Assembly: GCA_947175875.1 (NCBI GenBank)
Contig: CAMWON010000002.1
Coordinates: forward strand, 80,357-144,356
From: an uncultured Alphaproteobacteria bacterium
GTDB lineage: Bacteria; Pseudomonadota; Alphaproteobacteria; Rs-D84
DNA: 64,000 nt
Reading direction: 5' to 3'
Shown here: positions 1-64,000 of the stretch, one piece after another
How the letters are laid out: each line of letters begins with the position of its first letter
Position numbering within the stretch: position 1 is the first letter of the stretch
Notes under the pieces: generated by a model
The model's input: only the letters and a program-made list of their open reading frames with translations
Databases searched by the model: none
Told to the model about the DNA's origin: nothing
Translations under genes and position numbers: made by a program

Positions 1-881
1 GATTGCTCCGGTGTGCAGTAAATGTACTGTTCCACCTTGTTGAACTGATGAAAACGGACCAGGCCGCGCGTGTCGCGACCGGCGGCGCCGGCCTCTTTGC
101 GAAAGCACGGCGAGAAGCCCGCGTACTTAATCGGCAGTTCTTTTTCCGTTAATATTTCACCGCTGTGCAGCGAGTTCAAAATTATTTCCGCCGTTCCGGC
201 CAGGCATCGGTCGGTGCCGGTCAGCATGAATACGTCGTCGTTCATGACCGACATGTCCGCACCCATAAAGTGGCCCGCGTTGAATATTGTTTGCGGCTTG
301 GTAATGGACGGGCATTCGACAAAGCGAAAGCCTTTCTGAATCAGTTTTTGTATCACGTATGTTTCAATCGCCAGCTGTAATTCAGCCGCCTCGCCCATAA
401 GGGCGTATGTGCGCGTGCCGCAGATGCCTGCGATTTTTTCCGGCGCCCACCAGTTGTTCATGTCCAGCAAATCCCACTGGGCGCGCGGGGTAAAGTCAAA
501 CTTGCGCGGCGTGCCGACGCGGCGTACCTCTACGTTTTCCGTGTCGTCACGGCCGACGGGGGCGCCGGGCGCCGGAATCTGCGGAACGCGGTGCATTAAA
601 TCGGTAAGCAATGTCTCTTTTTCCGCCAGTTCGGCCAGCTCGGCCGCTATTTCCTCGCCTATCTTTTTAGAGGCGGCAATCAGCGGCGCCTTGTCGGCGG
701 CGGTGGGAATTTCGCGTGTAATTTTGTTCTTTTCCGCGGTTTTGGTCTGCGTCAATGTTTTTAATTCGCGCACGCGCGCGTCCAGCGCCAGGATTTCGTC
801 GGTATGATCCTCAAACCCCTTGACCCGGCATGCGTTTTTCACCATGTCCGGATTTTCGCGTATGAATCTTATATCCAGCAT
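1..881 (-). CDS. serS: Seryl-tRNA synthetase (partial; C-terminal part lies beyond the window edge)
   Basis: Reverse-complement translation from the ATG at 881..879 gives MLDIRFIRENPDMVKNACRVKGF..., then a coiled-coil N-arm and a class-II core (FRKEAGAAGRDTRGLVRFHQFNKVEQ). It stays open to position 1. It is absent from the ORF track because it runs off the window. Confidence 0.85.
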   Translation of the reverse strand, partial: MLDIRFIRENPDMVKNACRVKGFEDHTDEILALDARVRELKTLTQTKTAEKNKITREIPTAADKAPLIAASKKIGEEIAAELAELAEKETLLTDLMHRVPQIPAPGAPVGRDDTENVEVRRVGTPRKFDFTPRAQWDLLDMNNWWAPEKIAGICGTRTYALMGEAAELQLAIETYVIQKLIQKGFRFVECPSITKPQTIFNAGHFMGADMSVMNDDVFMLTGTDRCLAGTAEIILNSLHSGEILTEKELPIKYAGFSPCFRKEAGAAGRDTRGLVRFHQFNKVEQYIYCTPEQ

Positions 882-1012
882 TTTTATTCCTCTTTTGCAT
901 CGTATCATAGTATCAAGGGCGCGCGTTCGCAATTATAAAATGCATTTGCAGAGGGGCTTTTCGTATGTTATGCTTTGCCCGACAAAGACAAGAAACAGAA
1001 AGGAAATACATT

Positions 1013-1921
1013 ATGAACGAAATTGTCATGCATGACGTGATTATACTGGGCTCGGGGCCTGCGGGATTGACGGCGGCGCTGTATTGTGCGCGCGGCGGCA
1101 AGAAAACCCTGGTTCTGGGCGGTGATACGCTGGGCGGCCAGACGGCCGGTATTGCGAAACTGGAAAATTATCCCGGCTGGGCCGGCAGCGGCGCCGAACT
1201 GTCCGAATTTATGAAAAAACAGGCCGAGACTTTCGGGGCCGAGGTTGTGTTCACATCCGCCAAAACCATATCCGGTGACGCGGAAAGCGGTTTTAACGTT
1301 CTGTGCGACAACGGCATGCGTTATGCCGGGCGTACGGTTATCATCGCAACCGGGGCCAGCCCGCGTCGTCTGCAGATAGATGGGGCGCGTGAATTCATGG
1401 GCAAGGGCGTGTCGTACTGTGCGACGTGCGACGGATTCTTTTATCATGAAAAAGACGTCATTGTCATGGGCGGCGGAAACAGTGCGCTGAACGATGCGCT
1501 GTATCTGGCTGACATTGCGAAAAACGTAAAGATTGTGTACCGCAAGGGCGCATTTACCCGTGCCGAGGCCATTTTGCGCCAGCGCGTTGCAGAGCGTGAA
1601 AATATAGAATGTCTGTTCAATACGGACCTGGTAAAGATTGCCGCCGCGCCGGACGACCGTTTGGTTGTAACCACCACCGACGGGGGCGAAATTGTGACGG
1701 ACGGGCTGTTTGTCGCCATCGGGCATGAGGCGAACACCGATTACTTGACCGAAGACGTGGCGCGCGACAATATGGGACGCTTGGCGCCGGAAAGTCTGCC
1801 GGCCGGAATGTTTGTTGCGGGCGACGTTTATTCGGGGTTAAAGATGCAGATTGCGACCGCCGTCGGTACGGGGTGCAGTGCGGGTATGGACGCGATTGCG
1901 TATCTGAATTCACGCAGCTGA
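1013..1921 (+). CDS. trxB: Thioredoxin-disulfide reductase
   Basis: MNEIVMHDVIILGSGPAGLTAALY FAD motif; redox-active CATCDGFF; second NAD(P) motif VMGGGNSALNDALYL. RBS aggaaa 7 nt upstream of the ATG at 1013, chosen over the 965 ORF start. Confidence 0.9.
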   Translation: MNEIVMHDVIILGSGPAGLTAALYCARGGKKTLVLGGDTLGGQTAGIAKLENYPGWAGSGAELSEFMKKQAETFGAEVVFTSAKTISGDAESGFNVLCDNGMRYAGRTVIIATGASPRRLQIDGAREFMGKGVSYCATCDGFFYHEKDVIVMGGGNSALNDALYLADIAKNVKIVYRKGAFTRAEAILRQRVAERENIECLFNTDLVKIAAAPDDRLVVTTTDGGEIVTDGLFVAIGHEANTDYLTEDVARDNMGRLAPESLPAGMFVAGDVYSGLKMQIATAVGTGCSAGMDAIAYLNSRS

Positions 1922-1927
1922 TAAAAA

Positions 1928-1953
1928 TCCCCGCGGGTTGCGGGGATTTTTTT
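1928..1953. terminator. Bidirectional rho-independent terminator between convergent trxB and the J-domain gene
   Basis: GC hairpin tccccgcgggttgcgggga followed by a T-run on the plus strand and preceded by an A-run (a T-run on the minus strand). Confidence 0.6.
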
Positions 1954-2455
1954 ATTTCTTGCCGAAATATTTTTTCAGCGTTTCGTACGCCGCCGTTATT
2001 TTTGCAAACTCCGCGGCGGCGTTGTCTATGCCGCGGGCGGTGTCGGGGTGGTATTTTTTCGCCAGTGCGCGGTACTTCACACCCACGTCGCGCCAGGTGG
2101 CCGTCGGTGCCAGCGAAAGCGTTTTCAGTGCCGCCGTCATGGGCCCGGGCGTTTTTGACGGGGCCGGGCGGTGGTCAAATTCACTGCGCCCGTTGATAAA
2201 GTCGTTTATGAATTTTACGTAATCCGCCGCATCGGCGTTGGCGTCGTTTTTGTCACGCAACGGGGCGCCGAACGTCTGGCGCTCCCAGTCGTCCTCTATC
2301 TCGTCCGCGGTCATATTTGCGTAAAAGTTCCAGTTCTTGTTGTATTCCGCCGCGTGTTCCTGGCAAAAGAACCAGTATTCCTTTAAATCGCGGGATTTGG
2401 GCGCGCGGCATGTGCCCGCCTTAGTACATCCGGCGTGGTCGCATTTTTTTATCAT
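1952..2455 (-). CDS. J-domain (DnaJ-like) protein with an N-terminal Cys/His-rich zinc-finger-like segment
   Basis: C-terminal J-domain signature (KYRALAKKYHPDT). N-terminus CDHAGC...C...C..H. 167 aa. Confidence 0.65.
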   Translation of the reverse strand: MIKKCDHAGCTKAGTCRAPKSRDLKEYWFFCQEHAAEYNKNWNFYANMTADEIEDDWERQTFGAPLRDKNDANADAADYVKFINDFINGRSEFDHRPAPSKTPGPMTAALKTLSLAPTATWRDVGVKYRALAKKYHPDTARGIDNAAAEFAKITAAYETLKKYFGKK

Positions 2456-2457
2456 TT

Positions 2458-3321
2458 CTACCCCTCTGATTTTTGGTGCCCCAGCGGGTGACAGTTTCGC
2501 ACCGTGTCAACCAACCGGTCCGGCATTACGTGTGTATATATTTGCGTGGTCGATATATCCTCGTGCCCCAGCATTGTCTGAATCGCGCGCAGATTCGCGC
2601 CGCCCGCCAGCAGGTGCGACGCAAAAGAGTGGCGCAGGACATGCGGGCTGACGCGGTTCGGGTCGATGCCGGAGAGCACCGCGCATTTTTTCAAAATCTT
2701 AAAAAATCCGTCACGGGTTATATGGCCCGATTTTCCGTTTGACGGGAAAACGTACTTTGAATCCGCGTCGCCGCGCACCTGCAGCCATTTTGTTAATGCC
2801 GCCTCGGCCCCGGCGTGCATGGGAACGATGCGCTCTTTGGCGCCCTTGCCGTGAATTAACAGGCGCCCCGGCAAAACGGCCGTTGTCGGCAGCGTGCACA
2901 ATTCCGACACGCGCAGTCCGGATGCATACAGCAGCTCTATCATCGCGCGCAGACGCGTTGCGTTCCGCGTGTCGCCGGCGGACGATATAATTAAGTCTAT
3001 TTCCTGCATCGTGAGTAATTTCGGCAACAATTTTTCGCGCTTTGGCAGTTCCAGGCCGGCCGCCGGGTTTTTTGTTATTATTTTCTCCAGCATCAAAAAT
3101 TTATAGAACCCGCGCAGTGCGCTGGCGTGGCGCGCGATGGACGACGCCTTGTCCGGCAGTGCGGCCAGATATGCGGCCAGGTCGTCCGCAGTCGCCGCCA
3201 GCAGGCCGCCCGGCAATGCACCGTCCGCCGCGCGCAGGTCCGATGCGTACGAGTCCAGCGTATTTTTTGCCCGCCCGCGTTCCGCGGCCAGCGCCTCTAA
3301 AAACAAATCGATGTAATTCAT
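2458..3321 (-). CDS. xerD: Tyrosine site-specific recombinase, XerC/XerD family (XerD-like)
   Basis: AMIELLYASGLRVSEL, VLRHSFASHLL, LGHEDISTTQIYTHV and the catalytic R..HxxR..Y layout. Closest by eye to XerD (E. coli AMLEVLYATGLRVSEL / LGHSDLSTTQIYTHV). Confidence 0.7.
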   Translation of the reverse strand: MNYIDLFLEALAAERGRAKNTLDSYASDLRAADGALPGGLLAATADDLAAYLAALPDKASSIARHASALRGFYKFLMLEKIITKNPAAGLELPKREKLLPKLLTMQEIDLIISSAGDTRNATRLRAMIELLYASGLRVSELCTLPTTAVLPGRLLIHGKGAKERIVPMHAGAEAALTKWLQVRGDADSKYVFPSNGKSGHITRDGFFKILKKCAVLSGIDPNRVSPHVLRHSFASHLLAGGANLRAIQTMLGHEDISTTQIYTHVMPDRLVDTVRNCHPLGHQKSEG

Positions 3322-3455
3322 GGATACAGGACGATTTCCGTGACGTTTTGTGCCGGCGGGAACGATATTATCATAAGCGCAACCAACAGGATGACAATTC
3401 CCGCGATGATAATTCTGTTGCGTATTTTATTGTTTTTCTTTTTCTTTAACGGCAT
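3318..3455 (-). CDS. Small hydrophobic protein (45 aa) translationally coupled to xerD
   Basis: MPLKKKKNNKIRNRIIIAGIVILLVALMIISFPP...: one TM helix. Its TGA stop overlaps the xerD ATG (ATGA). GGGGA-like RBS about 9 nt upstream. It is below the ORF-track size cutoff from the internal Met. Confidence 0.3.
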   Translation of the reverse strand: MPLKKKKNNKIRNRIIIAGIVILLVALMIISFPPAQNVTEIVLYP

Positions 3456-3474
3456 TGTGCGTCCCCACGTTGTT

Positions 3475-4533
3475 TTATATTGTATCAAAGCTGGCGATGA
3501 ATGCGCCGGCGGCCGCAATGATAATCAGCGGCGGCGCCACAACCGCCAGCAACGGCGGCAATGCGCCGGTCGAGCCCAGCGCGCTGAACATGTTCAACAT
3601 AAAGTACAGCGCAAAGCAGGTAATTATGCCCATGCCGAATTTCACGCTGAACGAATAGTTGCGGCGCTGCTTGGTCTGGGAAAATGCCACGCCAAGCGAG
3701 GCCATCGCAATCATTGTCAACGGCAGAAACAGCAGCGTCCAGAACTGAATCAGATGACCGCGCACGGGCAGGCCGATGTCGTTCATTTTTTCAATAAAGC
3801 GCGGCAGCTGCCAGAATGAAATCTGGTCGGGCTGCATGTATCGGTCAAGAACGTTTTGCGGGTTTAACAGACTGGGGCTGTGCCAATCGGCGCGGCGCAT
3901 GCGCGCGGCGGCGTCCCAAATCTGGGCGTTTGCCGCGGAAAGCCCTTCGTCCGACAATGTGATGGTGTCGGCGATTACGCGCTCGGTTATTTTAAAGTTC
4001 GTGTTCTGGACGTACAGCACCGCGTTTTCAAACGACAGTACGCCCGGCGCCGCATGCATGTTTTGGGCCTTCATCGTGATAAAGCCCGCCGGCGACGATT
4101 CACGCAGCCATATTGCGTCGTCCACCAATTTTAGCTGGTCCGCGGAAATGTTCTTGGTGCTAAGCCGGACGGAATACGGATTTATGACCGTCGTTGCAAA
4201 CACGCCAATCAGTGCGGCGCCAATCAGCAGAGGGCGCGCCGCCTGGTACGGGGACAGGCCCGCACTGGACACAATGATGCTTTCGCTGGACTTGGTAAGA
4301 TTGTATGAGGCCAACAGTGTGCCCATGAACACCGCCATCGGCAAGAACAGCGGCACGTATTCGAGCAGGCGCAGCCATGCATCGGCCAGCGTTTCGGCCA
4401 CCGTCGGGTTGGCGGGCAGGCGTTCTACAAACGTGACGGCCAGAATTATCCCGCACACGACCAGCATTACCAGGCCGACGCCTGAAAAAAAGCGCCGCAT
4501 TAAAAATCGGTTTAAAATATTGAACTTAAACAT
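3475..4533 (-). CDS. LptF/LptG-family lipopolysaccharide export permease
   Basis: 352 aa with N-terminal TM helices, a large periplasmic loop and C-terminal TM helices. Typical YjgP/YjgQ architecture. Only one copy is present here, with no adjacent partner. Confidence 0.8.
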   Translation of the reverse strand: MFKFNILNRFLMRRFFSGVGLVMLVVCGIILAVTFVERLPANPTVAETLADAWLRLLEYVPLFLPMAVFMGTLLASYNLTKSSESIIVSSAGLSPYQAARPLLIGAALIGVFATTVINPYSVRLSTKNISADQLKLVDDAIWLRESSPAGFITMKAQNMHAAPGVLSFENAVLYVQNTNFKITERVIADTITLSDEGLSAANAQIWDAAARMRRADWHSPSLLNPQNVLDRYMQPDQISFWQLPRFIEKMNDIGLPVRGHLIQFWTLLFLPLTMIAMASLGVAFSQTKQRRNYSFSVKFGMGIITCFALYFMLNMFSALGSTGALPPLLAVVAPPLIIIAAAGAFIASFDTI

Positions 4534-4618
4534 TGCTTTTAAGTATATATCCTTGAAATGATAATTGCAAAATTAAAATGAAAGCTTATAATTGCCGGTA
4601 AAATACAGGAAAGATAAA

Positions 4619-5089
4619 ATGGAAAAGAAACCGATTTCACGCGCCGGGTTTGACGCGTTGCTTAAAGAATTAAAAGATTTAAAGGAAGTTCAGCGACCCG
4701 AGATTTTAAAAACGGTGCAGTGGGCGCGCTCTTTGGGCGATTTGTCCGAAAACGCGGACTACAGCGCGGCCAAGGAAAAGCAGCGCCAGATTGACAAGCG
4801 CATCCAGTTCATAGAGGGCGTTGTCGGAAACGCCAATGTTATTGATGTTGAAAGCCTGTCGGGCGACCGCGTCGTGTTCGGCGCCAAGGTTGTCGCCGAG
4901 GACGACGACGGCAACCGCATGCAGTGCCGAATTCTGTCGGATATAGAGGCCGACGGGCGTAGCGTGATTTCATGCACGTCGCCGGTTGGGCGCGCGCTGA
5001 TTGGGCGGTGCGTCGGCGACACGTGCGTGGTGCGCTTGCCGGGCGGTGAAAAGGAATACGAAATTTTGTCTGTCACATTCAAGGATTGA
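4619..5089 (+). CDS. greA: Transcription elongation factor GreA
   Basis: MEKKPISRAGFDALLKELKDLKEV...SENADYSAAKEKQ; C-terminal FKBP-like domain. RBS aggaaag upstream of the ATG at 4619. The 4592 ORF start is an upstream extension. Confidence 0.9.
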   Translation: MEKKPISRAGFDALLKELKDLKEVQRPEILKTVQWARSLGDLSENADYSAAKEKQRQIDKRIQFIEGVVGNANVIDVESLSGDRVVFGAKVVAEDDDGNRMQCRILSDIEADGRSVISCTSPVGRALIGRCVGDTCVVRLPGGEKEYEILSVTFKD

Positions 5090-5095
5090 TCCCGC

Positions 5096-6892
5096 ATGTC
5101 CGTACGCGTTTTGCCAGACTTTTTAATCAACCAGATTGCCGCAGGCGAGGTGGTTGAACGCCCCGCATCCGTGGTAAAGGAGCTGGTGGAAAATGCGCTG
5201 GACGCGGGTGCGGACCAGATTGTCGTCGATGTGGCGGACGGCGGCCGCACGCTGATATCGGTTGTGGACAACGGCGGCGGAATGAGTGCCGACGATTTAC
5301 GCATTGCGATTACGCGCCACGCAACGTCAAAGCTGCCTGATGACGATTTATTAAATATTAACTTTATGGGATTTCGCGGCGAGGCGCTGCCGTCAATTGC
5401 GTCCGTTGCGGACATGACAATCGACACGTATCGCGCCGGTGGCGAGAACGGCTGGCAGATTGACGCCACCACGGGCGAGGTTCGTCCCAGCGCCTGGGAC
5501 GCGGGAACGCGCGTTCGTGTGCGCAACCTGTTCGGCAAGACGCCGGCGCGTTTAAAGTTTCTGCGTGCGGACCGTGCGGAGATGGCCGGTGTTTTAGAGA
5601 TTATAAAACGCCTGGCGATGGCGCGTCCGGATGTCGGATTTGTGCTGAACGACAAATGGCATTTTACGAAAAATCAGGATTTGGAAGAGCGTATTGCGGC
5701 CGTCATGGGCGACGATGTGCGCGGGAATCTGCTGCGCGTCGATGCGGCGTCCGCGTCCGACGCGTCAATGCGCCTGACGGGGTTTATTTCCCGGCCGACG
5801 CTGCGGCGTGCGTCAAGCGTGGACCAGTATCTGTTTGTGAACGGCCGGCCGGTCAAGGACAAGGTTCTGGTCGGGGCGTTGCGCGCCGCGTATATGGACG
5901 TGATGCATGCGCGTGAATTTCCGTTGTGCGCGCTGTATCTGACGCTGAATCCGCGCAATGTGGACGTGAATGTTTCGCCCGCCAAGACAGAGGTACATTT
6001 CTTAGAGCCCGCGCACGTTCGAGCGTTCATAATAAAATCGTTACGCACCGCGCTGGCCGAGACGATGAGCGAGATTGCATCGCGCGCAAGCGCGCCGGCA
6101 TATTCGGCGCCGACACAGCAAAGTTTGTCGCCCCGCATGGATTTTCATTTGACGCCGTTTATATCTCCGGCGCCCACGGCGTCAATGCGCGTATGCGCGC
6201 CAGAGGTGCGCTCGGAAAATTTCGGACCGTTTGCGGGTGCGGTTTCGCGTACAGCGGCCCCGGCCGTGGCGACGCCCGCGGCATGTGCGGAAAAAGACGT
6301 GGCGGCGGATGCGGGTGTTTTTGACGAGATGCCGCTGGGGCGTGCAATCGGGCAATTTGGGAACAAATACATAATTGCGGCGCGCGGCGACGATTTTATC
6401 ATCGTGGACCAGCATGCGGCGCATGAACGCATAACGTATGAACGGCTGCGCATGCATGCGGTAAAGGTGCAGCCGTTGTTGACGCCGATTGTTGTGACGC
6501 TGCGCGCCGAAGACGTCGATGCGATAACGGGCGTTGCCGACGAATTGGCGGCGTGCGGCTTGACGCTGGACGCGTTTGGCGAGGATGCGGTCGCGATATC
6601 GGCCAAGCCCGCCGACTGGGACCTGAACTGGCGCGAGGTTTTGCACGCCGTCGCGGACGAGGTGCGCGCCAACGGCGCGTCGGCGCAGCTGCATGAAAGG
6701 CTGCATTTAAAGCTGGCGAACTTTGCGTGCCATCACAGCGTGCGCGCGGGCCAGCGCCTGGATATTGACAGCATGAACGCACTGTTGCGCGACATAGAAC
6801 GCACCCAGCGCGCAGGCCAGTGCAACCACGGCCGACCCGTGTACAAGATTATTCCGATGCATGAAATCGACGGCTGGTTTGAACGCGCCTGA
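5096..6892 (+). CDS. mutL: DNA mismatch repair protein MutL
   Basis: N-terminal GHKL ATPase motifs (VVKELVENALDAGA, DNGGGM) and C-terminal dimerisation domain. 598 aa. Confidence 0.9.
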   Translation: MSVRVLPDFLINQIAAGEVVERPASVVKELVENALDAGADQIVVDVADGGRTLISVVDNGGGMSADDLRIAITRHATSKLPDDDLLNINFMGFRGEALPSIASVADMTIDTYRAGGENGWQIDATTGEVRPSAWDAGTRVRVRNLFGKTPARLKFLRADRAEMAGVLEIIKRLAMARPDVGFVLNDKWHFTKNQDLEERIAAVMGDDVRGNLLRVDAASASDASMRLTGFISRPTLRRASSVDQYLFVNGRPVKDKVLVGALRAAYMDVMHAREFPLCALYLTLNPRNVDVNVSPAKTEVHFLEPAHVRAFIIKSLRTALAETMSEIASRASAPAYSAPTQQSLSPRMDFHLTPFISPAPTASMRVCAPEVRSENFGPFAGAVSRTAAPAVATPAACAEKDVAADAGVFDEMPLGRAIGQFGNKYIIAARGDDFIIVDQHAAHERITYERLRMHAVKVQPLLTPIVVTLRAEDVDAITGVADELAACGLTLDAFGEDAVAISAKPADWDLNWREVLHAVADEVRANGASAQLHERLHLKLANFACHHSVRAGQRLDIDSMNALLRDIERTQRAGQCNHGRPVYKIIPMHEIDGWFERA

Positions 6893-6964
6893 AAATCAAC
6901 TATTTCCTTTACATATGTAGCTTTTTTTTCTATTCTGAGCCTATAAAAGACAAGGAGAATTCAA

Positions 6965-7273
6965 ATGGAAGCTGTTGAAAATGTTGCCGTTGTTGCAGAC
7001 ACGGCGGCGTCCGCGCCCAAAAACGACATATGGGGTTTGTTAATTTACCTGTTGGTTGTATTTGGGATAATCTATCTGTTCATGGTTCGCCCCCAGCGCA
7101 AGCGCATGGCGGAATATAAAAAGATGCTGGACGCGATAAATGTCGGCAACCGCGTAATGGCGGCCGGCATTTACGGCACTGTAAAGAAAGTGGGCGAAAA
7201 AACACTGGAAATAGAAATTGCCAAAGGCGTCGTGGTAGAGGTTAACAAGAATGCCGTCGCCACGGTTGAATAA
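6965..7273 (+). CDS. yajC: Preprotein translocase subunit YajC
   Basis: 102 aa with a single TM (LLIYLLVVFGIIYLFMVRPQRKR) and the canonical position immediately upstream of secD-secF. Confidence 0.85.
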   Translation: MEAVENVAVVADTAASAPKNDIWGLLIYLLVVFGIIYLFMVRPQRKRMAEYKKMLDAINVGNRVMAAGIYGTVKKVGEKTLEIEIAKGVVVEVNKNAVATVE

Positions 7274-7300
7274 TGGGTTGTTGCACAAAGGGATAAGGTT

Positions 7301-8854
7301 ATGTTTAAAAAACTGGCAATAATATTCGTTGCGGTGTTCTGTGTTTTGCTGGCCGTGCCGACAATGGCGCCGAGCGCGGCGAAATATTTCCCGTCCTGGA
7401 TACGTCCGATTCCGCTGGGGTTGGATTTGAAGGGCGGGGCGCAGCTGTTGTTGGAGGTGGACACCGCCACCATGATGCGCGAAAAATCCGCACAGTTGTA
7501 CGAAGAAACGCGCAGCGTTCTGATTGACCGCGACAAGGGTGTCGTGCGTTTTTCAAACCTGCGCAACAACGACGGTGTCGTGTCGTTCGTCGTGCGTGAC
7601 GATGCGGACGTGTCGCGCGCAAAGGGGCGCTTGAAAAGTGCGCTGGGCGGGACGGTTGATATCTCGTCTTCGGGAAAGACGATAACTCTGTCGTATTCGG
7701 ACAAGCAAAAGGAAGAAATGGTTTCCGATGCATTGACGCGTAGTATTGAAATCGTGCGCCGTCGTATTGATGCGCTGGGGACAAAGGAACCCTCCATTCA
7801 GACACAGGGCGGGAAATATATCCTGATTCAGCTGCCCGGTGTCGATAATCCGGAACATATAAAGGAACTTATCGGTCAGACGGCCAAGATGACATTCCAT
7901 TTGGTTAATGAAAATGTCCCGGCCGAGCAGGTTGCGGCCGGCCGCGCGCCGGCGGGAACGGAATTCCTGCCGTATATGGACGCGCCGGAGCAAAAGGTTG
8001 CCGTATACAGCCGTGTAGAGGTGTCGGGTGAATCACTGAAAGATTCCCAGGCCGATTTCGACCAGAACAACATGCCGGTCGTATCCACGGTGTTTGATGC
8101 GACGGGTGCGCGCCGTTTTGCAAAATTGACGACGGAACACGTCGGCGAACGCTTTGCGATTGTATTGGACGGCAAGGTTTTGTCGGCGCCCGTTATCCGT
8201 GAACCGATTCCGGGCGGCCGCGGCCAGATATCCGGCGGATTCACCCTGCAGGGGGCAAAGGATTTGGCCGTACTGCTGCGCAGCGGCGCGTTGCCGGCAC
8301 CGTTGTCGGTTATCGAGGAACGCACGGTCGGCGCGGGCCTGGGGGCGGACACAATCGCCCAGGGTAAAATCGGCTCCGCGGTCGGCGTGCTGTTCGTGCT
8401 GATATTCATGATATTCTTTTACCGCGGATTCGGCGTTATCGCGGACATCGTTCTGCTGGTGAATCTGGCGATGATTATCGGCATATCGGCGCTGTTTGGG
8501 GCGACGCTGACGCTGCCGGGAATTGCGGGTATCGTGCTGACGCTGGGGATGGCGGTTGACGCTAACATTCTGCCGTTTGAAAGAATCCGCGACGAAGTGC
8601 GTGCGGGCGTGCCGTCGCTGCGTGCGGTTGACGTCGGATTCCATCGTTCCATGAAGACGGTACTGGACGGTAATTTGACCAATCTTATCTGCAGTCTTAT
8701 TTTGTTCCAGTTCGGCGCGGGCCCAATTCGCGGCTTTGCGGTGACGCTGTCAATCGGTGTTATCACGACGCTGTTCACGTGCCTGGCACTGTCAAAGGTT
8801 CTGATTGACTGGTACATGAACGGCAAGAACAAAAAAATCGGATTTATCAAATAA
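7301..8854 (+). CDS. secD: Protein translocase subunit SecD
   Basis: 517 aa; N-terminal TM, large periplasmic domain (GLDLKGGAQLLLEVD) and C-terminal 5-TM block. Adjacent to secF. Confidence 0.9.
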   Translation: MFKKLAIIFVAVFCVLLAVPTMAPSAAKYFPSWIRPIPLGLDLKGGAQLLLEVDTATMMREKSAQLYEETRSVLIDRDKGVVRFSNLRNNDGVVSFVVRDDADVSRAKGRLKSALGGTVDISSSGKTITLSYSDKQKEEMVSDALTRSIEIVRRRIDALGTKEPSIQTQGGKYILIQLPGVDNPEHIKELIGQTAKMTFHLVNENVPAEQVAAGRAPAGTEFLPYMDAPEQKVAVYSRVEVSGESLKDSQADFDQNNMPVVSTVFDATGARRFAKLTTEHVGERFAIVLDGKVLSAPVIREPIPGGRGQISGGFTLQGAKDLAVLLRSGALPAPLSVIEERTVGAGLGADTIAQGKIGSAVGVLFVLIFMIFFYRGFGVIADIVLLVNLAMIIGISALFGATLTLPGIAGIVLTLGMAVDANILPFERIRDEVRAGVPSLRAVDVGFHRSMKTVLDGNLTNLICSLILFQFGAGPIRGFAVTLSIGVITTLFTCLALSKVLIDWYMNGKNKKIGFIK

Positions 8855-8876
8855 GGTTGCAAAAAAGGATAATGTT

Positions 8877-9740
8877 ATGAAACTGCACTTTATGAAATAT
8901 CGCAAATTGTCGTACTGGGTTTCCGGTATCCTGGTTGCAATTTCCATTTTGTCGCTGGCGACGCGCGGATTGAATTACGGCATTGACTTTGCCGGCGGCA
9001 TATCGATGGAGGTGACACCGGTCGCCGCGGATTATACAATCGACAAGATGCGCAGCGACCTGTCCGCGTTCAGCCCGGAGCTGCAGTCTGTTGACGGCGG
9101 GTCGATACTGTTGCGCGTGGGCCTGCCAAAGGGCGCGACCGACGCCCAGCAGAATGCGCGCGTGCGTGAAATCAAAGACATTCTGGGCAACAAGGTTCAA
9201 TATTCCCAGGTTCAGATTGTCGGACCAAAAATCGGCGGCGAGCTGGTTCGCGGCGGAATCCTGGCGATTCTGGTGTCGTTTGTATTGATGAGCGTTTATA
9301 TCTGGATTCGTTATCGCGGCGGATATGCGGTCGGCTCGTTCGTGTCGCTGGTGCTGGACTTTGTGCTGATGTTCGGATTCTTTTCCGTTGCGGGTCTGGA
9401 ATTTAACCAGACGTCCATCGCCGTTATCTTGATGGGTATCGGATATTCAATCAACGACAAGGTTGTGAACTATGACCGTATTGATGAAAATATCAAAAAG
9501 TACCACAAGATGCCGATGACGGATTTGATTGACCTGTCGATAAATGAAATGATGCATCGTACGGTTATGACCAGTCTGTCCACCATTTTGGCAATGGTCG
9601 GGCTGTACTTCTTTGGCGGATTGATGCTGAAAGATTTCGCCGTTGCGATGACGTTCGCAATCGTTATGGGAACGCTGACCAGTATCTATATTTCCAACGT
9701 GATTTTGTATCACTTTAACCTGCGCGAGACAAAGTATTAA
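8877..9740 (+). CDS. secF: Protein translocase subunit SecF
   Basis: 287 aa, GIDFAGGISMEV and a 6-TM topology. Directly downstream of secD. Confidence 0.9.
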   Translation: MKLHFMKYRKLSYWVSGILVAISILSLATRGLNYGIDFAGGISMEVTPVAADYTIDKMRSDLSAFSPELQSVDGGSILLRVGLPKGATDAQQNARVREIKDILGNKVQYSQVQIVGPKIGGELVRGGILAILVSFVLMSVYIWIRYRGGYAVGSFVSLVLDFVLMFGFFSVAGLEFNQTSIAVILMGIGYSINDKVVNYDRIDENIKKYHKMPMTDLIDLSINEMMHRTVMTSLSTILAMVGLYFFGGLMLKDFAVAMTFAIVMGTLTSIYISNVILYHFNLRETKY

Positions 9741-9775
9741 ACACTGCGCTGTGGGCACCGATGGGGGGAATGGGC

Positions 9776-11281
9776 ATGAGATTGATAAAGTTATTCTTAT
9801 TGATATGCATCATTGCGGCGGTGCCCGCGCACGCGGACAGTCTGTTCTTTGAAGACGAGCCTGTTCAGCAGGGACTGCGTGTCGCCGATGTGTCGGCGAC
9901 ATTTGCCGATATTTACCAGAAACTGGACGGTGTGAAATGGGGCGGGAAAAGCCTGAACGTCGCGATTGAAAGCATCGAGCGCCTGAATAAAAACGCGCAT
10001 ATCGCCGCCACGGACAACCGTGTCGTTTTGGTGTGGGGCGACGATATAATCGCAAATTATCCGCGCCCGGCGGCCGGTGACTGGAACGGATTCGGCGAAA
10101 TTACGACGGCGCTGGTGTTAAAGATGCGCGAACGCGACCCGGACCTGCGCCGCCAGACGGTAAGCGAGCTGTATGAAACGGTTGTCGGCGCGCTGATGGA
10201 GGGCGTCGATGAAAACGGACGCTATGTCTATTCGCGCGCGGCCGAGATTGCGGAAGACGGCCGCCTGCTGACCAGCGCGGGATTGATCGGCCAGCGGGAC
10301 GAGCGCGGCAATTTTCGTGTGACGGGCGTGTACAAGGCGTCTTCGGCCGATGCGGCCAGCGTGCGCGCGGGGGATTTGATTTCAGAGATTAACGGCCGTG
10401 CGGTGCGCGACATGACCGACGCCGATTTAGAGGCCGTGATTTCCGGTTTTAATTCGGGAACCGCAAAGATAACGTTGTTGACGCCGGGCGGCACGCGCCG
10501 CGTCGTGCTGCGCCGTGCGACGGTTGTTCTGGCCGATGCCGATGTCGTTCATCGCAGCGGGGCCGGTGCGGACGGCGGAATATTGGAAATTGTCGTACAC
10601 CGCGTATCCGACGGCGCGGTTGCAATTGTGAACGAGGCGCTGGCAAAATATCCGGATGTTTCGGGAATTGTTTTGGATTTGCGTGCGGCGACCGGCGACG
10701 ATGAACGCGCGGCGGCCAAACTGGCCGGGTTGTTCACGGGGGCGGCCCCGGTTATGAGAATTGTTGAAACCGCCCGCGACGAGGTGGAGGTTATTCCCGG
10801 CGGTGCGGCGGTGACACAGGCGCCCGTTGTCGTTCTGATATCGGACCAGACGCGCGGCACGGCCGAGGCGATTGCCGGGGCCTTTTATGAAAATTCACGC
10901 GGCGTTTTGGTTGGAACGCCGACGCGTGGTGCGGCGCGAATTGCGACGGTTATTGATTTGGCGGACGGCGGCGCGCTGGAGCTGCTGAACAAGTCCATAA
11001 AGACGGGGGCAGGGCGTGCAATTGACGGACGCGGTGTTTTCCCGATTGTCTGTCTGTCCAATATTCGCAGTGCCGCGCAGCAAAACGCGTTTTTCTTAAA
11101 TGTATTAAACGGTGATTTTAAAGCGTCCGACTTTAATACCAAGACCGATGTTCCGGTCGAGGATATCAGACGCGGCTGTCCGGTAATTACCAGCGGCGTG
11201 GACGAGGATTCTTTGGCGGCGGCCGTTGCGGTAAAGATTTTGACGGACGGTAAGGTGTACAATCGTCTGATGGATAAATAA
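9776..11281 (+). CDS. S41-family C-terminal processing peptidase homolog with a PDZ domain; catalytic residues appear substituted
   Basis: Signal peptide MRLIKLFLLICIIAAVPAHA (GGGGA RBS upstream of the 9776 Met). PDZ-like SVRAGDLISEINGRAV. S41 core VVVLISDQTRGTAEAIAGAFYENSRGVLVGTPTRGAARIA aligns with the canonical RGSASASE...GTRTFGKG block, but the nucleophile Ser and the general-base Lys positions are T/A and A. Confidence 0.65.
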   Translation: MRLIKLFLLICIIAAVPAHADSLFFEDEPVQQGLRVADVSATFADIYQKLDGVKWGGKSLNVAIESIERLNKNAHIAATDNRVVLVWGDDIIANYPRPAAGDWNGFGEITTALVLKMRERDPDLRRQTVSELYETVVGALMEGVDENGRYVYSRAAEIAEDGRLLTSAGLIGQRDERGNFRVTGVYKASSADAASVRAGDLISEINGRAVRDMTDADLEAVISGFNSGTAKITLLTPGGTRRVVLRRATVVLADADVVHRSGAGADGGILEIVVHRVSDGAVAIVNEALAKYPDVSGIVLDLRAATGDDERAAAKLAGLFTGAAPVMRIVETARDEVEVIPGGAAVTQAPVVVLISDQTRGTAEAIAGAFYENSRGVLVGTPTRGAARIATVIDLADGGALELLNKSIKTGAGRAIDGRGVFPIVCLSNIRSAAQQNAFFLNVLNGDFKASDFNTKTDVPVEDIRRGCPVITSGVDEDSLAAAVAVKILTDGKVYNRLMDK

Positions 11282-11299
11282 CTTTAATACGGGGCGGAT

Positions 11300-11983
11300 A
11301 TGTTTTTGACAACAGACAATAAAATGAAATGGCGATTGCTGGGGGCGGGCGCGGCGGTAACGGCGGCGCTGGTGCTGGCGGGTGTGTTTTGGTTTGATGC
11401 GCCTGTTCTGTTGATGATGCGCGAATTGGATTGCCGGTTCTGGCGTATTTTAAGCGCCGTTTTTGACGATAAGGTGTGGGCGGTGGCCTTTGTCGCCGCG
11501 GTACTGGGGTTTTATATTAAAAAATCACTGATATCAAAGCCTAAAATCAGAAATGATAGAAATCAGTTAAGCGTAAAGGCTTTTGTGGTCGATTTTTGGC
11601 AAAAAACAAGACACAGCAACGTGTTTTTGATATTTTGCTCCATCTTTGCGGCGGGGCTGGCGGTGCAGGTTTTAAAGGTGGTTATCGGCCGCGCCCGTCC
11701 GATACTGTTTGAGGCGCTGGAGTTCACGGGATTTTATCCGCCGTCCTTTGACTGGGTATTTAATTCCATGCCGTCGGGGCATACTGCGATTTCGTTTGCG
11801 GCACTGGTAATGATTGGAATGCTGGCGCCGCGTATAAAGCCGCTGACATGGACGCTGGCCGTATTTGTCGGGGTGGCGCGCGTATGTGTCGGCGCGCATT
11901 GGCCGACGGACGTTATTTTTGGCGCTTTTATCGGAATGGTGTCGGCCGATTTGGTGAAATGGTGGCTGATGCGTATCAAATAA
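11300..11983 (+). CDS. PAP2-family (type 2 phosphatidic acid phosphatase-like) membrane phosphatase
   Basis: Multi-TM protein with PAP2 motifs ...SGHT... and GAHWPTDV (SGH and H..D boxes). Confidence 0.75.
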   Translation: MFLTTDNKMKWRLLGAGAAVTAALVLAGVFWFDAPVLLMMRELDCRFWRILSAVFDDKVWAVAFVAAVLGFYIKKSLISKPKIRNDRNQLSVKAFVVDFWQKTRHSNVFLIFCSIFAAGLAVQVLKVVIGRARPILFEALEFTGFYPPSFDWVFNSMPSGHTAISFAALVMIGMLAPRIKPLTWTLAVFVGVARVCVGAHWPTDVIFGAFIGMVSADLVKWWLMRIK

Positions 11984-12025
11984 TGCGGCGATTTATTCTT
12001 AAATTGCACGCTTTTTTGTGATACA

Positions 12026-14284
12026 ATGCGTCTTATGGATACTCAATCAAAATTTTTGCCGGACAGTGTTGCCGGCGCACTTAAAAGTCTGGTGTTTCGC
12101 GGTGCGGGCGCGGTGCTGATGGTTGTCGGTATTTGGTTAACGGCGGCGCTGATTTTTCATGATCCGTATCTGGATGGATTTGCCGCGGCCGGAACACTGG
12201 GGCGCCAGGGGATTATGGGCAATATTGTCGGGGCGGTGCGTTATTTAATCGGCTTTGTGCCGGCGATGTTTGTTTTTTTATGCATGGCGCGGCGCGGGCT
12301 GGTCATGCTGGCGGGATGGCGTGACGACAATGCGCCCGAATATAATTTTATGCGCGGATTTATTGCGGTGGCCGCCGGTGCCGCCGGTTTCGGCATGATT
12401 ATGCCGGGGGCGACGTTCGGGGGCTTGGCCGGTGCGGTGGCCGCGGCGGATATGACGGCGCTGGTTGGCGGATTTGCCGCGTTGGTCGGAATGGCACTGG
12501 TCGGCGTGTTTTTTGTTTTGGGCGGCGTGGTATTGCATGTGAAATGGGCGCATGTTCGCGCGTTGCTTTCGTTTGTGTGGCGTGCGGTACGCTGGGTTCT
12601 GTCGGTGTTCCATTTGACGCGTCCGGTTGTCGCGGTGGCATCGGATGATGTGGCACCGGATGAGGAGGCGGAGCCGGAAGAGGATGAAGAAGAGGCGGCC
12701 GCGCCCGCCGCGGCGGCGGCACGCCGACCGCGCACCCGGGCGATAAAGCGTCGTGCGGTGGCGCCGCGCGATGCCGCGGGGCCGGCGGAATATGAATTGC
12801 CGCCGCCGGAATTATTAGAGGCGTCAAATTTCAGCAAGACCGGTGTGACCGCGGAATTAAAGCGCGTGGCGGTGTCGCTGGAGGATCATTTTGAAGAATT
12901 CGGCGTATATGGCAAGGTTGTCGGTATCAAGCCCGGGCCGATTGTGACGCTGTTTGAATTTGAACCGGACACCGGCGTGCGTATCGCAAAGATTACGGAA
13001 ACCGTAAAGGACATGACGCGCGCGATGGCGACGGAAAGCATGCGTATTGCGCATATTCCGGGCACGCCATATCTGGGCGTGGAAATGGTGAATTTAAACC
13101 GCCAGACGGTGCGTTATCGCGAGATTATCGCGGATTCCGCGTTTGTTGAATCCAAGTACAAGATTCCGTTGGCGCTGGGTGTGAATATCGGCGGCAAGCC
13201 CATGTATTACGACTTGGCGAAAATGCCGCACATGCTGGTTGCGGGGCGTACGGGTTCCGGTAAGTCCGTGTTTATTCAGTCTTTGATTACGTCCATTGTT
13301 TATCACTTTACGCCCGACAAGTGCAAGTTGATGATTATTGACCCAAAGGGTGTTGACTTTGGATTCTGGGACGATGTTCCGCATCTGATTACGCCGATTG
13401 TAAAGCTGGACCCCGGGGCGGCCGTGAATGCATTGAAATGGGCCGTCCGCGAGATGGAAGAGCGTTATAAACAGATGCAGGTTCTGGATGCGCGCAATGT
13501 CGAAAGCTATAACGAAATGGCGGCGAAAAAGCGCGCGTCGGGCGAAAAGATGACGCGCCAGGTCGCCGTCGGAACCGACGAGGAGACGGGCGAGCTGCTG
13601 TTCGAGACCCAGGAAATAGATTTGTCCGATTTGCCGTACATTGTCATTATCATAGACGAGGTTGCGGATTTGATGAGTCTGGCGCGCAAAGAGGTGGAGG
13701 CGTGCGTGCAGCGTATCGCGCAAAAGGCGCGTGCGGCCGGAATACACTTAATCATGGCGACCCAGCGTCCGGACGCGACAACGATTACGGGCGTTATCAA
13801 GGCCAATTTCCCGACGCGTGTTTCGTTCCAGGCGCGCAGCAATATTGACTCGCGTACGACATTGGGCGAGGGCGGGGCCGAGAACCTGCTGGCGATGGGC
13901 GACATGCTGTTCAGCGAGGCGGGACGCGTTCCCGTCCGCATACACGGCGCGTATATATCCGACGCCGAATTGAATGCGGTTGGCGATTTCCTGCGCGCGC
14001 AGGGTGCGCCGGAATACGCGGCCGGTGTTACCGACGGCGACGACGTCGCGGATACGGCCGCCGCGCCGGCATCGACGCCCGCGGCACAGACAAAGGGTGA
14101 AAAGGACGCAGACCTGTACACACAGGCAAAGGAAATTGTTCTGCGTGATAAAAAGCCGACTATTTCGTATCTGCAACGACGCCTGCAAATCGGGTACAAC
14201 AAGGCGGCGACGTTTATAGAGCGCATGGAGGAAGAGGGTGTTGTCAGTGCGCCTGACGCCAACAACAAACGTCATATTTTATAG
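12026..14284 (+). CDS. ftsK: DNA translocase FtsK
   Basis: N-terminal 4-TM domain, Glu/Ala/Pro-rich linker, RecA-like motor with Walker A (VAGRTGSGKSV) and C-terminal winged-helix gamma domain (ISYLQRRLQIGYNKAATFIERMEEEGVV). Confidence 0.9.
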   Translation: MRLMDTQSKFLPDSVAGALKSLVFRGAGAVLMVVGIWLTAALIFHDPYLDGFAAAGTLGRQGIMGNIVGAVRYLIGFVPAMFVFLCMARRGLVMLAGWRDDNAPEYNFMRGFIAVAAGAAGFGMIMPGATFGGLAGAVAAADMTALVGGFAALVGMALVGVFFVLGGVVLHVKWAHVRALLSFVWRAVRWVLSVFHLTRPVVAVASDDVAPDEEAEPEEDEEEAAAPAAAAARRPRTRAIKRRAVAPRDAAGPAEYELPPPELLEASNFSKTGVTAELKRVAVSLEDHFEEFGVYGKVVGIKPGPIVTLFEFEPDTGVRIAKITETVKDMTRAMATESMRIAHIPGTPYLGVEMVNLNRQTVRYREIIADSAFVESKYKIPLALGVNIGGKPMYYDLAKMPHMLVAGRTGSGKSVFIQSLITSIVYHFTPDKCKLMIIDPKGVDFGFWDDVPHLITPIVKLDPGAAVNALKWAVREMEERYKQMQVLDARNVESYNEMAAKKRASGEKMTRQVAVGTDEETGELLFETQEIDLSDLPYIVIIIDEVADLMSLARKEVEACVQRIAQKARAAGIHLIMATQRPDATTITGVIKANFPTRVSFQARSNIDSRTTLGEGGAENLLAMGDMLFSEAGRVPVRIHGAYISDAELNAVGDFLRAQGAPEYAAGVTDGDDVADTAAAPASTPAAQTKGEKDADLYTQAKEIVLRDKKPTISYLQRRLQIGYNKAATFIERMEEEGVVSAPDANNKRHIL

Positions 14285-14400
14285 TTTTTTCCAGTTTGTA
14301 ATTGAATCCGATAAAGCTTTGTGTAATAATTATCCTGTCGGCGAGGGTTTCGCCGATGGGGTGTCAGAACCTCTGCCATAGCGTCTGGATAAAATTTTAT

Positions 14401-14424
14401 GGCGCGCAATGCGCCCGTTTTTAT
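14401..14424 (+). terminator. Rho-independent terminator downstream of ftsK
   Basis: Hairpin ggcgc-gcaat-gcgcc followed by cgtttttata. Confidence 0.6.
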
Positions 14425-14425
14425 A

Positions 14426-14573
14426 TTCGGACGAAAAACAAACTCCTGAACCGCGGGTCAGGAGGGTTGCGAATATATTGAATAAGCACACAATTCTATG
14501 GATTGTTCTGAACCTCCTGACCACTCAAATTTTGGGTGGTTTTTCATTTCGAAAAACAACAGGAGAAGAACGA
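14426..14573 (+). promoter_or_regulatory. Structured 5' leader of Cys-rich paralog 1 with alternative pairings and a terminator-like hairpin + U-run immediately upstream of the RBS
   Basis: Hairpin ctcctga-accgcgg-tcaggag (about 14444-14464). A second cctcctga copy (about 14513-14520) can compete for the tcaggagg arm. Hairpin ccactc-aaattttg-ggtgg + ttttt (about 14521-14544) ends about 30 nt before the ATG. The same architecture sits upstream of paralogs 2 and 3. Confidence 0.4.
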
Positions 14574-15203
14574 ATGAAATTCAATATTTTAACATTTGGT
14601 TTTGCCATAATGTTGCTTGTGTCGTCGGCATATGCGGACGAGTTTATTCTGGGGCAGGATGATTATGGCGGAATGGACATCGCCATCGGGCAGCAATGCT
14701 CGTCAGGGGGCAAAATCCTTATAAAATGTGAATGTGCATCTCCAAATATAGGCGTAAGTGCCCTGTGTTCTACGAAGGAGTTTGTTCCGGATGGCGGGTG
14801 CAAGCTGGCGGGGGGCGAGCACATCAATGCCAATTATTATTGTGTTGATGCGGAATATGACACCGCGTGCATGTTATGTAAGTGCAATAATGGTCAAACG
14901 TCAACGGCGTGGGGCTCTGTCGGCAGTAATCGGGTGTCGCGTACAAAGTATACAACAACTGTAAGTGGATATCGCTGTAGTTCCGTGTCAAGTACCGAAT
15001 ACGGGTGTGCGGCGGGGTATTATCAATCCGGCGGCAGCGGTGCGACAATGACGTGCGCACGTTGTCCGTCGTCGGGTGGTGTTTATGGCACAAATAATAT
15101 CGGCACGACGGATATAACGACATGCTGCATTCCGGCAAATTCGTCAATGAAGGATTCGGGGGGCACATACACTTTTACGGGAGGGTGCTGTTATAAAAAA
15201 TAA
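14574..15203 (+). CDS. Secreted cysteine-rich protein, paralog 1 (conserved C-terminal Cys module, unknown family)
   Basis: RBS caggagaag; signal peptide MKFNILTFGFAIMLLVSSAYA; 20 Cys in the mature part. C-terminus GCAAGYYQSGGSGATMTCARCPSSGGVYGTNNIGTTDITTCCIPANSSMKDSGGTYTFTGGCCYKK is shared with the ORFs at 47833 and 48631. Confidence 0.6.
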   Translation: MKFNILTFGFAIMLLVSSAYADEFILGQDDYGGMDIAIGQQCSSGGKILIKCECASPNIGVSALCSTKEFVPDGGCKLAGGEHINANYYCVDAEYDTACMLCKCNNGQTSTAWGSVGSNRVSRTKYTTTVSGYRCSSVSSTEYGCAAGYYQSGGSGATMTCARCPSSGGVYGTNNIGTTDITTCCIPANSSMKDSGGTYTFTGGCCYKK

Positions 15204-15207
15204 AAAA

Positions 15208-15240
15208 ACATACCGGTGTTTGCCGGTATTTTTATGCTTT
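15208..15240 (+). terminator. Rho-independent terminator after Cys-rich paralog 1
   Basis: Hairpin ataccgg-tgtttg-ccggtat followed by ttttatgctttttt. Confidence 0.55.
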
Positions 15241-15291
15241 TTTATCGATTCGAATTATGGTATAATTTGTACCAAAAGGAGAACTTTTATT

Positions 15292-16539
15292 ATGAAAAAG
15301 CAGATGTCTTTGTTTGTTTGGGCGGCGGCTGTTTTCGGCATGTCGCCTGTGTGGGCCGCAACCAACAGCGGCATGCGTGCGGCGTCCAGTGCGGATCTGT
15401 CGGGCGGCCCGGCCGTGCGTGCGCGTGAAAATGTAAATTATGAAAAGTATCAGACGCGCAGCACGACAACCACGTATCAGTCGCGTGACGCGGGTGATCT
15501 GTATTACACCCAGCCCGCCAGCCGCAGCGCCCTGTACAAACAGTATGACAGCAACACGCGCAGCGGCACAGCGGCGACGACAACAACACGCAACGTTCGC
15601 ACGACGCGCGCGGAAACGGTGCGCAGCACGCTGAAACGCAAATATTACCTGGCGCATCCGTTCTTTCAGCCGCTGAAGGGTAAGTTCGGTTCGGTTACGG
15701 ATTTGTCTTATAACATGAATTCGTATGACATGGCGCTGACCCCGGCCGAGGGGATGACGATTTCCGACACCAAGGCAAAGTGGGACATGAAGGGTTTCTC
15801 TATCAAAGAAGACTTCAGCTATGGTATTACGGACCGTTTGGCGGTGTTGATAATGGGGCAGTATGATTCATACAAGTACAAGTTCGACTGGTCCACGGCG
15901 CCCGACGACAAGATGGACGACGATGGTCTGAATTTGTATGGTGCCGGTGTTCAGTGGCGCTTTGTCGACAATGAAAAATGGATTGGAACCCTGTCCGGTT
16001 ATTATCAGCACCAGAAAGACATTTCCAACAATTACGTTTTGGATTTAAAGGGCGGATACAAGGTTGCGCGTTCCACAATATATGCGCTGGCGCGCGGATG
16101 GTATGTTGACTTTGACGGCAATTCTTATGGAAACGGCATCGAGGGTACGACGGCCGAAGGAAACAAGGCGGCGATATTCATCGCGTATGACACCGATGCC
16201 GACAATGCGTTCTATATGGAGGGGGGGCTCGGCGTGTTCAGTGTTCTGGACGAAGACTGGACCCTGAATCTGGAAGCGGTGTTTGGCGACTATGACTGGC
16301 ACAACCAGGCGTCGATTAAGGGCGCAATCGGCTGGCAGCCGAACGACTGGGTTGCGTTGAACCTGTATGCCAAGACGGCGTTTTACGACAGTGCTGACGA
16401 CAAAAGCCTGGGCTACTGGTCGTATGGCGCGACGGGGCCGGACGGGGAGTTTATTAACGGATGGGTAAAGCATGGTGATGCAAAGCTGTCCGATTACAAG
16501 GAAACGACGGTCGGTCTGCAGGCTATATTCCAGTTCTAA
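15292..16539 (+). CDS. Outer-membrane beta-barrel protein (unknown family)
   Basis: Extended -10 tggtataat at about 15253; RBS aaaggagaa; signal peptide MKKQMSLFVWAAAVFGMSPVWA. Alternating amphipathic strands, Thr/Arg-rich N-terminal region and C-terminal ...LQAIFQF (terminal aromatic, OMP signature). Confidence 0.6.
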   Translation: MKKQMSLFVWAAAVFGMSPVWAATNSGMRAASSADLSGGPAVRARENVNYEKYQTRSTTTTYQSRDAGDLYYTQPASRSALYKQYDSNTRSGTAATTTTRNVRTTRAETVRSTLKRKYYLAHPFFQPLKGKFGSVTDLSYNMNSYDMALTPAEGMTISDTKAKWDMKGFSIKEDFSYGITDRLAVLIMGQYDSYKYKFDWSTAPDDKMDDDGLNLYGAGVQWRFVDNEKWIGTLSGYYQHQKDISNNYVLDLKGGYKVARSTIYALARGWYVDFDGNSYGNGIEGTTAEGNKAAIFIAYDTDADNAFYMEGGLGVFSVLDEDWTLNLEAVFGDYDWHNQASIKGAIGWQPNDWVALNLYAKTAFYDSADDKSLGYWSYGATGPDGEFINGWVKHGDAKLSDYKETTVGLQAIFQF

Positions 16540-16612
16540 TCAATATGGCGCGCACCCCGGAATTTTCTTCCGGGGTGCCTTTGCATAGAAAGAATTCAAG
16601 GAGAGATGCAAA

Positions 16613-17326
16613 ATGTTGTTTAAAAAGATTATGGCGGTGGTTTGTGCGGCGATGCTGGTCGTGCCGGCGGCGCGTGCGGCGGATTATGACACGTCCGACC
16701 CGTTGTACATGAACGGCAGAAGTGAAATTCTGTCAACGTCAAACATTGCATATTACGACAGTGTTCTGCGCATTGGCCAGGCGCTGTCCTATGGTTTTAC
16801 AGAGCGCTTTAACGCCGGCATCAGTTTGCATTACCAGAATGATTTTGACGGTGACGAGGACGGTTTCTCCAGCTTTGACTTAGGCGGAAAATATCGTCTG
16901 ATGACCGCGGCTGACAATAATGCCAATATCATATCGGACGTGCTGTTCGGGTTTAAGTTCGGCGGCTCGTCCCATGTGCGCACGCCGTGGTTTGCGGATT
17001 CGACGTATTATGCGGGACTGCGCTTTGGACGCGAGTATGCGACAATGACGCTGGCCGGGACGGTAAAGTCCAGCTGGATTTTCGACGACGACCGCGGAAT
17101 GTCGTACATAGACTTTATCCCGGAGGTATATTTTCGTCTGCGCGGCGCATGGCGGCTGGGGCTTGGGGCGGATATTCGCAAATCCACCAATACGGATTTC
17201 GACCAGGAATGGCTGAATGCAAAGCTGGTGCGGCAGTACGGACGCACGCAATATATCGGTCATATTGATTACGAGTTTGAGGATAGTGAAGTGCAGGTGG
17301 GGGCAAAGCTGAACATATTGTTTTAA
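16613..17326 (+). CDS. Outer-membrane beta-barrel protein (unknown family)
   Basis: RBS caaggagag; signal peptide MLFKKIMAVVCAAMLVVPAARA; beta-strand periodicity; C-terminal ...GAKLNILF. Confidence 0.55.
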   Translation: MLFKKIMAVVCAAMLVVPAARAADYDTSDPLYMNGRSEILSTSNIAYYDSVLRIGQALSYGFTERFNAGISLHYQNDFDGDEDGFSSFDLGGKYRLMTAADNNANIISDVLFGFKFGGSSHVRTPWFADSTYYAGLRFGREYATMTLAGTVKSSWIFDDDRGMSYIDFIPEVYFRLRGAWRLGLGADIRKSTNTDFDQEWLNAKLVRQYGRTQYIGHIDYEFEDSEVQVGAKLNILF

Positions 17327-17372
17327 TCTTGCGTGGTGCGCCGTATTTTAATCTTTTTTGGCGCGCCCGCTT

Positions 17373-17381
17373 GTGGTATAA
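17373..17381 (+). promoter_or_regulatory. Extended -10 promoter element TGGTATAAT; leaderless or very short-leader transcript for the large Cys-rich protein
   Basis: tggtataat ends 14 nt before the ATG at 17395, and no RBS is visible. The same TGGTATAAT element precedes the OMP at 15292 and the Ros/MucR gene (about 33589). Confidence 0.4.
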
Positions 17382-17394
17382 TCAATATATAATA

Positions 17395-19719
17395 ATGAAG
17401 AAAATCGTTACGTGGATTTTTGCTTTTGCTTTTACGGCGCCGGCCGCCATGGCCGATACGCCCGTTATTTCACGTGCCATTCCGTCATCGGCTGCATCCG
17501 TTGATAACAGTGCGACGCGCGATAATTCAACCGTGTCGTCCGCGCGTACGACCGTGCGTCGCGATACGGCTCAAAAATCAAGCGCCGGCACAACAGCCGC
17601 GTCATCCGAGAAAGGGGCGACGGCCGTCCGCGCAACTCGCACCACGGACACGGCCACGCGCGCCGTGACACCGTCGCGCGGTGCGGCGGCGCGCATCGCC
17701 GCGGGCGACACGGCGACATCGGCACGTGACAATTTGAATGCTGCGGTGAACACGGTCGGGCGCAATGCGCGCGTGACGGCGGCATCCGTCAACAGCGACC
17801 CGGCGGTGCGCCGTGCGGGGGTGACGCTGCGACCCAGCACGGCCGAGGTTGGGGGCCGCGCAAAAATCGCCGGGACAAATATTCAGACAGGCTCTAACAT
17901 CGGGGAATCTGTGCGCGCGCTGCAATCACGTGCGGCGTCGTCCACAACAACCACGACCCAGAGAGAGACAATAGCTGAGGCCAAAGAACGCCTGGAGCAG
18001 ACGGCCGATTTGAACAAATCATGCCAGGAGCAGTACAACGACTGTATGGACCAGTTCTGTGCGGTTATCGATTCCAATCAGAAACGTTGCAGCTGCAGTG
18101 CAAACTTATCCAGATACACCAAGGTTGAGACGGCGGTCAAAGACGCCAATACCCAGCTGAACGAGGTGGCGCAGCGTATCCGATATGTCGGATTGTCGGC
18201 GGACGAGATTCGGGCAATTATGTCCGCGACCGAGGCGGAAGAGGCCCTGTCCGGTGCACGCGACACGACCGAGACGCGCAACATGCTGGCCGATATAGAA
18301 GATTTGATAAAGAATCCGTCGTCGTCGACGTCGGTGGCCGGCAACGACAGTTTTTCGACGCTGGATTTGAATCTTGATTTTTCCGACACGTCCAATTTAT
18401 TTAGTCTGGACTTCTTAAACAACAATTCCAGCAGCATGTCAAACCTGCGCGGGACGGATTTGTATAACGCGGCGAAAAAGCGCTGCAATTCCATACTTAG
18501 CCAGTGTAAAGACGCCGGTGCCACGCAACAGCAGCTGACGGCGAATTACGATTTGGCGATTGACAAGGACTGTATCGCGTACGAGCAGGGGTTAACAAAA
18601 ATGAACGAGACTTTGGTCTCGAACGTGCGCAGTGCGAATCTGATGCTGCAAAAGGCGCGTCTGGCCGTGCTGCAGAATAAAAACCAGTATGATGCAAAGG
18701 GGTGCATTTCGGCACTGGACACATGCATGACGGATGAAATGGTTTGCGGTGAAAATTATGAAAAATGTCTGGACCCGACCAAAAGATACATCGATGAAAA
18801 CGGCAAGGTTGTAATCGGCCAGGATATTACGTTTATCCGCGACTTTATGAAGTCATATGACAATTCTGCAATAAATACTGAATTTTTGAGAAATGCGGCG
18901 GCGTCTAGCAAGGTGGTCGGCATCGAGGCATGCAAGAAGAATATAAGCGGAGAGTCAGGTGAGAACAGTGCGGCCAACGGCGACGGGTGGTGCGCGGTTA
19001 AATATCTGCTGCAAAAGATTGGAACCGGCGTCCGCTCGACAGAGGGGTTGTGTCGGCCCGTTCTGGACAAGTGCCAGCGTTATACGTACGACAGCAACAA
19101 CAATTATCAGCCGTACAACGACATCGTCTTAAATTACATCCAGCGCGCGATGGTAAACATAAAGTCCGGCCAGGAAAAGACAATTGCGGATTATGCGTCG
19201 AACTGTATGGTTGATGTCGCGACATGCTATAACCAGCAGGTGAGCCAGGTGAATGCATGGACGTCGTCGGCCAGTGTCGGCAGCATTCGCAACGTTATGC
19301 GCGGTGCATGCCGGAACGTCGTGCTGACGTGCGGATATGCGATATTTGATGATTGCTCTACCGCATGTGAATATTTTCAGGACGAAAATCGTAAGAACCA
19401 GTGTTTGGCGAACTGTCCGAAAACATCAGGTGGCGAGGGTGATATTATAGATGCGGTTTCCGAAATGTTCTATAACAGCATGCTGTGTCCGGATAATTCG
19501 ACATACAATAAAACGTCTAAATCAGCAGCAACCGAAGATAACAAGAAACGATATGTCAATGATTTGTGCACATGCAATACGGGCTATGAACCGTGGAGCA
19601 GTCAGTGCGTTTTAATATGTCCCGATAACTCTGACCGTAATTCGTATGGTTCGTGTGTGTGCGATGAAGGCTATACCATGAAAAACGGTGTCTGCATACA
19701 AAATGCCAAAAGCGAATAG
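17395..19719 (+). CDS. Large secreted cysteine-rich protein (775 aa from the Met at 17395), unknown function
   Basis: Signal peptide MKKIVTWIFAFAFTAPAAMA. About 180 aa of Ala/Thr/Arg/Ser-rich low-complexity region, then a predicted helical segment, then over 40 Cys including the EGF-like C-terminus CTCNTGYEPWSSQCVLICPDNSDRNSYGSCVCDEGYTMKNGVCIQN. No recognisable enzymatic motif. Confidence 0.65.
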   Translation: MKKIVTWIFAFAFTAPAAMADTPVISRAIPSSAASVDNSATRDNSTVSSARTTVRRDTAQKSSAGTTAASSEKGATAVRATRTTDTATRAVTPSRGAAARIAAGDTATSARDNLNAAVNTVGRNARVTAASVNSDPAVRRAGVTLRPSTAEVGGRAKIAGTNIQTGSNIGESVRALQSRAASSTTTTTQRETIAEAKERLEQTADLNKSCQEQYNDCMDQFCAVIDSNQKRCSCSANLSRYTKVETAVKDANTQLNEVAQRIRYVGLSADEIRAIMSATEAEEALSGARDTTETRNMLADIEDLIKNPSSSTSVAGNDSFSTLDLNLDFSDTSNLFSLDFLNNNSSSMSNLRGTDLYNAAKKRCNSILSQCKDAGATQQQLTANYDLAIDKDCIAYEQGLTKMNETLVSNVRSANLMLQKARLAVLQNKNQYDAKGCISALDTCMTDEMVCGENYEKCLDPTKRYIDENGKVVIGQDITFIRDFMKSYDNSAINTEFLRNAAASSKVVGIEACKKNISGESGENSAANGDGWCAVKYLLQKIGTGVRSTEGLCRPVLDKCQRYTYDSNNNYQPYNDIVLNYIQRAMVNIKSGQEKTIADYASNCMVDVATCYNQQVSQVNAWTSSASVGSIRNVMRGACRNVVLTCGYAIFDDCSTACEYFQDENRKNQCLANCPKTSGGEGDIIDAVSEMFYNSMLCPDNSTYNKTSKSAATEDNKKRYVNDLCTCNTGYEPWSSQCVLICPDNSDRNSYGSCVCDEGYTMKNGVCIQNAKSE

Positions 19720-19729
19720 GTGCCTAAAT

Positions 19730-19757
19730 AAAAAACGACCGAACGGTCGTTTTTTTA
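19730..19757. terminator. Bidirectional rho-independent terminator between the large Cys-rich gene and convergent dnaQ
   Basis: aaaaaacgaccg-aa-cggtcgttttttt: a perfect hairpin flanked by an A-run and a T-run. Confidence 0.6.
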
Positions 19758-20432
19758 TGCGGTGATTTTTGCAATAAATTCGTTGTGCGCGGCCAGCTCG
19801 TCCGGGTGGGCGGGGAATGAGCGGCGCGGAAAATCGCCGCCGATTTTCGGGTGCTTTAAAAACGCCGCATGCTGGTCCGCAATGATTTCGGATATGTCGG
19901 GGACGGGCGCCGTATTTTCCAATTCCAGATAAACCTTTGCCAGAATCTCAGAGTCGATTAACGCGCCGTGTGCATCGGCACGCGCCGTCAGCGATATGCC
20001 GTACCATTTTGCCAGCGCGTCCAATGTAAACAGTTTTGGACCAAAAACGCGGTTGCGCGCCAGAACCAGCGAGTCTATCTGGCGGCTGCGCGGAATCTGG
20101 GGCAGGCCGAGTTTGCCAAGCTCGTGATTTACAAACGGAAAGTCAAAGTCGATGCCGTTGTGCGCGACAATCGGCGCGTCGCCGATAAATTCCAGAAAGC
20201 GGGGCGCGACCTCTATCATTTTTGGCTTATCTTCCAGGAACGCGTTTGAAATCTTGTGGACCATGTATGTTTCCGGGGGAATAATCTTGCCTTCTGGATT
20301 TATGTATTCGTGAAATGTTTTGTCCGTAATTTGCCCGTCAATGATTTCAACCGCGCCGATTTCAATGCAGCGGTCGCCGCGCATGTATTCAAAACCGGTT
20401 GTTTCAATGTCAAAGCAAATAACGCGTTTCAT
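19755..20432 (-). CDS. dnaQ: DNA polymerase III epsilon subunit (3'-5' proofreading exonuclease, DEDDh)
   Basis: Exo I VICFDIETTG; Exo II VAHNGIDFDFPFV; Exo III HGALIDSEILAKVY. Confidence 0.85.
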   Translation of the reverse strand: MKRVICFDIETTGFEYMRGDRCIEIGAVEIIDGQITDKTFHEYINPEGKIIPPETYMVHKISNAFLEDKPKMIEVAPRFLEFIGDAPIVAHNGIDFDFPFVNHELGKLGLPQIPRSRQIDSLVLARNRVFGPKLFTLDALAKWYGISLTARADAHGALIDSEILAKVYLELENTAPVPDISEIIADQHAAFLKHPKIGGDFPRRSFPAHPDELAAHNEFIAKITA

Positions 20433-20490
20433 TTTTCCATTTCCCTTTGATAAGCAGACAACGGTGTATTATAATGAATGCGTGAATTTA

Positions 20491-22560
20491 ATGCTAGAAA
20501 ATCTTAACGAGGCCCAGCGCGCCGCGGTGGAAACGACCGAAGGGCCGCTGTTGGTGCTGTCGGGGGCGGGAACGGGCAAGACGCGCGTGCTGACGACGCG
20601 CATCGCGCATATTTTGCAAAGCCGCCTGGCCATGCCGTGGCAGGTGCTGGCCCTGACGTTTACGAACAAGGCTGCGAACGAGATGAAGGCGCGCATCGCC
20701 GCGTTTGCCGCGGACGGTGCGTTTGATGCGCGCGATTTGTGGTGCGGAACGTTTCATTCTGTGGCGCTGCGGATTCTGCGCGCGAATGCGGACGCGGCGG
20801 GCCTGCGCCGTGATTTTATCGTATATGGCGACGACGACCAAAAGGCCGTGATAAAAAATATTTTAGCCGCCCTGGGAATGTCAACCAAGACCCCGGCCGA
20901 TTATGTGGAGCAGTTTTCGTCGGTCAAGGACAGGGGGCTGCGCGCGCTGGAATATTCCGACAAGGTGTATGCGGCGTATAACGCGGAACTGGCGCGGTTG
21001 AACGCGGTGGACTTTGGCGACATAATATTAAAAGTGTTGCAGTTGTTTGATACGCACCCCGAAATCCTCTTGCGGTATCAGAACCAATTCAAATACATCT
21101 TGGTGGACGAGTTTCAGGATACCAACCACGCCCAGATGGAATTTCTGGAAATGCTGACCCGCGGGGCGGAGCGGCCGAACATATGTTGCGTCGGCGATGA
21201 CGACCAGTCCATATATTCATGGCGCGGGGCGGAAATAAAGCACATTTTAAATTTCGACAAAACGTTTGACGCCGCGCGCGTAATCCGGTTGGAGATAAAT
21301 TATCGCAGCACGCCGAATATTTTGGGCGCGGCAAATTCGCTGATACGCCATAACCGCGGAAGACTTGGCAAGGATTTGCGCAGTGCGGATGAAAATACCG
21401 TCGGCGAGCCGGTGTATGTCTTAACCGTCCCCAGCGACTGGGACGAGGCGCGTGTCGTCGCCGACGCTGTCCTGCGCGATGCGGCGGATTTCGGCAAGTT
21501 TGCGGTTTTGATTCGTGCGGGCTCGCTGTCGCGTTTGTTCGAGGAAGAGTTTGCGCGCCGCGGCATTCCGTATCGTTTGATTGGCGCGACCAAGTTTTAC
21601 GACCGTGCGGAAATCAGGGACGCGATTGCGTACATACGCTTGATGGCGTATCCGTTTGACGATATTTCATTTTTGCGCGTAATCGGTCGTCCGCGCCGCG
21701 GTTTTGGCGCGGCGGCGATTGAAAAACTGCGCGGGGCCGGGCCGGATTTGATGTCGGGGCTGATGAATGCGAAACTGTCGGCAAAGCAGAGGGCGGCCGC
21801 CGATGAATTTTTGTCCGCGTTTGATTTCGACTGGTCCGCGATGGCGCCGATGGACGCGGCCAAGACACTTTTGGAGCGCGCGGGCTATTTCAAAATGTGG
21901 CGCGAATCCAAAGACGCCGATGCGTCGGACCGTCTTGCAAATTTGCAGGAATTGATAACCAACGTTATTTCCAAATACGACACAATCGCCGAATTTTTAG
22001 AGCAGGCCGCCCTGATGATGACGGACGACGATGCGGACGCGGCGGATGCCGGTGGCGCGGTATCCATAATGACGATACACGCGGCCAAGGGGTTGGAATT
22101 TGACACCGTGTTTTTGCCGGCCTGGGAGGAGGGGATTTTTCCCAACGAAAAGACCGTGGACGAGGGGGCGCTGGAGGAAGAGCGCAGACTGGCCTATGTG
22201 GCGATAACGCGTGCGCGCGTGCGTGCGGTTATCTTGAACGCAATGTCGCGTCGGTTGTTTGGGGAGCAAAAGTATAATTCGCCCAGTCGCTTTATCACAG
22301 AGATGGACGGCCGGTATCTGGATTTTCAGGGCGGCTCGCCCCGCGGTGCGTATGCGCCGCCGCGCGGTATTGCGACATCTTATACACCGGCGCCGCGTGC
22401 GGCGCGCGCGACGCCGAAAAATTCCGTGGGACGATTGGTGTCGCATGCCGATATGGGGCGGGGCGTTGTTATCGAAGACGGTGGCGAGATATTGACCGTC
22501 GCGTTCAAAAGCCGCGGAATAAAAAAGGTCGCGCGCGGCTATCTGACATTTGAGTCTTAA
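20491..22560 (+). CDS. uvrD: UvrD/Rep-family ATP-dependent DNA helicase
   Basis: MLENLNEAQRAAV...GPLLVLSGAGTGKTRVLTTRIAHIL (Walker A/motif I); DEFQDTN (motif II); QNYRST-like NYRSTPNIL; VSIMTIHAAKGLEFDTVFL (motif V/VI). The 20320 ORF start would overlap the dnaQ start, so the ATG at 20491 is preferred. A tattataat -10 lies in the divergent promoter region. Confidence 0.8.
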   Translation: MLENLNEAQRAAVETTEGPLLVLSGAGTGKTRVLTTRIAHILQSRLAMPWQVLALTFTNKAANEMKARIAAFAADGAFDARDLWCGTFHSVALRILRANADAAGLRRDFIVYGDDDQKAVIKNILAALGMSTKTPADYVEQFSSVKDRGLRALEYSDKVYAAYNAELARLNAVDFGDIILKVLQLFDTHPEILLRYQNQFKYILVDEFQDTNHAQMEFLEMLTRGAERPNICCVGDDDQSIYSWRGAEIKHILNFDKTFDAARVIRLEINYRSTPNILGAANSLIRHNRGRLGKDLRSADENTVGEPVYVLTVPSDWDEARVVADAVLRDAADFGKFAVLIRAGSLSRLFEEEFARRGIPYRLIGATKFYDRAEIRDAIAYIRLMAYPFDDISFLRVIGRPRRGFGAAAIEKLRGAGPDLMSGLMNAKLSAKQRAAADEFLSAFDFDWSAMAPMDAAKTLLERAGYFKMWRESKDADASDRLANLQELITNVISKYDTIAEFLEQAALMMTDDDADAADAGGAVSIMTIHAAKGLEFDTVFLPAWEEGIFPNEKTVDEGALEEERRLAYVAITRARVRAVILNAMSRRLFGEQKYNSPSRFITEMDGRYLDFQGGSPRGAYAPPRGIATSYTPAPRAARATPKNSVGRLVSHADMGRGVVIEDGGEILTVAFKSRGIKKVARGYLTFES

Positions 22561-23873
22561 GACGATTTCTTGCTGTCTTTGTAAATTTTCCAATATTTTT
22601 TCGCCTGGGCCTGCATGTTCTTGGCCAGTTTCGTGACGTCTTTGCCGAACTGCTGGCCCAGCGAGTCGTCAACACTGCCGCCCAAGTCTTTTGCCAGCTG
22701 CAGCGCCTTGTCGGCCAGGTATGCGACCAGACATCCGATAATCAGCGTTATCATAAATCCATCGTTGTCGATTGACGGGACGCTGGACGCCAGGTTCGCG
22801 TCCACCACGCCGGACAGTATCGCCGCGCACACCGCGACAACAATCGACAGTGATACGAAATAAATTGCGGCGTTTATGAATCTGTTTATCTGCGTGGTCA
22901 AACTTTCCGTTTTGAACAACCCAAGGAATCCGTTGAATATTGTTCCGGCGATTCCCTTGTACGACGTCTTGCCGACTGTTTCCGCAATCGCCGTGAACGG
23001 CAGCATGAATATTGTCAAAAACAGGTCTGCAATCACGCCCAGCGCCATCAACGCAAACTTCCATATGTTTATCAAAAATATTACAATAAATACGGCGCCG
23101 ATTAGGAATGTGAACATGCTGTGTCCGATGCCGGCCAGCATCCATTTCCACCCGGCGGCGACGGCGGTGTAAAAGAATCCGGACAGTCGCGTCGGCACGC
23201 ACATTATGTCGGCGGCGGCCCGGGCGTCGATTATCGCGTCCGCGGCCATGTGCGTCGCGGCATAGTCACGTATGGCGCCGCATGTGTCGGGCAGTGATGC
23301 GCCGGCGGTTGTTGTCACCGCGTTCAAAATCAAATCCGACATATAGGTGCCCACGGTTATTATCGGGCCCGCGACCAGCATAAAAGTTTGGGCCGCACCG
23401 TATTGAATGACGAACACCCATATTGCGATTGTAAAGCCTTTCTTTACGATTCCCTCAATCGATTTTTTTACCTCCACGGCGCCGATAATCATCTGATACG
23501 CCTCGAACCCCATCCAGAACAGGAACGCAACCGCGATGAATATCGTTGCGAAACGCACCAACGAACTGTCCAGAATGCGCCCGATAAGCGTCATTGCGTT
23601 CATGAATGCAAGGCCGATTTTAGCCTCGACCGGGACATAGTCCGCAACCAGCTGATTTTGAAATTCGGATTGGAAAAAATTTATATCCTCGGCCAATTCG
23701 CCGGTAAAGGCCTCTTTGTTATGGTCGGTCGCCCACACGCCATAGTCGCCGATGTCGCCGGTTGCGCCCGGCACGTTGCCGGCCGCCATTGCGCCGGGCA
23801 TAAGCAGCAAGGCTCCGACGGCGCATATCATTATTTTTGAAAATATTTTTTTCAGCCTCGTCATGTATGTCAT
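22557..23873 (-). CDS. Polytopic inner-membrane protein, VirB6/TrbL-like paralog A (putative)
   Basis: Start taken at MTYMTRLKK, where ATGA overlaps the stop of paralog B. Signal/TM1, a soluble segment of about 70 aa, 6-7 further TM helices and a Lys-rich hydrophilic tail. Same architecture as the four upstream paralogs. Confidence 0.5.
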   Translation of the reverse strand: MTYMTRLKKIFSKIMICAVGALLLMPGAMAAGNVPGATGDIGDYGVWATDHNKEAFTGELAEDINFFQSEFQNQLVADYVPVEAKIGLAFMNAMTLIGRILDSSLVRFATIFIAVAFLFWMGFEAYQMIIGAVEVKKSIEGIVKKGFTIAIWVFVIQYGAAQTFMLVAGPIITVGTYMSDLILNAVTTTAGASLPDTCGAIRDYAATHMAADAIIDARAAADIMCVPTRLSGFFYTAVAAGWKWMLAGIGHSMFTFLIGAVFIVIFLINIWKFALMALGVIADLFLTIFMLPFTAIAETVGKTSYKGIAGTIFNGFLGLFKTESLTTQINRFINAAIYFVSLSIVVAVCAAILSGVVDANLASSVPSIDNDGFMITLIIGCLVAYLADKALQLAKDLGGSVDDSLGQQFGKDVTKLAKNMQAQAKKYWKIYKDSKKSS

Positions 23874-25309
23874 GCCTTTTTGCCAAACGCCTTGGACATG
23901 GCGCCGAATATCTGGGTCGGGGCAGACCATATCTTTTTGCCCAAATCCTTGGTCCATGCGCCAAAGTCAAACTGTTCCTTGCCCGGCGCGGACAGTATCT
24001 TGTCAACGCGCGGCGCCACGGCGTAATAGTACAGCAGGAACAGTCCAATCATTAACATCAGGAAATCCCATCCGTTTGACATAAAGTCGAATGCGCCGGG
24101 ATAGTGTCGCTCAACCTCTGCGCGGCGGGCGGTGAAACAGTTCTTGAACGCGTCCGCGTCCATTTCGCCGTCCGAGAGGGCGACGCGTTCGCAATCTGAG
24201 AACACGCGCATTACGGACAATGTTTGCGCGTCCGGATTTTCCGGTGCGACCCCCATCATCGGCGGCAGTATCGCGCTGTACCCGTCGGCGGGGCCGGGGA
24301 AGAATTCGTCGGCCGCGTACGAGACGGTCGCGTAAATGATAAGAATTTTTAATGTTATTGCGATAATTTGTATGGCGGTTTTAACCAGCATGTTTATCGC
24401 GTTGCCGGTTATGCCCCCGGCCAGCTTCCATGTTTTTTCAAATGCCGCCGCCGCCAGCAGGAACGGCAGGAATATTATTAAAAATACCAATTTGAATACA
24501 ACCGACAAAATCTGAAAGAACAGGTCGAACCCGATAATCAAAAACATTATCACCAGCGCCAGTCCCGCCAGCCATGTGAACAGGCCGCCGCCCATGCCCA
24601 GCCATGCGTAATTCATCAATGCAAATCCGCCCGCGGCGCCCGCCAGCATCACGCTGTTCAAATTTCCGATAACGCACATGAACGGCGCCATTACCGGGTT
24701 TAATATATCCGCCGAATCCGCCGCCGCGGTTTCCAGCGCGCGGCATTGCGAGCCCTGGGTTGTGCCGGTCGCCGCCATTGACAGTTCGGCGCCCACAAAC
24801 ATTACGGGCGTGATTGTTATGTTGGCGACTGTTTTTAACGCGGTTGTCCCGCCCATGCCCAGTGCGCCGATAAACACGCCGACGAACATTATGCGCGCGC
24901 CCTGGCGCCATACTTTGTCGAACCATGCCTGAAATTCTAGTTTCTTTTCAGACGTGTCCAAAGTGGACGTTTTCTGGGCGGCGGCATAGATATGCCGTAT
25001 CGCCTCTATAAACAGGAACAGCCCGAACCCCAGTGCCAGCAGTATCCACAGCGTTTCCACTATGGCGTTCCAGAACATTTCCGTTGCGCGGCTGATTACC
25101 GCAAACAGCTCCGTTATATACCCGCACATAAAGCAGCCCGATGCGCCGGCGATGTCGTCGGATGCACCGATTGCCGACATGAAATTATCCATGCTGGTGT
25201 ATGTTAAAGCCGCGCCGCCAATCGACGACGACAGGTACCAAATTCCGATACCCAGCGCAATGGCACCCATGATTAAGCGAATGGCAATCATTATTAATTT
25301 CGCCTTCAT
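23870..25309 (-). CDS. Polytopic inner-membrane protein, VirB6/TrbL-like paralog B (putative)
   Basis: 479 aa. The N-terminal CFMCGYITELFAVIS motif is shared with paralogs C and E (CWGCPVFDRLFQVIS, CWSCDMFGAVMATMS). Multiple TM helices and a Lys-rich tail. Start ATGA-overlaps the stop of paralog C. Confidence 0.5.
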   Translation of the reverse strand: MKAKLIMIAIRLIMGAIALGIGIWYLSSSIGGAALTYTSMDNFMSAIGASDDIAGASGCFMCGYITELFAVISRATEMFWNAIVETLWILLALGFGLFLFIEAIRHIYAAAQKTSTLDTSEKKLEFQAWFDKVWRQGARIMFVGVFIGALGMGGTTALKTVANITITPVMFVGAELSMAATGTTQGSQCRALETAAADSADILNPVMAPFMCVIGNLNSVMLAGAAGGFALMNYAWLGMGGGLFTWLAGLALVIMFLIIGFDLFFQILSVVFKLVFLIIFLPFLLAAAAFEKTWKLAGGITGNAINMLVKTAIQIIAITLKILIIYATVSYAADEFFPGPADGYSAILPPMMGVAPENPDAQTLSVMRVFSDCERVALSDGEMDADAFKNCFTARRAEVERHYPGAFDFMSNGWDFLMLMIGLFLLYYYAVAPRVDKILSAPGKEQFDFGAWTKDLGKKIWSAPTQIFGAMSKAFGKKA

Positions 25310-26505
25310 TTTCCACCCGCCTTGTCATCTTTTTTACCGCCGTTTATAATCGTCGCCCCGATTTTTTTCATGGTTTGGGCCGCCGCCGTGGTCAGTTTCA
25401 TCGCGTCGTCGGCCAGCTGTTCGCCCAGTTTGTTATCCGCCGATACGTTGAACGCGCCAAGCACCATGTTCGTGACCTGGGGAATCTGGGAATAGATATA
25501 ATTTAGTACATATACCAGCACAATCGCACTGCCCAGGGTTATCTGTGCCAGATTGTCCTGGTCAAGGTCGGCTTCAAACACGCTGCCGTTTGTAATCAGC
25601 GCCATCAAATCCGCCGTGGATGCACCGGGTGCGGAAAAGAATTTTGCGATTATCACCATTATCACCGTATATGTCAGTACCGCCGCCGCCAGACCAATTA
25701 TGGCGTTTATGACTTTTTTGAACTGGTCCGTTCCGACATTTTTGCCCAGGTTTGCCATCCATTGCGGCGCGTCGGCCCCTTTGAACGAGACCAGTGTTAA
25801 CGACAACGGAAAGAAAAATGCAAAGAAAGTCATTGCGATAATCACGTCCGCAAAGTAAAAGCAGAACCGTACGAACAGCTTGAAAAATCCATAGAACAGG
25901 TACAGTCCCACAAAGAACATTATTATATGTTTTATCAATGCGCCGATGCCCAGTAATGCATCCCAAGAAAATGCGTTATTCATTACAACGATGCCCAGTT
26001 TCATATAGGCCTGGAACTGGGTTATCGTGGTTTTCATAATCAGAATTATCGTATCGCGCAGGGCGGGGCGATAGAATCCGTCGTCGGACATCTGCATCGG
26101 CTGATAGGTCACTTTTTCATTAATCGTTTCCGTGTCCATGCGCAGCATGCTTTGCGTGTATATGGCCGTTATCTGGGCGACGGGCTCGAACGTTATCGTT
26201 GTTACAAAACGCGGCAGCCACACGCCCAGCGACAAAAACGCAAACGCCACCAAAGAGTTTATGAATACCGGCCGTATGGATTTTGCATAGAACGGGTCGC
26301 CGTCCGCACCGCCCTTGATGTTTTTCCAGACCGCGGACACCACAAAAAATGCGAACAGTACGCAGAACAGTATCATGCAGAACACGACGAACTTGTCATA
26401 TACCGCGGCGGCGGCCATTGATATCACCTGAAACAGACGGTCAAACACCGGGCAGCCCCAACACTGCACCGCGCCGTCTATGATAGGGTTCATTAGCTCG
26501 TTCAT
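25306..26505 (-). CDS. Polytopic inner-membrane protein, VirB6/TrbL-like paralog C (putative)
   Basis: Start at MNELMNPIIDGAVQCWGC, where ATGA overlaps the stop of paralog D. N-terminal amphipathic segment then a TM bundle, as in VirB6 (F..F..L...I then TM1). Gly/Lys-rich C-tail. Confidence 0.5.
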   Translation of the reverse strand: MNELMNPIIDGAVQCWGCPVFDRLFQVISMAAAAVYDKFVVFCMILFCVLFAFFVVSAVWKNIKGGADGDPFYAKSIRPVFINSLVAFAFLSLGVWLPRFVTTITFEPVAQITAIYTQSMLRMDTETINEKVTYQPMQMSDDGFYRPALRDTIILIMKTTITQFQAYMKLGIVVMNNAFSWDALLGIGALIKHIIMFFVGLYLFYGFFKLFVRFCFYFADVIIAMTFFAFFFPLSLTLVSFKGADAPQWMANLGKNVGTDQFKKVINAIIGLAAAVLTYTVIMVIIAKFFSAPGASTADLMALITNGSVFEADLDQDNLAQITLGSAIVLVYVLNYIYSQIPQVTNMVLGAFNVSADNKLGEQLADDAMKLTTAAAQTMKKIGATIINGGKKDDKAGGK

Positions 26506-27794
26506 TTCTTTTTCTTTATCCAGCCTGCGGCCCGACCGATTGACTTGCCCCAGTTTTTGGCGCCGCTCCATGTCTTTTTCGCGTCGCCTGTCACCTGGGT
26601 GTAGAGCTTGTCGCTGGCCGGGGAATACATTTTTAAGCGCTCGCGCGTTAGGTCAAATATGCGCAGCATTAAATAAAACGTCATTATCGCGGACAGCCAC
26701 AGTATCGAATGCTCGCCAAATCCCATGGCGTGGTTTGCCACCTGGGGGACGTTGGATGCGGCACTGCCGCCGGCGGCGACAACGAACACGGAACTGTTCC
26801 AGTTGAACAGGGCGCGCACAATCGCGACGTTTATCGTTAAAATAAACGCGCATGCAATCATTGTTATCACCAGGGACTGCAGCGCCTTGGTAATTCCGGA
26901 AAATGCCGGCCATATGTCGAACCATTTGTCCGGGTTCTTGGGCTTTACGACCCATGTCAAGACCTGGAACGGGTACAGAATCAGCGCCATTCCAAATTCA
27001 AATATCGCCTGAATAATCAGCAGCGCCATAAACAGATTACACCCGACAAACGCCGTCACAATCAATATGCCCGAGACCAGATTCATAAAGTCTTCGCCGC
27101 CGTGCGGTATTAGTGTTATCAGTCCGCGCAGCCCCCGGTGTATAAAATCAAATCCGCGCTTTATCATCTGGTTGTTCGTGTGGCTGATGTCGGCGATTGG
27201 CTGGGTTAAAAATTCACAGCTGCGCTCCGATATCCATTCCTTTTCCAGAATGTCCGGCGGGCATTCGACCGGCGCGGCGGCCGATGCCGCGATGCCGCCC
27301 GTGTTTATTCCGTCGGTGATTGCGCGCGTATAGATTGCACCGAATTCCAGAAACGGATTGACCAGCCATTCCGTCACATATACCGGTTTTATCTGCAATA
27401 AAACCACCGCCGCGATTATTGCGCGCAGGCCGGGCTTTAACATGTTCTGGGCGATGGTCATGCTGTCCGCCTTGCCGGATGCCATTTCGCCGCCGCCGGA
27501 AAATCCAAAGAACGCGACCCATTTTGCGGGGAAATACATTTTCACCAGATACAGGCCCATCGATATCCCCAGAAAGCCCCATATTAAAATGTATATGATG
27601 CCGTCGCCGTTTCCGACAAAGAATTCATATCCGCCCGTTGCGACCGCCATGAACGCGTCCAGCACCATCGGCACGAACGGCGCCAAATTAAAGCTGTCGA
27701 CGATGCCCCAGTCGGCATGCGCCGCGCACGGCGCCATAAGTGCGGCAAAAAACAGCGCGGCCGACAAAATTTTTTTTATTCTGGTCATATACAT
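26502..27794 (-). CDS. Polytopic inner-membrane protein, VirB6/TrbL-like paralog D (putative)
   Basis: 430 aa; signal peptide MYMTRIKKILSAALFFAALMAPCAAHA; periplasmic segment, TM bundle and KKKK tail. First gene of the four-gene minus-strand run. Confidence 0.5.
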   Translation of the reverse strand: MYMTRIKKILSAALFFAALMAPCAAHADWGIVDSFNLAPFVPMVLDAFMAVATGGYEFFVGNGDGIIYILIWGFLGISMGLYLVKMYFPAKWVAFFGFSGGGEMASGKADSMTIAQNMLKPGLRAIIAAVVLLQIKPVYVTEWLVNPFLEFGAIYTRAITDGINTGGIAASAAAPVECPPDILEKEWISERSCEFLTQPIADISHTNNQMIKRGFDFIHRGLRGLITLIPHGGEDFMNLVSGILIVTAFVGCNLFMALLIIQAIFEFGMALILYPFQVLTWVVKPKNPDKWFDIWPAFSGITKALQSLVITMIACAFILTINVAIVRALFNWNSSVFVVAAGGSAASNVPQVANHAMGFGEHSILWLSAIMTFYLMLRIFDLTRERLKMYSPASDKLYTQVTGDAKKTWSGAKNWGKSIGRAAGWIKKKK

Positions 27795-27817
27795 ATATAT
27801 TTATTGTTTTCAATTAT

Positions 27818-27841
27818 ATCACATTTGAGGGAAAATGTGAT
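27818..27841. promoter_or_regulatory. Perfect palindrome ATCACATTT-n6-AAATGTGAT in the 60-bp divergent intergenic region between paralogs D and E; candidate operator
   Basis: 9-bp arms with a 6-bp spacer, centred in an AT-rich divergent promoter region (27795-27854). Confidence 0.45.
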
Positions 27842-27854
27842 ATACTTAAAAGCG

Positions 27855-29150
27855 ATGGGGCGCCTAAAAAAATTTTGGATAGTGTTTTTGTCGTTTCTGC
27901 CGCTGTCGGCGGGGGCGGTGGCGCCGTTTGTCGTGGGCGGCATCGCCGGGGCGGTCGGAATTGCGGGCTTTTCAATATTTAGAAGTACGTCGCCCGTCAA
28001 CATGGCGGACGCGCTGTCGTTTTTTTCCAGCTGCTGGTCGTGCGACATGTTCGGCGCCGTTATGGCGACAATGTCGAATTTATTGCCAAAGGCGTACGAT
28101 GCGATTGCGGGCGTCGTGATACCGTTTGCGGCGGCGCTGTCGGCGATATGGTTCGCGTGGAAGATTTTTTCAGGATTTTTAAACGCCAAGATTGACGACC
28201 CGTGGTCCGTCACCGGTGCGTTCGGAACGCATCTGATAAAGCTGGCGGCGGTATGTGCATTGCTGATGGCGCCACTGCCGCGGCTGATAAGCGATATTGT
28301 TATTCAGCCGATATTTACTGTCGGCCTGTCGGTAAATCATATCGCGGCCGACATGGCGGGCGAGGGGAGGTTCAACGAATGCGTCGTCGCAACCGCACTG
28401 GCCGATCCGGTTGTGGTGGATGCGAACGCGGCGGCGGCGGGCGCGTTTTCGCCGTATCTGCGCCACAACCTGGCGTGCGAGGTTGGAAATGTACACCAGA
28501 TGACGGGCCTGGGCATGACGGTTGGATGGACCATGATGAACATGGCGTTTAATTCCAAGTACATGCACAAGATTATGTGGGGCGTGCCGATTTTCCCAAA
28601 TGTCCCGATTTTCTTTTGCGGTCTAATGATAATAGTGCTGTTCTTTTTCGCATTGCTGCCGATACCGATATATTTTCTGGAGATATTTATCACACTGGCG
28701 ATGGATTTGATAATGCTGCCGCTGATGCTGCTGGGGTGGCTGTTCAAGGGGTGGGCCATATTCCCCCAGGGCGGCCGCACGATTAAACAGATGATAGACG
28801 ACGTGATAAAGGGCACGGTCGGCATCGCGATGACGGGCGTGTTTTTGACGTTCTCGATAATGTTTTTGAACGCGGTGTTCGGAAACTGGGGCGGGGCGAC
28901 GCGGTTGGCGGTGGCGCTGGAGAAAAACGATTCGATGTTACTGATGGACGGCCTGTTGATGCGCAACGACAGTATTGTCACAATTATCCTTATGGGGATT
29001 TTCATTGCGATGTTCATGAACATGATTCCCGCGCTGGTCAAGACTTTGTTTAGCATATCGATATCCGACAAGTATTATGAAACAACGAAAAAGAACATAA
29101 ACATAGTATGGGGAAACATGAAAAAATGGTACGCCGCGTTAAAAAAATAA
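27855..29150 (+). CDS. Polytopic inner-membrane protein, VirB6/TrbL-like paralog E (putative), divergent from A-D
   Basis: 431 aa from MGRLKKFWIVFLSFLPLSAGAVA (signal). CWSC motif, then Trp-rich periplasmic loop, 6+ TM helices and a Lys-rich C-terminus. Confidence 0.5.
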   Translation: MGRLKKFWIVFLSFLPLSAGAVAPFVVGGIAGAVGIAGFSIFRSTSPVNMADALSFFSSCWSCDMFGAVMATMSNLLPKAYDAIAGVVIPFAAALSAIWFAWKIFSGFLNAKIDDPWSVTGAFGTHLIKLAAVCALLMAPLPRLISDIVIQPIFTVGLSVNHIAADMAGEGRFNECVVATALADPVVVDANAAAAGAFSPYLRHNLACEVGNVHQMTGLGMTVGWTMMNMAFNSKYMHKIMWGVPIFPNVPIFFCGLMIIVLFFFALLPIPIYFLEIFITLAMDLIMLPLMLLGWLFKGWAIFPQGGRTIKQMIDDVIKGTVGIAMTGVFLTFSIMFLNAVFGNWGGATRLAVALEKNDSMLLMDGLLMRNDSIVTIILMGIFIAMFMNMIPALVKTLFSISISDKYYETTKKNINIVWGNMKKWYAALKK

Positions 29151-29218
29151 AAAATCAAGTGCTTTATTTAACGTGGGGGCCTTTTTTGCATCTTCCGAAT
29201 CTGATATAATTCATAGCA

Positions 29219-29728
29219 ATGAAGAAGTTTCCGATTCTTTACTGGCCCCGCGGTACCAAGAACGATAACGAGTATCGTCTGGCGCGCAAGGTGATAAGCA
29301 ACGCGACCGGCGTCATGCCGACACTGGCGGGTGGTGAAATGGATTTGGCGTCCATATTTGCCGAAAACCCGGAGGCGAGTGTCTATTACCCCGTTTTCTG
29401 TGAAAGCACGGGCTGGTGGGGCGAACTGCTGGGGGGGACGGCCGTTGTCACGGACAAGGTTATTATTTCCCCGGAATGCCAGTTGATGGTAATTGAATCC
29501 GCGCACCACAGCCGTGCGCGCGGCACGACCCAGCTGCTGGCGGCGGAAATATATCCGGCCAGCGGCTTTTTCAAGAAGATGAATTCGGGGATTGCGACGG
29601 TTTCCGACATGCTGGCGACCGATACGGGTACGATACTGGCACTGTTTTCGGGCAAAAGCCCCGCGCCGTTTATAAATATTTTGGAATCAACCGGTAATTC
29701 ATATCTGGGCTGTATCGGGCGGTACTAA
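29219..29728 (+). CDS. Hypothetical protein (169 aa), no recognisable motif
   Basis: ORF with its own -10-like gatataatt upstream and a compact codon-usage-consistent frame. No signal peptide or TM. Confidence 0.45.
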   Translation: MKKFPILYWPRGTKNDNEYRLARKVISNATGVMPTLAGGEMDLASIFAENPEASVYYPVFCESTGWWGELLGGTAVVTDKVIISPECQLMVIESAHHSRARGTTQLLAAEIYPASGFFKKMNSGIATVSDMLATDTGTILALFSGKSPAPFINILESTGNSYLGCIGRY

Positions 29729-29739
29729 TGTATTATCGC

Positions 29740-29767
29740 TTGATTTCTGTAAAAATCCTTGTATAAT
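29740..29767 (+). promoter_or_regulatory. Sigma70-like promoter TTGATT-n16-TATAAT upstream of rpmE
   Basis: -35 ttgatt and -10 tataat separated by a 16-nt spacer, about 30 nt upstream of the rpmE ATG. Confidence 0.4.
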
Positions 29768-29798
29768 CTGCACGCTAAAAAATTAAAAGGGTATTGCT

Positions 29799-30011
29799 AT
29801 GAAAAAAGGTATTCATCCCGCGTATCATGAAATCAACGTCACGATGACGGACGGGAACACCGTGAAAATGTATTCTTCGGTTAAGAAAGATTTGATTCTG
29901 TCGACCGACAATTTGAACCATTCCGCCTGGACCGGCCAGCGTACGAACACCGGCGACAAGGGCCAGCGCGCAAGCCAGTTCAAAAGCAAGTTTGCAGGCT
30001 TTAATTTCTAA
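29799..30011 (+). CDS. rpmE: 50S ribosomal protein L31
   Basis: MKKGIHPAYHEINVTMTDGNTVKMYSS... is a near-canonical L31 N-terminus. 70 aa. Confidence 0.85.
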   Translation: MKKGIHPAYHEINVTMTDGNTVKMYSSVKKDLILSTDNLNHSAWTGQRTNTGDKGQRASQFKSKFAGFNF

Positions 30012-30041
30012 TCATTCATATAAGCGGGCGGGGGCGCAGTC

Positions 30042-30749
30042 ATGGATTTGCTGATAAAAGGTTCCATAGAATTAAACAAGATGTTCGCCGCGCTGCAGCG
30101 TACGGCGGACGGTCTGCGCCGTGATTTCGGCGAGGTGGAAAACCTGCAGCAGTCATTGCGCGGCGCCCGCGACTTTGTCGCAAAGGCGTCCGCCCGGATA
30201 GAGGAAAGCATTCTGCGCGATTTGCTGCTGGTCCGTCCTGCGGCGGGGCTGCTGACCCCGAACGTCAGCCGTGACGGCGACGGCCGCGATGAATTTGTTT
30301 TGGCGATTTCCGGTGCGTCGAACTTTGTTCGCGCAAATCCGCATTTTGCAATATCGCTGGCACTGCGTTCGAATGACGAAACGAAAATCGCGCTGGTATA
30401 TTCCCCGATTGAAGACAGATTATATTATGCCGAAGACGGCCGTGGCGCATACGTGTTTTCCGCGTTTCATTCCGCGCGCTTAAAGGTGTCGAATTTATCA
30501 GACCCGGCAGATTTGACAATCGCATACAATACGTCCGACATTCGTGCGCCGCGCTGTGCAAACCCGCGCCGTACTGGTTGCCCGGCATTGGATTTGGCAT
30601 GGGTTGCCGCGGGTAAGTTTGATGCGTTCGTATCCGATGCGTTGGATTGGGCCGAAATTGCGGCCGGCGATCTAATTGTGCGCGAGGCATCGGGCCATAT
30701 CGAAATGGGGGCGGACTTAATCGCCACCAACGGCAAGGTTGAGTTATAA
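30042..30749 (+). CDS. Inositol monophosphatase-family protein with a divergent metal-binding motif
   Basis: ...RIEESILRDLL (EE motif); FVLAISGASNFVRANPHFAISLAL aligns to the canonical IDPIDGTxNFxxGxPxFAVSIAL block but the Asp-Pro-Ile-Asp-Gly-Thr residues are replaced; WAEIAAG matches W(D/E)xAAG. Confidence 0.6.
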   Translation: MDLLIKGSIELNKMFAALQRTADGLRRDFGEVENLQQSLRGARDFVAKASARIEESILRDLLLVRPAAGLLTPNVSRDGDGRDEFVLAISGASNFVRANPHFAISLALRSNDETKIALVYSPIEDRLYYAEDGRGAYVFSAFHSARLKVSNLSDPADLTIAYNTSDIRAPRCANPRRTGCPALDLAWVAAGKFDAFVSDALDWAEIAAGDLIVREASGHIEMGADLIATNGKVEL

Positions 30750-30775
30750 GTCGCGTTTCGCATGGAATTTTAAGC

Positions 30776-30799
30776 CGCCTCGTAATGGGGCGGTTTTTA
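30776..30799 (+). terminator. Rho-independent terminator after the IMPase-family gene
   Basis: ccgcc-tcgtaatgg-ggcgg followed by ttttt. Coordinates approximate by 1-2 nt. Confidence 0.5.
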
Positions 30800-30827
30800 C
30801 TGGATTGCCGCGGTCGCTGCCGCTCCC

Positions 30828-30867
30828 TCGCAATGACAGTCGGACAAAACTCATTGTCATTGCGAGC
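30828..30867. repeat. 12-bp perfect inverted repeat CTCGCAATGACA-n16-TGTCATTGCGAG
   Basis: Seen directly: the arms are exact reverse complements. It lies between two terminator hairpins in a 570-bp intergenic region. Coordinates approximate by 1-2 nt. Confidence 0.5.
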
Positions 30868-30900
30868 CCCAACAGGGCGTGGCAATCCAGAAATAAAATC

Positions 30901-30921
30901 CCGCCATCGGCGGGATTTTTA
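30901..30921 (+). terminator. Terminator-like hairpin cccgcc-atc-ggcggg + attttt
   Basis: GC stem followed by a T-run. It could terminate a short transcript containing the upstream inverted repeat. Confidence 0.45.
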
Positions 30922-31019
30922 TCATGCAATTTTCATTACAGTGATTGTTAGAAGTCCGGTCGGGCGATGACGATATATTTAAGAAGACGCGATTCGTCGC
31001 CGCCCGTTATAATTAAATA

Positions 31020-31115
31020 AAGACCACCGGAAAATTCAGGTGGTCGGGGTGTTTAGAAAATCGACAAGTAGCGACCCCGTTGGCCTTCGGCGAACCTTAT
31101 AACCAACGGCACCCC
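31020..31115 (+). ncRNA. Candidate structured RNA element (nested GC-rich helices); identity and strand unknown
   Basis: Long-range 10-bp complement GGTCGGGGTG...CACCCCGACC enclosing CCGTTGG...CCAACGG, which encloses a gccTTCGggc-like hairpin. Adjacent hairpin accacc-ggaaaattca-ggtggt. No ORF with sensible composition. Coordinates approximate. Confidence 0.25.
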
Positions 31116-31287
31116 GACCATGTGTGTCAAGGCATAACGGTGCAAAAACGCAACCGCATACGGATTTCAGATAGATGCAATTTGCACCGTACTTGTCGGG
31201 CTTTCTAAAGGCCCCGAACCCAAATTCCCATTCAGGTTCATTTATTATTATACATTACATTCGGGTAAATCACAAGAATAGATTCAT

Positions 31288-31315
31288 TTGACAAACGGGG
31301 GCTTTGGTGTAAAAT
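31288..31315 (+). promoter_or_regulatory. Sigma70-like promoter TTGACA-n16-TAAAAT upstream of fabD
   Basis: Consensus -35 ttgaca and -10 taaaat. The predicted +1 lies only a few nt before the fabD ATG at 31325, which suggests a leaderless or near-leaderless message. Confidence 0.45.
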
Positions 31316-31324
31316 GTGCGCATT

Positions 31325-32299
31325 ATGAAGAAAGACAGAACCATTTTTGTATTCCCCGGCCAGGGCGCCCAGTATGTCGGCATGGGGCGTGAATTGTGCC
31401 GGGAATTTCCGGCGGCCCGCCTTACGTTCGAAGAAATCGGCGATATTACGTCGCGTCATATTTCCACAATTTGCTTTCGCGGCCCGGAAAGCGTTTTAAA
31501 CCGGCCGGTGAACACGTCGCTGGGGACGTTTGCGCATGCGGTGGCGATTTCCCGCGTGATAGAGGCGGAGATGGGAATGCCGCTGTACGATATCGGCGAC
31601 GCGATGGTGGGGCACTCGCTGGGGCAGTACAGTGCGCTGCACTGCGCGGGCAGTCTGTCGCTGCATGATGCGGCGAAACTGGTGTCGGCGCGTTCGCTGT
31701 ACATGTCCATGGGGCGCGGCGGTGTCGGCATGATTGCGATTATCGGATTGAACAAGCATCAGGTGGAAAATCTGTTGTTCTTGGCGGTGGGACGCGGATT
31801 TGCGGCGATTTCAAATCACAATGCCCGCGACCAGTTTATCATCAGCGGCGAGGATGACGCGCTGGACGCAATCCTGGCCGGTGCCACCGCCCAGGGCGCG
31901 CGCATCGCGCGCCGATTGAACATTGCCGTGCCGGCGCATTGCGCATTGATGGCGCCCGCCGCGATTAAGATGCGAAACCGCTTGGCGCGGGTAAAGGTTC
32001 TGGCACCGCGTACTGACTGGTTCTCGAACCAGACCGCCGATTTAATGTCGGCGCCCGCCGACGTAAAACAATCGTTAATCGACCAGATGACGAACGGCGT
32101 GCGCTGGTACGATATTATGGAAAAGTTCCCGGCGTATAATATCACCCGTTCGTACGAGTTGGGGCCGGGGGCGACGCTGACGCGTTTGATTACGCGTGCA
32201 AAAGTCGGGGTGCGCGCCATGCATACCGATTCGGCGGCAAATGTTCGCGCGGTTATAAATGCAATTGCCGCCGATATGGCGCACGATAATTCGCGTTAA
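31325..32299 (+). CDS. fabD: Malonyl CoA-acyl carrier protein transacylase
   Basis: FVFPGQGAQYVGMG at the N-terminus and the GHSLGQYSA active-site serine motif (GHSLG). Confidence 0.85.
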   Translation: MKKDRTIFVFPGQGAQYVGMGRELCREFPAARLTFEEIGDITSRHISTICFRGPESVLNRPVNTSLGTFAHAVAISRVIEAEMGMPLYDIGDAMVGHSLGQYSALHCAGSLSLHDAAKLVSARSLYMSMGRGGVGMIAIIGLNKHQVENLLFLAVGRGFAAISNHNARDQFIISGEDDALDAILAGATAQGARIARRLNIAVPAHCALMAPAAIKMRNRLARVKVLAPRTDWFSNQTADLMSAPADVKQSLIDQMTNGVRWYDIMEKFPAYNITRSYELGPGATLTRLITRAKVGVRAMHTDSAANVRAVINAIAADMAHDNSR

Positions 32300-33564
32300 T
32301 CTTTTTTACGAAAGCTGTCCCAATATTCGACGCGCTTTTTTATCTCGCGCTCGAACCCGCGTTCAATGGGTTTGTAAAATTTTTGACGCGGCATGGATTC
32401 GGGGAAACAGTTCTGGCCGCTGCAGCCTGACGCCGTGTCCGGGTCGTATACGTATCCCGCGCCGTATCCCATGTTTTTCATCATTTTTGTCGGCGCGTTT
32501 AAAATTGTTTTCGGCGGGGGCAGGCTGCCGTTCTCGCGTGCGGCGGCGTATGCGGCCTTTTGCGCCTTGTAATTGCCGACGCTTTTCGGCGCCGTGCCCA
32601 AATATATTACCAGTTCCGTTAATGCCAGGTCGCCCTCCGGACTGCCCATGCGTTCATATAACTGCCACGCGCTAAGCGCCAATTGCATCGCGTTCGGGTC
32701 GGCCAGACCGACATCCTCTATCGCGAAACGCGCCAGACGCCGGAACAGGTACATCGGATCCTGGCCCGATGTCATCATGCGCGCCGTCCAGTACAGCGCC
32801 GCATCCGTGTCCGATGCACGCAGTGATTTGTGCACCGCCGATATTAAATTATAATGCTCGTCCCCACTTTTGTCCGACATGGGCGCGCGCTTTTGCACGG
32901 CGTTGTCCAATTCGTCCGGCGTTAATTCCCCTTTGAATCCGGCGTTCGATAAATATTCGACCGTGTTTAACAAAAAGCGTGCGTCGCCGTCCGCCATTTC
33001 GGCCAGGTGCGCGCGCGCCGCCGTATCCAGCGGCAATTTTTTTCCCAAGTATTCTTCGGCCCGCGATATAAGGGTCAGCAAATCCTCGGTCCCCAGTGCC
33101 GTTAACACCCCGATATGACAGCGCGAGAGCAACGCGTTGTTTAAATTAAAACTGGGGTTTTCGGTCGTGGCGCCGATGAATACGACTGTGCCGTCCTCCA
33201 GATAGGGCAGCAATGTGTCCTGCTGCGTTTTGTTAAAGCGGTGAATTTCGTCGATAAACAGCAGCGTCCCGCGGCCGATGTCACGCGTCATGCGTGCGGC
33301 CTCCATCGCCTTTTTTATATCCGCCGTGCCGGAAAATACCGCCGACATCGGAACAAAATCCATATCGACCGATGCGGCCAATGCGCGCGCGATTGTGGTT
33401 TTGCCGCACCCGGGCGGCCCCCATAAAATCAAATTGGATAATTTACCCGCCGCGACCATGCGGCGAACGATGCCCGTATCGCCCAGCAACGCACGCTGGC
33501 CCAGGACGTCGTCAATCGTCGCAGGGCGCATTAAATCGGCAAGAGGGCGGGTATCTGTGGCCAT
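32296..33564 (-). CDS. rarA: Replication-associated recombination protein A (AAA+ ATPase RarA/MgsA)
   Basis: LILWGPPGCGKTTIARALA Walker A; LFIDEIHRFNKTQQD Walker B/sensor; C-terminal MgsA helical domain (YDPDTASG...). Confidence 0.85.
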   Translation of the reverse strand: MATDTRPLADLMRPATIDDVLGQRALLGDTGIVRRMVAAGKLSNLILWGPPGCGKTTIARALAASVDMDFVPMSAVFSGTADIKKAMEAARMTRDIGRGTLLFIDEIHRFNKTQQDTLLPYLEDGTVVFIGATTENPSFNLNNALLSRCHIGVLTALGTEDLLTLISRAEEYLGKKLPLDTAARAHLAEMADGDARFLLNTVEYLSNAGFKGELTPDELDNAVQKRAPMSDKSGDEHYNLISAVHKSLRASDTDAALYWTARMMTSGQDPMYLFRRLARFAIEDVGLADPNAMQLALSAWQLYERMGSPEGDLALTELVIYLGTAPKSVGNYKAQKAAYAAARENGSLPPPKTILNAPTKMMKNMGYGAGYVYDPDTASGCSGQNCFPESMPRQKFYKPIERGFEREIKKRVEYWDSFRKKD

Positions 33565-33634
33565 TTTATTTAAACTTTACTTTCGTTTTATGGTATAATG
33601 AATTTATTAAATAAACAAGGGATTATATAAAATT

Positions 33635-33994
33635 ATGAGTGACGGAAAGCATTCTGATATCGCGACGGCAATTCTGGCGGCGGCGATAATCGGCGCGCGG
33701 CCCGATACGGACGCGGATGCCGCCGTTCGCATCGCGCGCACTGCATTGACGGGCGGGGCGCAGTGCGTGGGGGCGGACAAAATTGCGGCATCTGTCCGCG
33801 GGGACAAGATTCAGTGTCTGGAGGACGGAACGTGGCACACAATGCTGCGCCGGTATATCGCGCGCAAATACAACATGACCCCGGCGCAGTATCGCGCGAA
33901 ATGGGGCCTGCCGGATGATTATCCGTTTGTGGCGCCGGATTATGCCGCGCGCCGTTCCGACATTGCAAAGAATTCCGGTTTGGGCCGAAAATAA
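33635..33994 (+). CDS. Ros/MucR-family transcriptional regulator (variant zinc-finger region)
   Basis: IQCLEDGTWHTMLRRYIARKYNMTPAQYRAKWGLPDDYPFVAPDYAARRSDIAKNSGLGRK matches the Ros/MucR C-terminal consensus (CLECG..FK.LKRHL...H.LTPEEYREKWGLP.DYPMVAP.Y...RS.LAK..GLG). The second zinc-ligand Cys is Asp here. tatggtataat -10 upstream. Confidence 0.75.
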   Translation: MSDGKHSDIATAILAAAIIGARPDTDADAAVRIARTALTGGAQCVGADKIAASVRGDKIQCLEDGTWHTMLRRYIARKYNMTPAQYRAKWGLPDDYPFVAPDYAARRSDIAKNSGLGRK

Positions 33995-34006
33995 AGGACG
34001 TTTGTT

Positions 34007-35890
34007 ATGGCTGAAAAATTTAGAAAGATTGTGAACGCGCCGCACAAGGCATTCGGACGCGCGCGCAAAAATATCGCAAAGATGACGCCGACAACTAAAA
34101 AGGGCAAGGCGGTGCGCGCCGCCGGCGTGGCGATGACGGGGATGTTTCAATTTCTGCTGTGGGCGCTGAAATACGCGGCGCTGGACAATCATGCGACGCG
34201 CGCGATGGAACGGGGCTTTGGAAACATGACCGTCGGCAAAAATAAGGACGGAAAAGATAAAAAGCTGTCCGCGTTTGCGAAAAAGTATCCGAATCTGTCG
34301 TCGCATATGCTGTATTACATGATGCTGGGGGCGGCGGCAATCGCCACGCCGCATGCGTATGACGCGTTGACCAACGAGGGGGAGGAAAACGACAAAATCG
34401 AAAGCATGGCGGAAATTCCGTTCGGCCAGCCGGGGACATACGGCGCATATCTGGACCGCATGCGTTCGATAACGCCGCTGTTGATTGCGGACCTGATTGC
34501 AAAAGAGGGCGTTCATATGGACGACCAGGGACGCCATACGCCGTACAAGGATTCCAACGGAATACCGACAATCGGATTCGGCTCTACCGTTCTAAAGGAC
34601 GGCAGCAAGGTCACAATGAAAACACCGCCCATTTCAACCGAGGAGGCGTACGAGCTGGCGCGGTGGCATCTGGAGCAGGGCGAGACTTATTTCGTTATGT
34701 ACTGTTATGACGTGGCGATGGAAAATGTGAACATCAACACCACCAACGAGGCGTTCGGAATGGCCTCTATCGTTTATAATGCGTACTCAAAGTTAATTGA
34801 AAATCCAAAGGACACGTCGCATCAAAAGCGCTTTGAAAAATTGCGCGAAATATATGACCAGTACGGCCTGGCGACGCCCGATTCGTTGATTGTTGATGCT
34901 TTCGCGCAGTATCCGGTAAAGGACATGCGCAGCTTTGGCGAAAAGTGGCTGGGCGGGGCGCCCGTGCAGACAACGGCGAACATGCTGGGGAACTTTCTGG
35001 CGGACGGACGCGGAATGTACTGGCGCCGCTGGCTGGAGGCGGGAATGCTGACCGGCGATATCACGCCAGAGATGATGCTGGATTGTCCGGCAAACGGAAT
35101 GTACGAATTTTTTAAGGTCATGAAAGAAAAGAAAAGCGCGTTCTTTATCGGCGACGGCGAAAACCGCCGCGTCAACAAGGAGACGTATGCAAGGTTTAAA
35201 GAATGGCTGGCCAACCCTGTGAACGAACGCGGCGAGCGCTTGGGCGAAAAGAATTTCCCGCGTGTTCGTAATCTGCTGCCGGCCGATGTGCGCGTCATGT
35301 GTGAAAGCGGGCACTGTAAATTGGGCGACGTTGAATTTATCGCCCAGTTCACCGCCACCCCCGCCCAGCAGGAGGCCGAGACCGCATCATATGTAATCGG
35401 ATATGACGAACAGTATCGCCAGGCGGTCGGCGCATTCCGCGCGGGCGATTATGACGGCGCACTGGCCCAGTATCTGAAAATGGCGGAGGAATATCCGAAC
35501 AACGCCTTGATTCACAACGACCTGGCGGCGACGTACAACCAGCTGGGGCGCTATGACGATGCGATTAAACATGCGCGCATCATCATAAACGAAATCGGCG
35601 ACAAGAGCCAGTACGGTGCCGCCCAGTACAACGCCGGATTCGCGTACGAACAAAAGGGCGATTTGCAAAAGGCGCTGGCGAATTATAAACTGGCGCTGGC
35701 CAACGGGAACAGACGCGTGCAAAAAGACATAACGCGCGTGTCACAGCAATTGAAGTCACAGCAGAAGGGGCGCGGTAAAAAATCGGCCAAGACCGCATAT
35801 GAGCGTGGTGCGAAAAAGCTTGGAAACAATGCACATAGCGCGGATTTTGATATGTTAAGTGCGACGCATGGCGGCCACGGTATGGCGTAG
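34007..35890 (+). CDS. Membrane-anchored T4-type lysozyme (GH24-like) domain protein with C-terminal TPR repeats
   Basis: One N-terminal TM (AVRAAGVAMTGMFQFLLWAL). KEGVHMDDQGRHTPYKDSNGIPTIGFGST matches the T4 lysozyme catalytic block E11-G...Y18-K-D20....T26-I-G-x-G. C-terminal TPR-like repeats (YPNNALIHNDLAATYNQLGRYDDAIKHARI; YNAGFAYEQKGDLQKALANYKLAL). Confidence 0.6.
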   Translation: MAEKFRKIVNAPHKAFGRARKNIAKMTPTTKKGKAVRAAGVAMTGMFQFLLWALKYAALDNHATRAMERGFGNMTVGKNKDGKDKKLSAFAKKYPNLSSHMLYYMMLGAAAIATPHAYDALTNEGEENDKIESMAEIPFGQPGTYGAYLDRMRSITPLLIADLIAKEGVHMDDQGRHTPYKDSNGIPTIGFGSTVLKDGSKVTMKTPPISTEEAYELARWHLEQGETYFVMYCYDVAMENVNINTTNEAFGMASIVYNAYSKLIENPKDTSHQKRFEKLREIYDQYGLATPDSLIVDAFAQYPVKDMRSFGEKWLGGAPVQTTANMLGNFLADGRGMYWRRWLEAGMLTGDITPEMMLDCPANGMYEFFKVMKEKKSAFFIGDGENRRVNKETYARFKEWLANPVNERGERLGEKNFPRVRNLLPADVRVMCESGHCKLGDVEFIAQFTATPAQQEAETASYVIGYDEQYRQAVGAFRAGDYDGALAQYLKMAEEYPNNALIHNDLAATYNQLGRYDDAIKHARIIINEIGDKSQYGAAQYNAGFAYEQKGDLQKALANYKLALANGNRRVQKDITRVSQQLKSQQKGRGKKSAKTAYERGAKKLGNNAHSADFDMLSATHGGHGMA

Positions 35891-35909
35891 CGGCGGGGGA
35901 TATGCAGAA

Positions 35910-37853
35910 ATGAAAGTGTATGTAAATTACGACGATGCGCGCTGGAGAAAATATAAAATAGATTTCCGGCACATTGCCGCCGCCGCGGGGCCGCGCCGCC
36001 CGGGGGCGGAGGTGTCGATAACATTGGTCGATGACGCGACGATACATCGGCTGAACAAAGAATACCGCGACATGGACAAGCCGACGAACGTTTTGTCGTT
36101 TGAACTGGGCGACGAGATGTTGTTGGGGGATATTTACATATCGCTGGACACGGTTGCGCGCGAGGCGGCGGCGGCCGGCATATCGGTTGCCGAACACACC
36201 GCGCATATGGTTGTGCACGGGATGCTGCACCTGCAGGGGTACGACCATATCCGTGATGACCAGGCCGCGGTCATGGAATCGTGCGAGGTGGAGATTCTTA
36301 AAAAATTGGGAATAAAAAATCCGTATGCGGACGAGGCGCCGTCGCGCGCGCGCGGCATGCGCGGATGGGTGCGCGCGCTGTGCCTGGCGCTGGCCGGGGC
36401 GGCGGCGTCATTCGGTTTTGCGCCGTTTCATCTGTGGCCGGTGACAATGCTGGCGATTGGGGCGGCATACTGGATTTTGACGTCCGCACCGCGCGCGGGC
36501 GTTGCACGGACGTTTCTGCGCGCCGCGCCGTTCGGTGCGGCATACGGCGTCGCCATGTTTTGGTGGGCGCTTAGCTCCATATACGTTGTGCCCGAACTGG
36601 CGCGTCAGTTTGCAATTTGGACCGTGCCGGGATTGCTGGGGCTGGGGCTGGCCGGTGCGCTGGTGTTTTCGATTCCGTTTGTCGCGGCGACGCGCGCGCG
36701 CGGCGCATCGCGCATATTTGTGTTTGCAGGCGTATGGACGGCGGTGCTGTGGGCGCGTGAATGGATGTTTACCGGATTTCCGTGGAATCCGATTGCGAAC
36801 ATCATGTTGCCCGTGTCGGTAATCGCAAATTCAATGGCGTTGTTCGGGGCGCTGGGGTTGACGTTTGTTCTTGTCGGAATCATTGCGGGCGCGGTTGAAA
36901 TTATGCGTGATAAAAAATGCGCTATGTGCTGGATTTCGTGGCTTGCGTTCATTTTGATGTTGTGCGGTGGCACTATGTACGGACGGCGTAATATTTATAA
37001 GTCGGATGCTATGCCGGATGCGCCAGGGCCACTGGTCCGCGTGGTGCAGCCGGCGACGTCCCAGGACCAAAAAATGTCTTATTCGCGCGCCGACGCCGTT
37101 GCGCGTGCAGAGCGTAATGTGCGAAATCTGTTGGCGCTGGGGGCGGGGGGCGACGGTGCGCGGCCGGATTTGATTGTTTATCCGGAAACGACGTATCCGT
37201 TTGTCATAACCGACGACGACATGCCTTTTTCAAAGATTTTGGATACAAACGTTATTTTGGGCGCGACGTCGTATCGTGACGGGCGGCTGTACAATTCCAT
37301 GATTGTGGCGGACAGGGCGGGGCGCGTCGTGCATGCATATGACAAGGCGCATCTGGTGCCGTTCGGCGAATACGGTCCGCTTGGGATAATGCCGTCGCCG
37401 GCCAATCTGGCCAGCGGCACGGGGCGGGTCGCGCTGGATATCGACGCGGGTGACGGACGCTTTGTTTTTGCGCCGGCGATATGTTATGAAATTATTTTCT
37501 CCGATTCGCTTATCCCGGCCGGCGTCACGCCGAACGCGATAATAAACATTACCAATGACACATGGTTTGGGCGCACGCCCGGCACGTACCAGCATCTGGA
37601 CATGGTGCGCCGATATGCAATCGAGTCCGGCGTGCCGGTTATCCGTGCGAATTATTCCGGAATCAGCGCGTTTGTGGCGCCAGACGGCCGTGTGACGTCA
37701 ATGCTGCCCGTGGGGCAGACGGGCGTTTTGGACGGACGCGTGAACGGGGCGCACATGACGGCGTATCGCGCACTTGGGCGCGACGCATGGATTTTGATAA
37801 TTTTGATTGTGGCGTCCGTCGGCGCGGCGGCGGGCGCGCGGCGTCGCGATTAA
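35910..37853 (+). CDS. Single in-frame ORF fusing a YbeY endoribonuclease domain with an apolipoprotein N-acyltransferase (Lnt) domain
   Basis: N-terminal MKVYVNYDD...HGMLHLQGYDH (YbeY H3xH5xH metal site). From about 36355, MRGWVRALCLALAGAAASFGFAPF... carries Lnt TM helices and the CN-hydrolase domain (E...K...C triad region ICYEIIF). No stop codon separates the two. The upstream extension to 35859 overlaps the preceding gene, so the ATG at 35910 is preferred. Confidence 0.6.
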   Translation: MKVYVNYDDARWRKYKIDFRHIAAAAGPRRPGAEVSITLVDDATIHRLNKEYRDMDKPTNVLSFELGDEMLLGDIYISLDTVAREAAAAGISVAEHTAHMVVHGMLHLQGYDHIRDDQAAVMESCEVEILKKLGIKNPYADEAPSRARGMRGWVRALCLALAGAAASFGFAPFHLWPVTMLAIGAAYWILTSAPRAGVARTFLRAAPFGAAYGVAMFWWALSSIYVVPELARQFAIWTVPGLLGLGLAGALVFSIPFVAATRARGASRIFVFAGVWTAVLWAREWMFTGFPWNPIANIMLPVSVIANSMALFGALGLTFVLVGIIAGAVEIMRDKKCAMCWISWLAFILMLCGGTMYGRRNIYKSDAMPDAPGPLVRVVQPATSQDQKMSYSRADAVARAERNVRNLLALGAGGDGARPDLIVYPETTYPFVITDDDMPFSKILDTNVILGATSYRDGRLYNSMIVADRAGRVVHAYDKAHLVPFGEYGPLGIMPSPANLASGTGRVALDIDAGDGRFVFAPAICYEIIFSDSLIPAGVTPNAIINITNDTWFGRTPGTYQHLDMVRRYAIESGVPVIRANYSGISAFVAPDGRVTSMLPVGQTGVLDGRVNGAHMTAYRALGRDAWILIILIVASVGAAAGARRRD

Positions 37854-38047
37854 ATTTTGTTTTGCAGAATCCACACGCGGATTGCCGACGACAGATTGCG
37901 CGTTCCGCGCGCCGAATCTATGTCGCCGATTATTGCGGCCACTGCGCGACCGCGCGTCCGTGCGATTTCACGCAGGGCCGTGATAAATTCAGGCTCTATT
38001 GAAACGCTGGTCTGGTGGCCGGATAAAGATACTGATAATTTTTTCAT
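37850..38047 (-). CDS. Small ribbon-helix-helix protein (RHH_4-like, alphaproteobacterial family)
   Basis: MKKLSVSLSGHQTSVSIEPEFITALREIARTRGRAVAAIIGDIDSARGTRNLSSAIRVWIL matches the SVxLxGHxTSVSLEPEFWxAL...NLSSALRVxxL pattern of RHH_4 proteins. Confidence 0.5.
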   Translation of the reverse strand: MKKLSVSLSGHQTSVSIEPEFITALREIARTRGRAVAAIIGDIDSARGTRNLSSAIRVWILQNKI

Positions 38048-38054
38048 TTTGTCC

Positions 38055-38489
38055 CTATAACTTGCCCGCCGCCAGACAGTCCGTCATGGCGCGGTACATG
38101 TCGTCGTATTTTCGCAGTATGCGCAGCGACAGATTGTCCAGCATATAGAAGGCGCCGAATGTGTCGAACGCAAAAAAGAACAAATCATTGCGTCCGAAAA
38201 TCGTTTTCCCGTACATTGATGCGATATGCGCCATGTCTCGGTTGACGTCAACGATTGACGGGACGGGATGCGTGGTGCCGCGCTGAATCTCGGCCGGGCC
38301 AAAAATGTATCCCGCGCCGTTTATGATTCCGCCGGTGACGGCGAACAGTTCCTGCAGGGCTATCGGCAGCATGGCCGCCCGCATCCCCTGCAACAACAGG
38401 TTTGTCGTCGCGATATCGCGTGCGGGGCGGGGGGCGGTTATTTCCATGCCGCGTGCGCGCAGTGTTGAAATAAATTCGTCGCGTGTCAT
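38055..38489 (-). CDS. Hypothetical protein (144 aa)
   Basis: ORF in an operon context 8 bp upstream of the RHH gene. No recognised motif. Confidence 0.45.
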   Translation of the reverse strand: MTRDEFISTLRARGMEITAPRPARDIATTNLLLQGMRAAMLPIALQELFAVTGGIINGAGYIFGPAEIQRGTTHPVPSIVDVNRDMAHIASMYGKTIFGRNDLFFFAFDTFGAFYMLDNLSLRILRKYDDMYRAMTDCLAAGKL

Positions 38490-38507
38490 TTTTGTGCCGC
38501 CTTTGGT

Positions 38508-39014
38508 TTATTCCATGCCCCGGCTTGTCGCAATCTGGGCCGCAATCTGGGACAGGCGGTCTTCTGTTGCGTTGCCGCCGTCGCCGCCGCCGCCGGTATG
38601 CGCGGGTATGTATATTTTTTTTGCAGGCGCGGGCAGCCATACGGTGTCATGGCCCGTCTGGCCGATAATGAATCTGTCAATGTTTTGCGAGTGCGGAAAT
38701 GTTGCGCACATGAACATGTTTTCAGGGGATATTTCGCCCCCCCACGCCATCGGCGTGCGCATGCGAATTGACATGTTTTTCGGAATTGCCGCGCCCGTTA
38801 CCAGGGCCATGAATTCATCCTGGCTTAAATTCATAAAGGCCAGTTCTTCGACAGAGTCCGTTAAACTTTGCATAAAGCGGTGGCGGGCGGTGCGATACCG
38901 CTGGAACCAGTCGGCGGGAACCTGATGCGGCACGGGACGCACCGCCACCAGCGGCATGTCATCCATGCCAAGGTCCATTATGATTTTTTCGGCCGATGCC
39001 TGGCTTAGCTGCAT
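38508..39014 (-). CDS. Hypothetical protein (168 aa)
   Basis: ORF whose start overlaps the stop of the upstream membrane-protein gene at 39014. Gly-rich C-terminal segment (HTGGGGDGGNATEDR). No recognised motif. Confidence 0.45.
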   Translation of the reverse strand: MQLSQASAEKIIMDLGMDDMPLVAVRPVPHQVPADWFQRYRTARHRFMQSLTDSVEELAFMNLSQDEFMALVTGAAIPKNMSIRMRTPMAWGGEISPENMFMCATFPHSQNIDRFIIGQTGHDTVWLPAPAKKIYIPAHTGGGGDGGNATEDRLSQIAAQIATSRGME

Positions 39015-39913
39015 TATGTTTTATCCATATAGTTTATGACGGTGTCGATATATTCCGAATACGCGTCAAAGTTTTCCCGGCCGTCCGCATCTTCGGGCGG
39101 GGTGTTTTTATGTGCCGCCATGTATTCGGCCAGTGCGTCTGTATCCGGGAATGTTAAAATATTGTTGTCGGATACCGCGCCGGCGGGTGCGATTATAAAT
39201 CCATAAATGTTTATCTGTATGTCGTCAAGGGTGTCGGAAAACACGGTGCCCAATCGTTCCATTGCCGCGGCCAAGGGTGCCTGGTCGATGCCGACGCCGC
39301 CCATCCACAGTGTTTCGGATGTGCCGATGGCAAATACCGCCGGCTTAAAGTTTCCGATTTGCGGACTGCGCTTTACGCTGTATCCGGCGCGGTCAAAGAT
39401 ATCGCGCAGGTCGTCAAAATTTAGCGTGTTTGCCGCGGGGCCGTGCGGCGGCGCCGGTGTCACGGTCGGTGTGGTGGTGGTTGCCGGTTGGAGCGATTGT
39501 GCCGCGGGCGGCGTGATGCGGGGCGGGCGCCGCATTTGTGACGCGGCCGGGCGCGGTGCGGCCGGTGCAATCGGTGTGTCCGCGGCGGGGGTCGGTTCGG
39601 GGGTGACGGTCGGCGTTGTCACGGCGGCGGTCTTGTTCCGGGCGCGCCCGATGCCGATGCGCCGGCGTAAAATTCCCTTTGGACGGATAAGTATGTAAAG
39701 AACGGCAATGGTAATTACGATTGCGCTGGTCAGCGATATATAGAATGCCGGGCGAATTGGTGTCTGGGATGCTTGCAGATATGCCAGATACTGCCAATGC
39801 TGGGCCGAGAAGATATTAAAACCAAACACGGTGCCCAGCCAGAAACTGGTCCCCAGAGTCGCCGCCAGCAGCCAAAGCAGGCAGATTAAAATACGTTCTA
39901 TTTTTTTGTTCAT
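39014..39913 (-). CDS. Membrane protein (2 N-terminal TM helices, Pro/Thr-rich linker, C-terminal globular domain), unknown function
   Basis: MNKKIERILICLLWLLAATLGTSFWLGTVF... then ~90 aa of TPTVTPEPTPAAD-type linker, then a conserved-looking 130-aa C-terminal domain. First gene of a four-gene minus-strand operon. Confidence 0.5.
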   Translation of the reverse strand: MNKKIERILICLLWLLAATLGTSFWLGTVFGFNIFSAQHWQYLAYLQASQTPIRPAFYISLTSAIVITIAVLYILIRPKGILRRRIGIGRARNKTAAVTTPTVTPEPTPAADTPIAPAAPRPAASQMRRPPRITPPAAQSLQPATTTTPTVTPAPPHGPAANTLNFDDLRDIFDRAGYSVKRSPQIGNFKPAVFAIGTSETLWMGGVGIDQAPLAAAMERLGTVFSDTLDDIQINIYGFIIAPAGAVSDNNILTFPDTDALAEYMAAHKNTPPEDADGRENFDAYSEYIDTVINYMDKT

Positions 39914-39923
39914 TTGTCTTTGA

Positions 39924-40643
39924 TTGTATCATATTTGTGGTAAAGTAAAAAGTATAATGATGGCAACGGACGCTTTTTTTGACGAGGTATCAGCGAATAT
40001 GGCCCTGTGGTGCGAGGGTGGTTTTGAGGCGGGCGAACTGGCGCGTGTGGCGTCTGCGGCGGCGGCCCAGACCATGCCCGTGATATCCGCGCTGCCGGCC
40101 GATGTGCCGATGCTGTGGACGTGGCTGGAAAAGACGACGGTCAGAATTTATTCCCGTTTTTATCTGCCGGCGCGCGGTGCGCGTGACGAAAAGGCGATGT
40201 CCGATTTAACCGCGCGGGTAAACGCCGCCTTTAAACAGGGGGCGCATGGGGCACAAATTTTTATGCGTGCGGCGGATTTGACCGATTTTGCAAATGAAAT
40301 AGGCGCGGTGCGCGACGATTTGTTCTTTAACCGTGAACTGGCTGTCGGCATTGATATCGCAGAGGTCGGACCGTTTGACTGGCCCGCGGTGTTCGATGCG
40401 GTGCGCCGCCTGCGGGCGGGGGCGCTGGTGTTGGTGCTGACGCGTGATAACGGCGACGCGTCTGATTTTGTCGGGCGGCTGTATGCGGCGGTCGGCGCGG
40501 CGGCGAATGCAAAGTGCGATTTGCACTTTGTTTTGGGAAACAGTCCCGTCCGTATAGAGCAGGCGCTGCGAATGGTTCGTGCGGTGCGGCCGGAAAAGGC
40601 CGGCGGGGTCCGCATTTTTCTGCATACCGGGGGCGAGGCATGA
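39924..40643 (+). CDS. Hypothetical protein (239 aa; start uncertain, alternative Met at 39957)
   Basis: ORF divergent from the four-gene operon with an Ala/Arg-rich soluble protein composition. A tataat overlaps the alternative start. Confidence 0.45.
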   Translation: MYHICGKVKSIMMATDAFFDEVSANMALWCEGGFEAGELARVASAAAAQTMPVISALPADVPMLWTWLEKTTVRIYSRFYLPARGARDEKAMSDLTARVNAAFKQGAHGAQIFMRAADLTDFANEIGAVRDDLFFNRELAVGIDIAEVGPFDWPAVFDAVRRLRAGALVLVLTRDNGDASDFVGRLYAAVGAAANAKCDLHFVLGNSPVRIEQALRMVRAVRPEKAGGVRIFLHTGGEA

Positions 40644-41191
40644 AAAAGATAATATCCGTAATCGTATGTTTGTTACCGACCGGCGCGCTGGCGATGGCCG
40701 ACACAAGTGCGCCCGTATATGGTCGTCCGACATTGTACGGCGAATATGAAATAAGCGCCGGTGACGCACGCCGTGCGGCCGCAATGTACGGCATGGTGCC
40801 GAAAAACGCGGCGGAAAAGATGCCGGTAAAACCGAAAAAGGTAATGCCAAAGAAATCTGTGAAAAAGAAAAAGGCGCGCAGTGCGGTCAAGGCGAAACAA
40901 ACCCTGAAAGAGGCGGCGGTCCAAAAGACCGAGCCGGAGGTTATTGTTGTGCCGCCACGCGCGGTTCCCGAAAAGGCGCCGGCGGAGGTGGTAAAGGAAC
41001 CGCTGCCGGAAAAGAAGGCGCCGATGCCGTCGGCAGAGGCGCTGGCGATTGCGGGGGCGGCGGCGACGCCCGACGCGCCGAGCATCGAATCGTTCTGCAC
41101 GCGCCGCGGTACGCTGCAAAAGGATGCGGGCGACAGCGGGTTGATATTGATGCCGGGCCGGCCCGACTTGATGAGCTGCAGCGACAGATAG
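40640..41191 (+). CDS. Secreted Lys/Pro/Ala-rich protein
   Basis: ATG overlaps the upstream stop (ATGA). Signal peptide MKKIISVIVCLLPTGALAMA; KKVMPKKSVKKKKARSAVKAK and PEKAPAEVVKEPLPEKKAP repeats; C-terminal Cys pair. Confidence 0.5.
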   Translation: MKKIISVIVCLLPTGALAMADTSAPVYGRPTLYGEYEISAGDARRAAAMYGMVPKNAAEKMPVKPKKVMPKKSVKKKKARSAVKAKQTLKEAAVQKTEPEVIVVPPRAVPEKAPAEVVKEPLPEKKAPMPSAEALAIAGAAATPDAPSIESFCTRRGTLQKDAGDSGLILMPGRPDLMSCSDR

Positions 41192-41818
41192 TTATTTGTT
41201 TTTTATGACAATGTATTTTGGCGCGGCGGTTTCGGCCATGTTTTTCGCCTGATATCGTGTTTTTATTATGTCGATTTCCGGCGTTTCAAACGCCAGATTT
41301 GATTCGGCCGCACGCCCGCATATCCAGTCGAAATATTCCCAGTGGTCCGTTCCGATAATTATTTCGCCGTTTGGCGCCAGGTGGCGTGCGAGAGTCTTGA
41401 TAAATTCCGTCTGCAACAGGCGGCGTTTTTCATGTCGCGCCTTTGGCCACGGGTCCGGGTGCAGAACCCATATTTGTTCAAATTTTGCATCGGTGTCGCG
41501 CAACAGATCGCGCACGTCGTCCGGGAATATGCGAATGTTTTTGTATTCCGGCAGAATTTCATTCGTTGTCGCATCGCATATCGCCCCCAGCAGGGCCGCA
41601 ACACCGTTTGCAAACGGTTCGGCGCCGACAATCGTCTTGTCCGGATGGCGCAGTGCCAGCGCGCGCACGTGTTCGCCCGCGCCGAATCCGATTTCCAGTA
41701 TTTGTGCGTCGCCCGCCGGCGCGATGCGCGGCAAAACGTTTTCCATCAGCCATTGTTTGCGCAGCGACAGCCTTTTGCCGTGACGGCGCCCGAAAGTTCT
41801 TATTTCTTGTTTTTCCAT
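41192..41818 (-). CDS. trmB: tRNA (guanine46-N7)-methyltransferase
   Basis: SAM-binding ILEIGFGAGEHVRALA and the TrmB core ...IWVLHPDPWPKARHEKRRL. Confidence 0.85.
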   Translation of the reverse strand: MEKQEIRTFGRRHGKRLSLRKQWLMENVLPRIAPAGDAQILEIGFGAGEHVRALALRHPDKTIVGAEPFANGVAALLGAICDATTNEILPEYKNIRIFPDDVRDLLRDTDAKFEQIWVLHPDPWPKARHEKRRLLQTEFIKTLARHLAPNGEIIIGTDHWEYFDWICGRAAESNLAFETPEIDIIKTRYQAKNMAETAAPKYIVIKNK

Positions 41819-41866
41819 GAAAGCTAGTATAAAATTCCAAAATCAAGAAAACAAGGTTATTTAGAC

Positions 41867-43444
41867 ATGAGACAAGGATTACCGGCCGATTTGATTGCCA
41901 AGATACTGGGTGCGGCCCCGAAATACACGATTGCGGAATTGGAAGAGATGTTTGGACCGCGCGATTTGCCGGACGGCGCGTTTGTCACGCGTTTCGCGCC
42001 CAGTCCCACGGGCTTTATGCATTTGGGCGGGCTGTATGGCGCGCTGATTGACTGTAAGCTGGCGACGCAGACCGGCGGGGTTTTTATGCTGCGTATCGAG
42101 GATACGGACACCAAGCGCGAGGTGGCCAGCGCCGTCGATATAATCGTGGAATCAATGCGCCGATTCGGCCTGCGGTACAATAACGATTCGAAATACGGCC
42201 CGTATTATCAGTCACAGCGCCGTGATATTTATCATTCCGTCGCGGCACATTTAATGGCGACGGGGCGTGCGTATCCGTGCTTTCTGGCGGCGGCGGATAT
42301 GGAAAAAATTCGTGAAAACCAAAAGGCGGCGGGTTTTGCAACCGGCATTTACGGTGAATTTGCGCGTGACCGCGATTTGACGGCCGCGGAGATAGAGGCG
42401 CGTCTGGCGGCCGGTGAAAAGCCGTCCGTGCGTCTGTATTCCGAGGGAAATCCGGAGCGTCGCATTTTCTGCAAAGACGTTGTTCGCGGCAGTATCGGAT
42501 TCCCAGAAAGCAACGAGGACATTGTCTTAATCAAATCGAACGACGGGTTGCCGACGTATCATTTCGCACATCTGTGCGACGACCACTTTATGCGCACGAC
42601 GCATGTGGTGCGCGGGGAAGAGTGGCTGCCGTCGTTCCCGCTGCATGTGGCGCTGTTCCGCATGATGGAATGGACGCCGCCGATGTACATTCACACGTCC
42701 ACAATCGACAAGATTGACGCCGAGACGGGTAAGCAGAGAAAATTATCCAAGCGCAAGGACCCGGAGGCGAACGTCGAGTTCTTTTTGCGCGACGGATGGC
42801 CGGTAGAGGCCGTGCTGGAATACCTGGGCAATATTGCGGCGTCCGGTTACGAGGAGGCCAAGTCCAAGGGCCAGGTAAAATCCATATGGGATTATGAAAT
42901 GCGCCCGAAAAAGATTCCGATGTCGGGTGCGCTGTTCGACATGAAAAAACTGGAATGGTGGGCGAAAGAGTTTATTGCGACACTGGCCGTGTCGGATTTG
43001 ACGTCGCGCGTTGCGGCGTGGGCGGCCGAATACGGCGACGCCCAGCACAAGGCCCAGACGGCGGATACGGATTATCTGGCGGCGGTTCTGGGGATAGAGC
43101 GCGACAATCCGAAACGCATCCGCAAGGATTTTATTACCTGGCGCCAGACGCTGGATACGGTTGCGTTTTTCTGGGACGATTTGTTCGTGCCGAATACAGA
43201 GTTTGAATACAACCGCGACGTGTTGCGTGAATTTTTGAATGTATACGACCCGGCCGACGACAAGGACGCATGGTGGGCAAAGATGGTCGCGATTGCCGAG
43301 ACGCTTGGGATTAAAAACGGCGATGTGGCGATGACGCTGCGCGTGGCGCTGTCGGGACGTACAAACACGCCCGATTTGTATTCAATAATAAATGTTATGG
43401 GACCGGCGCGCGTGCGCGGCAGAATAGAGGGGGCGCTTAAATGA
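41867..43444 (+). CDS. gltX: Glutamate--tRNA ligase
   Basis: RFAPSPTGFMHLGG (HIGH-class motif), catalytic core and a C-terminal anticodon-binding extension (525 aa). Confidence 0.8.
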   Translation: MRQGLPADLIAKILGAAPKYTIAELEEMFGPRDLPDGAFVTRFAPSPTGFMHLGGLYGALIDCKLATQTGGVFMLRIEDTDTKREVASAVDIIVESMRRFGLRYNNDSKYGPYYQSQRRDIYHSVAAHLMATGRAYPCFLAAADMEKIRENQKAAGFATGIYGEFARDRDLTAAEIEARLAAGEKPSVRLYSEGNPERRIFCKDVVRGSIGFPESNEDIVLIKSNDGLPTYHFAHLCDDHFMRTTHVVRGEEWLPSFPLHVALFRMMEWTPPMYIHTSTIDKIDAETGKQRKLSKRKDPEANVEFFLRDGWPVEAVLEYLGNIAASGYEEAKSKGQVKSIWDYEMRPKKIPMSGALFDMKKLEWWAKEFIATLAVSDLTSRVAAWAAEYGDAQHKAQTADTDYLAAVLGIERDNPKRIRKDFITWRQTLDTVAFFWDDLFVPNTEFEYNRDVLREFLNVYDPADDKDAWWAKMVAIAETLGIKNGDVAMTLRVALSGRTNTPDLYSIINVMGPARVRGRIEGALK

Positions 43445-44187
43445 CAAAGAACAAAAAAATTGTCCGCAAGAAATTAAAAGAGGTAAAAAGCGATTCGCAT
43501 GCGTCGCGCGTGTTGCGCGCGCTGCGTGCGACGGGACTGTTCCGTTGGGAACGGCCCAGCACCAAATCCGAAGAGGTTTTGAATATATTGACGCACGGCA
43601 TCGGCATCGGCCTGGCGATGGCGGGGCTGACGCTGCTGGTGGTGTTTGCGGTATTGGCGCACAATACGTGGGCGATTGTATCGTGCGCGATATTCGGATT
43701 AACCATGTTCACGCTGTATTTCGGTTCGACCATGTGCCACGCGATGATAGGGCAGAAATCGGAATGCTTTTTTGAGGTGTGGGACAGTGTTGCGATTTAT
43801 GCACTGATTGCCGGAACGTACACGCCGTTTTGTTTGGTGAATTTGCGCGGGGGATTGGGCTGGACTGTGTTCGGAATCCTGTGGGCGATAACGATATTCG
43901 GTGCGATAATGAAAATTGCGCGTCCAAAGCAGCAGCCGAAATGGATGGTTGCGCTGTATCTGGTCATGGGATGGACGCTGATATTTATTCTGCCGGCGAT
44001 GCTGCGTCATATCTCGGCGCGCGGAATGTGGTTTATTCTGGCGGGCGGGTTGTCGTACAGTCTGGGTGTGATATTCTATCTGTGGCGCAAGATGAAATAT
44101 TCGCACGCCGTATGGCATCTGTTCGTTATCGGCGGCAGTGTGTGCTTCTTTTTTGCCGTGCTGTTCGGATGCATAATAGATTTCTAA
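43441..44187 (+). CDS. Hemolysin III-family (PAQR/YqfA) channel protein
   Basis: 7-TM protein with conserved His motifs (…HGIGIG…, HAVWHLFVIGGS). Confidence 0.8.
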   Translation: MTKNKKIVRKKLKEVKSDSHASRVLRALRATGLFRWERPSTKSEEVLNILTHGIGIGLAMAGLTLLVVFAVLAHNTWAIVSCAIFGLTMFTLYFGSTMCHAMIGQKSECFFEVWDSVAIYALIAGTYTPFCLVNLRGGLGWTVFGILWAITIFGAIMKIARPKQQPKWMVALYLVMGWTLIFILPAMLRHISARGMWFILAGGLSYSLGVIFYLWRKMKYSHAVWHLFVIGGSVCFFFAVLFGCIIDF

Positions 44188-44196
44188 AACAAATAT

Positions 44197-44227
44197 GGGG
44201 GGCGCGGAAAAGCGCCCCTTGATTTTT
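44197..44227 (+). terminator. Rho-independent terminator after the hemolysin-III gene
   Basis: ggggcgcgg-aaaa-gcgcccc followed by ttgattttt. Confidence 0.55.
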
Positions 44228-44391
44228 ATGGAAAAAAGTATTAAAATTTTCATCGTTATGAAAAAAATCGTGTTCTTTACCATCACTACGACGACCCCTT
44301 TGGGGGTGTAATTTCTATTTGCGGATTTTTTCGCGCGCGATATAATCAAAACAACTTAAAATAAAACACATATCACCAGGGGTTATATATT

Positions 44392-46125
44392 ATGTCTTAT
44401 CCTATTGAAACAATTCGTCATTCGTTGGCGCATGTTATGGCGGCGGCTGTTAAGAAACTGTACGGCGACGTGAAGTTTGCCGGCGGTCCCGCGATTGAAA
44501 ACGGATTCTATTACGACTTTGATACGGAACACAGATTTTCCGAAGAAGATTTTGCAAAAATTGAAAAAGAAATGCGTGATTTAATCAAGTCGAACGGACG
44601 TTTCGAACAGCGCGATGTAGAGCTGGCCGAGGCGAAGGAAATATTTGCGGACCAGCCGTATAAGATGGAATGGCTGAACGAATACGACGCCGCGGGCGAG
44701 GCGTTGTCGATTTATACTTTCCGCGATTTTACCGATTTGTGCCGCGGGCCGCATGTGGAAAGCAGCAAGGACCTGCCGCGCGACGCGTTTAAAATCCGCA
44801 CGGTTGCCGGCGCATACTGGAAAGGTGACGCGAAAAACAAAATGTTGCAGCGCATTTATGTGGACGCGTTTGCGACAAAAGAAGACCTGGATGCGCATTT
44901 AAAAATGATGGAAGAGGCCGCCGCGCGCGACAACCGCAAGCTGGGGCGTGACATGGACCTGTTTCATTTTGAACCGGAATTTGCGCCGGGCGCCGTTTTC
45001 TGGCATGACAAAGGGTACAAGATTTATCGTCGCTTGATTGAATATATCCGCGCCCGTCAGGAAAAGGCCGGATACTTGGAAATATCGACCCCGTCCGTTA
45101 TGGACCGTTCTTTGTGGGAGCGCAGCGGCCACTGGGCGAAATATGGCGAGCATAACTATTCCGGCAAGACCCAGGACGGCAAGACATTCTGTGTAAAGCC
45201 GATGTCCTGTCCGGGCGGCATGCTGGTGTTCGGCCAGGGTATCAAGTCTTATAAAGATTTGCCGATGTATCTGGCGGAGTTTGGCAAGGTTAACCGTTAC
45301 GAGGCGGCGGGCGGCCTGGCGGGGCTGATGCGCGTTCGCGAATTTACCCAGGACGATGCGCATATTTTCTGCACAGAGGAGCAGTTTGAAACGGAAATCG
45401 TAAAAATACTGCGCTTTGTAAAAGATATTTACAGCAAGTTCGGGTTCGAGCGCGTATGGATGAAACTGGCGACACGCAAAGAGTCCGAATTTCGTATCGG
45501 GTCGGATGAAATCTGGGACAAGGCCGAGGGTGGTCTGCGCCATGCGCTGGACGCAAACGAGATAGAATACGAGGTTGCCGAGGGTGATGCCGCGTTTTAC
45601 GGGCCGAAAATCGACATTTATCTGAAGGATTCAATCGGTCGTACATGGCAGTGCGGCACGGTTCAGTTGGATATGAACCTGCCGGAGCGGTTTGATTTGT
45701 CGTACGTCGGCGAAGACGGCGAAAAGCATCGTCCGATTATGCTGCATCGTGCGTTGCTCGGGTCCATTGAGCGTTTTATGGGCGTTCTGCTGGAATCGAC
45801 GGGCGGGAATCTGCCGCTGTGGTTAAGCCCGGAACCGGTTGTCGTTACACCGATTTCTGAAAAACACAAAGAGTACGCAGAAGAGGTTGTTGGCGCCTTG
45901 CGCGGCGTGGGTGTTTATGCGCGCGCGGATTTGCGTGATGAAAAGGTCAATTACAAGATTCGCGAACTGTCGCTGGCGAAAACACCGATTATTGCGGTCG
46001 TTGGTGAAAAAGAGGCCGCGGACAAATCCGTGACCCTGCGACGTTTGGGCGAGGAAAAGCAGACCTCGATGCCGCTGGACGCGTTTGTTGCCGACATGGC
46101 AGCGGCGGTCAAGATGCCTCTGTAA
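44392..46125 (+). CDS. thrS: Threonine--tRNA ligase lacking the N-terminal TGS domain
   Basis: Begins at the editing domain (IRHSLAHVMAAAV ~ E. coli RHSCAHLLGHA at residue ~70). Editing-site LCRGPHVE, class-II motifs (FRDE-like, GLMRVREFTQDDAHIFC) and a C-terminal anticodon-binding domain. 577 aa versus ~640 typical. Confidence 0.85.
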   Translation: MSYPIETIRHSLAHVMAAAVKKLYGDVKFAGGPAIENGFYYDFDTEHRFSEEDFAKIEKEMRDLIKSNGRFEQRDVELAEAKEIFADQPYKMEWLNEYDAAGEALSIYTFRDFTDLCRGPHVESSKDLPRDAFKIRTVAGAYWKGDAKNKMLQRIYVDAFATKEDLDAHLKMMEEAAARDNRKLGRDMDLFHFEPEFAPGAVFWHDKGYKIYRRLIEYIRARQEKAGYLEISTPSVMDRSLWERSGHWAKYGEHNYSGKTQDGKTFCVKPMSCPGGMLVFGQGIKSYKDLPMYLAEFGKVNRYEAAGGLAGLMRVREFTQDDAHIFCTEEQFETEIVKILRFVKDIYSKFGFERVWMKLATRKESEFRIGSDEIWDKAEGGLRHALDANEIEYEVAEGDAAFYGPKIDIYLKDSIGRTWQCGTVQLDMNLPERFDLSYVGEDGEKHRPIMLHRALLGSIERFMGVLLESTGGNLPLWLSPEPVVVTPISEKHKEYAEEVVGALRGVGVYARADLRDEKVNYKIRELSLAKTPIIAVVGEKEAADKSVTLRRLGEEKQTSMPLDAFVADMAAAVKMPL

Positions 46126-46179
46126 TATTTCCGGGCGGGCGTTACGGGCCCGCCCGAATGCAAAGAAAAGGAGAAACAT

Positions 46180-46317
46180 ATGAAAAAAGTCATTTTGCTG
46201 ATGGTTGTTACGGCGCCGCTGTTGGCGGCATGCGCCAACAAGTGCGAGACGGAACCGATTGTCGCTGAAAATCATAAGTTGATTGTTCCGCCGAACTTTG
46301 GCCAGATGCCCAAATAA
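46180..46317 (+). CDS. Small lipoprotein (45 aa; lipobox LLAAC)
   Basis: RBS aaaggagaaa 6 nt upstream; MKKVILLMVVTAPLLAACANK... is a classic SPII signal with a +1 Cys. Below the ORF-track size cutoff. Confidence 0.4.
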   Translation: MKKVILLMVVTAPLLAACANKCETEPIVAENHKLIVPPNFGQMPK

Positions 46318-46421
46318 TCGGAAAAGATTCTGGGCGCCCGGAACCGCGTTGTATTCAGATATTCTTTGTTATGGGAATATTTTTATGATATAATAAGCGT
46401 AACTGTATGGGGGAAGTATTC

Positions 46422-47195
46422 ATGAATAATGACGACAATTTGGATTTATTGGATTTGGATGACGGCACGTCTGTGGACACACTGCCGGATGCCGCGCCGT
46501 TTGTCACGCCGCGCCCGAAAAAGCCTTGGCTGCTGCTGGGGGTGGGGGTGCTGGTCATCATACTGGCGACATATATAATTGTGCGCACAATCGGCGGCGA
46601 TTCGTCTTCTTCGATAGAGGTGGATTTGGACGCCCCCGCGGTTGTTGTTGATACACCCGTTGATACGATAGATGTGCCCCCGTTGCCAGTGGATATGCCG
46701 ACCCCGGTCGCGCCGGCCCCTGTTCAGGTTGCGCCCGCACCGGCGCCGACACCGGCCCCGGTGGCAAAACCTGCGCCGGCCCCTGAAAATGTTGGTGCGC
46801 CCGTTCGCGTGATAGAGGATAGAAAACCCGTGACGTTTAATCCGGACAAGCCGGCCCTGGCGGCAAAACCTGCGGCCAAGCCTGCGCCGAAACCCGCGGC
46901 AAAGAAACCGGCGGCAAAGCCCGCACCGAAAAAGCAGGTTGCGACGGCCAACGGTTCCTGGTATGTACAGTTCGGTTCATATAGTACGCGCGCGCTGGCG
47001 GAAAGCGCCGGTAAAAAACTGCGCGCCGGCCATGGCAGTCTGTTCAATGGCCGCCAGTTTGTTGTTCTGGCCGCGGTGATGAAAGACGGCAATACTCTGT
47101 ATCGTCTGCGCGTTCCGTTCGCAACGTCGGCGGATGCAAACAGTTTCTGTCGGAATGCGAAATCCGACGGTGTTGACTGCTATGTCGCAAAATAA
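46422..47195 (+). CDS. SPOR-domain (peptidoglycan-binding, division-associated) protein
   Basis: N-terminal acidic region, one TM, Pro/Ala/Lys-rich linker and a C-terminal SPOR fold (WYVQFGSYSTRALAE...YRLRVPFATSADANSFC). Start at MNNDDN. Confidence 0.7.
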   Translation: MNNDDNLDLLDLDDGTSVDTLPDAAPFVTPRPKKPWLLLGVGVLVIILATYIIVRTIGGDSSSSIEVDLDAPAVVVDTPVDTIDVPPLPVDMPTPVAPAPVQVAPAPAPTPAPVAKPAPAPENVGAPVRVIEDRKPVTFNPDKPALAAKPAAKPAPKPAAKKPAAKPAPKKQVATANGSWYVQFGSYSTRALAESAGKKLRAGHGSLFNGRQFVVLAAVMKDGNTLYRLRVPFATSADANSFCRNAKSDGVDCYVAK

Positions 47196-47207
47196 GGAGA
47201 TGGCGAA

Positions 47208-47501
47208 ATGAGACCCGGATTGTGGCAAATTGTATTGGTTATCGTTTTGATTTTCATTCTGTTCGGCAGCAGCAAGATTCCGGACATGATGAAAAATCTG
47301 GCGGGTGGAATAAACGTCTTTAAGAAAGAATTGAAAGACGACAAATCGCAAGAGGCGCCAAAGAAAGCGCAGGCGGTCAAAACGGTGGCAAAGAAGCCCG
47401 CGGCCGTAAAGAACGCGGCGAAAAAAGCCCCTGTTAAAAAGGCGCCCGTGAAAAAGGCGGCGGCTAAAAAGCCTGTGGCCAAAAAGACCGCAAAAAAATA
47501 A
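47208..47501 (+). CDS. tatA: Twin-arginine translocase subunit TatA/E-type
   Basis: MRPGLWQIVLVIVLIFILFGSSKIPDMMKNLAGGINVFKKEL has the TatA TM + amphipathic helix signature. Lys/Ala-rich tail. Confidence 0.8.
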   Translation: MRPGLWQIVLVIVLIFILFGSSKIPDMMKNLAGGINVFKKELKDDKSQEAPKKAQAVKTVAKKPAAVKNAAKKAPVKKAPVKKAAAKKPVAKKTAKK

Positions 47502-47520
47502 TCGATAACGCTGTTATTAA

Positions 47521-47555
47521 AAGTGCGACCGGTGTCGGTCGCACTTGTTTTTTTT
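47521..47555 (+). terminator. Rho-independent terminator after tatA
   Basis: aagtgcgaccg-gtgt-cggtcgcactt, a 12-bp stem, followed by gtttttttt. Confidence 0.65.
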
Positions 47556-47709
47556 ATCCGCTTAAATTATACTGAACGTGAATTCAACAGGGATGTTGGT
47601 TCTGGGACTTGAAAATCCCATAAGCAAACGGCGCAATGCGTCGTAATCCGACATGAAAATGCGGCGTGTTTTACGTTGCATGTTTTGTACCCGGCTGTTG
47701 GCCGGGGAT

Positions 47710-47812
47710 CTGTGATTATAAGGGCGCGAACGCGCCCGAAGGTCACAGGGTCATTTTTGCTTATGATTTTTCAAATCCCCGGCCGCCATTTCTTTGGCGG
47801 TATTTCTTTTTA
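47710..47812 (+). promoter_or_regulatory. Structured 5' leader of Cys-rich paralog 2 with two terminator-like hairpins, the second ending about 30 nt before the ATG
   Basis: ctgtga-[ggcgcgaacgcgcc]-tcacag with tcattttt (about 47710-47758), then ccgcc-atttctttg-gcgg + tatttcttttt aacc (about 47783-47815), then RBS aaaaaggagcgggtag ATG. Confidence 0.35.
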
Positions 47813-47832
47813 ACCGAAAAAGGAGCGGGTAG

Positions 47833-48603
47833 ATGAAAAGAAAGCATAAAACGTGTTTTGTCGCAATCGGAATAATAATTGGCCTGGGGGGCGTGGGGCG
47901 CGCGGCAACCCCAACAGTCGAAACGTGCGCAGAAGCTTTTGCAACCGAAGCGCCGGAATGCATATCGTGGGATTTTTTTACTTCCGGTATGGGGAATGGG
48001 GGGGAAATGTATATTTGTTCATGCGCAGAATGCGAGTCCGGGTATCATAATGACGGTTCAAGTAAATATAAATATTATAAAAATGATTATTTTTATATGT
48101 CTAATTCTTGTAATAAAGCAACAGAAACAGGTGGTGGCGGGGGTGGCACAACAACCAAAACGTGCAGCAAGGGTTCATTGTGCACAATGTGCAAGGGGCC
48201 GAATGTGACCATAAACGGTCAAATATATTGCGGCCTGTGGGCCGATACCAACGGGGTTAAAACCTGTTCGGCATCATCTGTTGGGGCGAATGTCGCATAT
48301 ACCATGTCGCCGTGTTGCGATTCTGATGGCAAAGCGGTTGGAGGCGCGACGGGTTGTTACGTTATATCATGCAAGACGGGGATGGTTGCGTCCGATGCGA
48401 AAACGTCATGTGTTTGTGATGTCGGATACTATGGAACAACGACCACGGGTTGTACGCGGTGTCCTGCGTCCGGCGGTACGTACGGGCTGACCAGCGGCAA
48501 GGGCAGTACGCAAATTACCGATTGTTATTTTCCGGCCGGTCTATTGATTAAAGACACCACCGGTACGTATCAATATACCCAGGATTGTTATTATTCTAAT
48601 TAA
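47833..48603 (+). CDS. Secreted cysteine-rich protein, paralog 2 (conserved C-terminal Cys module)
   Basis: Signal peptide MKRKHKTCFVAIGIIIGLGGVGRAA; Gly-run GGGGGGTTT. C-terminus CVCDVGYYGTTTTGCTRCPASGGTYGLTSGKGSTQITDCYFPAGLLIKDTTGTYQYTQDCYYSN aligns with paralogs 1 and 3. Confidence 0.6.
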   Translation: MKRKHKTCFVAIGIIIGLGGVGRAATPTVETCAEAFATEAPECISWDFFTSGMGNGGEMYICSCAECESGYHNDGSSKYKYYKNDYFYMSNSCNKATETGGGGGGTTTKTCSKGSLCTMCKGPNVTINGQIYCGLWADTNGVKTCSASSVGANVAYTMSPCCDSDGKAVGGATGCYVISCKTGMVASDAKTSCVCDVGYYGTTTTGCTRCPASGGTYGLTSGKGSTQITDCYFPAGLLIKDTTGTYQYTQDCYYSN

Positions 48604-48604
48604 A

Positions 48605-48633
48605 ACAAACCCGCCGTTTGGCGGGTGTTTTTA
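48605..48633. terminator. Bidirectional terminator between convergent Cys-rich paralogs 2 and 3
   Basis: aaacaaa cccgcc-gtttg-gcggg tgttttt: the hairpin core cccgccgtttggcggg flanked by A-run and T-run. Confidence 0.6.
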
Positions 48634-49299
48634 CTTTGTGTAGCAGCATTCTTTATTGAATGTCCCCGAGCCAGTTGAATCAGAAAAAGATGTGCCGGCT
48701 GGTATGCAGCATGTCGTTATATCTGTTGTGCCGATTGCATTTGTGCCCCGTGTGCTGCCTGATCCCGGACATAGTGTGCATACAGTGGATGCGCCACTGC
48801 CGCCGGACTTGTAATAACCGGCTGCGCAGCCGTATTCTGTTGTTGCCGGGCGTTCTTGCGAGCAGTAATAATAATTGCGCGAATCACTGCCGTTAAACGA
48901 TGCGACTTGTCTGTGTACAACATAACCGGAATATGTCGACCATTTACTGTACATGGGTTCAGATTGTTGTATGCCGCATGCGCTGCATGCGGATTCGCCC
49001 CCGGAATAACAGAAATATTTTGCGCCGTTTGCATCTGTACCGATAAGGCAGTCGCTAAGGTTGCTGTTATAGTCATCAGTTGTTGGCGGGCAGGTTGAAA
49101 AGTGAGTCGTATTACTGCATTCAATATGTTTGCAATCACATTTTCCGAGTATGTAATCGCCGGGGCCGCTGCTGCCTTCATAGCAGTATGAACCTATTGT
49201 TGATGCTGTGGTCGCAATCAGCCGATATGTGGCTGCATCGGTTACATTTGGTGTGGCAATTGACAGGCATATTGCCGGTATAAAAAGTTTCTTTATCAT
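48631..49299 (-). CDS. Secreted cysteine-rich protein, paralog 3 (conserved C-terminal Cys module)
   Basis: Start at MIKKLFIPAICLSIATPNVTDA (signal). C-terminus YGCAAGYYKSGGSGASTVCTLCPGSGSTRGTNAIGTTDITTCCIPAGTSFSDSTGSGTFNKECCYTK. Confidence 0.6.
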   Translation of the reverse strand: MIKKLFIPAICLSIATPNVTDAATYRLIATTASTIGSYCYEGSSGPGDYILGKCDCKHIECSNTTHFSTCPPTTDDYNSNLSDCLIGTDANGAKYFCYSGGESACSACGIQQSEPMYSKWSTYSGYVVHRQVASFNGSDSRNYYYCSQERPATTEYGCAAGYYKSGGSGASTVCTLCPGSGSTRGTNAIGTTDITTCCIPAGTSFSDSTGSGTFNKECCYTK

Positions 49300-49324
49300 T
49301 TCTGATCCCCCGTTTTCCTTGGTT

Positions 49325-49355
49325 AAAAAGAAAACCACTAAATAAATTCAAGTGG
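49325..49355 (-). promoter_or_regulatory. Terminator-like hairpin + U-run immediately upstream of the RBS of Cys-rich paralog 3 (leader attenuator candidate)
   Basis: Minus-strand reading: ccact-tgaatttattt-agtgg ttttcttttt aacc aaggaaaacggggga...ATG. It shares the tttctttttaacc tail with the paralog 2 leader. Confidence 0.35.
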
Positions 49356-49631
49356 TTGGAGGTTCGAAACAATTATAGAGAATTGCGGGCTTATTTATAT
49401 ATATCACCCCCCTCCAACCGCGGGGTTGGGGGAATAGCACCACGTATCAAATGAAAGTGCCGTGCGAACGTAGGTTGCCCGGCAGCGTCAATTTGTCAGT
49501 GGTGTTTTTTTCTTGTCTTGATGCAAGACACTCTATAACGGGTTTCGACGCCCCGCCGCAGGAATATCCCGCGGCGTTTTTATGTTGGCATAATGTATGC
49601 GGGCTGTAAAGAAAAATGTGCAAAAAAATAC

Positions 49632-49660
49632 CCCGCCGTTTGGCGGGTGGTTTTAATTCT
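49632..49660 (-). terminator. Rho-independent terminator downstream of dksA (minus strand)
   Basis: Same hairpin core cccgccgtttggcggg as at 48610, with a T-run on the minus strand (the plus strand reads caaaaaaata before it). Confidence 0.55.
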
Positions 49661-50114
49661 TGCGGCTTTCGTATTCTTCCTGTTCCTCAACCGTCATGGT
49701 CGCCAGGGGGCGTGCCAGCATACGGGACAGGCCGATTTCTTCGCCCGACACGACGCTGTATCCGAACGTGCCGTTTTCCAGGCGGTCCAGCGCGGCGTTT
49801 ATTTTGCGCAACAGGTTGTTATCGCGGCCCGCCATGCGCAGGTTCATTGTGATTTCCTGTTCAAATGTGGCGTTGTCCGAATCGTCGCCGACACCGGCGC
49901 TTTCCGCTTTTTCTGCCATGCGAACCGCACTTAGCACGCTGTCGCTGTCCTGGACCAGTTCTTCTTTCTGGGCCGACAACAGCTGATAAAAATATGCCAG
50001 CTGGTTTTCACACATATACGGTTCCGATTTTTTCGGAACGTACTTTGGCGGCAGTTCTATTGTTTTATAATTTTTTGCAGCCACTTTTAGGCTCCTTTTA
50101 ATTCCATAATCCAA
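49653..50114 (-). CDS. dksA: RNA polymerase-binding transcription factor DksA (C4 zinc-finger cysteines absent)
   Basis: PKKSEPYMCENQLAYFYQLL ~ E. coli EPYQEKPGEEYMNEAQLAHFRRIL; coiled-coil with acidic tip (DSD); C-terminal TFGYSVVSGEEIGLSRMLARPLATMTVEEQ aligns with TFGYCE.CG..I...RL.ARP.A..C..C, with all four Cys replaced. Confidence 0.75.
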   Translation of the reverse strand: MDYGIKRSLKVAAKNYKTIELPPKYVPKKSEPYMCENQLAYFYQLLSAQKEELVQDSDSVLSAVRMAEKAESAGVGDDSDNATFEQEITMNLRMAGRDNNLLRKINAALDRLENGTFGYSVVSGEEIGLSRMLARPLATMTVEEQEEYESRKN

Positions 50115-50407
50115 TCTGTTAACGTTTCCGGGTCCATTACGCCGGTGCGCGCCTCAACCAATTCGCCGTTTTTAAACGCCATGATTGACGGAATGCTGCG
50201 GATGCCGTATTTGGCCGGTGTGCGGCGGTTTGATTCGTCTATTTCAAATTTTACAAAATTTACGTCCGGAATCTGGTTTGACACCTGTTCAAAAATCGGG
50301 CCAAACATGCGGCACGGACCGCACCAAGACGCCCAAAAATCCACCAGGGTGATACCGCTCGCTACCAATTCTGAAAAATTCGCGTCGTTTGCGTGATTCA
50401 AAGCCAT
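50087..50407 (-). CDS. trxA: Thioredoxin
   Basis: MALNHANDANFSELVASGITLVDFWASWCGPCRMFGPIFEQV...: WCGPC active site, 107 aa, RBS ggaggagaaa. The remaining upstream part of the 50087..50728 ORF is non-coding read-through. Confidence 0.85.
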   Translation of the reverse strand: MALNHANDANFSELVASGITLVDFWASWCGPCRMFGPIFEQVSNQIPDVNFVKFEIDESNRRTPAKYGIRSIPSIMAFKNGELVEARTGVMDPETLTDWIMELKGA

Positions 50408-50480
50408 CTTTTTCTCCTTCCTTGTTGATATTTTAAGCGAGTGTATTATAATCGAGATAAAAAGCAAGAGAAATCGGAAA

Positions 50481-51572
50481 ATGAATAAAATCATATACTT
50501 AGATGCCGCCGCGTCCGCATTGAAAACGGAGGCGGTAATAGAGGCAGAGGTTGATTTTTTACGCAATAAATACGCCAATGCCGGGCGCGGCATATGCGCG
50601 CGCGCGGCGGCGGTGGATGATATGGTCTCGGCCGCGCGCGCGGCGGTGGCGGAATTTATGGGCGCGAGGGCGGCGCAAATTGTGTTTACCGCCGGTGCGA
50701 CCGACGGGCTGAACCGCGTGGCACGCATGGCCGGGGCGGGGCGCGGTGTTCGCGTTGCAGTGTCCGATTTGGACCATCACAGCGCACGCATGCCGATGGC
50801 TGCGTCGGGGGCGGATATCGTGACCATTGGTCTGGATGAAAATCATGATTATGATTTGGGCTGTGTTCCCGAATGCGACATTATCGTCATAACCGCCATG
50901 TCGAATGTTTTTGGACGGCCCCAGAATGTGGCGGCGGTGGTTGCGGCGGCGCGGGAAAAAAATCCGAACGTAATCGCGGTGGTTGACGCGGCCCAGTATG
51001 CGGCGCACATGCGAATGGATGCGGCCGCGTGGGATGCGGACTTTGTTTGTTTTTCAGGGCATAAAATCGGTGCCGACACGGGGCTGGGGATTATGTATGT
51101 AAAGGAGCCGCTGCGATGGGCGCCCGACAAATTTGGCGGTGGGATGGTAAATAAAATAACCGACGCCGAATGGATTTTCAACGATGCGCCGGAACGGTTT
51201 GAGGCGGGAACACTGCCGCTGACCCAGATTGCGGGATTGCGCCCGGCGCTGGATTCGTGGCGGCCGGATGCGGGCGCCGGGGTTATGCGGGCGCTGTATG
51301 ATGCGCTGGCGAAAAATCCGCGGATAAAAATTTATACCACGCCCGGGGCGTCGGTGCTGACTTTTTCGGTGGACGGAATGCATGCGCTGGATTTCGGGGC
51401 GCTGTGCGGGGCGCGGGGGCTGTGCCTGCGCGTGGGGAACATGTGCGCGACGTGGGCGATGCGTTTAATCAATGCACCGGCGGGCGGTGTGGCGCGGCTG
51501 TCGGCCGGGGCCTGGAACACGGCGGACGATGCGGCGCGCGCGGCGGATATAATAAACGGGATTGTGAAATAA
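50481..51572 (+). CDS. sufS: Cysteine desulfurase (class V aminotransferase; short SufS/NifS-like)
   Basis: PLP-lysine motif FSGHKIGADTGLGIMY; candidate persulfide Cys in RVGNMCATWAM. 363 aa, shorter than typical SufS. Confidence 0.65.
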   Translation: MNKIIYLDAAASALKTEAVIEAEVDFLRNKYANAGRGICARAAAVDDMVSAARAAVAEFMGARAAQIVFTAGATDGLNRVARMAGAGRGVRVAVSDLDHHSARMPMAASGADIVTIGLDENHDYDLGCVPECDIIVITAMSNVFGRPQNVAAVVAAAREKNPNVIAVVDAAQYAAHMRMDAAAWDADFVCFSGHKIGADTGLGIMYVKEPLRWAPDKFGGGMVNKITDAEWIFNDAPERFEAGTLPLTQIAGLRPALDSWRPDAGAGVMRALYDALAKNPRIKIYTTPGASVLTFSVDGMHALDFGALCGARGLCLRVGNMCATWAMRLINAPAGGVARLSAGAWNTADDAARAADIINGIVK

Positions 51573-51573
51573 C

Positions 51574-51885
51574 ATGACGGACAGGCAGGCGATAATAGAC
51601 GCATTAAAGACGGTTTATGACCCGGAAATTCCGGTCAACATTTGGGATTTGGGTCTGGTATATGACATATCTATAAAAGACGATGGCGTCGTTATAACAA
51701 TGACTTTTACCAGTCCGACGTGCCCGATGATGGAGGAATTACTGGAGATGGTGCGCACATCCGTCCAGGCGGTTGCCGGCGCCACGCCGGTGCGCGTGGA
51801 TTTGGTGTGGGATCCGCCCTGGAATTTGTCGCGCATGTCCGAGACGGCGCGTCTGGAACTGGATTTGACAGAGCAGGGGTGGTGA
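51574..51885 (+). CDS. sufT: Fe-S cluster assembly protein SufT (DUF59/MIP18 family)
   Basis: ALKTVYDPEIPVNIWDLGLVYDI...TSPTCPMMEELLEMV: DUF59 signature with conserved Cys. Confidence 0.7.
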   Translation: MTDRQAIIDALKTVYDPEIPVNIWDLGLVYDISIKDDGVVITMTFTSPTCPMMEELLEMVRTSVQAVAGATPVRVDLVWDPPWNLSRMSETARLELDLTEQGW

Positions 51886-51888
51886 CAC

Positions 51889-52251
51889 ATGACATATGCG
51901 GAAATGAAAGGGCTGTTGGATATGACGCCGGATGCGGCGGACAAGCTGGAGCTGGTTATGGATTTTGGCGCGCATATGCCGCCGCCGCCGGACGCGGCCG
52001 TTTGCCACGACATTGCCGGGTGCGCGTCATGGGCGGCGATATGCCGCGACGGTCGGCGGTTTTACGGTGCGGCCGATTCGGCGCTGGTGCGCGGAATTGT
52101 GGCGATTCTGACATCGATGGTTGACGGGAAAACGCCGGACCAGATTCGTGAAATGAACCTGCGGGAAGAATTTGCGTCACTGCACCTGCAATTGGGGACG
52201 GGCAGACTGGGCGGCGTTAATTCTATGATTAGTTTTTTGGAAAATTTGTGA
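51889..52251 (+). CDS. sufE: SufE-like sulfur acceptor protein
   Basis: KLELVMDFGAHMPPPPDAAVCHDIAGCASWAAI matches SufE ...LP...K....V.GC.S.VW with the conserved Cys. Confidence 0.65.
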   Translation: MTYAEMKGLLDMTPDAADKLELVMDFGAHMPPPPDAAVCHDIAGCASWAAICRDGRRFYGAADSALVRGIVAILTSMVDGKTPDQIREMNLREEFASLHLQLGTGRLGGVNSMISFLENL

Positions 52252-52295
52252 TAAAGTATATGGGAATATCTACCATATAACAGGACGGGGCGCGT

Positions 52296-52592
52296 ATGAC
52301 GGAAGACGAGAAAATGTTTCATATCGGCATGTGGGCGTTTGGCTCGGTCTTGGCGCTGACGATTGTGTTGCAGGTATGCTATCGCACACAAAACAAGGCC
52401 CGTGACCGCGTGCGCCGGGAAATTGTTGCGACCCAGCAGAAAACGGCCCAGATGGCGGCGAATTTTGCGTCATATGTCCGGCCCGAGATTCTGCGCAATG
52501 TTGTTGTTAGCATATATCCCAAGTCCGAGGTGATTAGTTTTCACAAATCCGTCGGGATAGAGGAATTACCGCGAAAGGCATCAGATGTTTGA
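52296..52592 (+). CDS. Small bitopic membrane protein, FtsL-like by position upstream of ftsI
   Basis: 98 aa with one TM (MFHIGMWAFGSVLALTIVLQVCY) followed by a helical region. 8-bp overlap with ftsI. No sequence-level identification. Confidence 0.4.
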   Translation: MTEDEKMFHIGMWAFGSVLALTIVLQVCYRTQNKARDRVRREIVATQQKTAQMAANFASYVRPEILRNVVVSIYPKSEVISFHKSVGIEELPRKASDV

Positions 52593-54213
52593 GGTTGGAC
52601 GCGACATTTTTAAACACGGGTTTCGCGGCGGGACATCGAATGTCGCCGGCCGGGGCCGGTTGCGCTTTATTCATTTTCTATTTATTTTGGCGTTCGCGCT
52701 GTTTATTGCGCGCACGCTGCAATTGGGGATTCAAGGGACGGACCGTTCGCGCCGCGGTCCGGCAGACGGTGCATGGACGGTAAGCCGCGCCGACATTGTC
52801 GATCGGCACGGTGACATATTGGCAAAGAACATTATGTCGGGCCACATAACGCTGCGCCCCGGCCAGGTGCGCGACCATGACGCGGTGGCGGCGCTGATTC
52901 ATGAAATGCTGCCGTATGAATATTCGTTGGCCGATGCGTTAAAGCTGGTAAATTCGTCGCGCCGATTCGTTTATGTAAAAAAATATGCATCTGATACGGC
53001 CCGCGACAAGGTGCGGCGTGCAAAACTTGTCGGACTGGAGGTGGAGGATATTCAAACGCGCCGTTATCCGAAGCGCCGGCTGTTTTCACATGTTGTCGGG
53101 TATGTAAATGTCGACGGGCGCGGCATGGACGGGGCGGAGCGCATATTCGACGAATACCTGCGCGAAAATTCGGACCCGCTGCGTCTGTCGCTGGATTCGC
53201 GCGTGCAAAGCGTGTTTTACGACCAGCTGTCCGCGGCAATTGGCAAGTATCAGGCCAAAGGGGCGATGGGCCTGCTTATGAATTCGCGTACCGGCGAAAT
53301 GGTGGCGATGGTGTCTTTGCCGGACTTTGACCCGGAAAACCGCGGCGCCGACCCGGTCGGAAACCGCACGTTCATGCCGATGCGCGGTGTGTTTGAAATG
53401 GGTTCCATATTCAAGATTTTCAATACGGCGATGGCGCTGGAGAACAATGTTACAAAAGAATACTATGTCGCGGAGCCGTTCAAGATATACGACAAAAACG
53501 GCCGTCTGGCGTGCAAGCCGATTGACGACGTGCGCAGCTTTAAGCCGCCGCGGCCATATCTGGGGATAGAGGAGATAATGGTTCATTCCTGTAACCGCGG
53601 CAGTGCGCAGATTGCGTTGGACCTGCCGGACGGTACGCAAAAGGAATTTTTCCAGAGACTGCATATGGACCGGGCGCTGGATTTGGAATTCGGACGCACG
53701 GAAAGAACGCTGATGCCGTTGAAATGGGGGCCGGTGGAAAAGGCGACGGTGTCGTTCGGACACGGTATATCGGTCACGCCGATGCATCTGTTGCTGGCGG
53801 TCAATGCGATGACAAACGGCGGGATATACATATATCCGACGATACAGAAAAGAACAGTCGGCGCCGTTCGGGGCGAGCGTGTTCTGGCCGCGGAAAAATC
53901 CGCAAAACTGCGTGAGTTAATGCTGCGCGTGTCAGAGGAGACCAGCGGTAAACAGGCGCGCGTTGCGGGCATTCAAATCGGTGGTAAAACCGCAACCGCG
54001 GAAAAGCGCGTGAACGGAAAGATTGACCATAAAAAGAACTTGACCGCGTTTGTGGGAATATTCCCGGCCGCGGCGCCGCAGTACACGATATTGGTCGTTT
54101 TGGACGAACCGAAAGGGATTGCGGAAACGTTCGGCCTGCGCACGGCCGCGTGGAACGCGGTTCCGACCACGGGAAAGATTCTTGACAGCATACTGCCGTT
54201 GCTATTTGAATAA
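52585..54213 (+). CDS. ftsI: Peptidoglycan D,D-transpeptidase FtsI (PBP3-type class B PBP)
   Basis: N-terminal TM; dimerisation domain; transpeptidase motifs GSIFK (SxxK), HSCN (SxN) and GGKTATAE (KTG-like). Confidence 0.85.
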   Translation: MFEVGRDIFKHGFRGGTSNVAGRGRLRFIHFLFILAFALFIARTLQLGIQGTDRSRRGPADGAWTVSRADIVDRHGDILAKNIMSGHITLRPGQVRDHDAVAALIHEMLPYEYSLADALKLVNSSRRFVYVKKYASDTARDKVRRAKLVGLEVEDIQTRRYPKRRLFSHVVGYVNVDGRGMDGAERIFDEYLRENSDPLRLSLDSRVQSVFYDQLSAAIGKYQAKGAMGLLMNSRTGEMVAMVSLPDFDPENRGADPVGNRTFMPMRGVFEMGSIFKIFNTAMALENNVTKEYYVAEPFKIYDKNGRLACKPIDDVRSFKPPRPYLGIEEIMVHSCNRGSAQIALDLPDGTQKEFFQRLHMDRALDLEFGRTERTLMPLKWGPVEKATVSFGHGISVTPMHLLLAVNAMTNGGIYIYPTIQKRTVGAVRGERVLAAEKSAKLRELMLRVSEETSGKQARVAGIQIGGKTATAEKRVNGKIDHKKNLTAFVGIFPAAAPQYTILVVLDEPKGIAETFGLRTAAWNAVPTTGKILDSILPLLFE

Positions 54214-54254
54214 TTTTCGATTATAATACAGCTGATAATAAGAAAGAGTAGAAG

Positions 54255-56009
54255 TTGAGAAAGATAGTGGAAAAATCCATGCTTGGGCGGGCATGGGTGT
54301 CAGCATACGCAGAGCAGGACGAAGTTTTTGTTAGCCCCGATGATTTAATCGGAAAAATATTGCGATGCCGCGGCATAGCGGATGCGGCCGCACAGGAAAA
54401 ATTTTTAAACCCCTCAATCAAGGAATATATGCCGGACCCGTCGGTTTTGCGCGACATGGACGCCGCCGCGCGCACGATTGCCGACTGTGTCGTCGCCGGG
54501 GATAAAATCGCGATATATGGTGATTATGACGTTGACGGTGTGACATCGACGGCCATATTCGTAAAGTATCTGCGCGCGATAGGGTGTGACGTGATGTGGC
54601 ATCTGCCCACGCGCGAGGGCGAGGGGTACGGCCTGAATACGGCGGCCGTGGATGAAATTGCGGCCGCGGGCGCCCGGTTGCTGATAACCGTGGATTGCGG
54701 CATCAGTGGCGCGGCAGAGGTTGCGCGCGCCAAATCGCACGGCATGCGCGTTGTCGTGACGGACCATCATTCCCCTGACAGCGAACTGCCCGCGGCGGAC
54801 GCGGTTGTTAATCCCAAGCGCGCGGACGATACGGCCGGAATGCAGTATCTGGCGGGCGTGGGGGTGGCGTTTCTGACCCTGGTCGCGTTGAACCGCGAAT
54901 TGAAAAAGAGCGCGCCGGCGCCGATGCAGGAAAAGATAGCCGCGGTCAATCTGTTGAATTATTTGGATTTTGTGGCGCTGGGCACGATATGCGACACGAT
55001 GCCGTTGGTTGGGCTGAATCGCGCGTTTGTGGCGACGGGGTTAAAGGTTTTGGGCCTGCGCCAGAATCTGGGCCTGCGCGTGCTGATGGATGTTGCGGGT
55101 ATTAAAAAGCCCTCTGTTTATGCGGCCGGATTTGCGTTGGGACCGCGCTTGAATGCGGCGGGACGTCTGGATTCCGCGGCGCCTGCGCTGGAACTGCTGC
55201 TGACGGACAATACGCTGATTGCGTATGATTTGGCGGGCCGGCTGCATAAAATGAACCAGGACAGAATCGATATTCAAAACGCGATAATGTTGCGGGCGAA
55301 TGAAATGGCGGCGGCCGCGGCGCCGGGAAACTGCAGTCTGTTTGTGTGCGGTGAAAACTGGCACGGCGGGGTGATGGGGATTATTGCGGGCCGGCTGAAG
55401 GACAAATACAATTTGCCCGCATGCGTCGCGACAAAGTCGGACGGTGTTATAAACGGTTCGGGGCGCAGCGTTGCGGGCGTCGATCTGGGGCGGATTATTC
55501 ATGAGGCGCTGGCGGCGGGAATTGCAAAAGAGGGCGGCGGCCATGCGGCGGCGGCCGGATTCACACTGGAGGCGGACAAAGAGGATGCGTTTAGAGAATT
55601 CCTGGAACGCTCGGCCCGCGCCCAGCTGGACGGGCAGCCGCCCGCGTGCGAGGTTATGGTTGACGCGGAGCTGGATGCGGGCGGTGCGAACATGCGGCTG
55701 GTAAATTTAATGGGCGCGCTGGAACCGTTCGGCCAGGGAAATCCGGAACCGACGCTGGTCCTGCGCGGGGGGCGACTGAAAAGCGCGGTTGTAATGGGCG
55801 GCGGCGCGCATCTGCGCGGAACGCTTGCGACCAGTGCGGGAACAACACTGGCATTTGTCGGATTTAATCTGGTCGGTACGCCGGTCGGTGATTTTTTGCT
55901 GGACGATGCGAATACAAACACTACAATAACCGTACTTGGGCGACTGAAAGAAAACGAATACAACGGCCGTGTTAGCGCGCAGTTCTTTTTGGAAGATATC
56001 GCGGTTTAA
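54255..56009 (+). CDS. recJ: Single-stranded-DNA-specific exonuclease RecJ
   Basis: DHH motifs (IAIYGDYDVDGVTS, VVTDHHSP); DHHA1 GGGHAAAAGF; C-terminal OB domain. Confidence 0.85.
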   Translation: MRKIVEKSMLGRAWVSAYAEQDEVFVSPDDLIGKILRCRGIADAAAQEKFLNPSIKEYMPDPSVLRDMDAAARTIADCVVAGDKIAIYGDYDVDGVTSTAIFVKYLRAIGCDVMWHLPTREGEGYGLNTAAVDEIAAAGARLLITVDCGISGAAEVARAKSHGMRVVVTDHHSPDSELPAADAVVNPKRADDTAGMQYLAGVGVAFLTLVALNRELKKSAPAPMQEKIAAVNLLNYLDFVALGTICDTMPLVGLNRAFVATGLKVLGLRQNLGLRVLMDVAGIKKPSVYAAGFALGPRLNAAGRLDSAAPALELLLTDNTLIAYDLAGRLHKMNQDRIDIQNAIMLRANEMAAAAAPGNCSLFVCGENWHGGVMGIIAGRLKDKYNLPACVATKSDGVINGSGRSVAGVDLGRIIHEALAAGIAKEGGGHAAAAGFTLEADKEDAFREFLERSARAQLDGQPPACEVMVDAELDAGGANMRLVNLMGALEPFGQGNPEPTLVLRGGRLKSAVVMGGGAHLRGTLATSAGTTLAFVGFNLVGTPVGDFLLDDANTNTTITVLGRLKENEYNGRVSAQFFLEDIAV

Positions 56010-56013
56010 TAAG

Positions 56014-56964
56014 ATGAATGAAAAAGCACAGATTTTTATAGAAAAGATAAAGGCGGCGAAATCGGTCGCGATTATCGGGCACAAAAATCCCGACGGCGAC
56101 GCACTGGGCAGTGCGCTGGCGCTGGCGCGGCTGATTGAGCTGAACTTTGGAATATCGCCGGTGTGCACATATGACGGAAATATTCCCGAAACTTTGTCCG
56201 ACGTGCCGTTGCGCCCGCGCATGCGGTATTTCGGGCATCTGAATGTGACGGCGCCGTTTGATGTTGTGATTCTGGTCGATTACGGCACCGCGCGTCATTT
56301 GGAATTCGCCACGTCGATTATACAAAGCGCCGGATTTTTGATAGAGATAGACCATCATAAAAACGATGCGCCGATTGCGTCGTTGTGCATCGACGACGAG
56401 GCGGCGGACGCCACCGCGGTAATTATTTACGAGATGATGCGCGCGATGGGATGGAAATATGATTTGGACATATTGAATCTGCTGGCGCTGGGGATTGTGA
56501 CGGACACGGGATATTTTAAGTTTACGCGCAACGGGCGCGTGATGCGGATAATGGCGGAAATGATTGACGCCGGCGTGCGCATACGCAGTGTTTACGACAT
56601 GTTGAACAACCAGCCCAAGAAAGCGATACTGGTGGAAACGCGTGCGGCGGCGGGTGCGGAATTTTTCTATCGCGACCGTTTGGCGGTGGCGACGATTCCC
56701 AACCGCGATTACCGCAATATGGACGGGCGCGGTGAAAACGTGCTGGACATATTGGCGCGCATAAAGGGCGTGGAATACATTGCGCTGTTGAAACAGCAAA
56801 AGGAAAATCAGATAGGCGTGTCGCTGCGCGGGCGCACAAAACCGGTGAATCATATTGCAGAGGCGCTGGGCGGCGGCGGTCATATGTTTGCGGCGGGCGC
56901 GGTGCTGCGTGATTCGCTGGAAAATGTTCATGACAGGGTTGTCGAATTGTTCAGGGGGGCATGA
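56014..56964 (+). CDS. nrnA: DHH/DHHA1 phosphoesterase NrnA-like (oligoribonuclease / pAp phosphatase)
   Basis: VAIIGHKNPDGDALGSALAL, IEIDHHKND and GGGGHMFAAGAV. Start at MNEKAQIF (56014). Confidence 0.7.
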   Translation: MNEKAQIFIEKIKAAKSVAIIGHKNPDGDALGSALALARLIELNFGISPVCTYDGNIPETLSDVPLRPRMRYFGHLNVTAPFDVVILVDYGTARHLEFATSIIQSAGFLIEIDHHKNDAPIASLCIDDEAADATAVIIYEMMRAMGWKYDLDILNLLALGIVTDTGYFKFTRNGRVMRIMAEMIDAGVRIRSVYDMLNNQPKKAILVETRAAAGAEFFYRDRLAVATIPNRDYRNMDGRGENVLDILARIKGVEYIALLKQQKENQIGVSLRGRTKPVNHIAEALGGGGHMFAAGAVLRDSLENVHDRVVELFRGA

Positions 56965-57581
56965 AAATGTTTAGAAAAATTTTTGTTTTTGCGGTGTGCA
57001 TGGTTTGCGGCGCGGCATACGGCGCGCCGGACAGGGCGCTGGTTCAGCGTGCGGAAAAATATCTTAATTCCGTGACAGGATTGTCGGGCGACTTTGTTCA
57101 GACGGCCGCCGGTCACCGTGCAAAAGGGACGTTTTCAATGCTGCGCCCGGGGCGCGTTCGCCTGGACTATGACAGCATGCCCGTTCAGATGATTGCCGAC
57201 GGCAAGGACTTGTATTTTTTTGACAAGTCGCTGGACCAGATTACGACGGTGCCGCTGACCAGTACGCCGGCCGGCATTTTGGTGCGCAAGAACATAGACC
57301 TGCAGAATGCGGACATTGTTGTGACGGAAACCGCCCAGGGCAAGGATACTTTTTCTTTAAAGATGAACATGCGCGGCCAGGAAGGGCTGGGGCATATGAC
57401 GGTTGTGTTTGATAACAGCCCGGTTGCCTTAAATTCATGGACGGTTGTCGATGCGACCGGCGCCAAGACAGAGGTTGCGTTTCAAAATATGAAGCCCAAG
57501 ACCAATTTCGGCAAGGATTATTTTCAGATTCAGCGCCACAAGACGGTCGGCACCGGCGGCGGTGACGCGTTTTACGATTAA
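56961..57581 (+). CDS. lolA: Outer-membrane lipoprotein carrier protein LolA
   Basis: Signal peptide MKMFRKIFVFAVCMVCGAAYG; LolA-like LSGDFVQT...GTFSMLRPGRVRLDY; ATGA overlap with nrnA. Confidence 0.7.
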   Translation: MKMFRKIFVFAVCMVCGAAYGAPDRALVQRAEKYLNSVTGLSGDFVQTAAGHRAKGTFSMLRPGRVRLDYDSMPVQMIADGKDLYFFDKSLDQITTVPLTSTPAGILVRKNIDLQNADIVVTETAQGKDTFSLKMNMRGQEGLGHMTVVFDNSPVALNSWTVVDATGAKTEVAFQNMKPKTNFGKDYFQIQRHKTVGTGGGDAFYD

Positions 57582-57590
57582 GGGCGTGCG

Positions 57591-57887
57591 ATGTTCGGGA
57601 TAAGCTGGGCCGAATTAACAGTAATTTTATTGGTGGCCGTTGTGGTTATTCCGGCACGCAGCTGGCCGGATGTGGCGCGTGCGCTGGCGCGCGCGGTTAA
57701 AATGATTCGCGCGGTCATATGGAAAATAACGGACGCGTCGGAACAGATAAAAGACCGCCTGGACTTGGAGGCGCCGATTGACGACATCATCGGCGATACG
57801 GCGCGCGACGTGCTGAATGAATTTTCCGTGCCGATAAAGAAAAAAGCGCAGAAGAAAAATACGGTGGCGGGGAAACGCAAAAAATGA
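57591..57887 (+). CDS. tatB: Twin-arginine translocase subunit TatB
   Basis: MFGISWAELTVILLVAVVVIPARSWPDVARALARAVKMIRAV ~ TatB [40 protein letters not shown]. Directly upstream of tatC. Confidence 0.65.
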   Translation: MFGISWAELTVILLVAVVVIPARSWPDVARALARAVKMIRAVIWKITDASEQIKDRLDLEAPIDDIIGDTARDVLNEFSVPIKKKAQKKNTVAGKRKK

Positions 57888-58588
57888 AAATGACACTGGT
57901 TCAACATTTTGCTGAGCTGCGTCGGCGCATTTTGTGGGTTGCGTTGATTTTTGTCGCCGGGTTCGCGCTGGGCTGGTTTTGCGCGCCCGCGCTGCAGGCT
58001 TTTTTATCACAGCCATTGATGGCCGTGTGGCCGAACGGAACCATGCTGTACACGGGGTTGGCGGACGGACTGATGATACAGTTTTCGCTGGCGACGGGCG
58101 TGGCGCTGATGATGGCGGCGCCGGCGGCGCTGTGGCATTTGTGGGCGTTTGTGGCGCCGGGACTGCGGGCGAATGAAAAAAAAATTATTTGGCCGATAAT
58201 GGTCCTGTCGCCGGTTTTGTTTTTGGCGGGCGCCGCGTTTGCTTTTTATATCCTGTTTCCGGTTGCGTTTAAATTCTTTGTCGATTTGAACCTGGCGGCG
58301 CCGGTCCCCAGTGTGCTGATGCCGGCGGCGCGGGAATATCTGGTGTTTGCAATCGGGTTGTTAAAGGTGTTCGGCATTGCGTTTCAGCTGCCGCTGGTGC
58401 TGGTGCTGCTTAACCGTGTCGGGGTGCTGCGCCGCAGTGTGGCCGTGCGCATGCGGCGATATGCCATTGTCATCATTGTTGCCGCCGCCGCGGTTTTAAC
58501 ACCGCCCGATATCGTGTCCCAGGTCGTTTTGGCCGTTCCAATGTGGGCGTTGTTTGAAATAAGTCTTATGTTTATGCGCCGCGACTGA
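57884..58588 (+). CDS. tatC: Twin-arginine translocase subunit TatC
   Basis: LVQHFAELRRRILWVALIFVAGF... with a 6-TM TatC topology. Confidence 0.85.
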   Translation: MKMTLVQHFAELRRRILWVALIFVAGFALGWFCAPALQAFLSQPLMAVWPNGTMLYTGLADGLMIQFSLATGVALMMAAPAALWHLWAFVAPGLRANEKKIIWPIMVLSPVLFLAGAAFAFYILFPVAFKFFVDLNLAAPVPSVLMPAAREYLVFAIGLLKVFGIAFQLPLVLVLLNRVGVLRRSVAVRMRRYAIVIIVAAAAVLTPPDIVSQVVLAVPMWALFEISLMFMRRD

Positions 58589-58629
58589 TTAGATTTTGTT
58601 TACAGCCATTTTTATGATATAATTTTTCT

Positions 58630-60108
58630 GTGAAAAAAATCTGTGGATTTTTTATGATAAGCGCATGCGTCGCATTGGTCGCCGCATGTGATTTACAGCC
58701 CAAAATTATGTCGTTGCCGGATTCGGTGGGCGACTTTATTTCAGACCGATACCCCGCATTGTTGGCCGACCCTGAAACGCAGCCTGAAATTTATAATTCG
58801 GCCGCATCGGACTATGGTGTTTATGCGTCGCCTGAACTGTACGGTTCCGTGGAAAGCGACGATTACATCATGTATGCCGACATAAACGACTATATGTTCC
58901 CGGCCCAGGCCGCCGATGCGCCCGCCGCAACCGCGGCGCCGGAAGAAGCGCGGATTGTAGCCCGGTATTCCGCACCGGACGATGAACCGGCGGCCGCGGC
59001 GGATTCGACGCCGGATGAATATCTGGTTGTGCCGATGTATGGCGGCGCCCGTGATTCGCATCAGATAAAGGTTGTGGCCGGCGATACTTTGTACAACATC
59101 GCGCGGCGTTATGGCGCCACGGTTGAAGAGGTCGCCAAAATGAACAACATGTCGGCGCCGTATTCGTTGCGTGTGGGACAGACCCTGCGTGTGCCGGGCA
59201 ACGGTGATATCGTGGCGTCCGCGGCATCGGTTGACGCGGCCGCACGTCAGCCGTCGGCGCCCGCGTCAAAAACGGAAACGCCCGCGCCCGCCCGCAGTGC
59301 GACACCGCCGACGCCGGCGCGCGTTCAGTTGCAGACGGTGACGGTCGGGGCGGGGGATACATTGTATTCCATTTCGCGCAAGTATTCCGTTCCGGTTAAC
59401 GACCTGGCGGTTATGAACGATTTGGTGGCGCCGTTCCGTTTGACGGTGGGACAGAAACTGCGTGTGCCGAATCTGCAGGCGGCGGCCGCGGCCAAGACTC
59501 CGGCGGCGCCCGCAATCGCATCGTCGGCATCGGCCGAATACGGTACGCCCAAAAAGGCGGATTCTGCCCGCAACGCGACACCGGCAAAATCCGACGCGGC
59601 GGCAAAAACTAATCTGAAAAAGGAGCCGCAAAAGCAGACGCCGGCGCAGTCGCAAAAGACCGCCGCCGCGCCAAAGGCAAAGATATCGTCCGACCCGAAA
59701 CAGAAATTGCCGGTGATTGCGGCGCGCTCGTCTTCGAAATTCTCGTGGCCGGTTCGCGGCAAGATTTTGTCCGCATTCGGCACAAAGCCCAATGGTTTGG
59801 TTAACGACGGAATCAATATCGCAGCGGCGCGCGGCACCACGGTCAAGGCGGCGGAAAACGGCGTCGTCGCATATGCCGGGAACGAGGTTAAGGGTATGGG
59901 CAACCTTATAATAATTCAGCACTCCGGCGGTTGGATGACGGTTTATGCGCATCTGGATTCAATGGCGCTGCGTCGCGGCGCACGCGTAAATGTCGGCCAG
60001 AAAATCGGCACCGTCGGCGCCAGCGGCAAGGTTGACCGCCCCCAGTTGCACTTTGAAATCCGCAAGGGGACCAAGGCATACAATCCGTCGCAGTATTTGA
60101 AGAAATAA
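58630..60108 (+). CDS. Lipoprotein with two LysM domains and a C-terminal M23 peptidase domain (NlpD-like)
   Basis: Lipobox VALVAAC; LysM HQIKVVAGDTLYNIARRYGATVEEVAKMNNM and QTVTVGAGDTLYSISRKYSVPVNDLAVMNDL; M23 GINIAAARGTTVKAAENGVVAYAG...HLHFEI. Confidence 0.75.
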   Translation: MKKICGFFMISACVALVAACDLQPKIMSLPDSVGDFISDRYPALLADPETQPEIYNSAASDYGVYASPELYGSVESDDYIMYADINDYMFPAQAADAPAATAAPEEARIVARYSAPDDEPAAAADSTPDEYLVVPMYGGARDSHQIKVVAGDTLYNIARRYGATVEEVAKMNNMSAPYSLRVGQTLRVPGNGDIVASAASVDAAARQPSAPASKTETPAPARSATPPTPARVQLQTVTVGAGDTLYSISRKYSVPVNDLAVMNDLVAPFRLTVGQKLRVPNLQAAAAAKTPAAPAIASSASAEYGTPKKADSARNATPAKSDAAAKTNLKKEPQKQTPAQSQKTAAAPKAKISSDPKQKLPVIAARSSSKFSWPVRGKILSAFGTKPNGLVNDGINIAAARGTTVKAAENGVVAYAGNEVKGMGNLIIIQHSGGWMTVYAHLDSMALRRGARVNVGQKIGTVGASGKVDRPQLHFEIRKGTKAYNPSQYLKK

Positions 60109-60109
60109 A

Positions 60110-60139
60110 AATCGCCGTTCTGCGGCGATTTTTATTTTG
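60110..60139 (+). terminator. Rho-independent terminator after the NlpD-like gene
   Basis: aaatcgccg-ttct-gcggcgattt followed by ttattttgg. Confidence 0.6.
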
Positions 60140-60149
60140 GTGATAACTG

Positions 60150-60203
60150 CAAAACAAAAACCGTCGCAAGGACGGTTTATATTTTGGTGGGCGCGCAGGG
60201 ACT
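60150..60203 (-). repeat. 54-bp direct-repeat copy (53/54 identical) of the tRNA-Lys 3' end (19 nt incl. CCA) plus its downstream terminator; second copy at 60328-60381
   Basis: caaaacaaaaaccgtcGcaaggacggtttatattttggtgggcgcgcagggact versus ...gtcAcaagg... at 60328-60381. The 124 bp in between retain tRNA-like fragments (tgcgtag D-arm-like, a gggaattacagtccc T-arm-like hairpin). Confidence 0.6.
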
Positions 60204-60362
60204 GTAATTCCCACCGCAGTTGCGGCGGGCCCCTTTCCGCTCGTAAGGTTTGAACTGCGCAATGGCTTGTTCAAACCAACTACGCAGACGAACCCAATGC
60301 AGGGTTCTCGTCCGGCTTGCCATAGACCAAAACAAAAACCGTCACAAGGACGGTTTATATTT

Positions 60363-60438
60363 TGGTGGGCGCGCAGGGACTCGAACCCTGGACCCACTGA
60401 TTAAGAGTCAGTTGCTCTACCAACTGAGCTACGCACCC
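60363..60438 (-). tRNA. tRNA-Lys (anticodon CTT), CCA encoded
   Basis: Reverse complement GGGTGCGTAGCTCAGTTGGTAGAGCAACTGACTCTTAATCAGTGGGTCCAGGGTTCGAGTCCCTGCGCGCCCACCA: 7-bp acceptor, D-arm GCTCAGTTGGTAGAGC, anticodon loop CTCTTAA, T-arm GGGTTCGAGTCCC. Near-identical to E. coli tRNA-Lys. Confidence 0.85.
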
Positions 60439-60654
60439 GATGGGTCATTCATTCCGAATACTCGCGAATTATATATCTTTTTATCTTATTTGCAAGAAAT
60501 TATTATTTCTTTTTATTTTGTGCCTTTTCCGCGCCCAAAGGCGCGCCGGGCACGGGAATCCTTACCTATGCAAAGTTTTAAAATGCTTTGCTAGAATTAT
60601 AGCGTTGACATGAAAAACACAAAGAACACAACCACAACTAAAAAAGGAGAAAAA

Positions 60655-61257
60655 ATGAAAAAAATAGTTATCTCGACATTGGCGGTGCTGATTGCATGCC
60701 CGGCATTTGCGGGGCCGAATCAGAACAGCAGCTGGCAATTGTTCGGGCTGGACCCGTATATCGGCTTGCGCGGCGGTATGGGCTATACAAATGTTAACGT
60801 AAAGCACAACGGCCACAAAAAGTCCATCCAGGATCATGAGTTCCAGGGCCGTGCAGCGTTGGGTTTGGAAGTTTGTGACACTGTCCGCAGCGAAATCGAA
60901 TGGTCCATATTCAGCAAGGTAAAGGATACCAAGCATTACGGCGACCAGAAGGTTAAGGTTGAAACCAAGATGCAGACATTGCTGTGGAATTCTTATATGG
61001 AATTCGGCTCCTATGAAATTGTTCGCCCGTTCATCGGTGCCGGTGTCGGTGCCGCGTTCACAAAGCTGGACAAGCATGTTGAAGGCTTTGGCAGCTCAAA
61101 TGACGACAAGACACGCGTCGCGGCCATGGGTACGTTGGGTGTATCGTTCGACTGGCAGCGCTTGGCCGTTGATTTGGCCGCGCGCTATACCTATGTTGAC
61201 ATCGCGTCCGGCCTGCATAACTTTGGCGGCGATCTGGGTATTCGCTTTATGTTCTAA
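60655..61257 (+). CDS. Small outer-membrane beta-barrel protein (OmpA-like/OmpW/surface-antigen type, 8-10 strands)
   Basis: RBS aaaaaggagaaaaa; signal MKKIVISTLAVLIACPAFAGP; alternating aromatic/hydrophobic strands; C-terminal DLGIRFMF. Confidence 0.6.
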   Translation: MKKIVISTLAVLIACPAFAGPNQNSSWQLFGLDPYIGLRGGMGYTNVNVKHNGHKKSIQDHEFQGRAALGLEVCDTVRSEIEWSIFSKVKDTKHYGDQKVKVETKMQTLLWNSYMEFGSYEIVRPFIGAGVGAAFTKLDKHVEGFGSSNDDKTRVAAMGTLGVSFDWQRLAVDLAARYTYVDIASGLHNFGGDLGIRFMF

Positions 61258-61309
61258 CGACGGTCTTGCCGCGGGGCCCCGCGGCAGGGTTGTCGGTGTT
61301 TCCAAAACA

Positions 61310-64000: not shown

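Follow-up and report, generated by a model that had tools for sequence, protein, structure and literature searches.

The ybeY-lnt reading frame and its domains

Within the window (the whole stretch of 64,000 nucleotides that was analysed), a YbeY domain and a complete apolipoprotein N-acyltransferase (Lnt) are encoded one after the other in a single frame of 647 codons, which is closed by a TAA stop codon and contains no interruption. The locus comprises the following features:

35895–35900, forward strand: Shine-Dalgarno-like GGGGGA, 9 nt 5′ of the fusion ATG
35910–37853, forward strand: ybeY-lnt fusion ORF, 647 codons plus TAA
35910–36335, forward strand: YbeY domain (aa 1–142), predicted to be cytoplasmic (Pfam, TIGR and PDB matches)
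36216–36248, forward strand: zinc-binding H3xH5xH motif HGMLHLQGYDH (aa 103–113; alignment to 1xm5)
36336–36365, forward strand: junction linker EAPSRARGMR (aa 143–152), Arg-rich and weakly conserved
36357–36359, forward strand: in-frame ATG (Met150) just 5′ of TM1, candidate internal Lnt start
36366–37019, forward strand: Lnt membrane domain, TM1–TM7 (aa 153–370; LNT_N Pfam match, PDB alignments, AF2)
37020–37769, forward strand: Lnt nitrilase-like catalytic domain (aa 371–620), predicted to be periplasmic (CN_hydrolase match)
37770–37853, forward strand: Lnt TM8 (AF2 helix 624–644), short basic tail ARRRD and TAA (sequence)

The stop-free frame extends from a GTG at 35859 to 37853, and the ORF list gives an ATG at 35910. 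We take this ATG as the start because all aligned homologues begin at the same N-terminus, MKVYVNY. The gap of 19 nt between the TAG of the upstream gene (35888–35890) and the fusion ATG holds the GGGGGA sequence, whose duplex with the anti-Shine-Dalgarno sequence reaches −8.6 kcal/mol compared to an ORF background mean of −2.95. The 5′ neighbour is a lysozyme/TPR gene according to Pfam, an arrangement that is conserved and represents a new synteny. Translated in full, the frame is predicted to yield a product of ~71 kDa. Rfam and tRNA scans of the 64-kb window gave no match bearing on the fusion.

The YbeY part is matched by Pfam YbeY PF02130 (aa 30–133, E 1e-34, 119.5 bits at a cut-off of 25), by NCBIfam YbeY TIGR00043 (130 bits, cut-off 45) and by the PDB entries 1xm5/1xax (E 6e-27), and it aligns with E. 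coli YbeY up to residue 153 of 155. Its fold resembles 1xm5/1oz9 with Foldseek TM values of 0.78–0.85, and the AF2 pLDDT is ~90 across aa 1–130. In the alignment to 1xm5, H103, H107 and H113 correspond to E. coli H114, H118 and H124, and R53 corresponds to R59; all four are invariant in 91/91 aligned fusions, in which YbeY is the best conserved region (mean pairwise identity 73%).

The complete Lnt spans aa 153–647 and contains the Pfam domains LNT_N (aa 162–323) and CN_hydrolase (aa 445–620); NCBIfam lnt TIGR00546 scores 222.9 bits against an equivalog cut-off of 132.9. The alignment of TM1 with E. coli Lnt begins at E. coli residue 12. AF2 models eight TM helices, with TM1–TM7 at 145–169, 176–192, 198–226, 228–253, 267–286, 309–333 and 338–367 and the nitrilase-like domain between TM7 and TM8. 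The whole model has a pLDDT of 87.6 and both of its folds match PDB entries, the Lnt part reaching TM-scores of 0.77–0.80 (normalised to the target) against the E. coli Lnt structures 5vrg/5n6h/6nwr. The catalytic residues E426 (37185–37187), K479 (37344–37346) and C525 (37482–37484) match the E. coli triad E267/K335/C387 in PDB alignments; E487 corresponds to E. coli E343, and the CYE and PET motifs align. E426, K479, C525 and E527 are invariant among the 91 fusions. Thus, the single open frame through both domains, the complete YbeY with its HGMLHLQGYDH motif and the complete Lnt downstream of it, all three of which had been proposed in a sequence-only reading of this DNA, are borne out, both enzymes scoring above their family cut-offs with intact catalytic residues.

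The junction linker and the number of products

Among the 91 fusions, conservation is lowest in the linker (mean pairwise identity 29%). Together with the first part of TM1 it measures 22–61 aa in 118 homologues, all indels being in frame, and aa 142–144 form the sole stretch of the AF2 model with a pLDDT below 50. The stretches spanning the YbeY/Lnt junction read NPYADEAPSR; ...LGIKNPYADEAPSR; ARGMR/GWVR. In most homologues, P0054 being one example, the linker is rich in Cys and might bind metal; a Pfam scan of this Cys-rich linker matched no family.

Such a linker might be the place where a fusion precursor is cleaved into soluble YbeY and a normal Lnt, the fusion then being a means of co-expression. 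Its low conservation, its variable length and the lone low-confidence stretch in the model could fit a protease site, and YbeY is ordinarily a soluble protein that acts on ribosomes (PMC7515705). However, a conserved cleavage motif is not visible in the homologue alignments, the linker has only ~10 residues in the window's lineage, and cleavage is not required by the sequence, as the predicted topology already puts YbeY in the cytoplasm. We regard cleavage as unlikely.

The same region bears on whether the frame gives rise to two products, the full fusion and a separate Lnt initiated near Met150 or GTG154. The sequence-only reading had placed a Met/TM start of Lnt's own at about 36355 and had considered a gene pair with internal initiation. 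Of this assignment, the ATG before TM1 stands, and it is present in the closest relatives as well; its role as a start is not supported, as it is neither conserved nor preceded by a Shine-Dalgarno sequence. A methionine occurs anywhere in the linker/TM1 stretch in only 48/118 homologues and at no fixed position, and the 61-aa linker and TM1 of locus L001 contain no in-frame ATG, GTG or TTG throughout. We looked for an internal ribosome-binding site before the Lnt methionine and found none: pairing amounts to +1.2 kcal/mol at Met150 and −3.3 kcal/mol at GTG154 (36369), compared to a background of −2.95 and to −8.6 at the true start, whereas the unfused lnt of locus L008 does show a Shine-Dalgarno sequence (−7.3 kcal/mol). 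A promoter and terminator consensus scan of 33400–38300 revealed no promoter-like site before the junction, and sites were no more numerous than expected from shuffled sequence. From these sequence comparisons we therefore do not regard Met150 as a conserved site of initiation. Although a weak or leaderless-like start would be compatible with the sequence, we consider a second product very unlikely.

Relatives of the fusion and the ancestral operon

At least 120 protein clusters with 55–98% identity to the window protein and lengths of 590–681 aa carry YbeY, LNT_N and CN_hydrolase. They are drawn from independent NCBI, ENA, JGI and Logan assemblies, and the fusion architecture is found in 120/120 among the matches listed. 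Further full-length fusions are more distant, down to 35% identity. The fusion occurs in uncultured gut Alphaproteobacteria, and those relatives that bear a name are members of Ca. Enterousia (order Rs-D84). Five short matches to YbeY alone that might have passed for free-standing YbeY paralogues (P0143, P0170, P0131, P0133 and P0142) were rejected, each being a fusion gene cut off at a contig end, frameshifted or chimeric.

These data refute a sequencing or assembly artefact at the junction, which had been one of the earlier readings, because the fusion occurs in so many divergent clusters of independent assemblies. We found no support for an artefact, or for the view that this one genome recently lost a stop codon in the manner of a pseudogene; the exact window protein has no record in the public collection, where P0001 (98% identity) and P0017 (65%) were used instead. 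Against both stand closely similar fusions in independent samples (P0001 with 98%; P0002 with 94% and 28 member sequences), hundreds of diverged fusions, the same ORF in Logan, NCBI and two ENA assemblies, and the linker indels that all keep the frame. In the independent contigs L081–L084, the fusion is intact and the synteny is the same. The chance of an artefact is thus practically nil. When orthologous loci were compared for two discrete genes, these were found in distant relatives only (~30% identity), while close relatives were all fused.

In E. coli and most Alphaproteobacteria, lnt follows ybeY in the ybeZYX-lnt operon (phoH-ybeY-corC-lnt), a described operon whose genes have stayed linked for no known reason (10.1101/2023.03.20.533420). 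As the sequence-only reading had maintained, the three genes are separate neighbours elsewhere: phoH-ybeY-corC-lnt is present in the alphaproteobacterial loci L033, L054, L058, L061, L064, L073, L075 and L077. The order and orientation of ybeY and lnt are the same in the fusion, which is evidently derived from this block, judging by gene order, but the corC between them and the phoH directly upstream are lacking and the lysozyme/TPR gene takes the place of the latter. The absence of corC, likewise noted before, was confirmed at the locus and across the window, where three queries for CorC, a protein with CBS and CorC_HlyC domains, gave no tblastn match, no gene lies between the ybeY and lnt parts, and neither corC nor phoH nor miaB was detected (tblastn with alphaproteobacterial queries, E ≤ 0.01; Pfam scans of 25 window ORFs).

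Whereas loci L001, L002, L005, L006 and L007 (ORFs read) and L003 and L004 (by match length only) are fused, two loci from MAGs, L008 and L009, lack corC with ybeY and lnt still separate. In these, the two genes share a frame and are split by a stop and 1–3 codons (3–9 nt), reading GAA TAG GAG AAT TTT ATG in L008 and GAA TAA AGA ATG in L009. They have the missing corC and the common frame in common with the fusion; unlike it, they keep the stop (TAG/TAA), the lnt ATG and phoH upstream, as well as the Shine-Dalgarno sequence in L008. A rough NJ tree built from the Lnt part, without support values, does not place L008 and L009 as sisters of the fused clade and sets P0136 apart. As the Lnt of L008 and L009 groups with that of the corC-containing L061 in this tree, their loss of corC is probably parallel to that of the fused clade, and they illustrate a likely route to the fusion and would not be its actual ancestors. 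L085 and L086 encode Lnt without an adjacent ybeY and lie near the fused loci in the same rough tree, so that more than one fusion or rearrangement may have taken place. Together, the ancestral block and the same-frame, stop-split intermediate state in relatives support the earlier proposal that the fusion originated by loss of corC and of a stop codon.

Origin, topology and comparison with known systems

The frame across the junction is open in independent, diverged genomes, and, judged by sequence, Lnt has no separate start. We therefore interpret the locus as a genuine, vertically inherited fusion that most likely gives rise to one bifunctional inner-membrane protein, with a probability of roughly 80%. 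Among the three readings offered previously, a real bifunctional protein is favoured by the diverged fusions and the lack of internal start signals.

In this scenario, the ancestral alphaproteobacterial block miaB-phoH-ybeY-corC-lnt would have lost corC, after which only a few in-frame codons would have separated the ybeY stop from the start of lnt. With this stop and the ribosome-binding site of lnt lost as well, YbeY would have run on from its C-terminal end into the N-terminal end of Lnt, a short, variable linker lying in between. Translation of the essential Lnt would then have been tied to the YbeY start, and the frame may have been locked in because Lnt depended on that start once its own start signals were gone. 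YbeY and Lnt would be made at 1:1 from a single start codon. Rs-D84/Enterousia genomes are smaller than 1 Mb and have ~850–950 genes (PMC12306168), so that fusion during genome reduction would be the simplest explanation, and the fusion is best understood as a side effect of this process that has been tolerated. The comparative series documents the stepwise passage from an operon to a fusion gene under genome reduction.

With regard to topology, the N-terminus of E. coli Lnt is cytoplasmic. TM1 of the fused Lnt would accordingly enter the membrane from the cytoplasmic side, YbeY would remain on that side as a cytoplasmic domain tethered to the inner membrane, and the nitrilase domain would be periplasmic. 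As the catalytic residues are kept in both domains, each most likely retains its usual job: YbeY would act as an RNase in 16S rRNA 3′-end maturation and in ribosome quality control, and Lnt would N-acylate apolipoproteins.

Alternatively, YbeY might have given up its role as the rRNA nuclease of the cell and have been co-opted to serve Lnt, for instance by regulating it or by sensing metal from the cytoplasm, with a separate ybeY doing the ribosomal job. The search for a second ybeY covered the 64-kb window, the Cys-rich linker of most homologues might bind metal, and the conserved ybeZYX-lnt linkage has no known reason (10.1101/2023.03.20.533420), all of which would leave room for such a role. 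However, invariant zinc ligands and R53 in the best conserved part of the protein are as expected of a sole housekeeping copy, and paralogues of ybeY are unlikely in genomes of this size and gene number. Co-option thus appears highly improbable compared to the bifunctional protein.

The searched literature describes no YbeY-Lnt fusion or bifunctional protein, nor any other integral membrane enzyme joined to YbeY. As a variant of two well-known enzymes, the fusion is modest, though undescribed. Few bacterial proteins are as conserved as YbeY, yet what exactly it does in ribosome biogenesis is still described as unclear (PMC7515705; 10.1101/2023.03.20.533420). A clade that has YbeY solely as a membrane-tethered N-terminal extension of Lnt would provide a natural experiment. 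If the fused domain is the sole copy, the essential job of YbeY would be possible without free diffusion and without adjacent PhoH or CorC, and the fusion would offer a simple construct for studying the localisation-dependence of YbeY in model bacteria. Read as a “Rosetta stone”, the fusion would suggest that the inner membrane is where YbeY normally works, associated physically or functionally with Lnt or with the machinery of envelope biogenesis. We consider this rather unlikely; if true, it would explain the linkage of ybeY, corC and lnt across Proteobacteria, and the clade's only YbeY would be permanently membrane-anchored, with late 30S maturation and ribosome quality control taking place at the membrane. 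On the practical side, public records call these proteins only “apolipoprotein N-acyltransferase”, and surveys of Rs-D84/Enterousia-like MAGs will therefore mis-score ybeY, a marker of the minimal gene set, as missing.

Compared to known systems, the YbeY part shares its fold, zinc motif and arginine with E. coli YbeY (1xm5), which it matches over nearly the full length and at TM values of 0.78–0.81. Whereas free-standing YbeY has ~155 aa, its C-terminus here runs on into a membrane protein, so that it should be anchored in the inner membrane, unlike free-standing YbeY, and its usual partner gene phoH/ybeZ is neither adjacent nor found in the 64-kb window. With E. coli Lnt, the fused Lnt shares the eight TM helices, the periplasmic nitrilase-like domain, the E-K-C triad and the equivalent of E343. 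The first ~11 cytoplasmic residues of E. coli Lnt are replaced by the 142-aa YbeY domain and the linker, and unlike E. coli Lnt the fused enzyme appears to have neither a ribosome-binding site nor a start codon of its own. YbeY domains are fused to other partners as well, for example in plants, whose chloroplast YbeY carries a C-terminal HAD-like domain: there, too, a C-terminal extension of YbeY is tolerated, but the partner is a soluble domain.

Reading frame and domains of the fusion

The ORF list and the raw sequence of the window agree on one + strand frame free of stops (35859-37853), which, counted from the ATG at 35910, amounts to 647 codons plus TAA, matching the 648-codon frame described in the sequence-only reading. 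Because every aligned homologue begins with the common N-terminus MKVYVNY, we take ATG 35910, which lies 19 nt past the TAG (35888-35890) of the upstream gene, to be the real start.

Features of the fusion gene and protein
35895-35900, +: Shine-Dalgarno (SD)-like GGGGGA; 9-nt spacing to the ATG, anti-SD pairing -8.6 kcal/mol (background inside the ORF: mean -2.95 kcal/mol)
35910-37853, +: fusion ORF
aa 30-133: YbeY Pfam domain (E 1e-34)
aa 162-323: LNT_N Pfam domain
aa 445-620: CN_hydrolase Pfam domain

The NCBIfam equivalogs score 222.9 bits for lnt (TIGR00546, cut-off 132.9) and 130 bits for YbeY (TIGR00043, cut-off 45). Residues 25-142 match E. coli and H. influenzae YbeY structures through residue 153 of 154-155, and residues 153-633 match E. 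coli Lnt structures from residue 11-13 to about 500, so that both modules can be regarded as complete; judged by these alignments, the two are joined at the extreme C-terminus of YbeY and the extreme N-terminus of Lnt. Pfam, NCBIfam and structure alignments hence uphold the claim that a complete YbeY runs stop-free into a complete Lnt.

The segment that runs from the YbeY end up to the TM1 GFAP motif differs in length among 118 homologues (22-61 residues) and never leaves the frame. In most fusions (e.g. protein clusters P0021-P0120 and, at about 6400-6580, locus L001 of another genome), a Cys-rich insertion such as ECNCGCGGKCNCVDCKCKNCSCCNCPGDKTISFFKKIKIRENGFWQ separates YbeY from TM1 of Lnt; linkers have at least three Cys in 80 of the 118 homologues, a “CPG” motif in 73 and a maximum of 11 Cys. 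This linker has no Pfam match and in sequence resembles a metallothionein- or metal-binding-like stretch. The insertion is absent from the window protein (36336-36365) and from its closest relatives (P0001-P0016), which form a subgroup whose linker is short and contains no Cys.

Breadth, conservation and neighbourhood

Among 5.8 billion proteins searched, 935 match the window protein at E<=1e-10. The clusters among the matches listed (at least 120) all contain the three Pfam domains, at 55-98% identity and 590-681 aa, and originate from NCBI, ENA, JGI and Logan assemblies. Scanning 1.84 billion representatives exhaustively with HMMER added full-length fusions at 35-51% identity (P0121, P0122, P0123, P0125, P0126, P0135, P0136), the remaining matches being Lnt-only proteins. 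The intact fusion also lies in one shared neighbourhood, mgsA(-), ros/mucR, lysozyme-TPR, fusion, trmB(-), gltX, hlyIII, thrS, on contigs of four independent sources (Logan SRR30592922; NCBI GCA_964313715.1, an 887-kb contig; two ENA assemblies). Divergent clusters recurring in all four assembly collections and the same synteny on four independent contigs rule out the sequencing or assembly artefact that had been considered initially. All named fusion records read “apolipoprotein N-acyltransferase” and come from Alphaproteobacteria or “Rickettsiales” MAGs; the YbeY module goes unmentioned in these public names, and no description of a YbeY-Lnt fusion was found in the full-text literature searched.

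All 91 aligned fusions keep, without exception, the zinc ligands of the YbeY part (H103/H107/H113, equivalent to E. coli H114/H118/H124) and its R53 (R59 in E. coli), and likewise Lnt E426, K479, C525, E527 and E487 (E. coli E267, K335, C387, E389 and E343). Mean pairwise identity is 73% in the YbeY domain, the most conserved region, 65% in the Lnt nitrilase domain, 56% in the Lnt membrane domain and 29% in the linker. The top conservation of YbeY opposes the idea that it is a decaying remnant.

The product of the upstream gene (34007-35890, +) has 627 aa, a weak phage-lysozyme match and C-terminal TPR repeats. The gene stops 19 nt short of the fusion; loci L082-L084 have it in the same place, with 65% identity at the protein level. 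Co-transcription with the fusion is probable and would represent another envelope-related link. A convergent 65-aa ORF (37850-38047, -) overlaps the fusion stop codon by 3 nt; its L082 counterpart is annotated PF13467 (RHH_4), with an extra 283-aa gene between it and the fusion. The genes gltX (41867-43444) and HlyIII-family (43441-44187) overlap by 4 nt (43441-43444, ATGA-type), a hint that translation of the two is tightly coupled in a compact genome. Several long ORFs (264-477 aa) without Pfam match at E<=0.001 in 14409-16539, 25306-29150 and 39014-40643 are consistent with the many hypothetical, possibly membrane-bound proteins reported for Rs-D84 genomes. In L005, from a Ca. Enterousia sp. 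MAG, the ORF right after the fusion (8014-8307, 97 aa) holds a second copy of a portion of the Lnt membrane domain (FVLFAGVWLLVLWAREWLFTGFPWN), which points to a local duplication or to an error of assembly.

Gene order, origin and translation

Scanning loci from one genome per species, with ORFs parsed and checked with Pfam, we found three ybeY/lnt arrangements among Alphaproteobacteria. The order phoH-ybeY-corC(CBS + CorC_HlyC)-lnt is present in L033, L054, L058 (Rhizomicrobium), L061, L064, L073, L075 and L077. In L008 and L009, corC is missing, phoH is still upstream, and ybeY and lnt abut in the same frame (GAA TAG GAG AAT TTT ATG and GAA TAA AGA ATG, respectively); the L008 lnt has its own SD (-7.3 kcal/mol). 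L009 (CAVBCV010000004.1) is labelled “Lachnospiraceae bacterium” yet holds a proteobacterial-type phoH-ybeY-lnt block, probably a binning or labelling error. A single fused ORF was read in the window, L001, L002, L005, L006 and L007, and L003 and L004 look fused by match length and coverage. Identity to the window protein is 53-58% for L001-L005, 44% for L006 and 37% for L007, the last two having miaB directly upstream without phoH. Two discrete genes, which the sequence-only reading had named as a sign of an artefact, occur only in distant relatives (about 30% identity), whereas all close relatives are fused. Within the 64-kb window, PhoH, three CorC and MiaB queries had no tblastn match, YbeY and Lnt matched only inside the fusion ORF, and Pfam scans of 25 ORFs found no CBS, CorC or DUF21 protein, confirming that corC is absent between ybeY and lnt.

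From the abutting ybeY-stop-lnt state, one stop-codon substitution would create the fusion. In a rough NJ tree built from the Lnt part, L008 and L009 cluster with L061, which contains corC, and not with the fused clade; judged by this tree, they illustrate the route to the fusion and are not its ancestors. Because the Lnt-only loci L085 and L086, without adjacent ybeY, lie near the fused loci in the rough NJ tree, a single event may be too simple a history. In this “Rickettsiales” MAG (L085:1102-8080 and L086), Lnt is 42% identical to the window protein's Lnt part, a 174-aa ORF without Pfam match precedes lnt in place of ybeY, and a Cas9 gene lies ~2 kb downstream.

A separate Lnt made by internal initiation would need a start of its own, for which the sequence-only reading had proposed Met150. 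This ATG (36357-36359) shows no pairing with the anti-SD (+1.2 kcal/mol), and GTG154 pairs at background level (-3.3 kcal/mol). A Met anywhere in the linker/TM1 stretch occurs in 48 of 118 homologues at no fixed position, and L001 lacks any in-frame ATG, GTG or TTG across its whole 61-residue linker plus TM1, so Met150 is not supported as the Lnt start. In the remaining fused loci, candidates before TM1 pair weakly (-3.3 or weaker), and stronger-pairing ones fall within membrane helices, where initiation would truncate Lnt. No promoter-like site was found before the junction. With no SD-paired or fixed internal start and no such site, the synthesis of Lnt in these organisms appears to rely on translation that begins at the YbeY start, which would keep the frame without need of functional synergy.

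Predicted topology and meaning of the fusion

An AlphaFold2 model built on the 91-sequence alignment (mean pLDDT 87.6, pTM 0.76) has a confident YbeY domain, pLDDT <50 only at aa 142-144, TM1 as a long helix at 145-169, and eight TM helices, TM7 and TM8 flanking the nitrilase-like domain. Target-normalised Foldseek TM scores are 0.77-0.80 to E. coli Lnt and 0.78-0.85 to YbeY structures; Foldseek found no solved structure spanning both parts. As both termini of E. coli Lnt are cytoplasmic and the Arg-rich linker SRARGMRGWVR and ARRRD tail agree with the positive-inside rule, we infer that YbeY would be cytoplasmic, anchored to the inner membrane by a ~10-residue tether.

Genome reduction commonly yields gene fusion via loss of intervening and intergenic DNA, and the stepwise shrinkage of miaB-phoH-ybeY-corC-lnt fits this process. 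Window GC is 50-57%. The named relatives are Candidatus Enterousia, farm-animal gut bacteria that a 2025 study places in order Rs-D84 of the Alphaproteobacteria; their genomes measure about 0.75-1.0 Mb, and they probably depend on a partner to live (PMC12306168). YbeY is the best studied product of the ybeZYX-lnt operon, and its mode of action is still described as unclear (10.1101/2023.03.20.533420; PMC7515705). A reading in which YbeY is truly linked in function with the membrane or with Lnt, and the fusion bears witness to this, strikes us as improbable, co-occurrence being all that speaks for it here; read more soberly, the fusion is tolerated and fixed by the dependence of Lnt on the upstream start. 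Taken singly, the halves are unremarkable members of their families, with every defining feature that could be tested; the new element is the combination of YbeY and Lnt, a real, conserved and unannotated domain architecture.

Follow-up and report, generated by a model that had tools for sequence, protein, structure and literature searches.

Three genes in the window (the whole 64-kb stretch of DNA that was analysed), here called A, B and C, belong to a large family of predicted secreted cysteine-rich proteins whose common C-terminal tail is, by transitivity through short relatives, not a new domain but a divergent PF07699 Ephrin_rec_like (formerly GCC2_GCC3) / TNF-receptor-type cysteine ladder. 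Each gene is preceded by a conserved leader of about 105-120 nt, apparently an undescribed relative of sRNA-Xcc1 that is supported by covariation, has a switch-like design and resembles that RNA at a level below threshold.

Three genes and their export signals

The genes and the terminator between two of them are as follows.

47833..48603, forward strand: gene A (K2L25_04715), 256 aa, 22 Cys; ORF, module HMM E 4e-30
48631..49299, reverse strand: gene B (K2L25_04720), 222 aa, 18 Cys; ORF, module HMM E 6e-35
14574..15203, forward strand: gene C (K2L25_04555), the third paralog, 209 aa, 17 Cys; ORF, module HMM E 2e-36
48609..48626, both strands: hairpin of a bidirectional intrinsic terminator, located by a terminator scan in the gap where A and B converge

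The coordinates and starts of the three ORFs were both correct in an earlier note on this DNA. Each ORF begins with an ATG that has an SD sequence upstream (GGAGCGGG, GGGGGA and CAGGAG for A, B and C, respectively) and a predicted signal peptide of the classical n-h-c type directly downstream, and the SD and the signal peptide support these starts. For gene A the NCBI annotation of K2L25_04715 uses a later start, giving 168 aa. The cleavage sites GRA/A, TDA/A and AYA/D (A, B and C, respectively) were read by eye and not taken from a predictor. Lipoprotein anchoring was ruled out for all three proteins on reading the sequences, in which the cleavage site is without a lipobox Cys. The range of 18-26 Cys per protein given earlier holds for A and B and fails for C, which has 17.

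A and B are indeed convergent, as had been noted, with a gap of 27 bp, and each of the three genes stands alone as a unit with a leader, an SD and a terminator of its own. They are real genes, because they have signal peptides and SDs, homologs across many MAGs and dN/dS values below 1.

The C-terminal module

When the six-frame translation of the window is searched with an HMM of the three tails, A, B and C are the only matches, at E 1e-30 to 1e-36 against 0.13 for the next best, which places their similarity far beyond chance. The earlier note had described an alignable C-terminus, and we confirm a stretch of about 70 aa common to the three proteins as well as the motif that was quoted for it.

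48400..48600, forward strand: C-terminal module of A, residues 190-256 (hmmsearch coordinates)
48634..48843, reverse strand: C-terminal module of B, residues 153-222
14988..15200, forward strand: C-terminal module of C, residues 139-209 (hmmsearch)

In about 272 of 286 family members the module lies at most 4 residues from the C-terminus, and the part of the proteins N-terminal to it is hypervariable and Cys-rich. The ladder consists of unit 1 (C-AA-GYY...C), unit 2 (C-P-SSGG-x-G...C) and a closing hairpin (Y-IPAG...D-x2-G...C-YY-x-x), with six conserved Cys including one just upstream of the module. Unit 2, C23-x2-C26-P-SSGG...C46, is conserved in more than 94% of 273 members; the first CxxCP of the PF07699 spacing is cut down to C7-A-A-G-Y-Y, with a single Cys. 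A seventh and an eighth Cys (module positions 47 and 68) are optional: 21 members have both, 252 have neither and 0 have one, and where present they stand in place of a Tyr/Tyr contact. Being gained and lost strictly as a pair, they behave like a disulfide, which we count as a sign of a real fold. AlphaFold gives a pLDDT of 88 for full-length C and of about 80 for the module.

The earlier note took the tail for a novel Cys module outside the known domains, and several results speak for this: A, B and C have no match in Pfam or NCBIfam even at E<=10 (the PF07699 cut-off of 23.1 bits is not reached), Pfam returns chance matches only for the first 22 homologs, a PDB sequence search with the module profile gets no further than the Cys-rich region of EphA4 at E ~0.7, and the last 25 module residues (YIPAG...CYYxx) fall outside the PF07699 match of the relatives. 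The idea is nevertheless largely refuted, and we consider it very unlikely. The curated PF07699 cut-off is passed by 10 short relatives (25.3-38.4 bits), in which the match spans the stretch homologous to module positions ~4-46; one of the ten is K2L25_03320, from the same MAG as A, B and C, with 33.5 bits. The window-type module profile finds the PF07699-positive short relatives at E 1e-16 to 1e-5, and hhalign aligns it with the profile of the short relatives over 65 columns (99.7% probability, E 4.8e-27). As A, B and C have no Pfam match of their own, their predicted PF07699 membership rests on transitivity via these short relatives.

The predicted structure points the same way. The AlphaFold model of the module matches, weakly, TNFR-type CRDs exclusively (RANK, HVEM, TNFR1, TNFR2, LTbR, OPG, CD27, DR6), and a full-length model of a family protein matches poxvirus CrmE. 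The spacing had been likened to EGF/knottin modules; the module does not match EGF or knottin profiles or folds, and the predicted fold class is instead probably that of TNFR/ephrin-receptor-type cysteine ladders. An astrovirus capsid also came up in the PDB sequence search (E 0.012-0.12, 42 residues) and was rejected as a compositional chance match, with Cys corresponding at two positions only. The view that such a module is unusual in bacteria holds, in that the literature we found on PF07699/GCC2_GCC3 concerns eukaryotes; the domain arose in ancient eukaryotes and its rare bacterial cases are read as HGT (PMC6993872).

A structured leader RNA

The leaders were scored with a covariance model, R1.

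47686..47805, forward strand: structured leader RNA of A, type 2; R1 33.9 bits, E 4.6e-5; type-2 alignment with covariation
49330..49434, reverse strand: structured leader RNA of B, type 1; R1 68 bits, E 2e-13; covariation, alternative pairings
14441..14544, forward strand: structured leader RNA of C, type 1; R1 110 bits; covariation, MFE fold

The leader of A has a 5' hairpin, a helix P1 (GGCCGGGGAT/ATCCCCGGCC), a pair of inner hairpins and a terminator hairpin that includes a U-run; the SD and the ATG come after it. Among 43 type-1 copies, with covariation counted on a model-fitted alignment, 95% of cells are paired and 15 of 24 pairs have double changes, a result reached by 0 of 500 shuffles. 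Three segments of the leader are able to compete: a' mimics an SD, a (upstream) and a'' (downstream) are anti-SD-like, and the intrinsic terminator overlaps a''. Both pairings, a:a' and a':a'', are possible in all 43 type-1 leaders, and in MFE folds the real SD is sequestered in both predicted states by whichever anti-SD copy stays free. According to these folds a' would pair either with a or with a'', and the anti-SD copy left over would pair with the real SD of the gene.

None of the leaders passes the gathering threshold of an Rfam family. The nearest is sRNA-Xcc1 (RF02221), whose gathering score is 53: the leader of A reaches 32.1 bits and five leaders of related loci reach 32.5-46.5 bits, all of them aligned over the full length. 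A leader peptide was ruled out on reading the alignment, which has no conserved start codon or ORF after the SD-like a'. An invertible DNA switch and an integron attC site were likewise rejected: the repeats differ between loci yet stay complementary, G-U pairs are confined to one strand, and there is covariation in the inner hairpins; for attC, moreover, no GTTRRRY core was found by eye. In a metagenome sample collected by the leader first, 24 of about 52 downstream genes encode the module and most of the others encode other Cys-rich proteins with signal peptides. At some loci the leader precedes small XRE-like regulators and a helicase.

The family, its possible roles and known systems

At E<=1e-3 the family comprises no fewer than 1,098 cluster representatives, of which the stricter E<=1e-10 leaves 285, and every relative is annotated as 'hypothetical protein'. 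Nearly all members have signal peptides. The 49 loci found in GTDB species representatives come almost entirely from gut MAGs named 'Alphaproteobacteria bacterium', 'Ca. Enterousia' or 'Rickettsiales', and the family is thus almost restricted to gut-associated Alphaproteobacteria known from MAGs alone, such as 'Ca. Enterousia' of the order Rs-D84. The suggestion of a lineage-specific secreted cysteine-rich family is therefore borne out by the predicted signal peptides, the Cys content and this taxonomy. The number of three paralogs was an undercount: there are several per genome, and the MAG of A, B and C has at least two more, K2L25_00315 and K2L25_03320.

Family proteins evolve 3-10 times as fast as the products of flanking genes; the identity between syntenic orthologs is 50% for C, against 81-95% for its neighbours. 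Despite this they are under purifying selection, with dN/dS values of 0.29 for B and 0.33 for C that are rough because dS is near saturation (0.4-1.2). Gene B has syntenic orthologs between dksA and tatA in two loci (L001 and L028), where no ortholog of A is found between these genes.

We infer that these are secreted cysteine-ladder proteins that probably act extracytoplasmically, facing a partner cell or the host as binding or coat proteins, under the control of the leader. After Sec export they would fold into protease-resistant, disulfide-stapled rods. The conserved ladder would serve as common scaffold or docking end and the variable N-terminal domain would set specificity, carrying in the long forms one unpaired Cys, and the shared leader RNA would gate expression. 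A Sec signal in a diderm leads to the periplasm only, and for A, B and C we found no means of passing the outer membrane. Nor does the 64-kb window show any enzyme that forms disulfides. Interaction with a host, which the earlier note had raised, may be part of such a role.

A bolder version of this proposal, which we hold to be unlikely, has a VSP-like repertoire of eukaryote-type ladders at the cell surface. Variable heads would bind or evade host or partner, the free thiol would tether covalently, the sRNA-Xcc1-like riboregulator would pick the cassettes to be expressed, and the domain might have been captured from a eukaryote.

Two other roles seem unlikely as well. Secreted antibacterial toxins or bacteriocin-like peptides used in gut competition, with the conserved tail as killing or receptor-binding part, would also be small, exported, disulfide-rich, multi-copy and rapidly diversifying, and the XRE-like regulators and the helicase behind some leaders are gene types frequent in accessory/defence regions. 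However, A, B and C have no adjoining immunity-like small ORF and no dedicated exporter but are single-gene units amid housekeeping genes; the predicted fold class is a binding scaffold and no known pore former or enzyme, and polymorphic toxins usually vary at the C-terminus whereas here the N-terminus varies.

The other role, to which we give no better chance than to the toxins, is that of structural envelope proteins joined by intermolecular disulfides, as in the cysteine-rich outer-membrane complex of Chlamydia. The Cys count of long members bears on it, being odd in 41 and even in 3 whatever the cleavage site, which implies one free thiol that could form cross-links. So do the surroundings of gene C: two beta-barrel-like proteins with a final F and a conserved 774-aa Cys-rich protein are encoded together with it in a cluster that is itself conserved.

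17395-19719: 774-aa Cys-rich protein, separate family

At four other loci, too, family genes have a homolog of this 774-aa protein as a flanking gene product. It had been thought to end with a related module, which is not the case: the module HMM does not match it, hhalign gives 0.2% probability, and the tail contains no more than generic EGF-like CxCxxGY motifs, for which Pfam EGF_Tme5 stays below threshold (E 0.013). It belongs to a separate, highly conserved family without Pfam assignment, NCBIfam has no usable match for it either, and Pfam gives no family for the two barrel-like neighbours or for five tandem membrane proteins. Structural envelope proteins, however, are usually conserved, whereas the family genes are the fastest-evolving at their loci beside conserved barrels and 774-aa proteins; the paralog number and the N-terminal architecture vary freely, and the window has peptidoglycan-related genes (SPOR, LysM-M23, lytic enzyme). 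That the Cys serve as periplasmic metal ligands (for Zn, Cu or Fe-S) instead of forming disulfides is most improbable, even with the very high Cys content, the CxC and CxxC spacings and an anaerobic habitat in which the oxidising pathway is uncertain, given the strict pairing of Cys 47/68 in place of a Tyr/Tyr contact, the disulfide ladders of the homologous TNFR/Ephrin_rec_like modules and the lack of a conserved His/Asp co-ligand pattern in the module.

Binding or coat proteins outside the cytoplasm are the most likely of these readings. Among the relatives are Rs-D84/'Ca. Enterousia'-type gut Alphaproteobacteria, which are widespread in animals, uncultured, have genomes below 1 Mb and are thought to live off an unidentified partner; the paper on this lineage describes no respiratory chain to reoxidise DsbB (PMC12306168). 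When one looks for the molecules in contact with the partner or host, this exported cysteine-ladder family, multi-copy and fast-evolving, is the candidate that suggests itself first, and it can be approached directly through pull-downs, antibodies and localisation. It also means that a domain seen as eukaryotic has undergone a large expansion in bacteria. The leader marks out a regulon of secreted Cys-rich proteins and suggests that sRNA-Xcc1-type RNAs, too, may act in cis on the genes downstream of them.

Among known systems, the small secreted cysteine-rich effectors of fungi and oomycetes are a functional analogy only: they too carry signal peptides and are rich in disulfides, occur in several copies, are specific to their lineages, evolve rapidly and come from partner-dependent organisms, but there is no sequence or fold relationship and a bacterial diderm has an outer membrane to cross. 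The Giardia VSPs and ciliate surface antigens (PF03302) likewise have cysteine-rich repeats with GYY in gut-dwelling organisms and likewise are multigene, fast-diverging sets with a conserved C-terminal end and a variable N-terminus; the best PF03302 VSP score is 19.6 bits against a cut-off of 31.4 (E 5e-4, short relatives only). In contrast to VSPs, the proteins of the family are far smaller, end in CYYxx and have no transmembrane anchor or hydrophobic tail and no CRGKA.

The CRDs of the TNF-receptor superfamily, including the viral decoy CrmE, are elongated ladders of small disulfide units for protein binding and are the only fold class that the models match, weakly. PF07699 comprises the cysteine-rich repeats of Eph receptors and of many eukaryotic surface and matrix proteins. 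The family shares with it part of the CxxCPxGxY...CxxCP spacing and, by prediction, the extracytoplasmic, disulfide-stapled setting. It differs in that A, B and C are below detection, with the first CxxC-P degraded to x-C-A-A-G-Y-Y, in the extra closing hairpin (YIPAG..D..G..CYYxx) at the protein end, and in its architecture, a single C-terminal module on a small bacterial signal-peptide protein instead of tandem arrays in large receptors.

Finally, sRNA-Xcc1 (RF02221) is an 88-nt sRNA found upstream of symE in Xanthomonas integron cassettes. The leaders align with it end to end (model positions 1-87), with the outer helix, both inner hairpins and the C-rich/U tail at the 3' end in common, and like them it lies directly upstream of a co-oriented protein gene (bioRxiv 10.1101/2025.06.18.660453). 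The leaders have a further hairpin at the 5' end, competing for P1, and an intrinsic terminator immediately ahead of the SD, and they stand in gut Alphaproteobacteria in front of genes for secreted Cys-rich proteins and not of symE.

Three exported cysteine-rich proteins and their C-terminal module

The three genes for cysteine-rich proteins lie where the earlier note had placed them, each beginning with an ATG preceded by a Shine-Dalgarno (SD) sequence. Exact matches led to a source MAG labelled 'Alphaproteobacteria bacterium', in which all three products are annotated 'hypothetical protein'.

Genes of the family in the window
14574-15203, + strand, gene C (K2L25_04555), 209 aa, 17 Cys
47833-48603, + strand, gene A (K2L25_04715), 256 aa, 22 Cys
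48631-49299, - strand, gene B (K2L25_04720), 222 aa, 18 Cys

A, B and C are real, exported, disulfide-type proteins with signal peptides MKRKHKTCFVAIGIIIGLGGVGRA (A, cleaved before Ala), MIKKLFIPAICLSIATPNVTDA (B, before Ala) and MKFNILTFGFAIMLLVSSAYA (C, before Asp), the cleavage sites being assigned by eye. The GenBank model of gene A uses a later start, and its 168-aa product (MDE6482091.1) lacks both the signal peptide and the initial Cys-rich region. The better model is the 256-aa form, which has a signal peptide and, directly upstream, the SD and leader.

The last ~70 residues of all three proteins align with the C-terminal motif proposed for them, and an HMM built from the three tails, run on the six-frame translation of the window, picked out these ORFs alone (E 1e-30 to 1e-36; next best 0.13). 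Scanned directly against Pfam and NCBIfam, A, B and C gave no match. One reading of the tail, an improbable one, is a truly novel domain. A second search with the module profile led to the identification of short relatives of 75-119 aa that consist only of a signal peptide and the module. Ten of these score against PF07699 Ephrin_rec_like, formerly GCC2_GCC3 (25-38 bits, cut-off 23.1), and TNFR_ELAPOR1_6th, TNFR_c6, NCD3G and Giardia VSP appear below threshold in the same proteins. The Pfam-matched stretch (C-P-x-G-T-Y ... C-x2-C-P-SSGG ... C) aligns with the window-type module (C-A-A-G-Y-Y ... C-x2-C-P-SSGG ... C) at an hhalign probability of 99.7% (E 4.8e-27). Judged from these sequence comparisons, the tail is therefore one Ephrin_rec_like, probably TNFR-type, ladder unit followed by a family-specific closing hairpin, Y-IPAG-x4-D-x2-G-x-Y-x4-C-YY-x-x. 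The original observation was largely right, except that the tail is homologous to PF07699 and represents neither a new fold nor the EGF/knottin-like module that had been suggested.

Family size, cysteine pattern and divergence

Searching the window-type module profile (A3) against 1.84 billion cluster representatives returned 1,098 proteins at E<=1e-3 and 285 at E<=1e-10. Among the 150 matches listed, nearly all are 150-290 aa long with the module at the extreme end. Of 286 non-identical members, about 272 have a module that stops at most 4 residues from the C-terminus. PF07699 is described as a eukaryotic domain, its rare bacterial cases being taken as horizontal transfer (PMC6993872), so a related bacterial family of more than 1,000 clusters is unusual.

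When a single genome was scanned for each GTDB species, 49 loci were recovered, and with few exceptions these belong to MAGs of uncultured gut Alphaproteobacteria (roe deer, rabbit, mouse, human, chicken 'Ca. Enterousia intestinigallinarum' and termite-gut 'Rickettsiales'), with several loci per genome and clusters of up to four genes. In the window's own MAG, A, B and C are joined by at least two shorter paralogs, K2L25_00315 (98 aa) and K2L25_03320 (112 aa). Between paralogs the tails are 38-67% identical and the mature N-terminal parts 17-21%. C is 50% identical to its syntenic ortholog in a related MAG, against 81-95% for FtsK, two barrel-like proteins, a 774-aa protein and DnaQ. The dN/dS values of C (0.33) and B (0.29) exceed those of the nine neighbours compared (0.03-0.13), all being rough because dS is near saturation. 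In two related genomes we looked for a counterpart of gene A between dksA and tatA and found none, the B ortholog standing there alone. The family is lineage-restricted, multi-copy and fast-evolving.

Gene C belongs to a conserved cluster between ftsK and dnaQ (14574-19719 in the window; also in GTDB locus L005) that also holds the 774-aa protein (17395-19719) and two signal-peptide proteins (15292-16539 and 16613-17326). The latter two had no Pfam match, both end in F, and they are probably outer-membrane barrels. A related module had been attributed to the 774-aa protein, which gave no module HMM match and an hhalign probability of 0.2%; it has 32 Cys and belongs to a separate, unannotated and highly conserved family, with 1,035 matches and at least 60% identity over more than 100 clusters. 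In four other genomes (L012, L019, L027 and L048), genes of the module family are flanked by distant homologs of the 774-aa protein (24-25% identity). Elsewhere in the window, five adjacent genes at 22557-29150, four on the minus strand and one divergent, encode proteins of 420-480 aa with 7-8 predicted membrane spans and weak pairwise similarity (22-26% identity). Pfam assigned these five proteins to no family; their gene layout is reminiscent of the tandem VirB6/TrbL-like arrays of Rickettsiales.

In 273 aligned modules, positions 7, 23, 26 and 46 are Cys in 99-100% and position 67 in 94%, a lost Cys67 being replaced by Cys at 63 or 70; minimal proteins have six Cys, counting one just upstream of the module. 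Positions 47 and 68 are usually Tyr/Tyr, are Cys/Cys in 21 sequences and never hold a single Cys (Fisher p 8e-32, the sequences not being independent); the window proteins read CY..CY in A and CC..CC in B and C. Family-wide (proteins P0001-P0231), members of at least 140 aa almost always carry an odd Cys count, independently of the cleavage site, with 41 odd against 3 even among those without Cys in the first 30 residues and 83 against 6 among those without Cys in the first 18. Short members are even in 32 cases and odd in 5. After cleavage, A, B and C retain 21, 17 and 17 Cys, respectively. This implies one unpaired Cys in the long members, located in the variable N-terminal domain because the module takes up an even number. 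Such a free thiol points to a covalent link, either an intermolecular disulfide or one of another kind.

We propose an extracytoplasmic role for these proteins as binding or coat proteins directed at a partner or host, in which the ladder would be the scaffold or docking end that stays constant and the N-terminal domain would confer specificity. Alternatively, they could build a cross-linked envelope lattice, use their Cys for metal binding or be bacteriocins. The order Rs-D84/Enterousia is described as having genomes smaller than 1 Mb, lacking respiration and probably living in dependence on a partner (PMC12306168); as binding or coat proteins, the family is an obvious candidate for the contact of uncultured gut symbionts with their partners.

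Structure and proposed regulon of the leader RNA

Terminator-like hairpins indicate that A and B are separate transcription units, and a leader RNA precedes each family gene of the window.

Terminators and leaders
14441-14544, + strand, leader RNA of C, type 1
47521-47546, terminator-like hairpin after tatA
47686-47805, + strand, leader RNA of A, type 2
48609-48626, bidirectional terminator-like hairpin between A and B
49330-49434, - strand, leader RNA of B, type 1
49632-49647, terminator-like hairpin after dksA

The same 16-nt palindrome, CCCGCCGTTTGGCGGG, is used in both the A/B and the dksA terminators. Nearby, TatA (47208-47501, +) has a 45-residue Lys/Ala/Pro-rich tail with a histone-H1-like HC2 match below cut-off (E 3e-5), and the SPOR-domain protein just before it (46407-47195, +) has a long Ala/Pro-rich linker.

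The ~150 nt 5' of the three ATGs have a common design. A short hairpin a:a' comes first, and 47-65 nt downstream of a' lies a'', its perfect complement (a'/a'' being GGCCGGGGAT/ATCCCCGGCC in A, GGTTGGAGG/CCTCCAACC in B and GGTCAGGAGG/CCTCCTGACC in C). There are also two inner hairpins, and a GC-rich hairpin with a U-run overlaps the 3' end of a'' and is followed by the SD. Segment a' resembles an SD, and both a and a'' resemble an anti-SD (CUCCUG / CCUCC). Whichever of these two anti-SD copies is left spare pairs with the true SD in MFE folds, namely a in the leader of C and a'' in that of B. This design, as type 1 or type 2, precedes most family genes in related loci.

A type-1 covariance model found 43 strong copies (51-112 bits) and ~20 type-2 copies (23-45 bits) in the window and loci. 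In the model-fitted type-1 alignment, 95.1% of cells pair against 85.9% in shuffles (0/500 reach the observed value), with double changes in 15 of 24 pairs (90 cells), and slid controls pair at just 19-56%. G-U pairs occur on the leader strand only. None of the 43 type-1 copies has lost either pairing: the a:a' hairpin has a median of -12.5 kcal/mol and the a':a'' duplex one of -17.9 kcal/mol. Type-2 leaders have covarying helices of their own. The leader is a conserved structured RNA, strongly supported by covariation, with mutually exclusive pairings and a terminator.

A leader-first metagenome sample, collected by the P1 pattern and model-filtered, comprised 58 leaders. A module gene follows 24 of the ~52 with a readable ORF; the others mostly precede other small Cys-rich proteins with signal peptides, and one an XRE-like regulator. 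Leaders in the GTDB loci also stand before three XRE-like genes, a helicase and a glycosyltransferase. The leaders of XRE-like genes (L017 2976-3079, -; L026 1418-1516, -; L043 8213-8312, +; L083 3231-3336, +) precede one family of non-secreted proteins of 74-103 aa (M.KLLIDA.YYGN.MR.AR..L.I...AA.LL.MSK..Y..CE.G). Judged by eye, these proteins resemble XRE-type helix-turn-helix regulators, and they might act as the protein partner of the leader or belong to its regulon. L024 (CAVGNU010000012.1), a contig labelled 'Bacteroides fragilis isolate ... cleanbin', carries a family gene with a type-2 leader and is probably a mis-binned alphaproteobacterial contig; a second leader on it, of type 1, precedes a helicase-like gene. 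The window itself has an orphan type-2 copy (31019-31135, -; 32.8 bits and E 8.6e-5 with the leader covariance model R1) between a suhB-like gene (30042-30749, +) and fabD (31316, +). Since no ORF was found behind it on the minus strand, it could be a stand-alone small RNA or a remnant.

We read the leader as a cis-acting riboregulator or attenuator of a secreted-protein regulon, which would gate expression of the family genes and may also release a short RNA. Rfam returned no family at threshold for the leaders; six of them match sRNA-Xcc1 (RF02221) over its full length at 32-46.5 bits, below the cut-off of 53. sRNA-Xcc1 is an 88-nt sRNA upstream of symE in Xanthomonas integron cassettes (bioRxiv 10.1101/2025.06.18.660453). 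This sRNA-Xcc1-like leader appears to be previously undescribed. It may be a more novel object than the protein family packaged with it, whose cysteine-ladder domain was already known, mainly from eukaryotes, and is met here in a new bacterial form.
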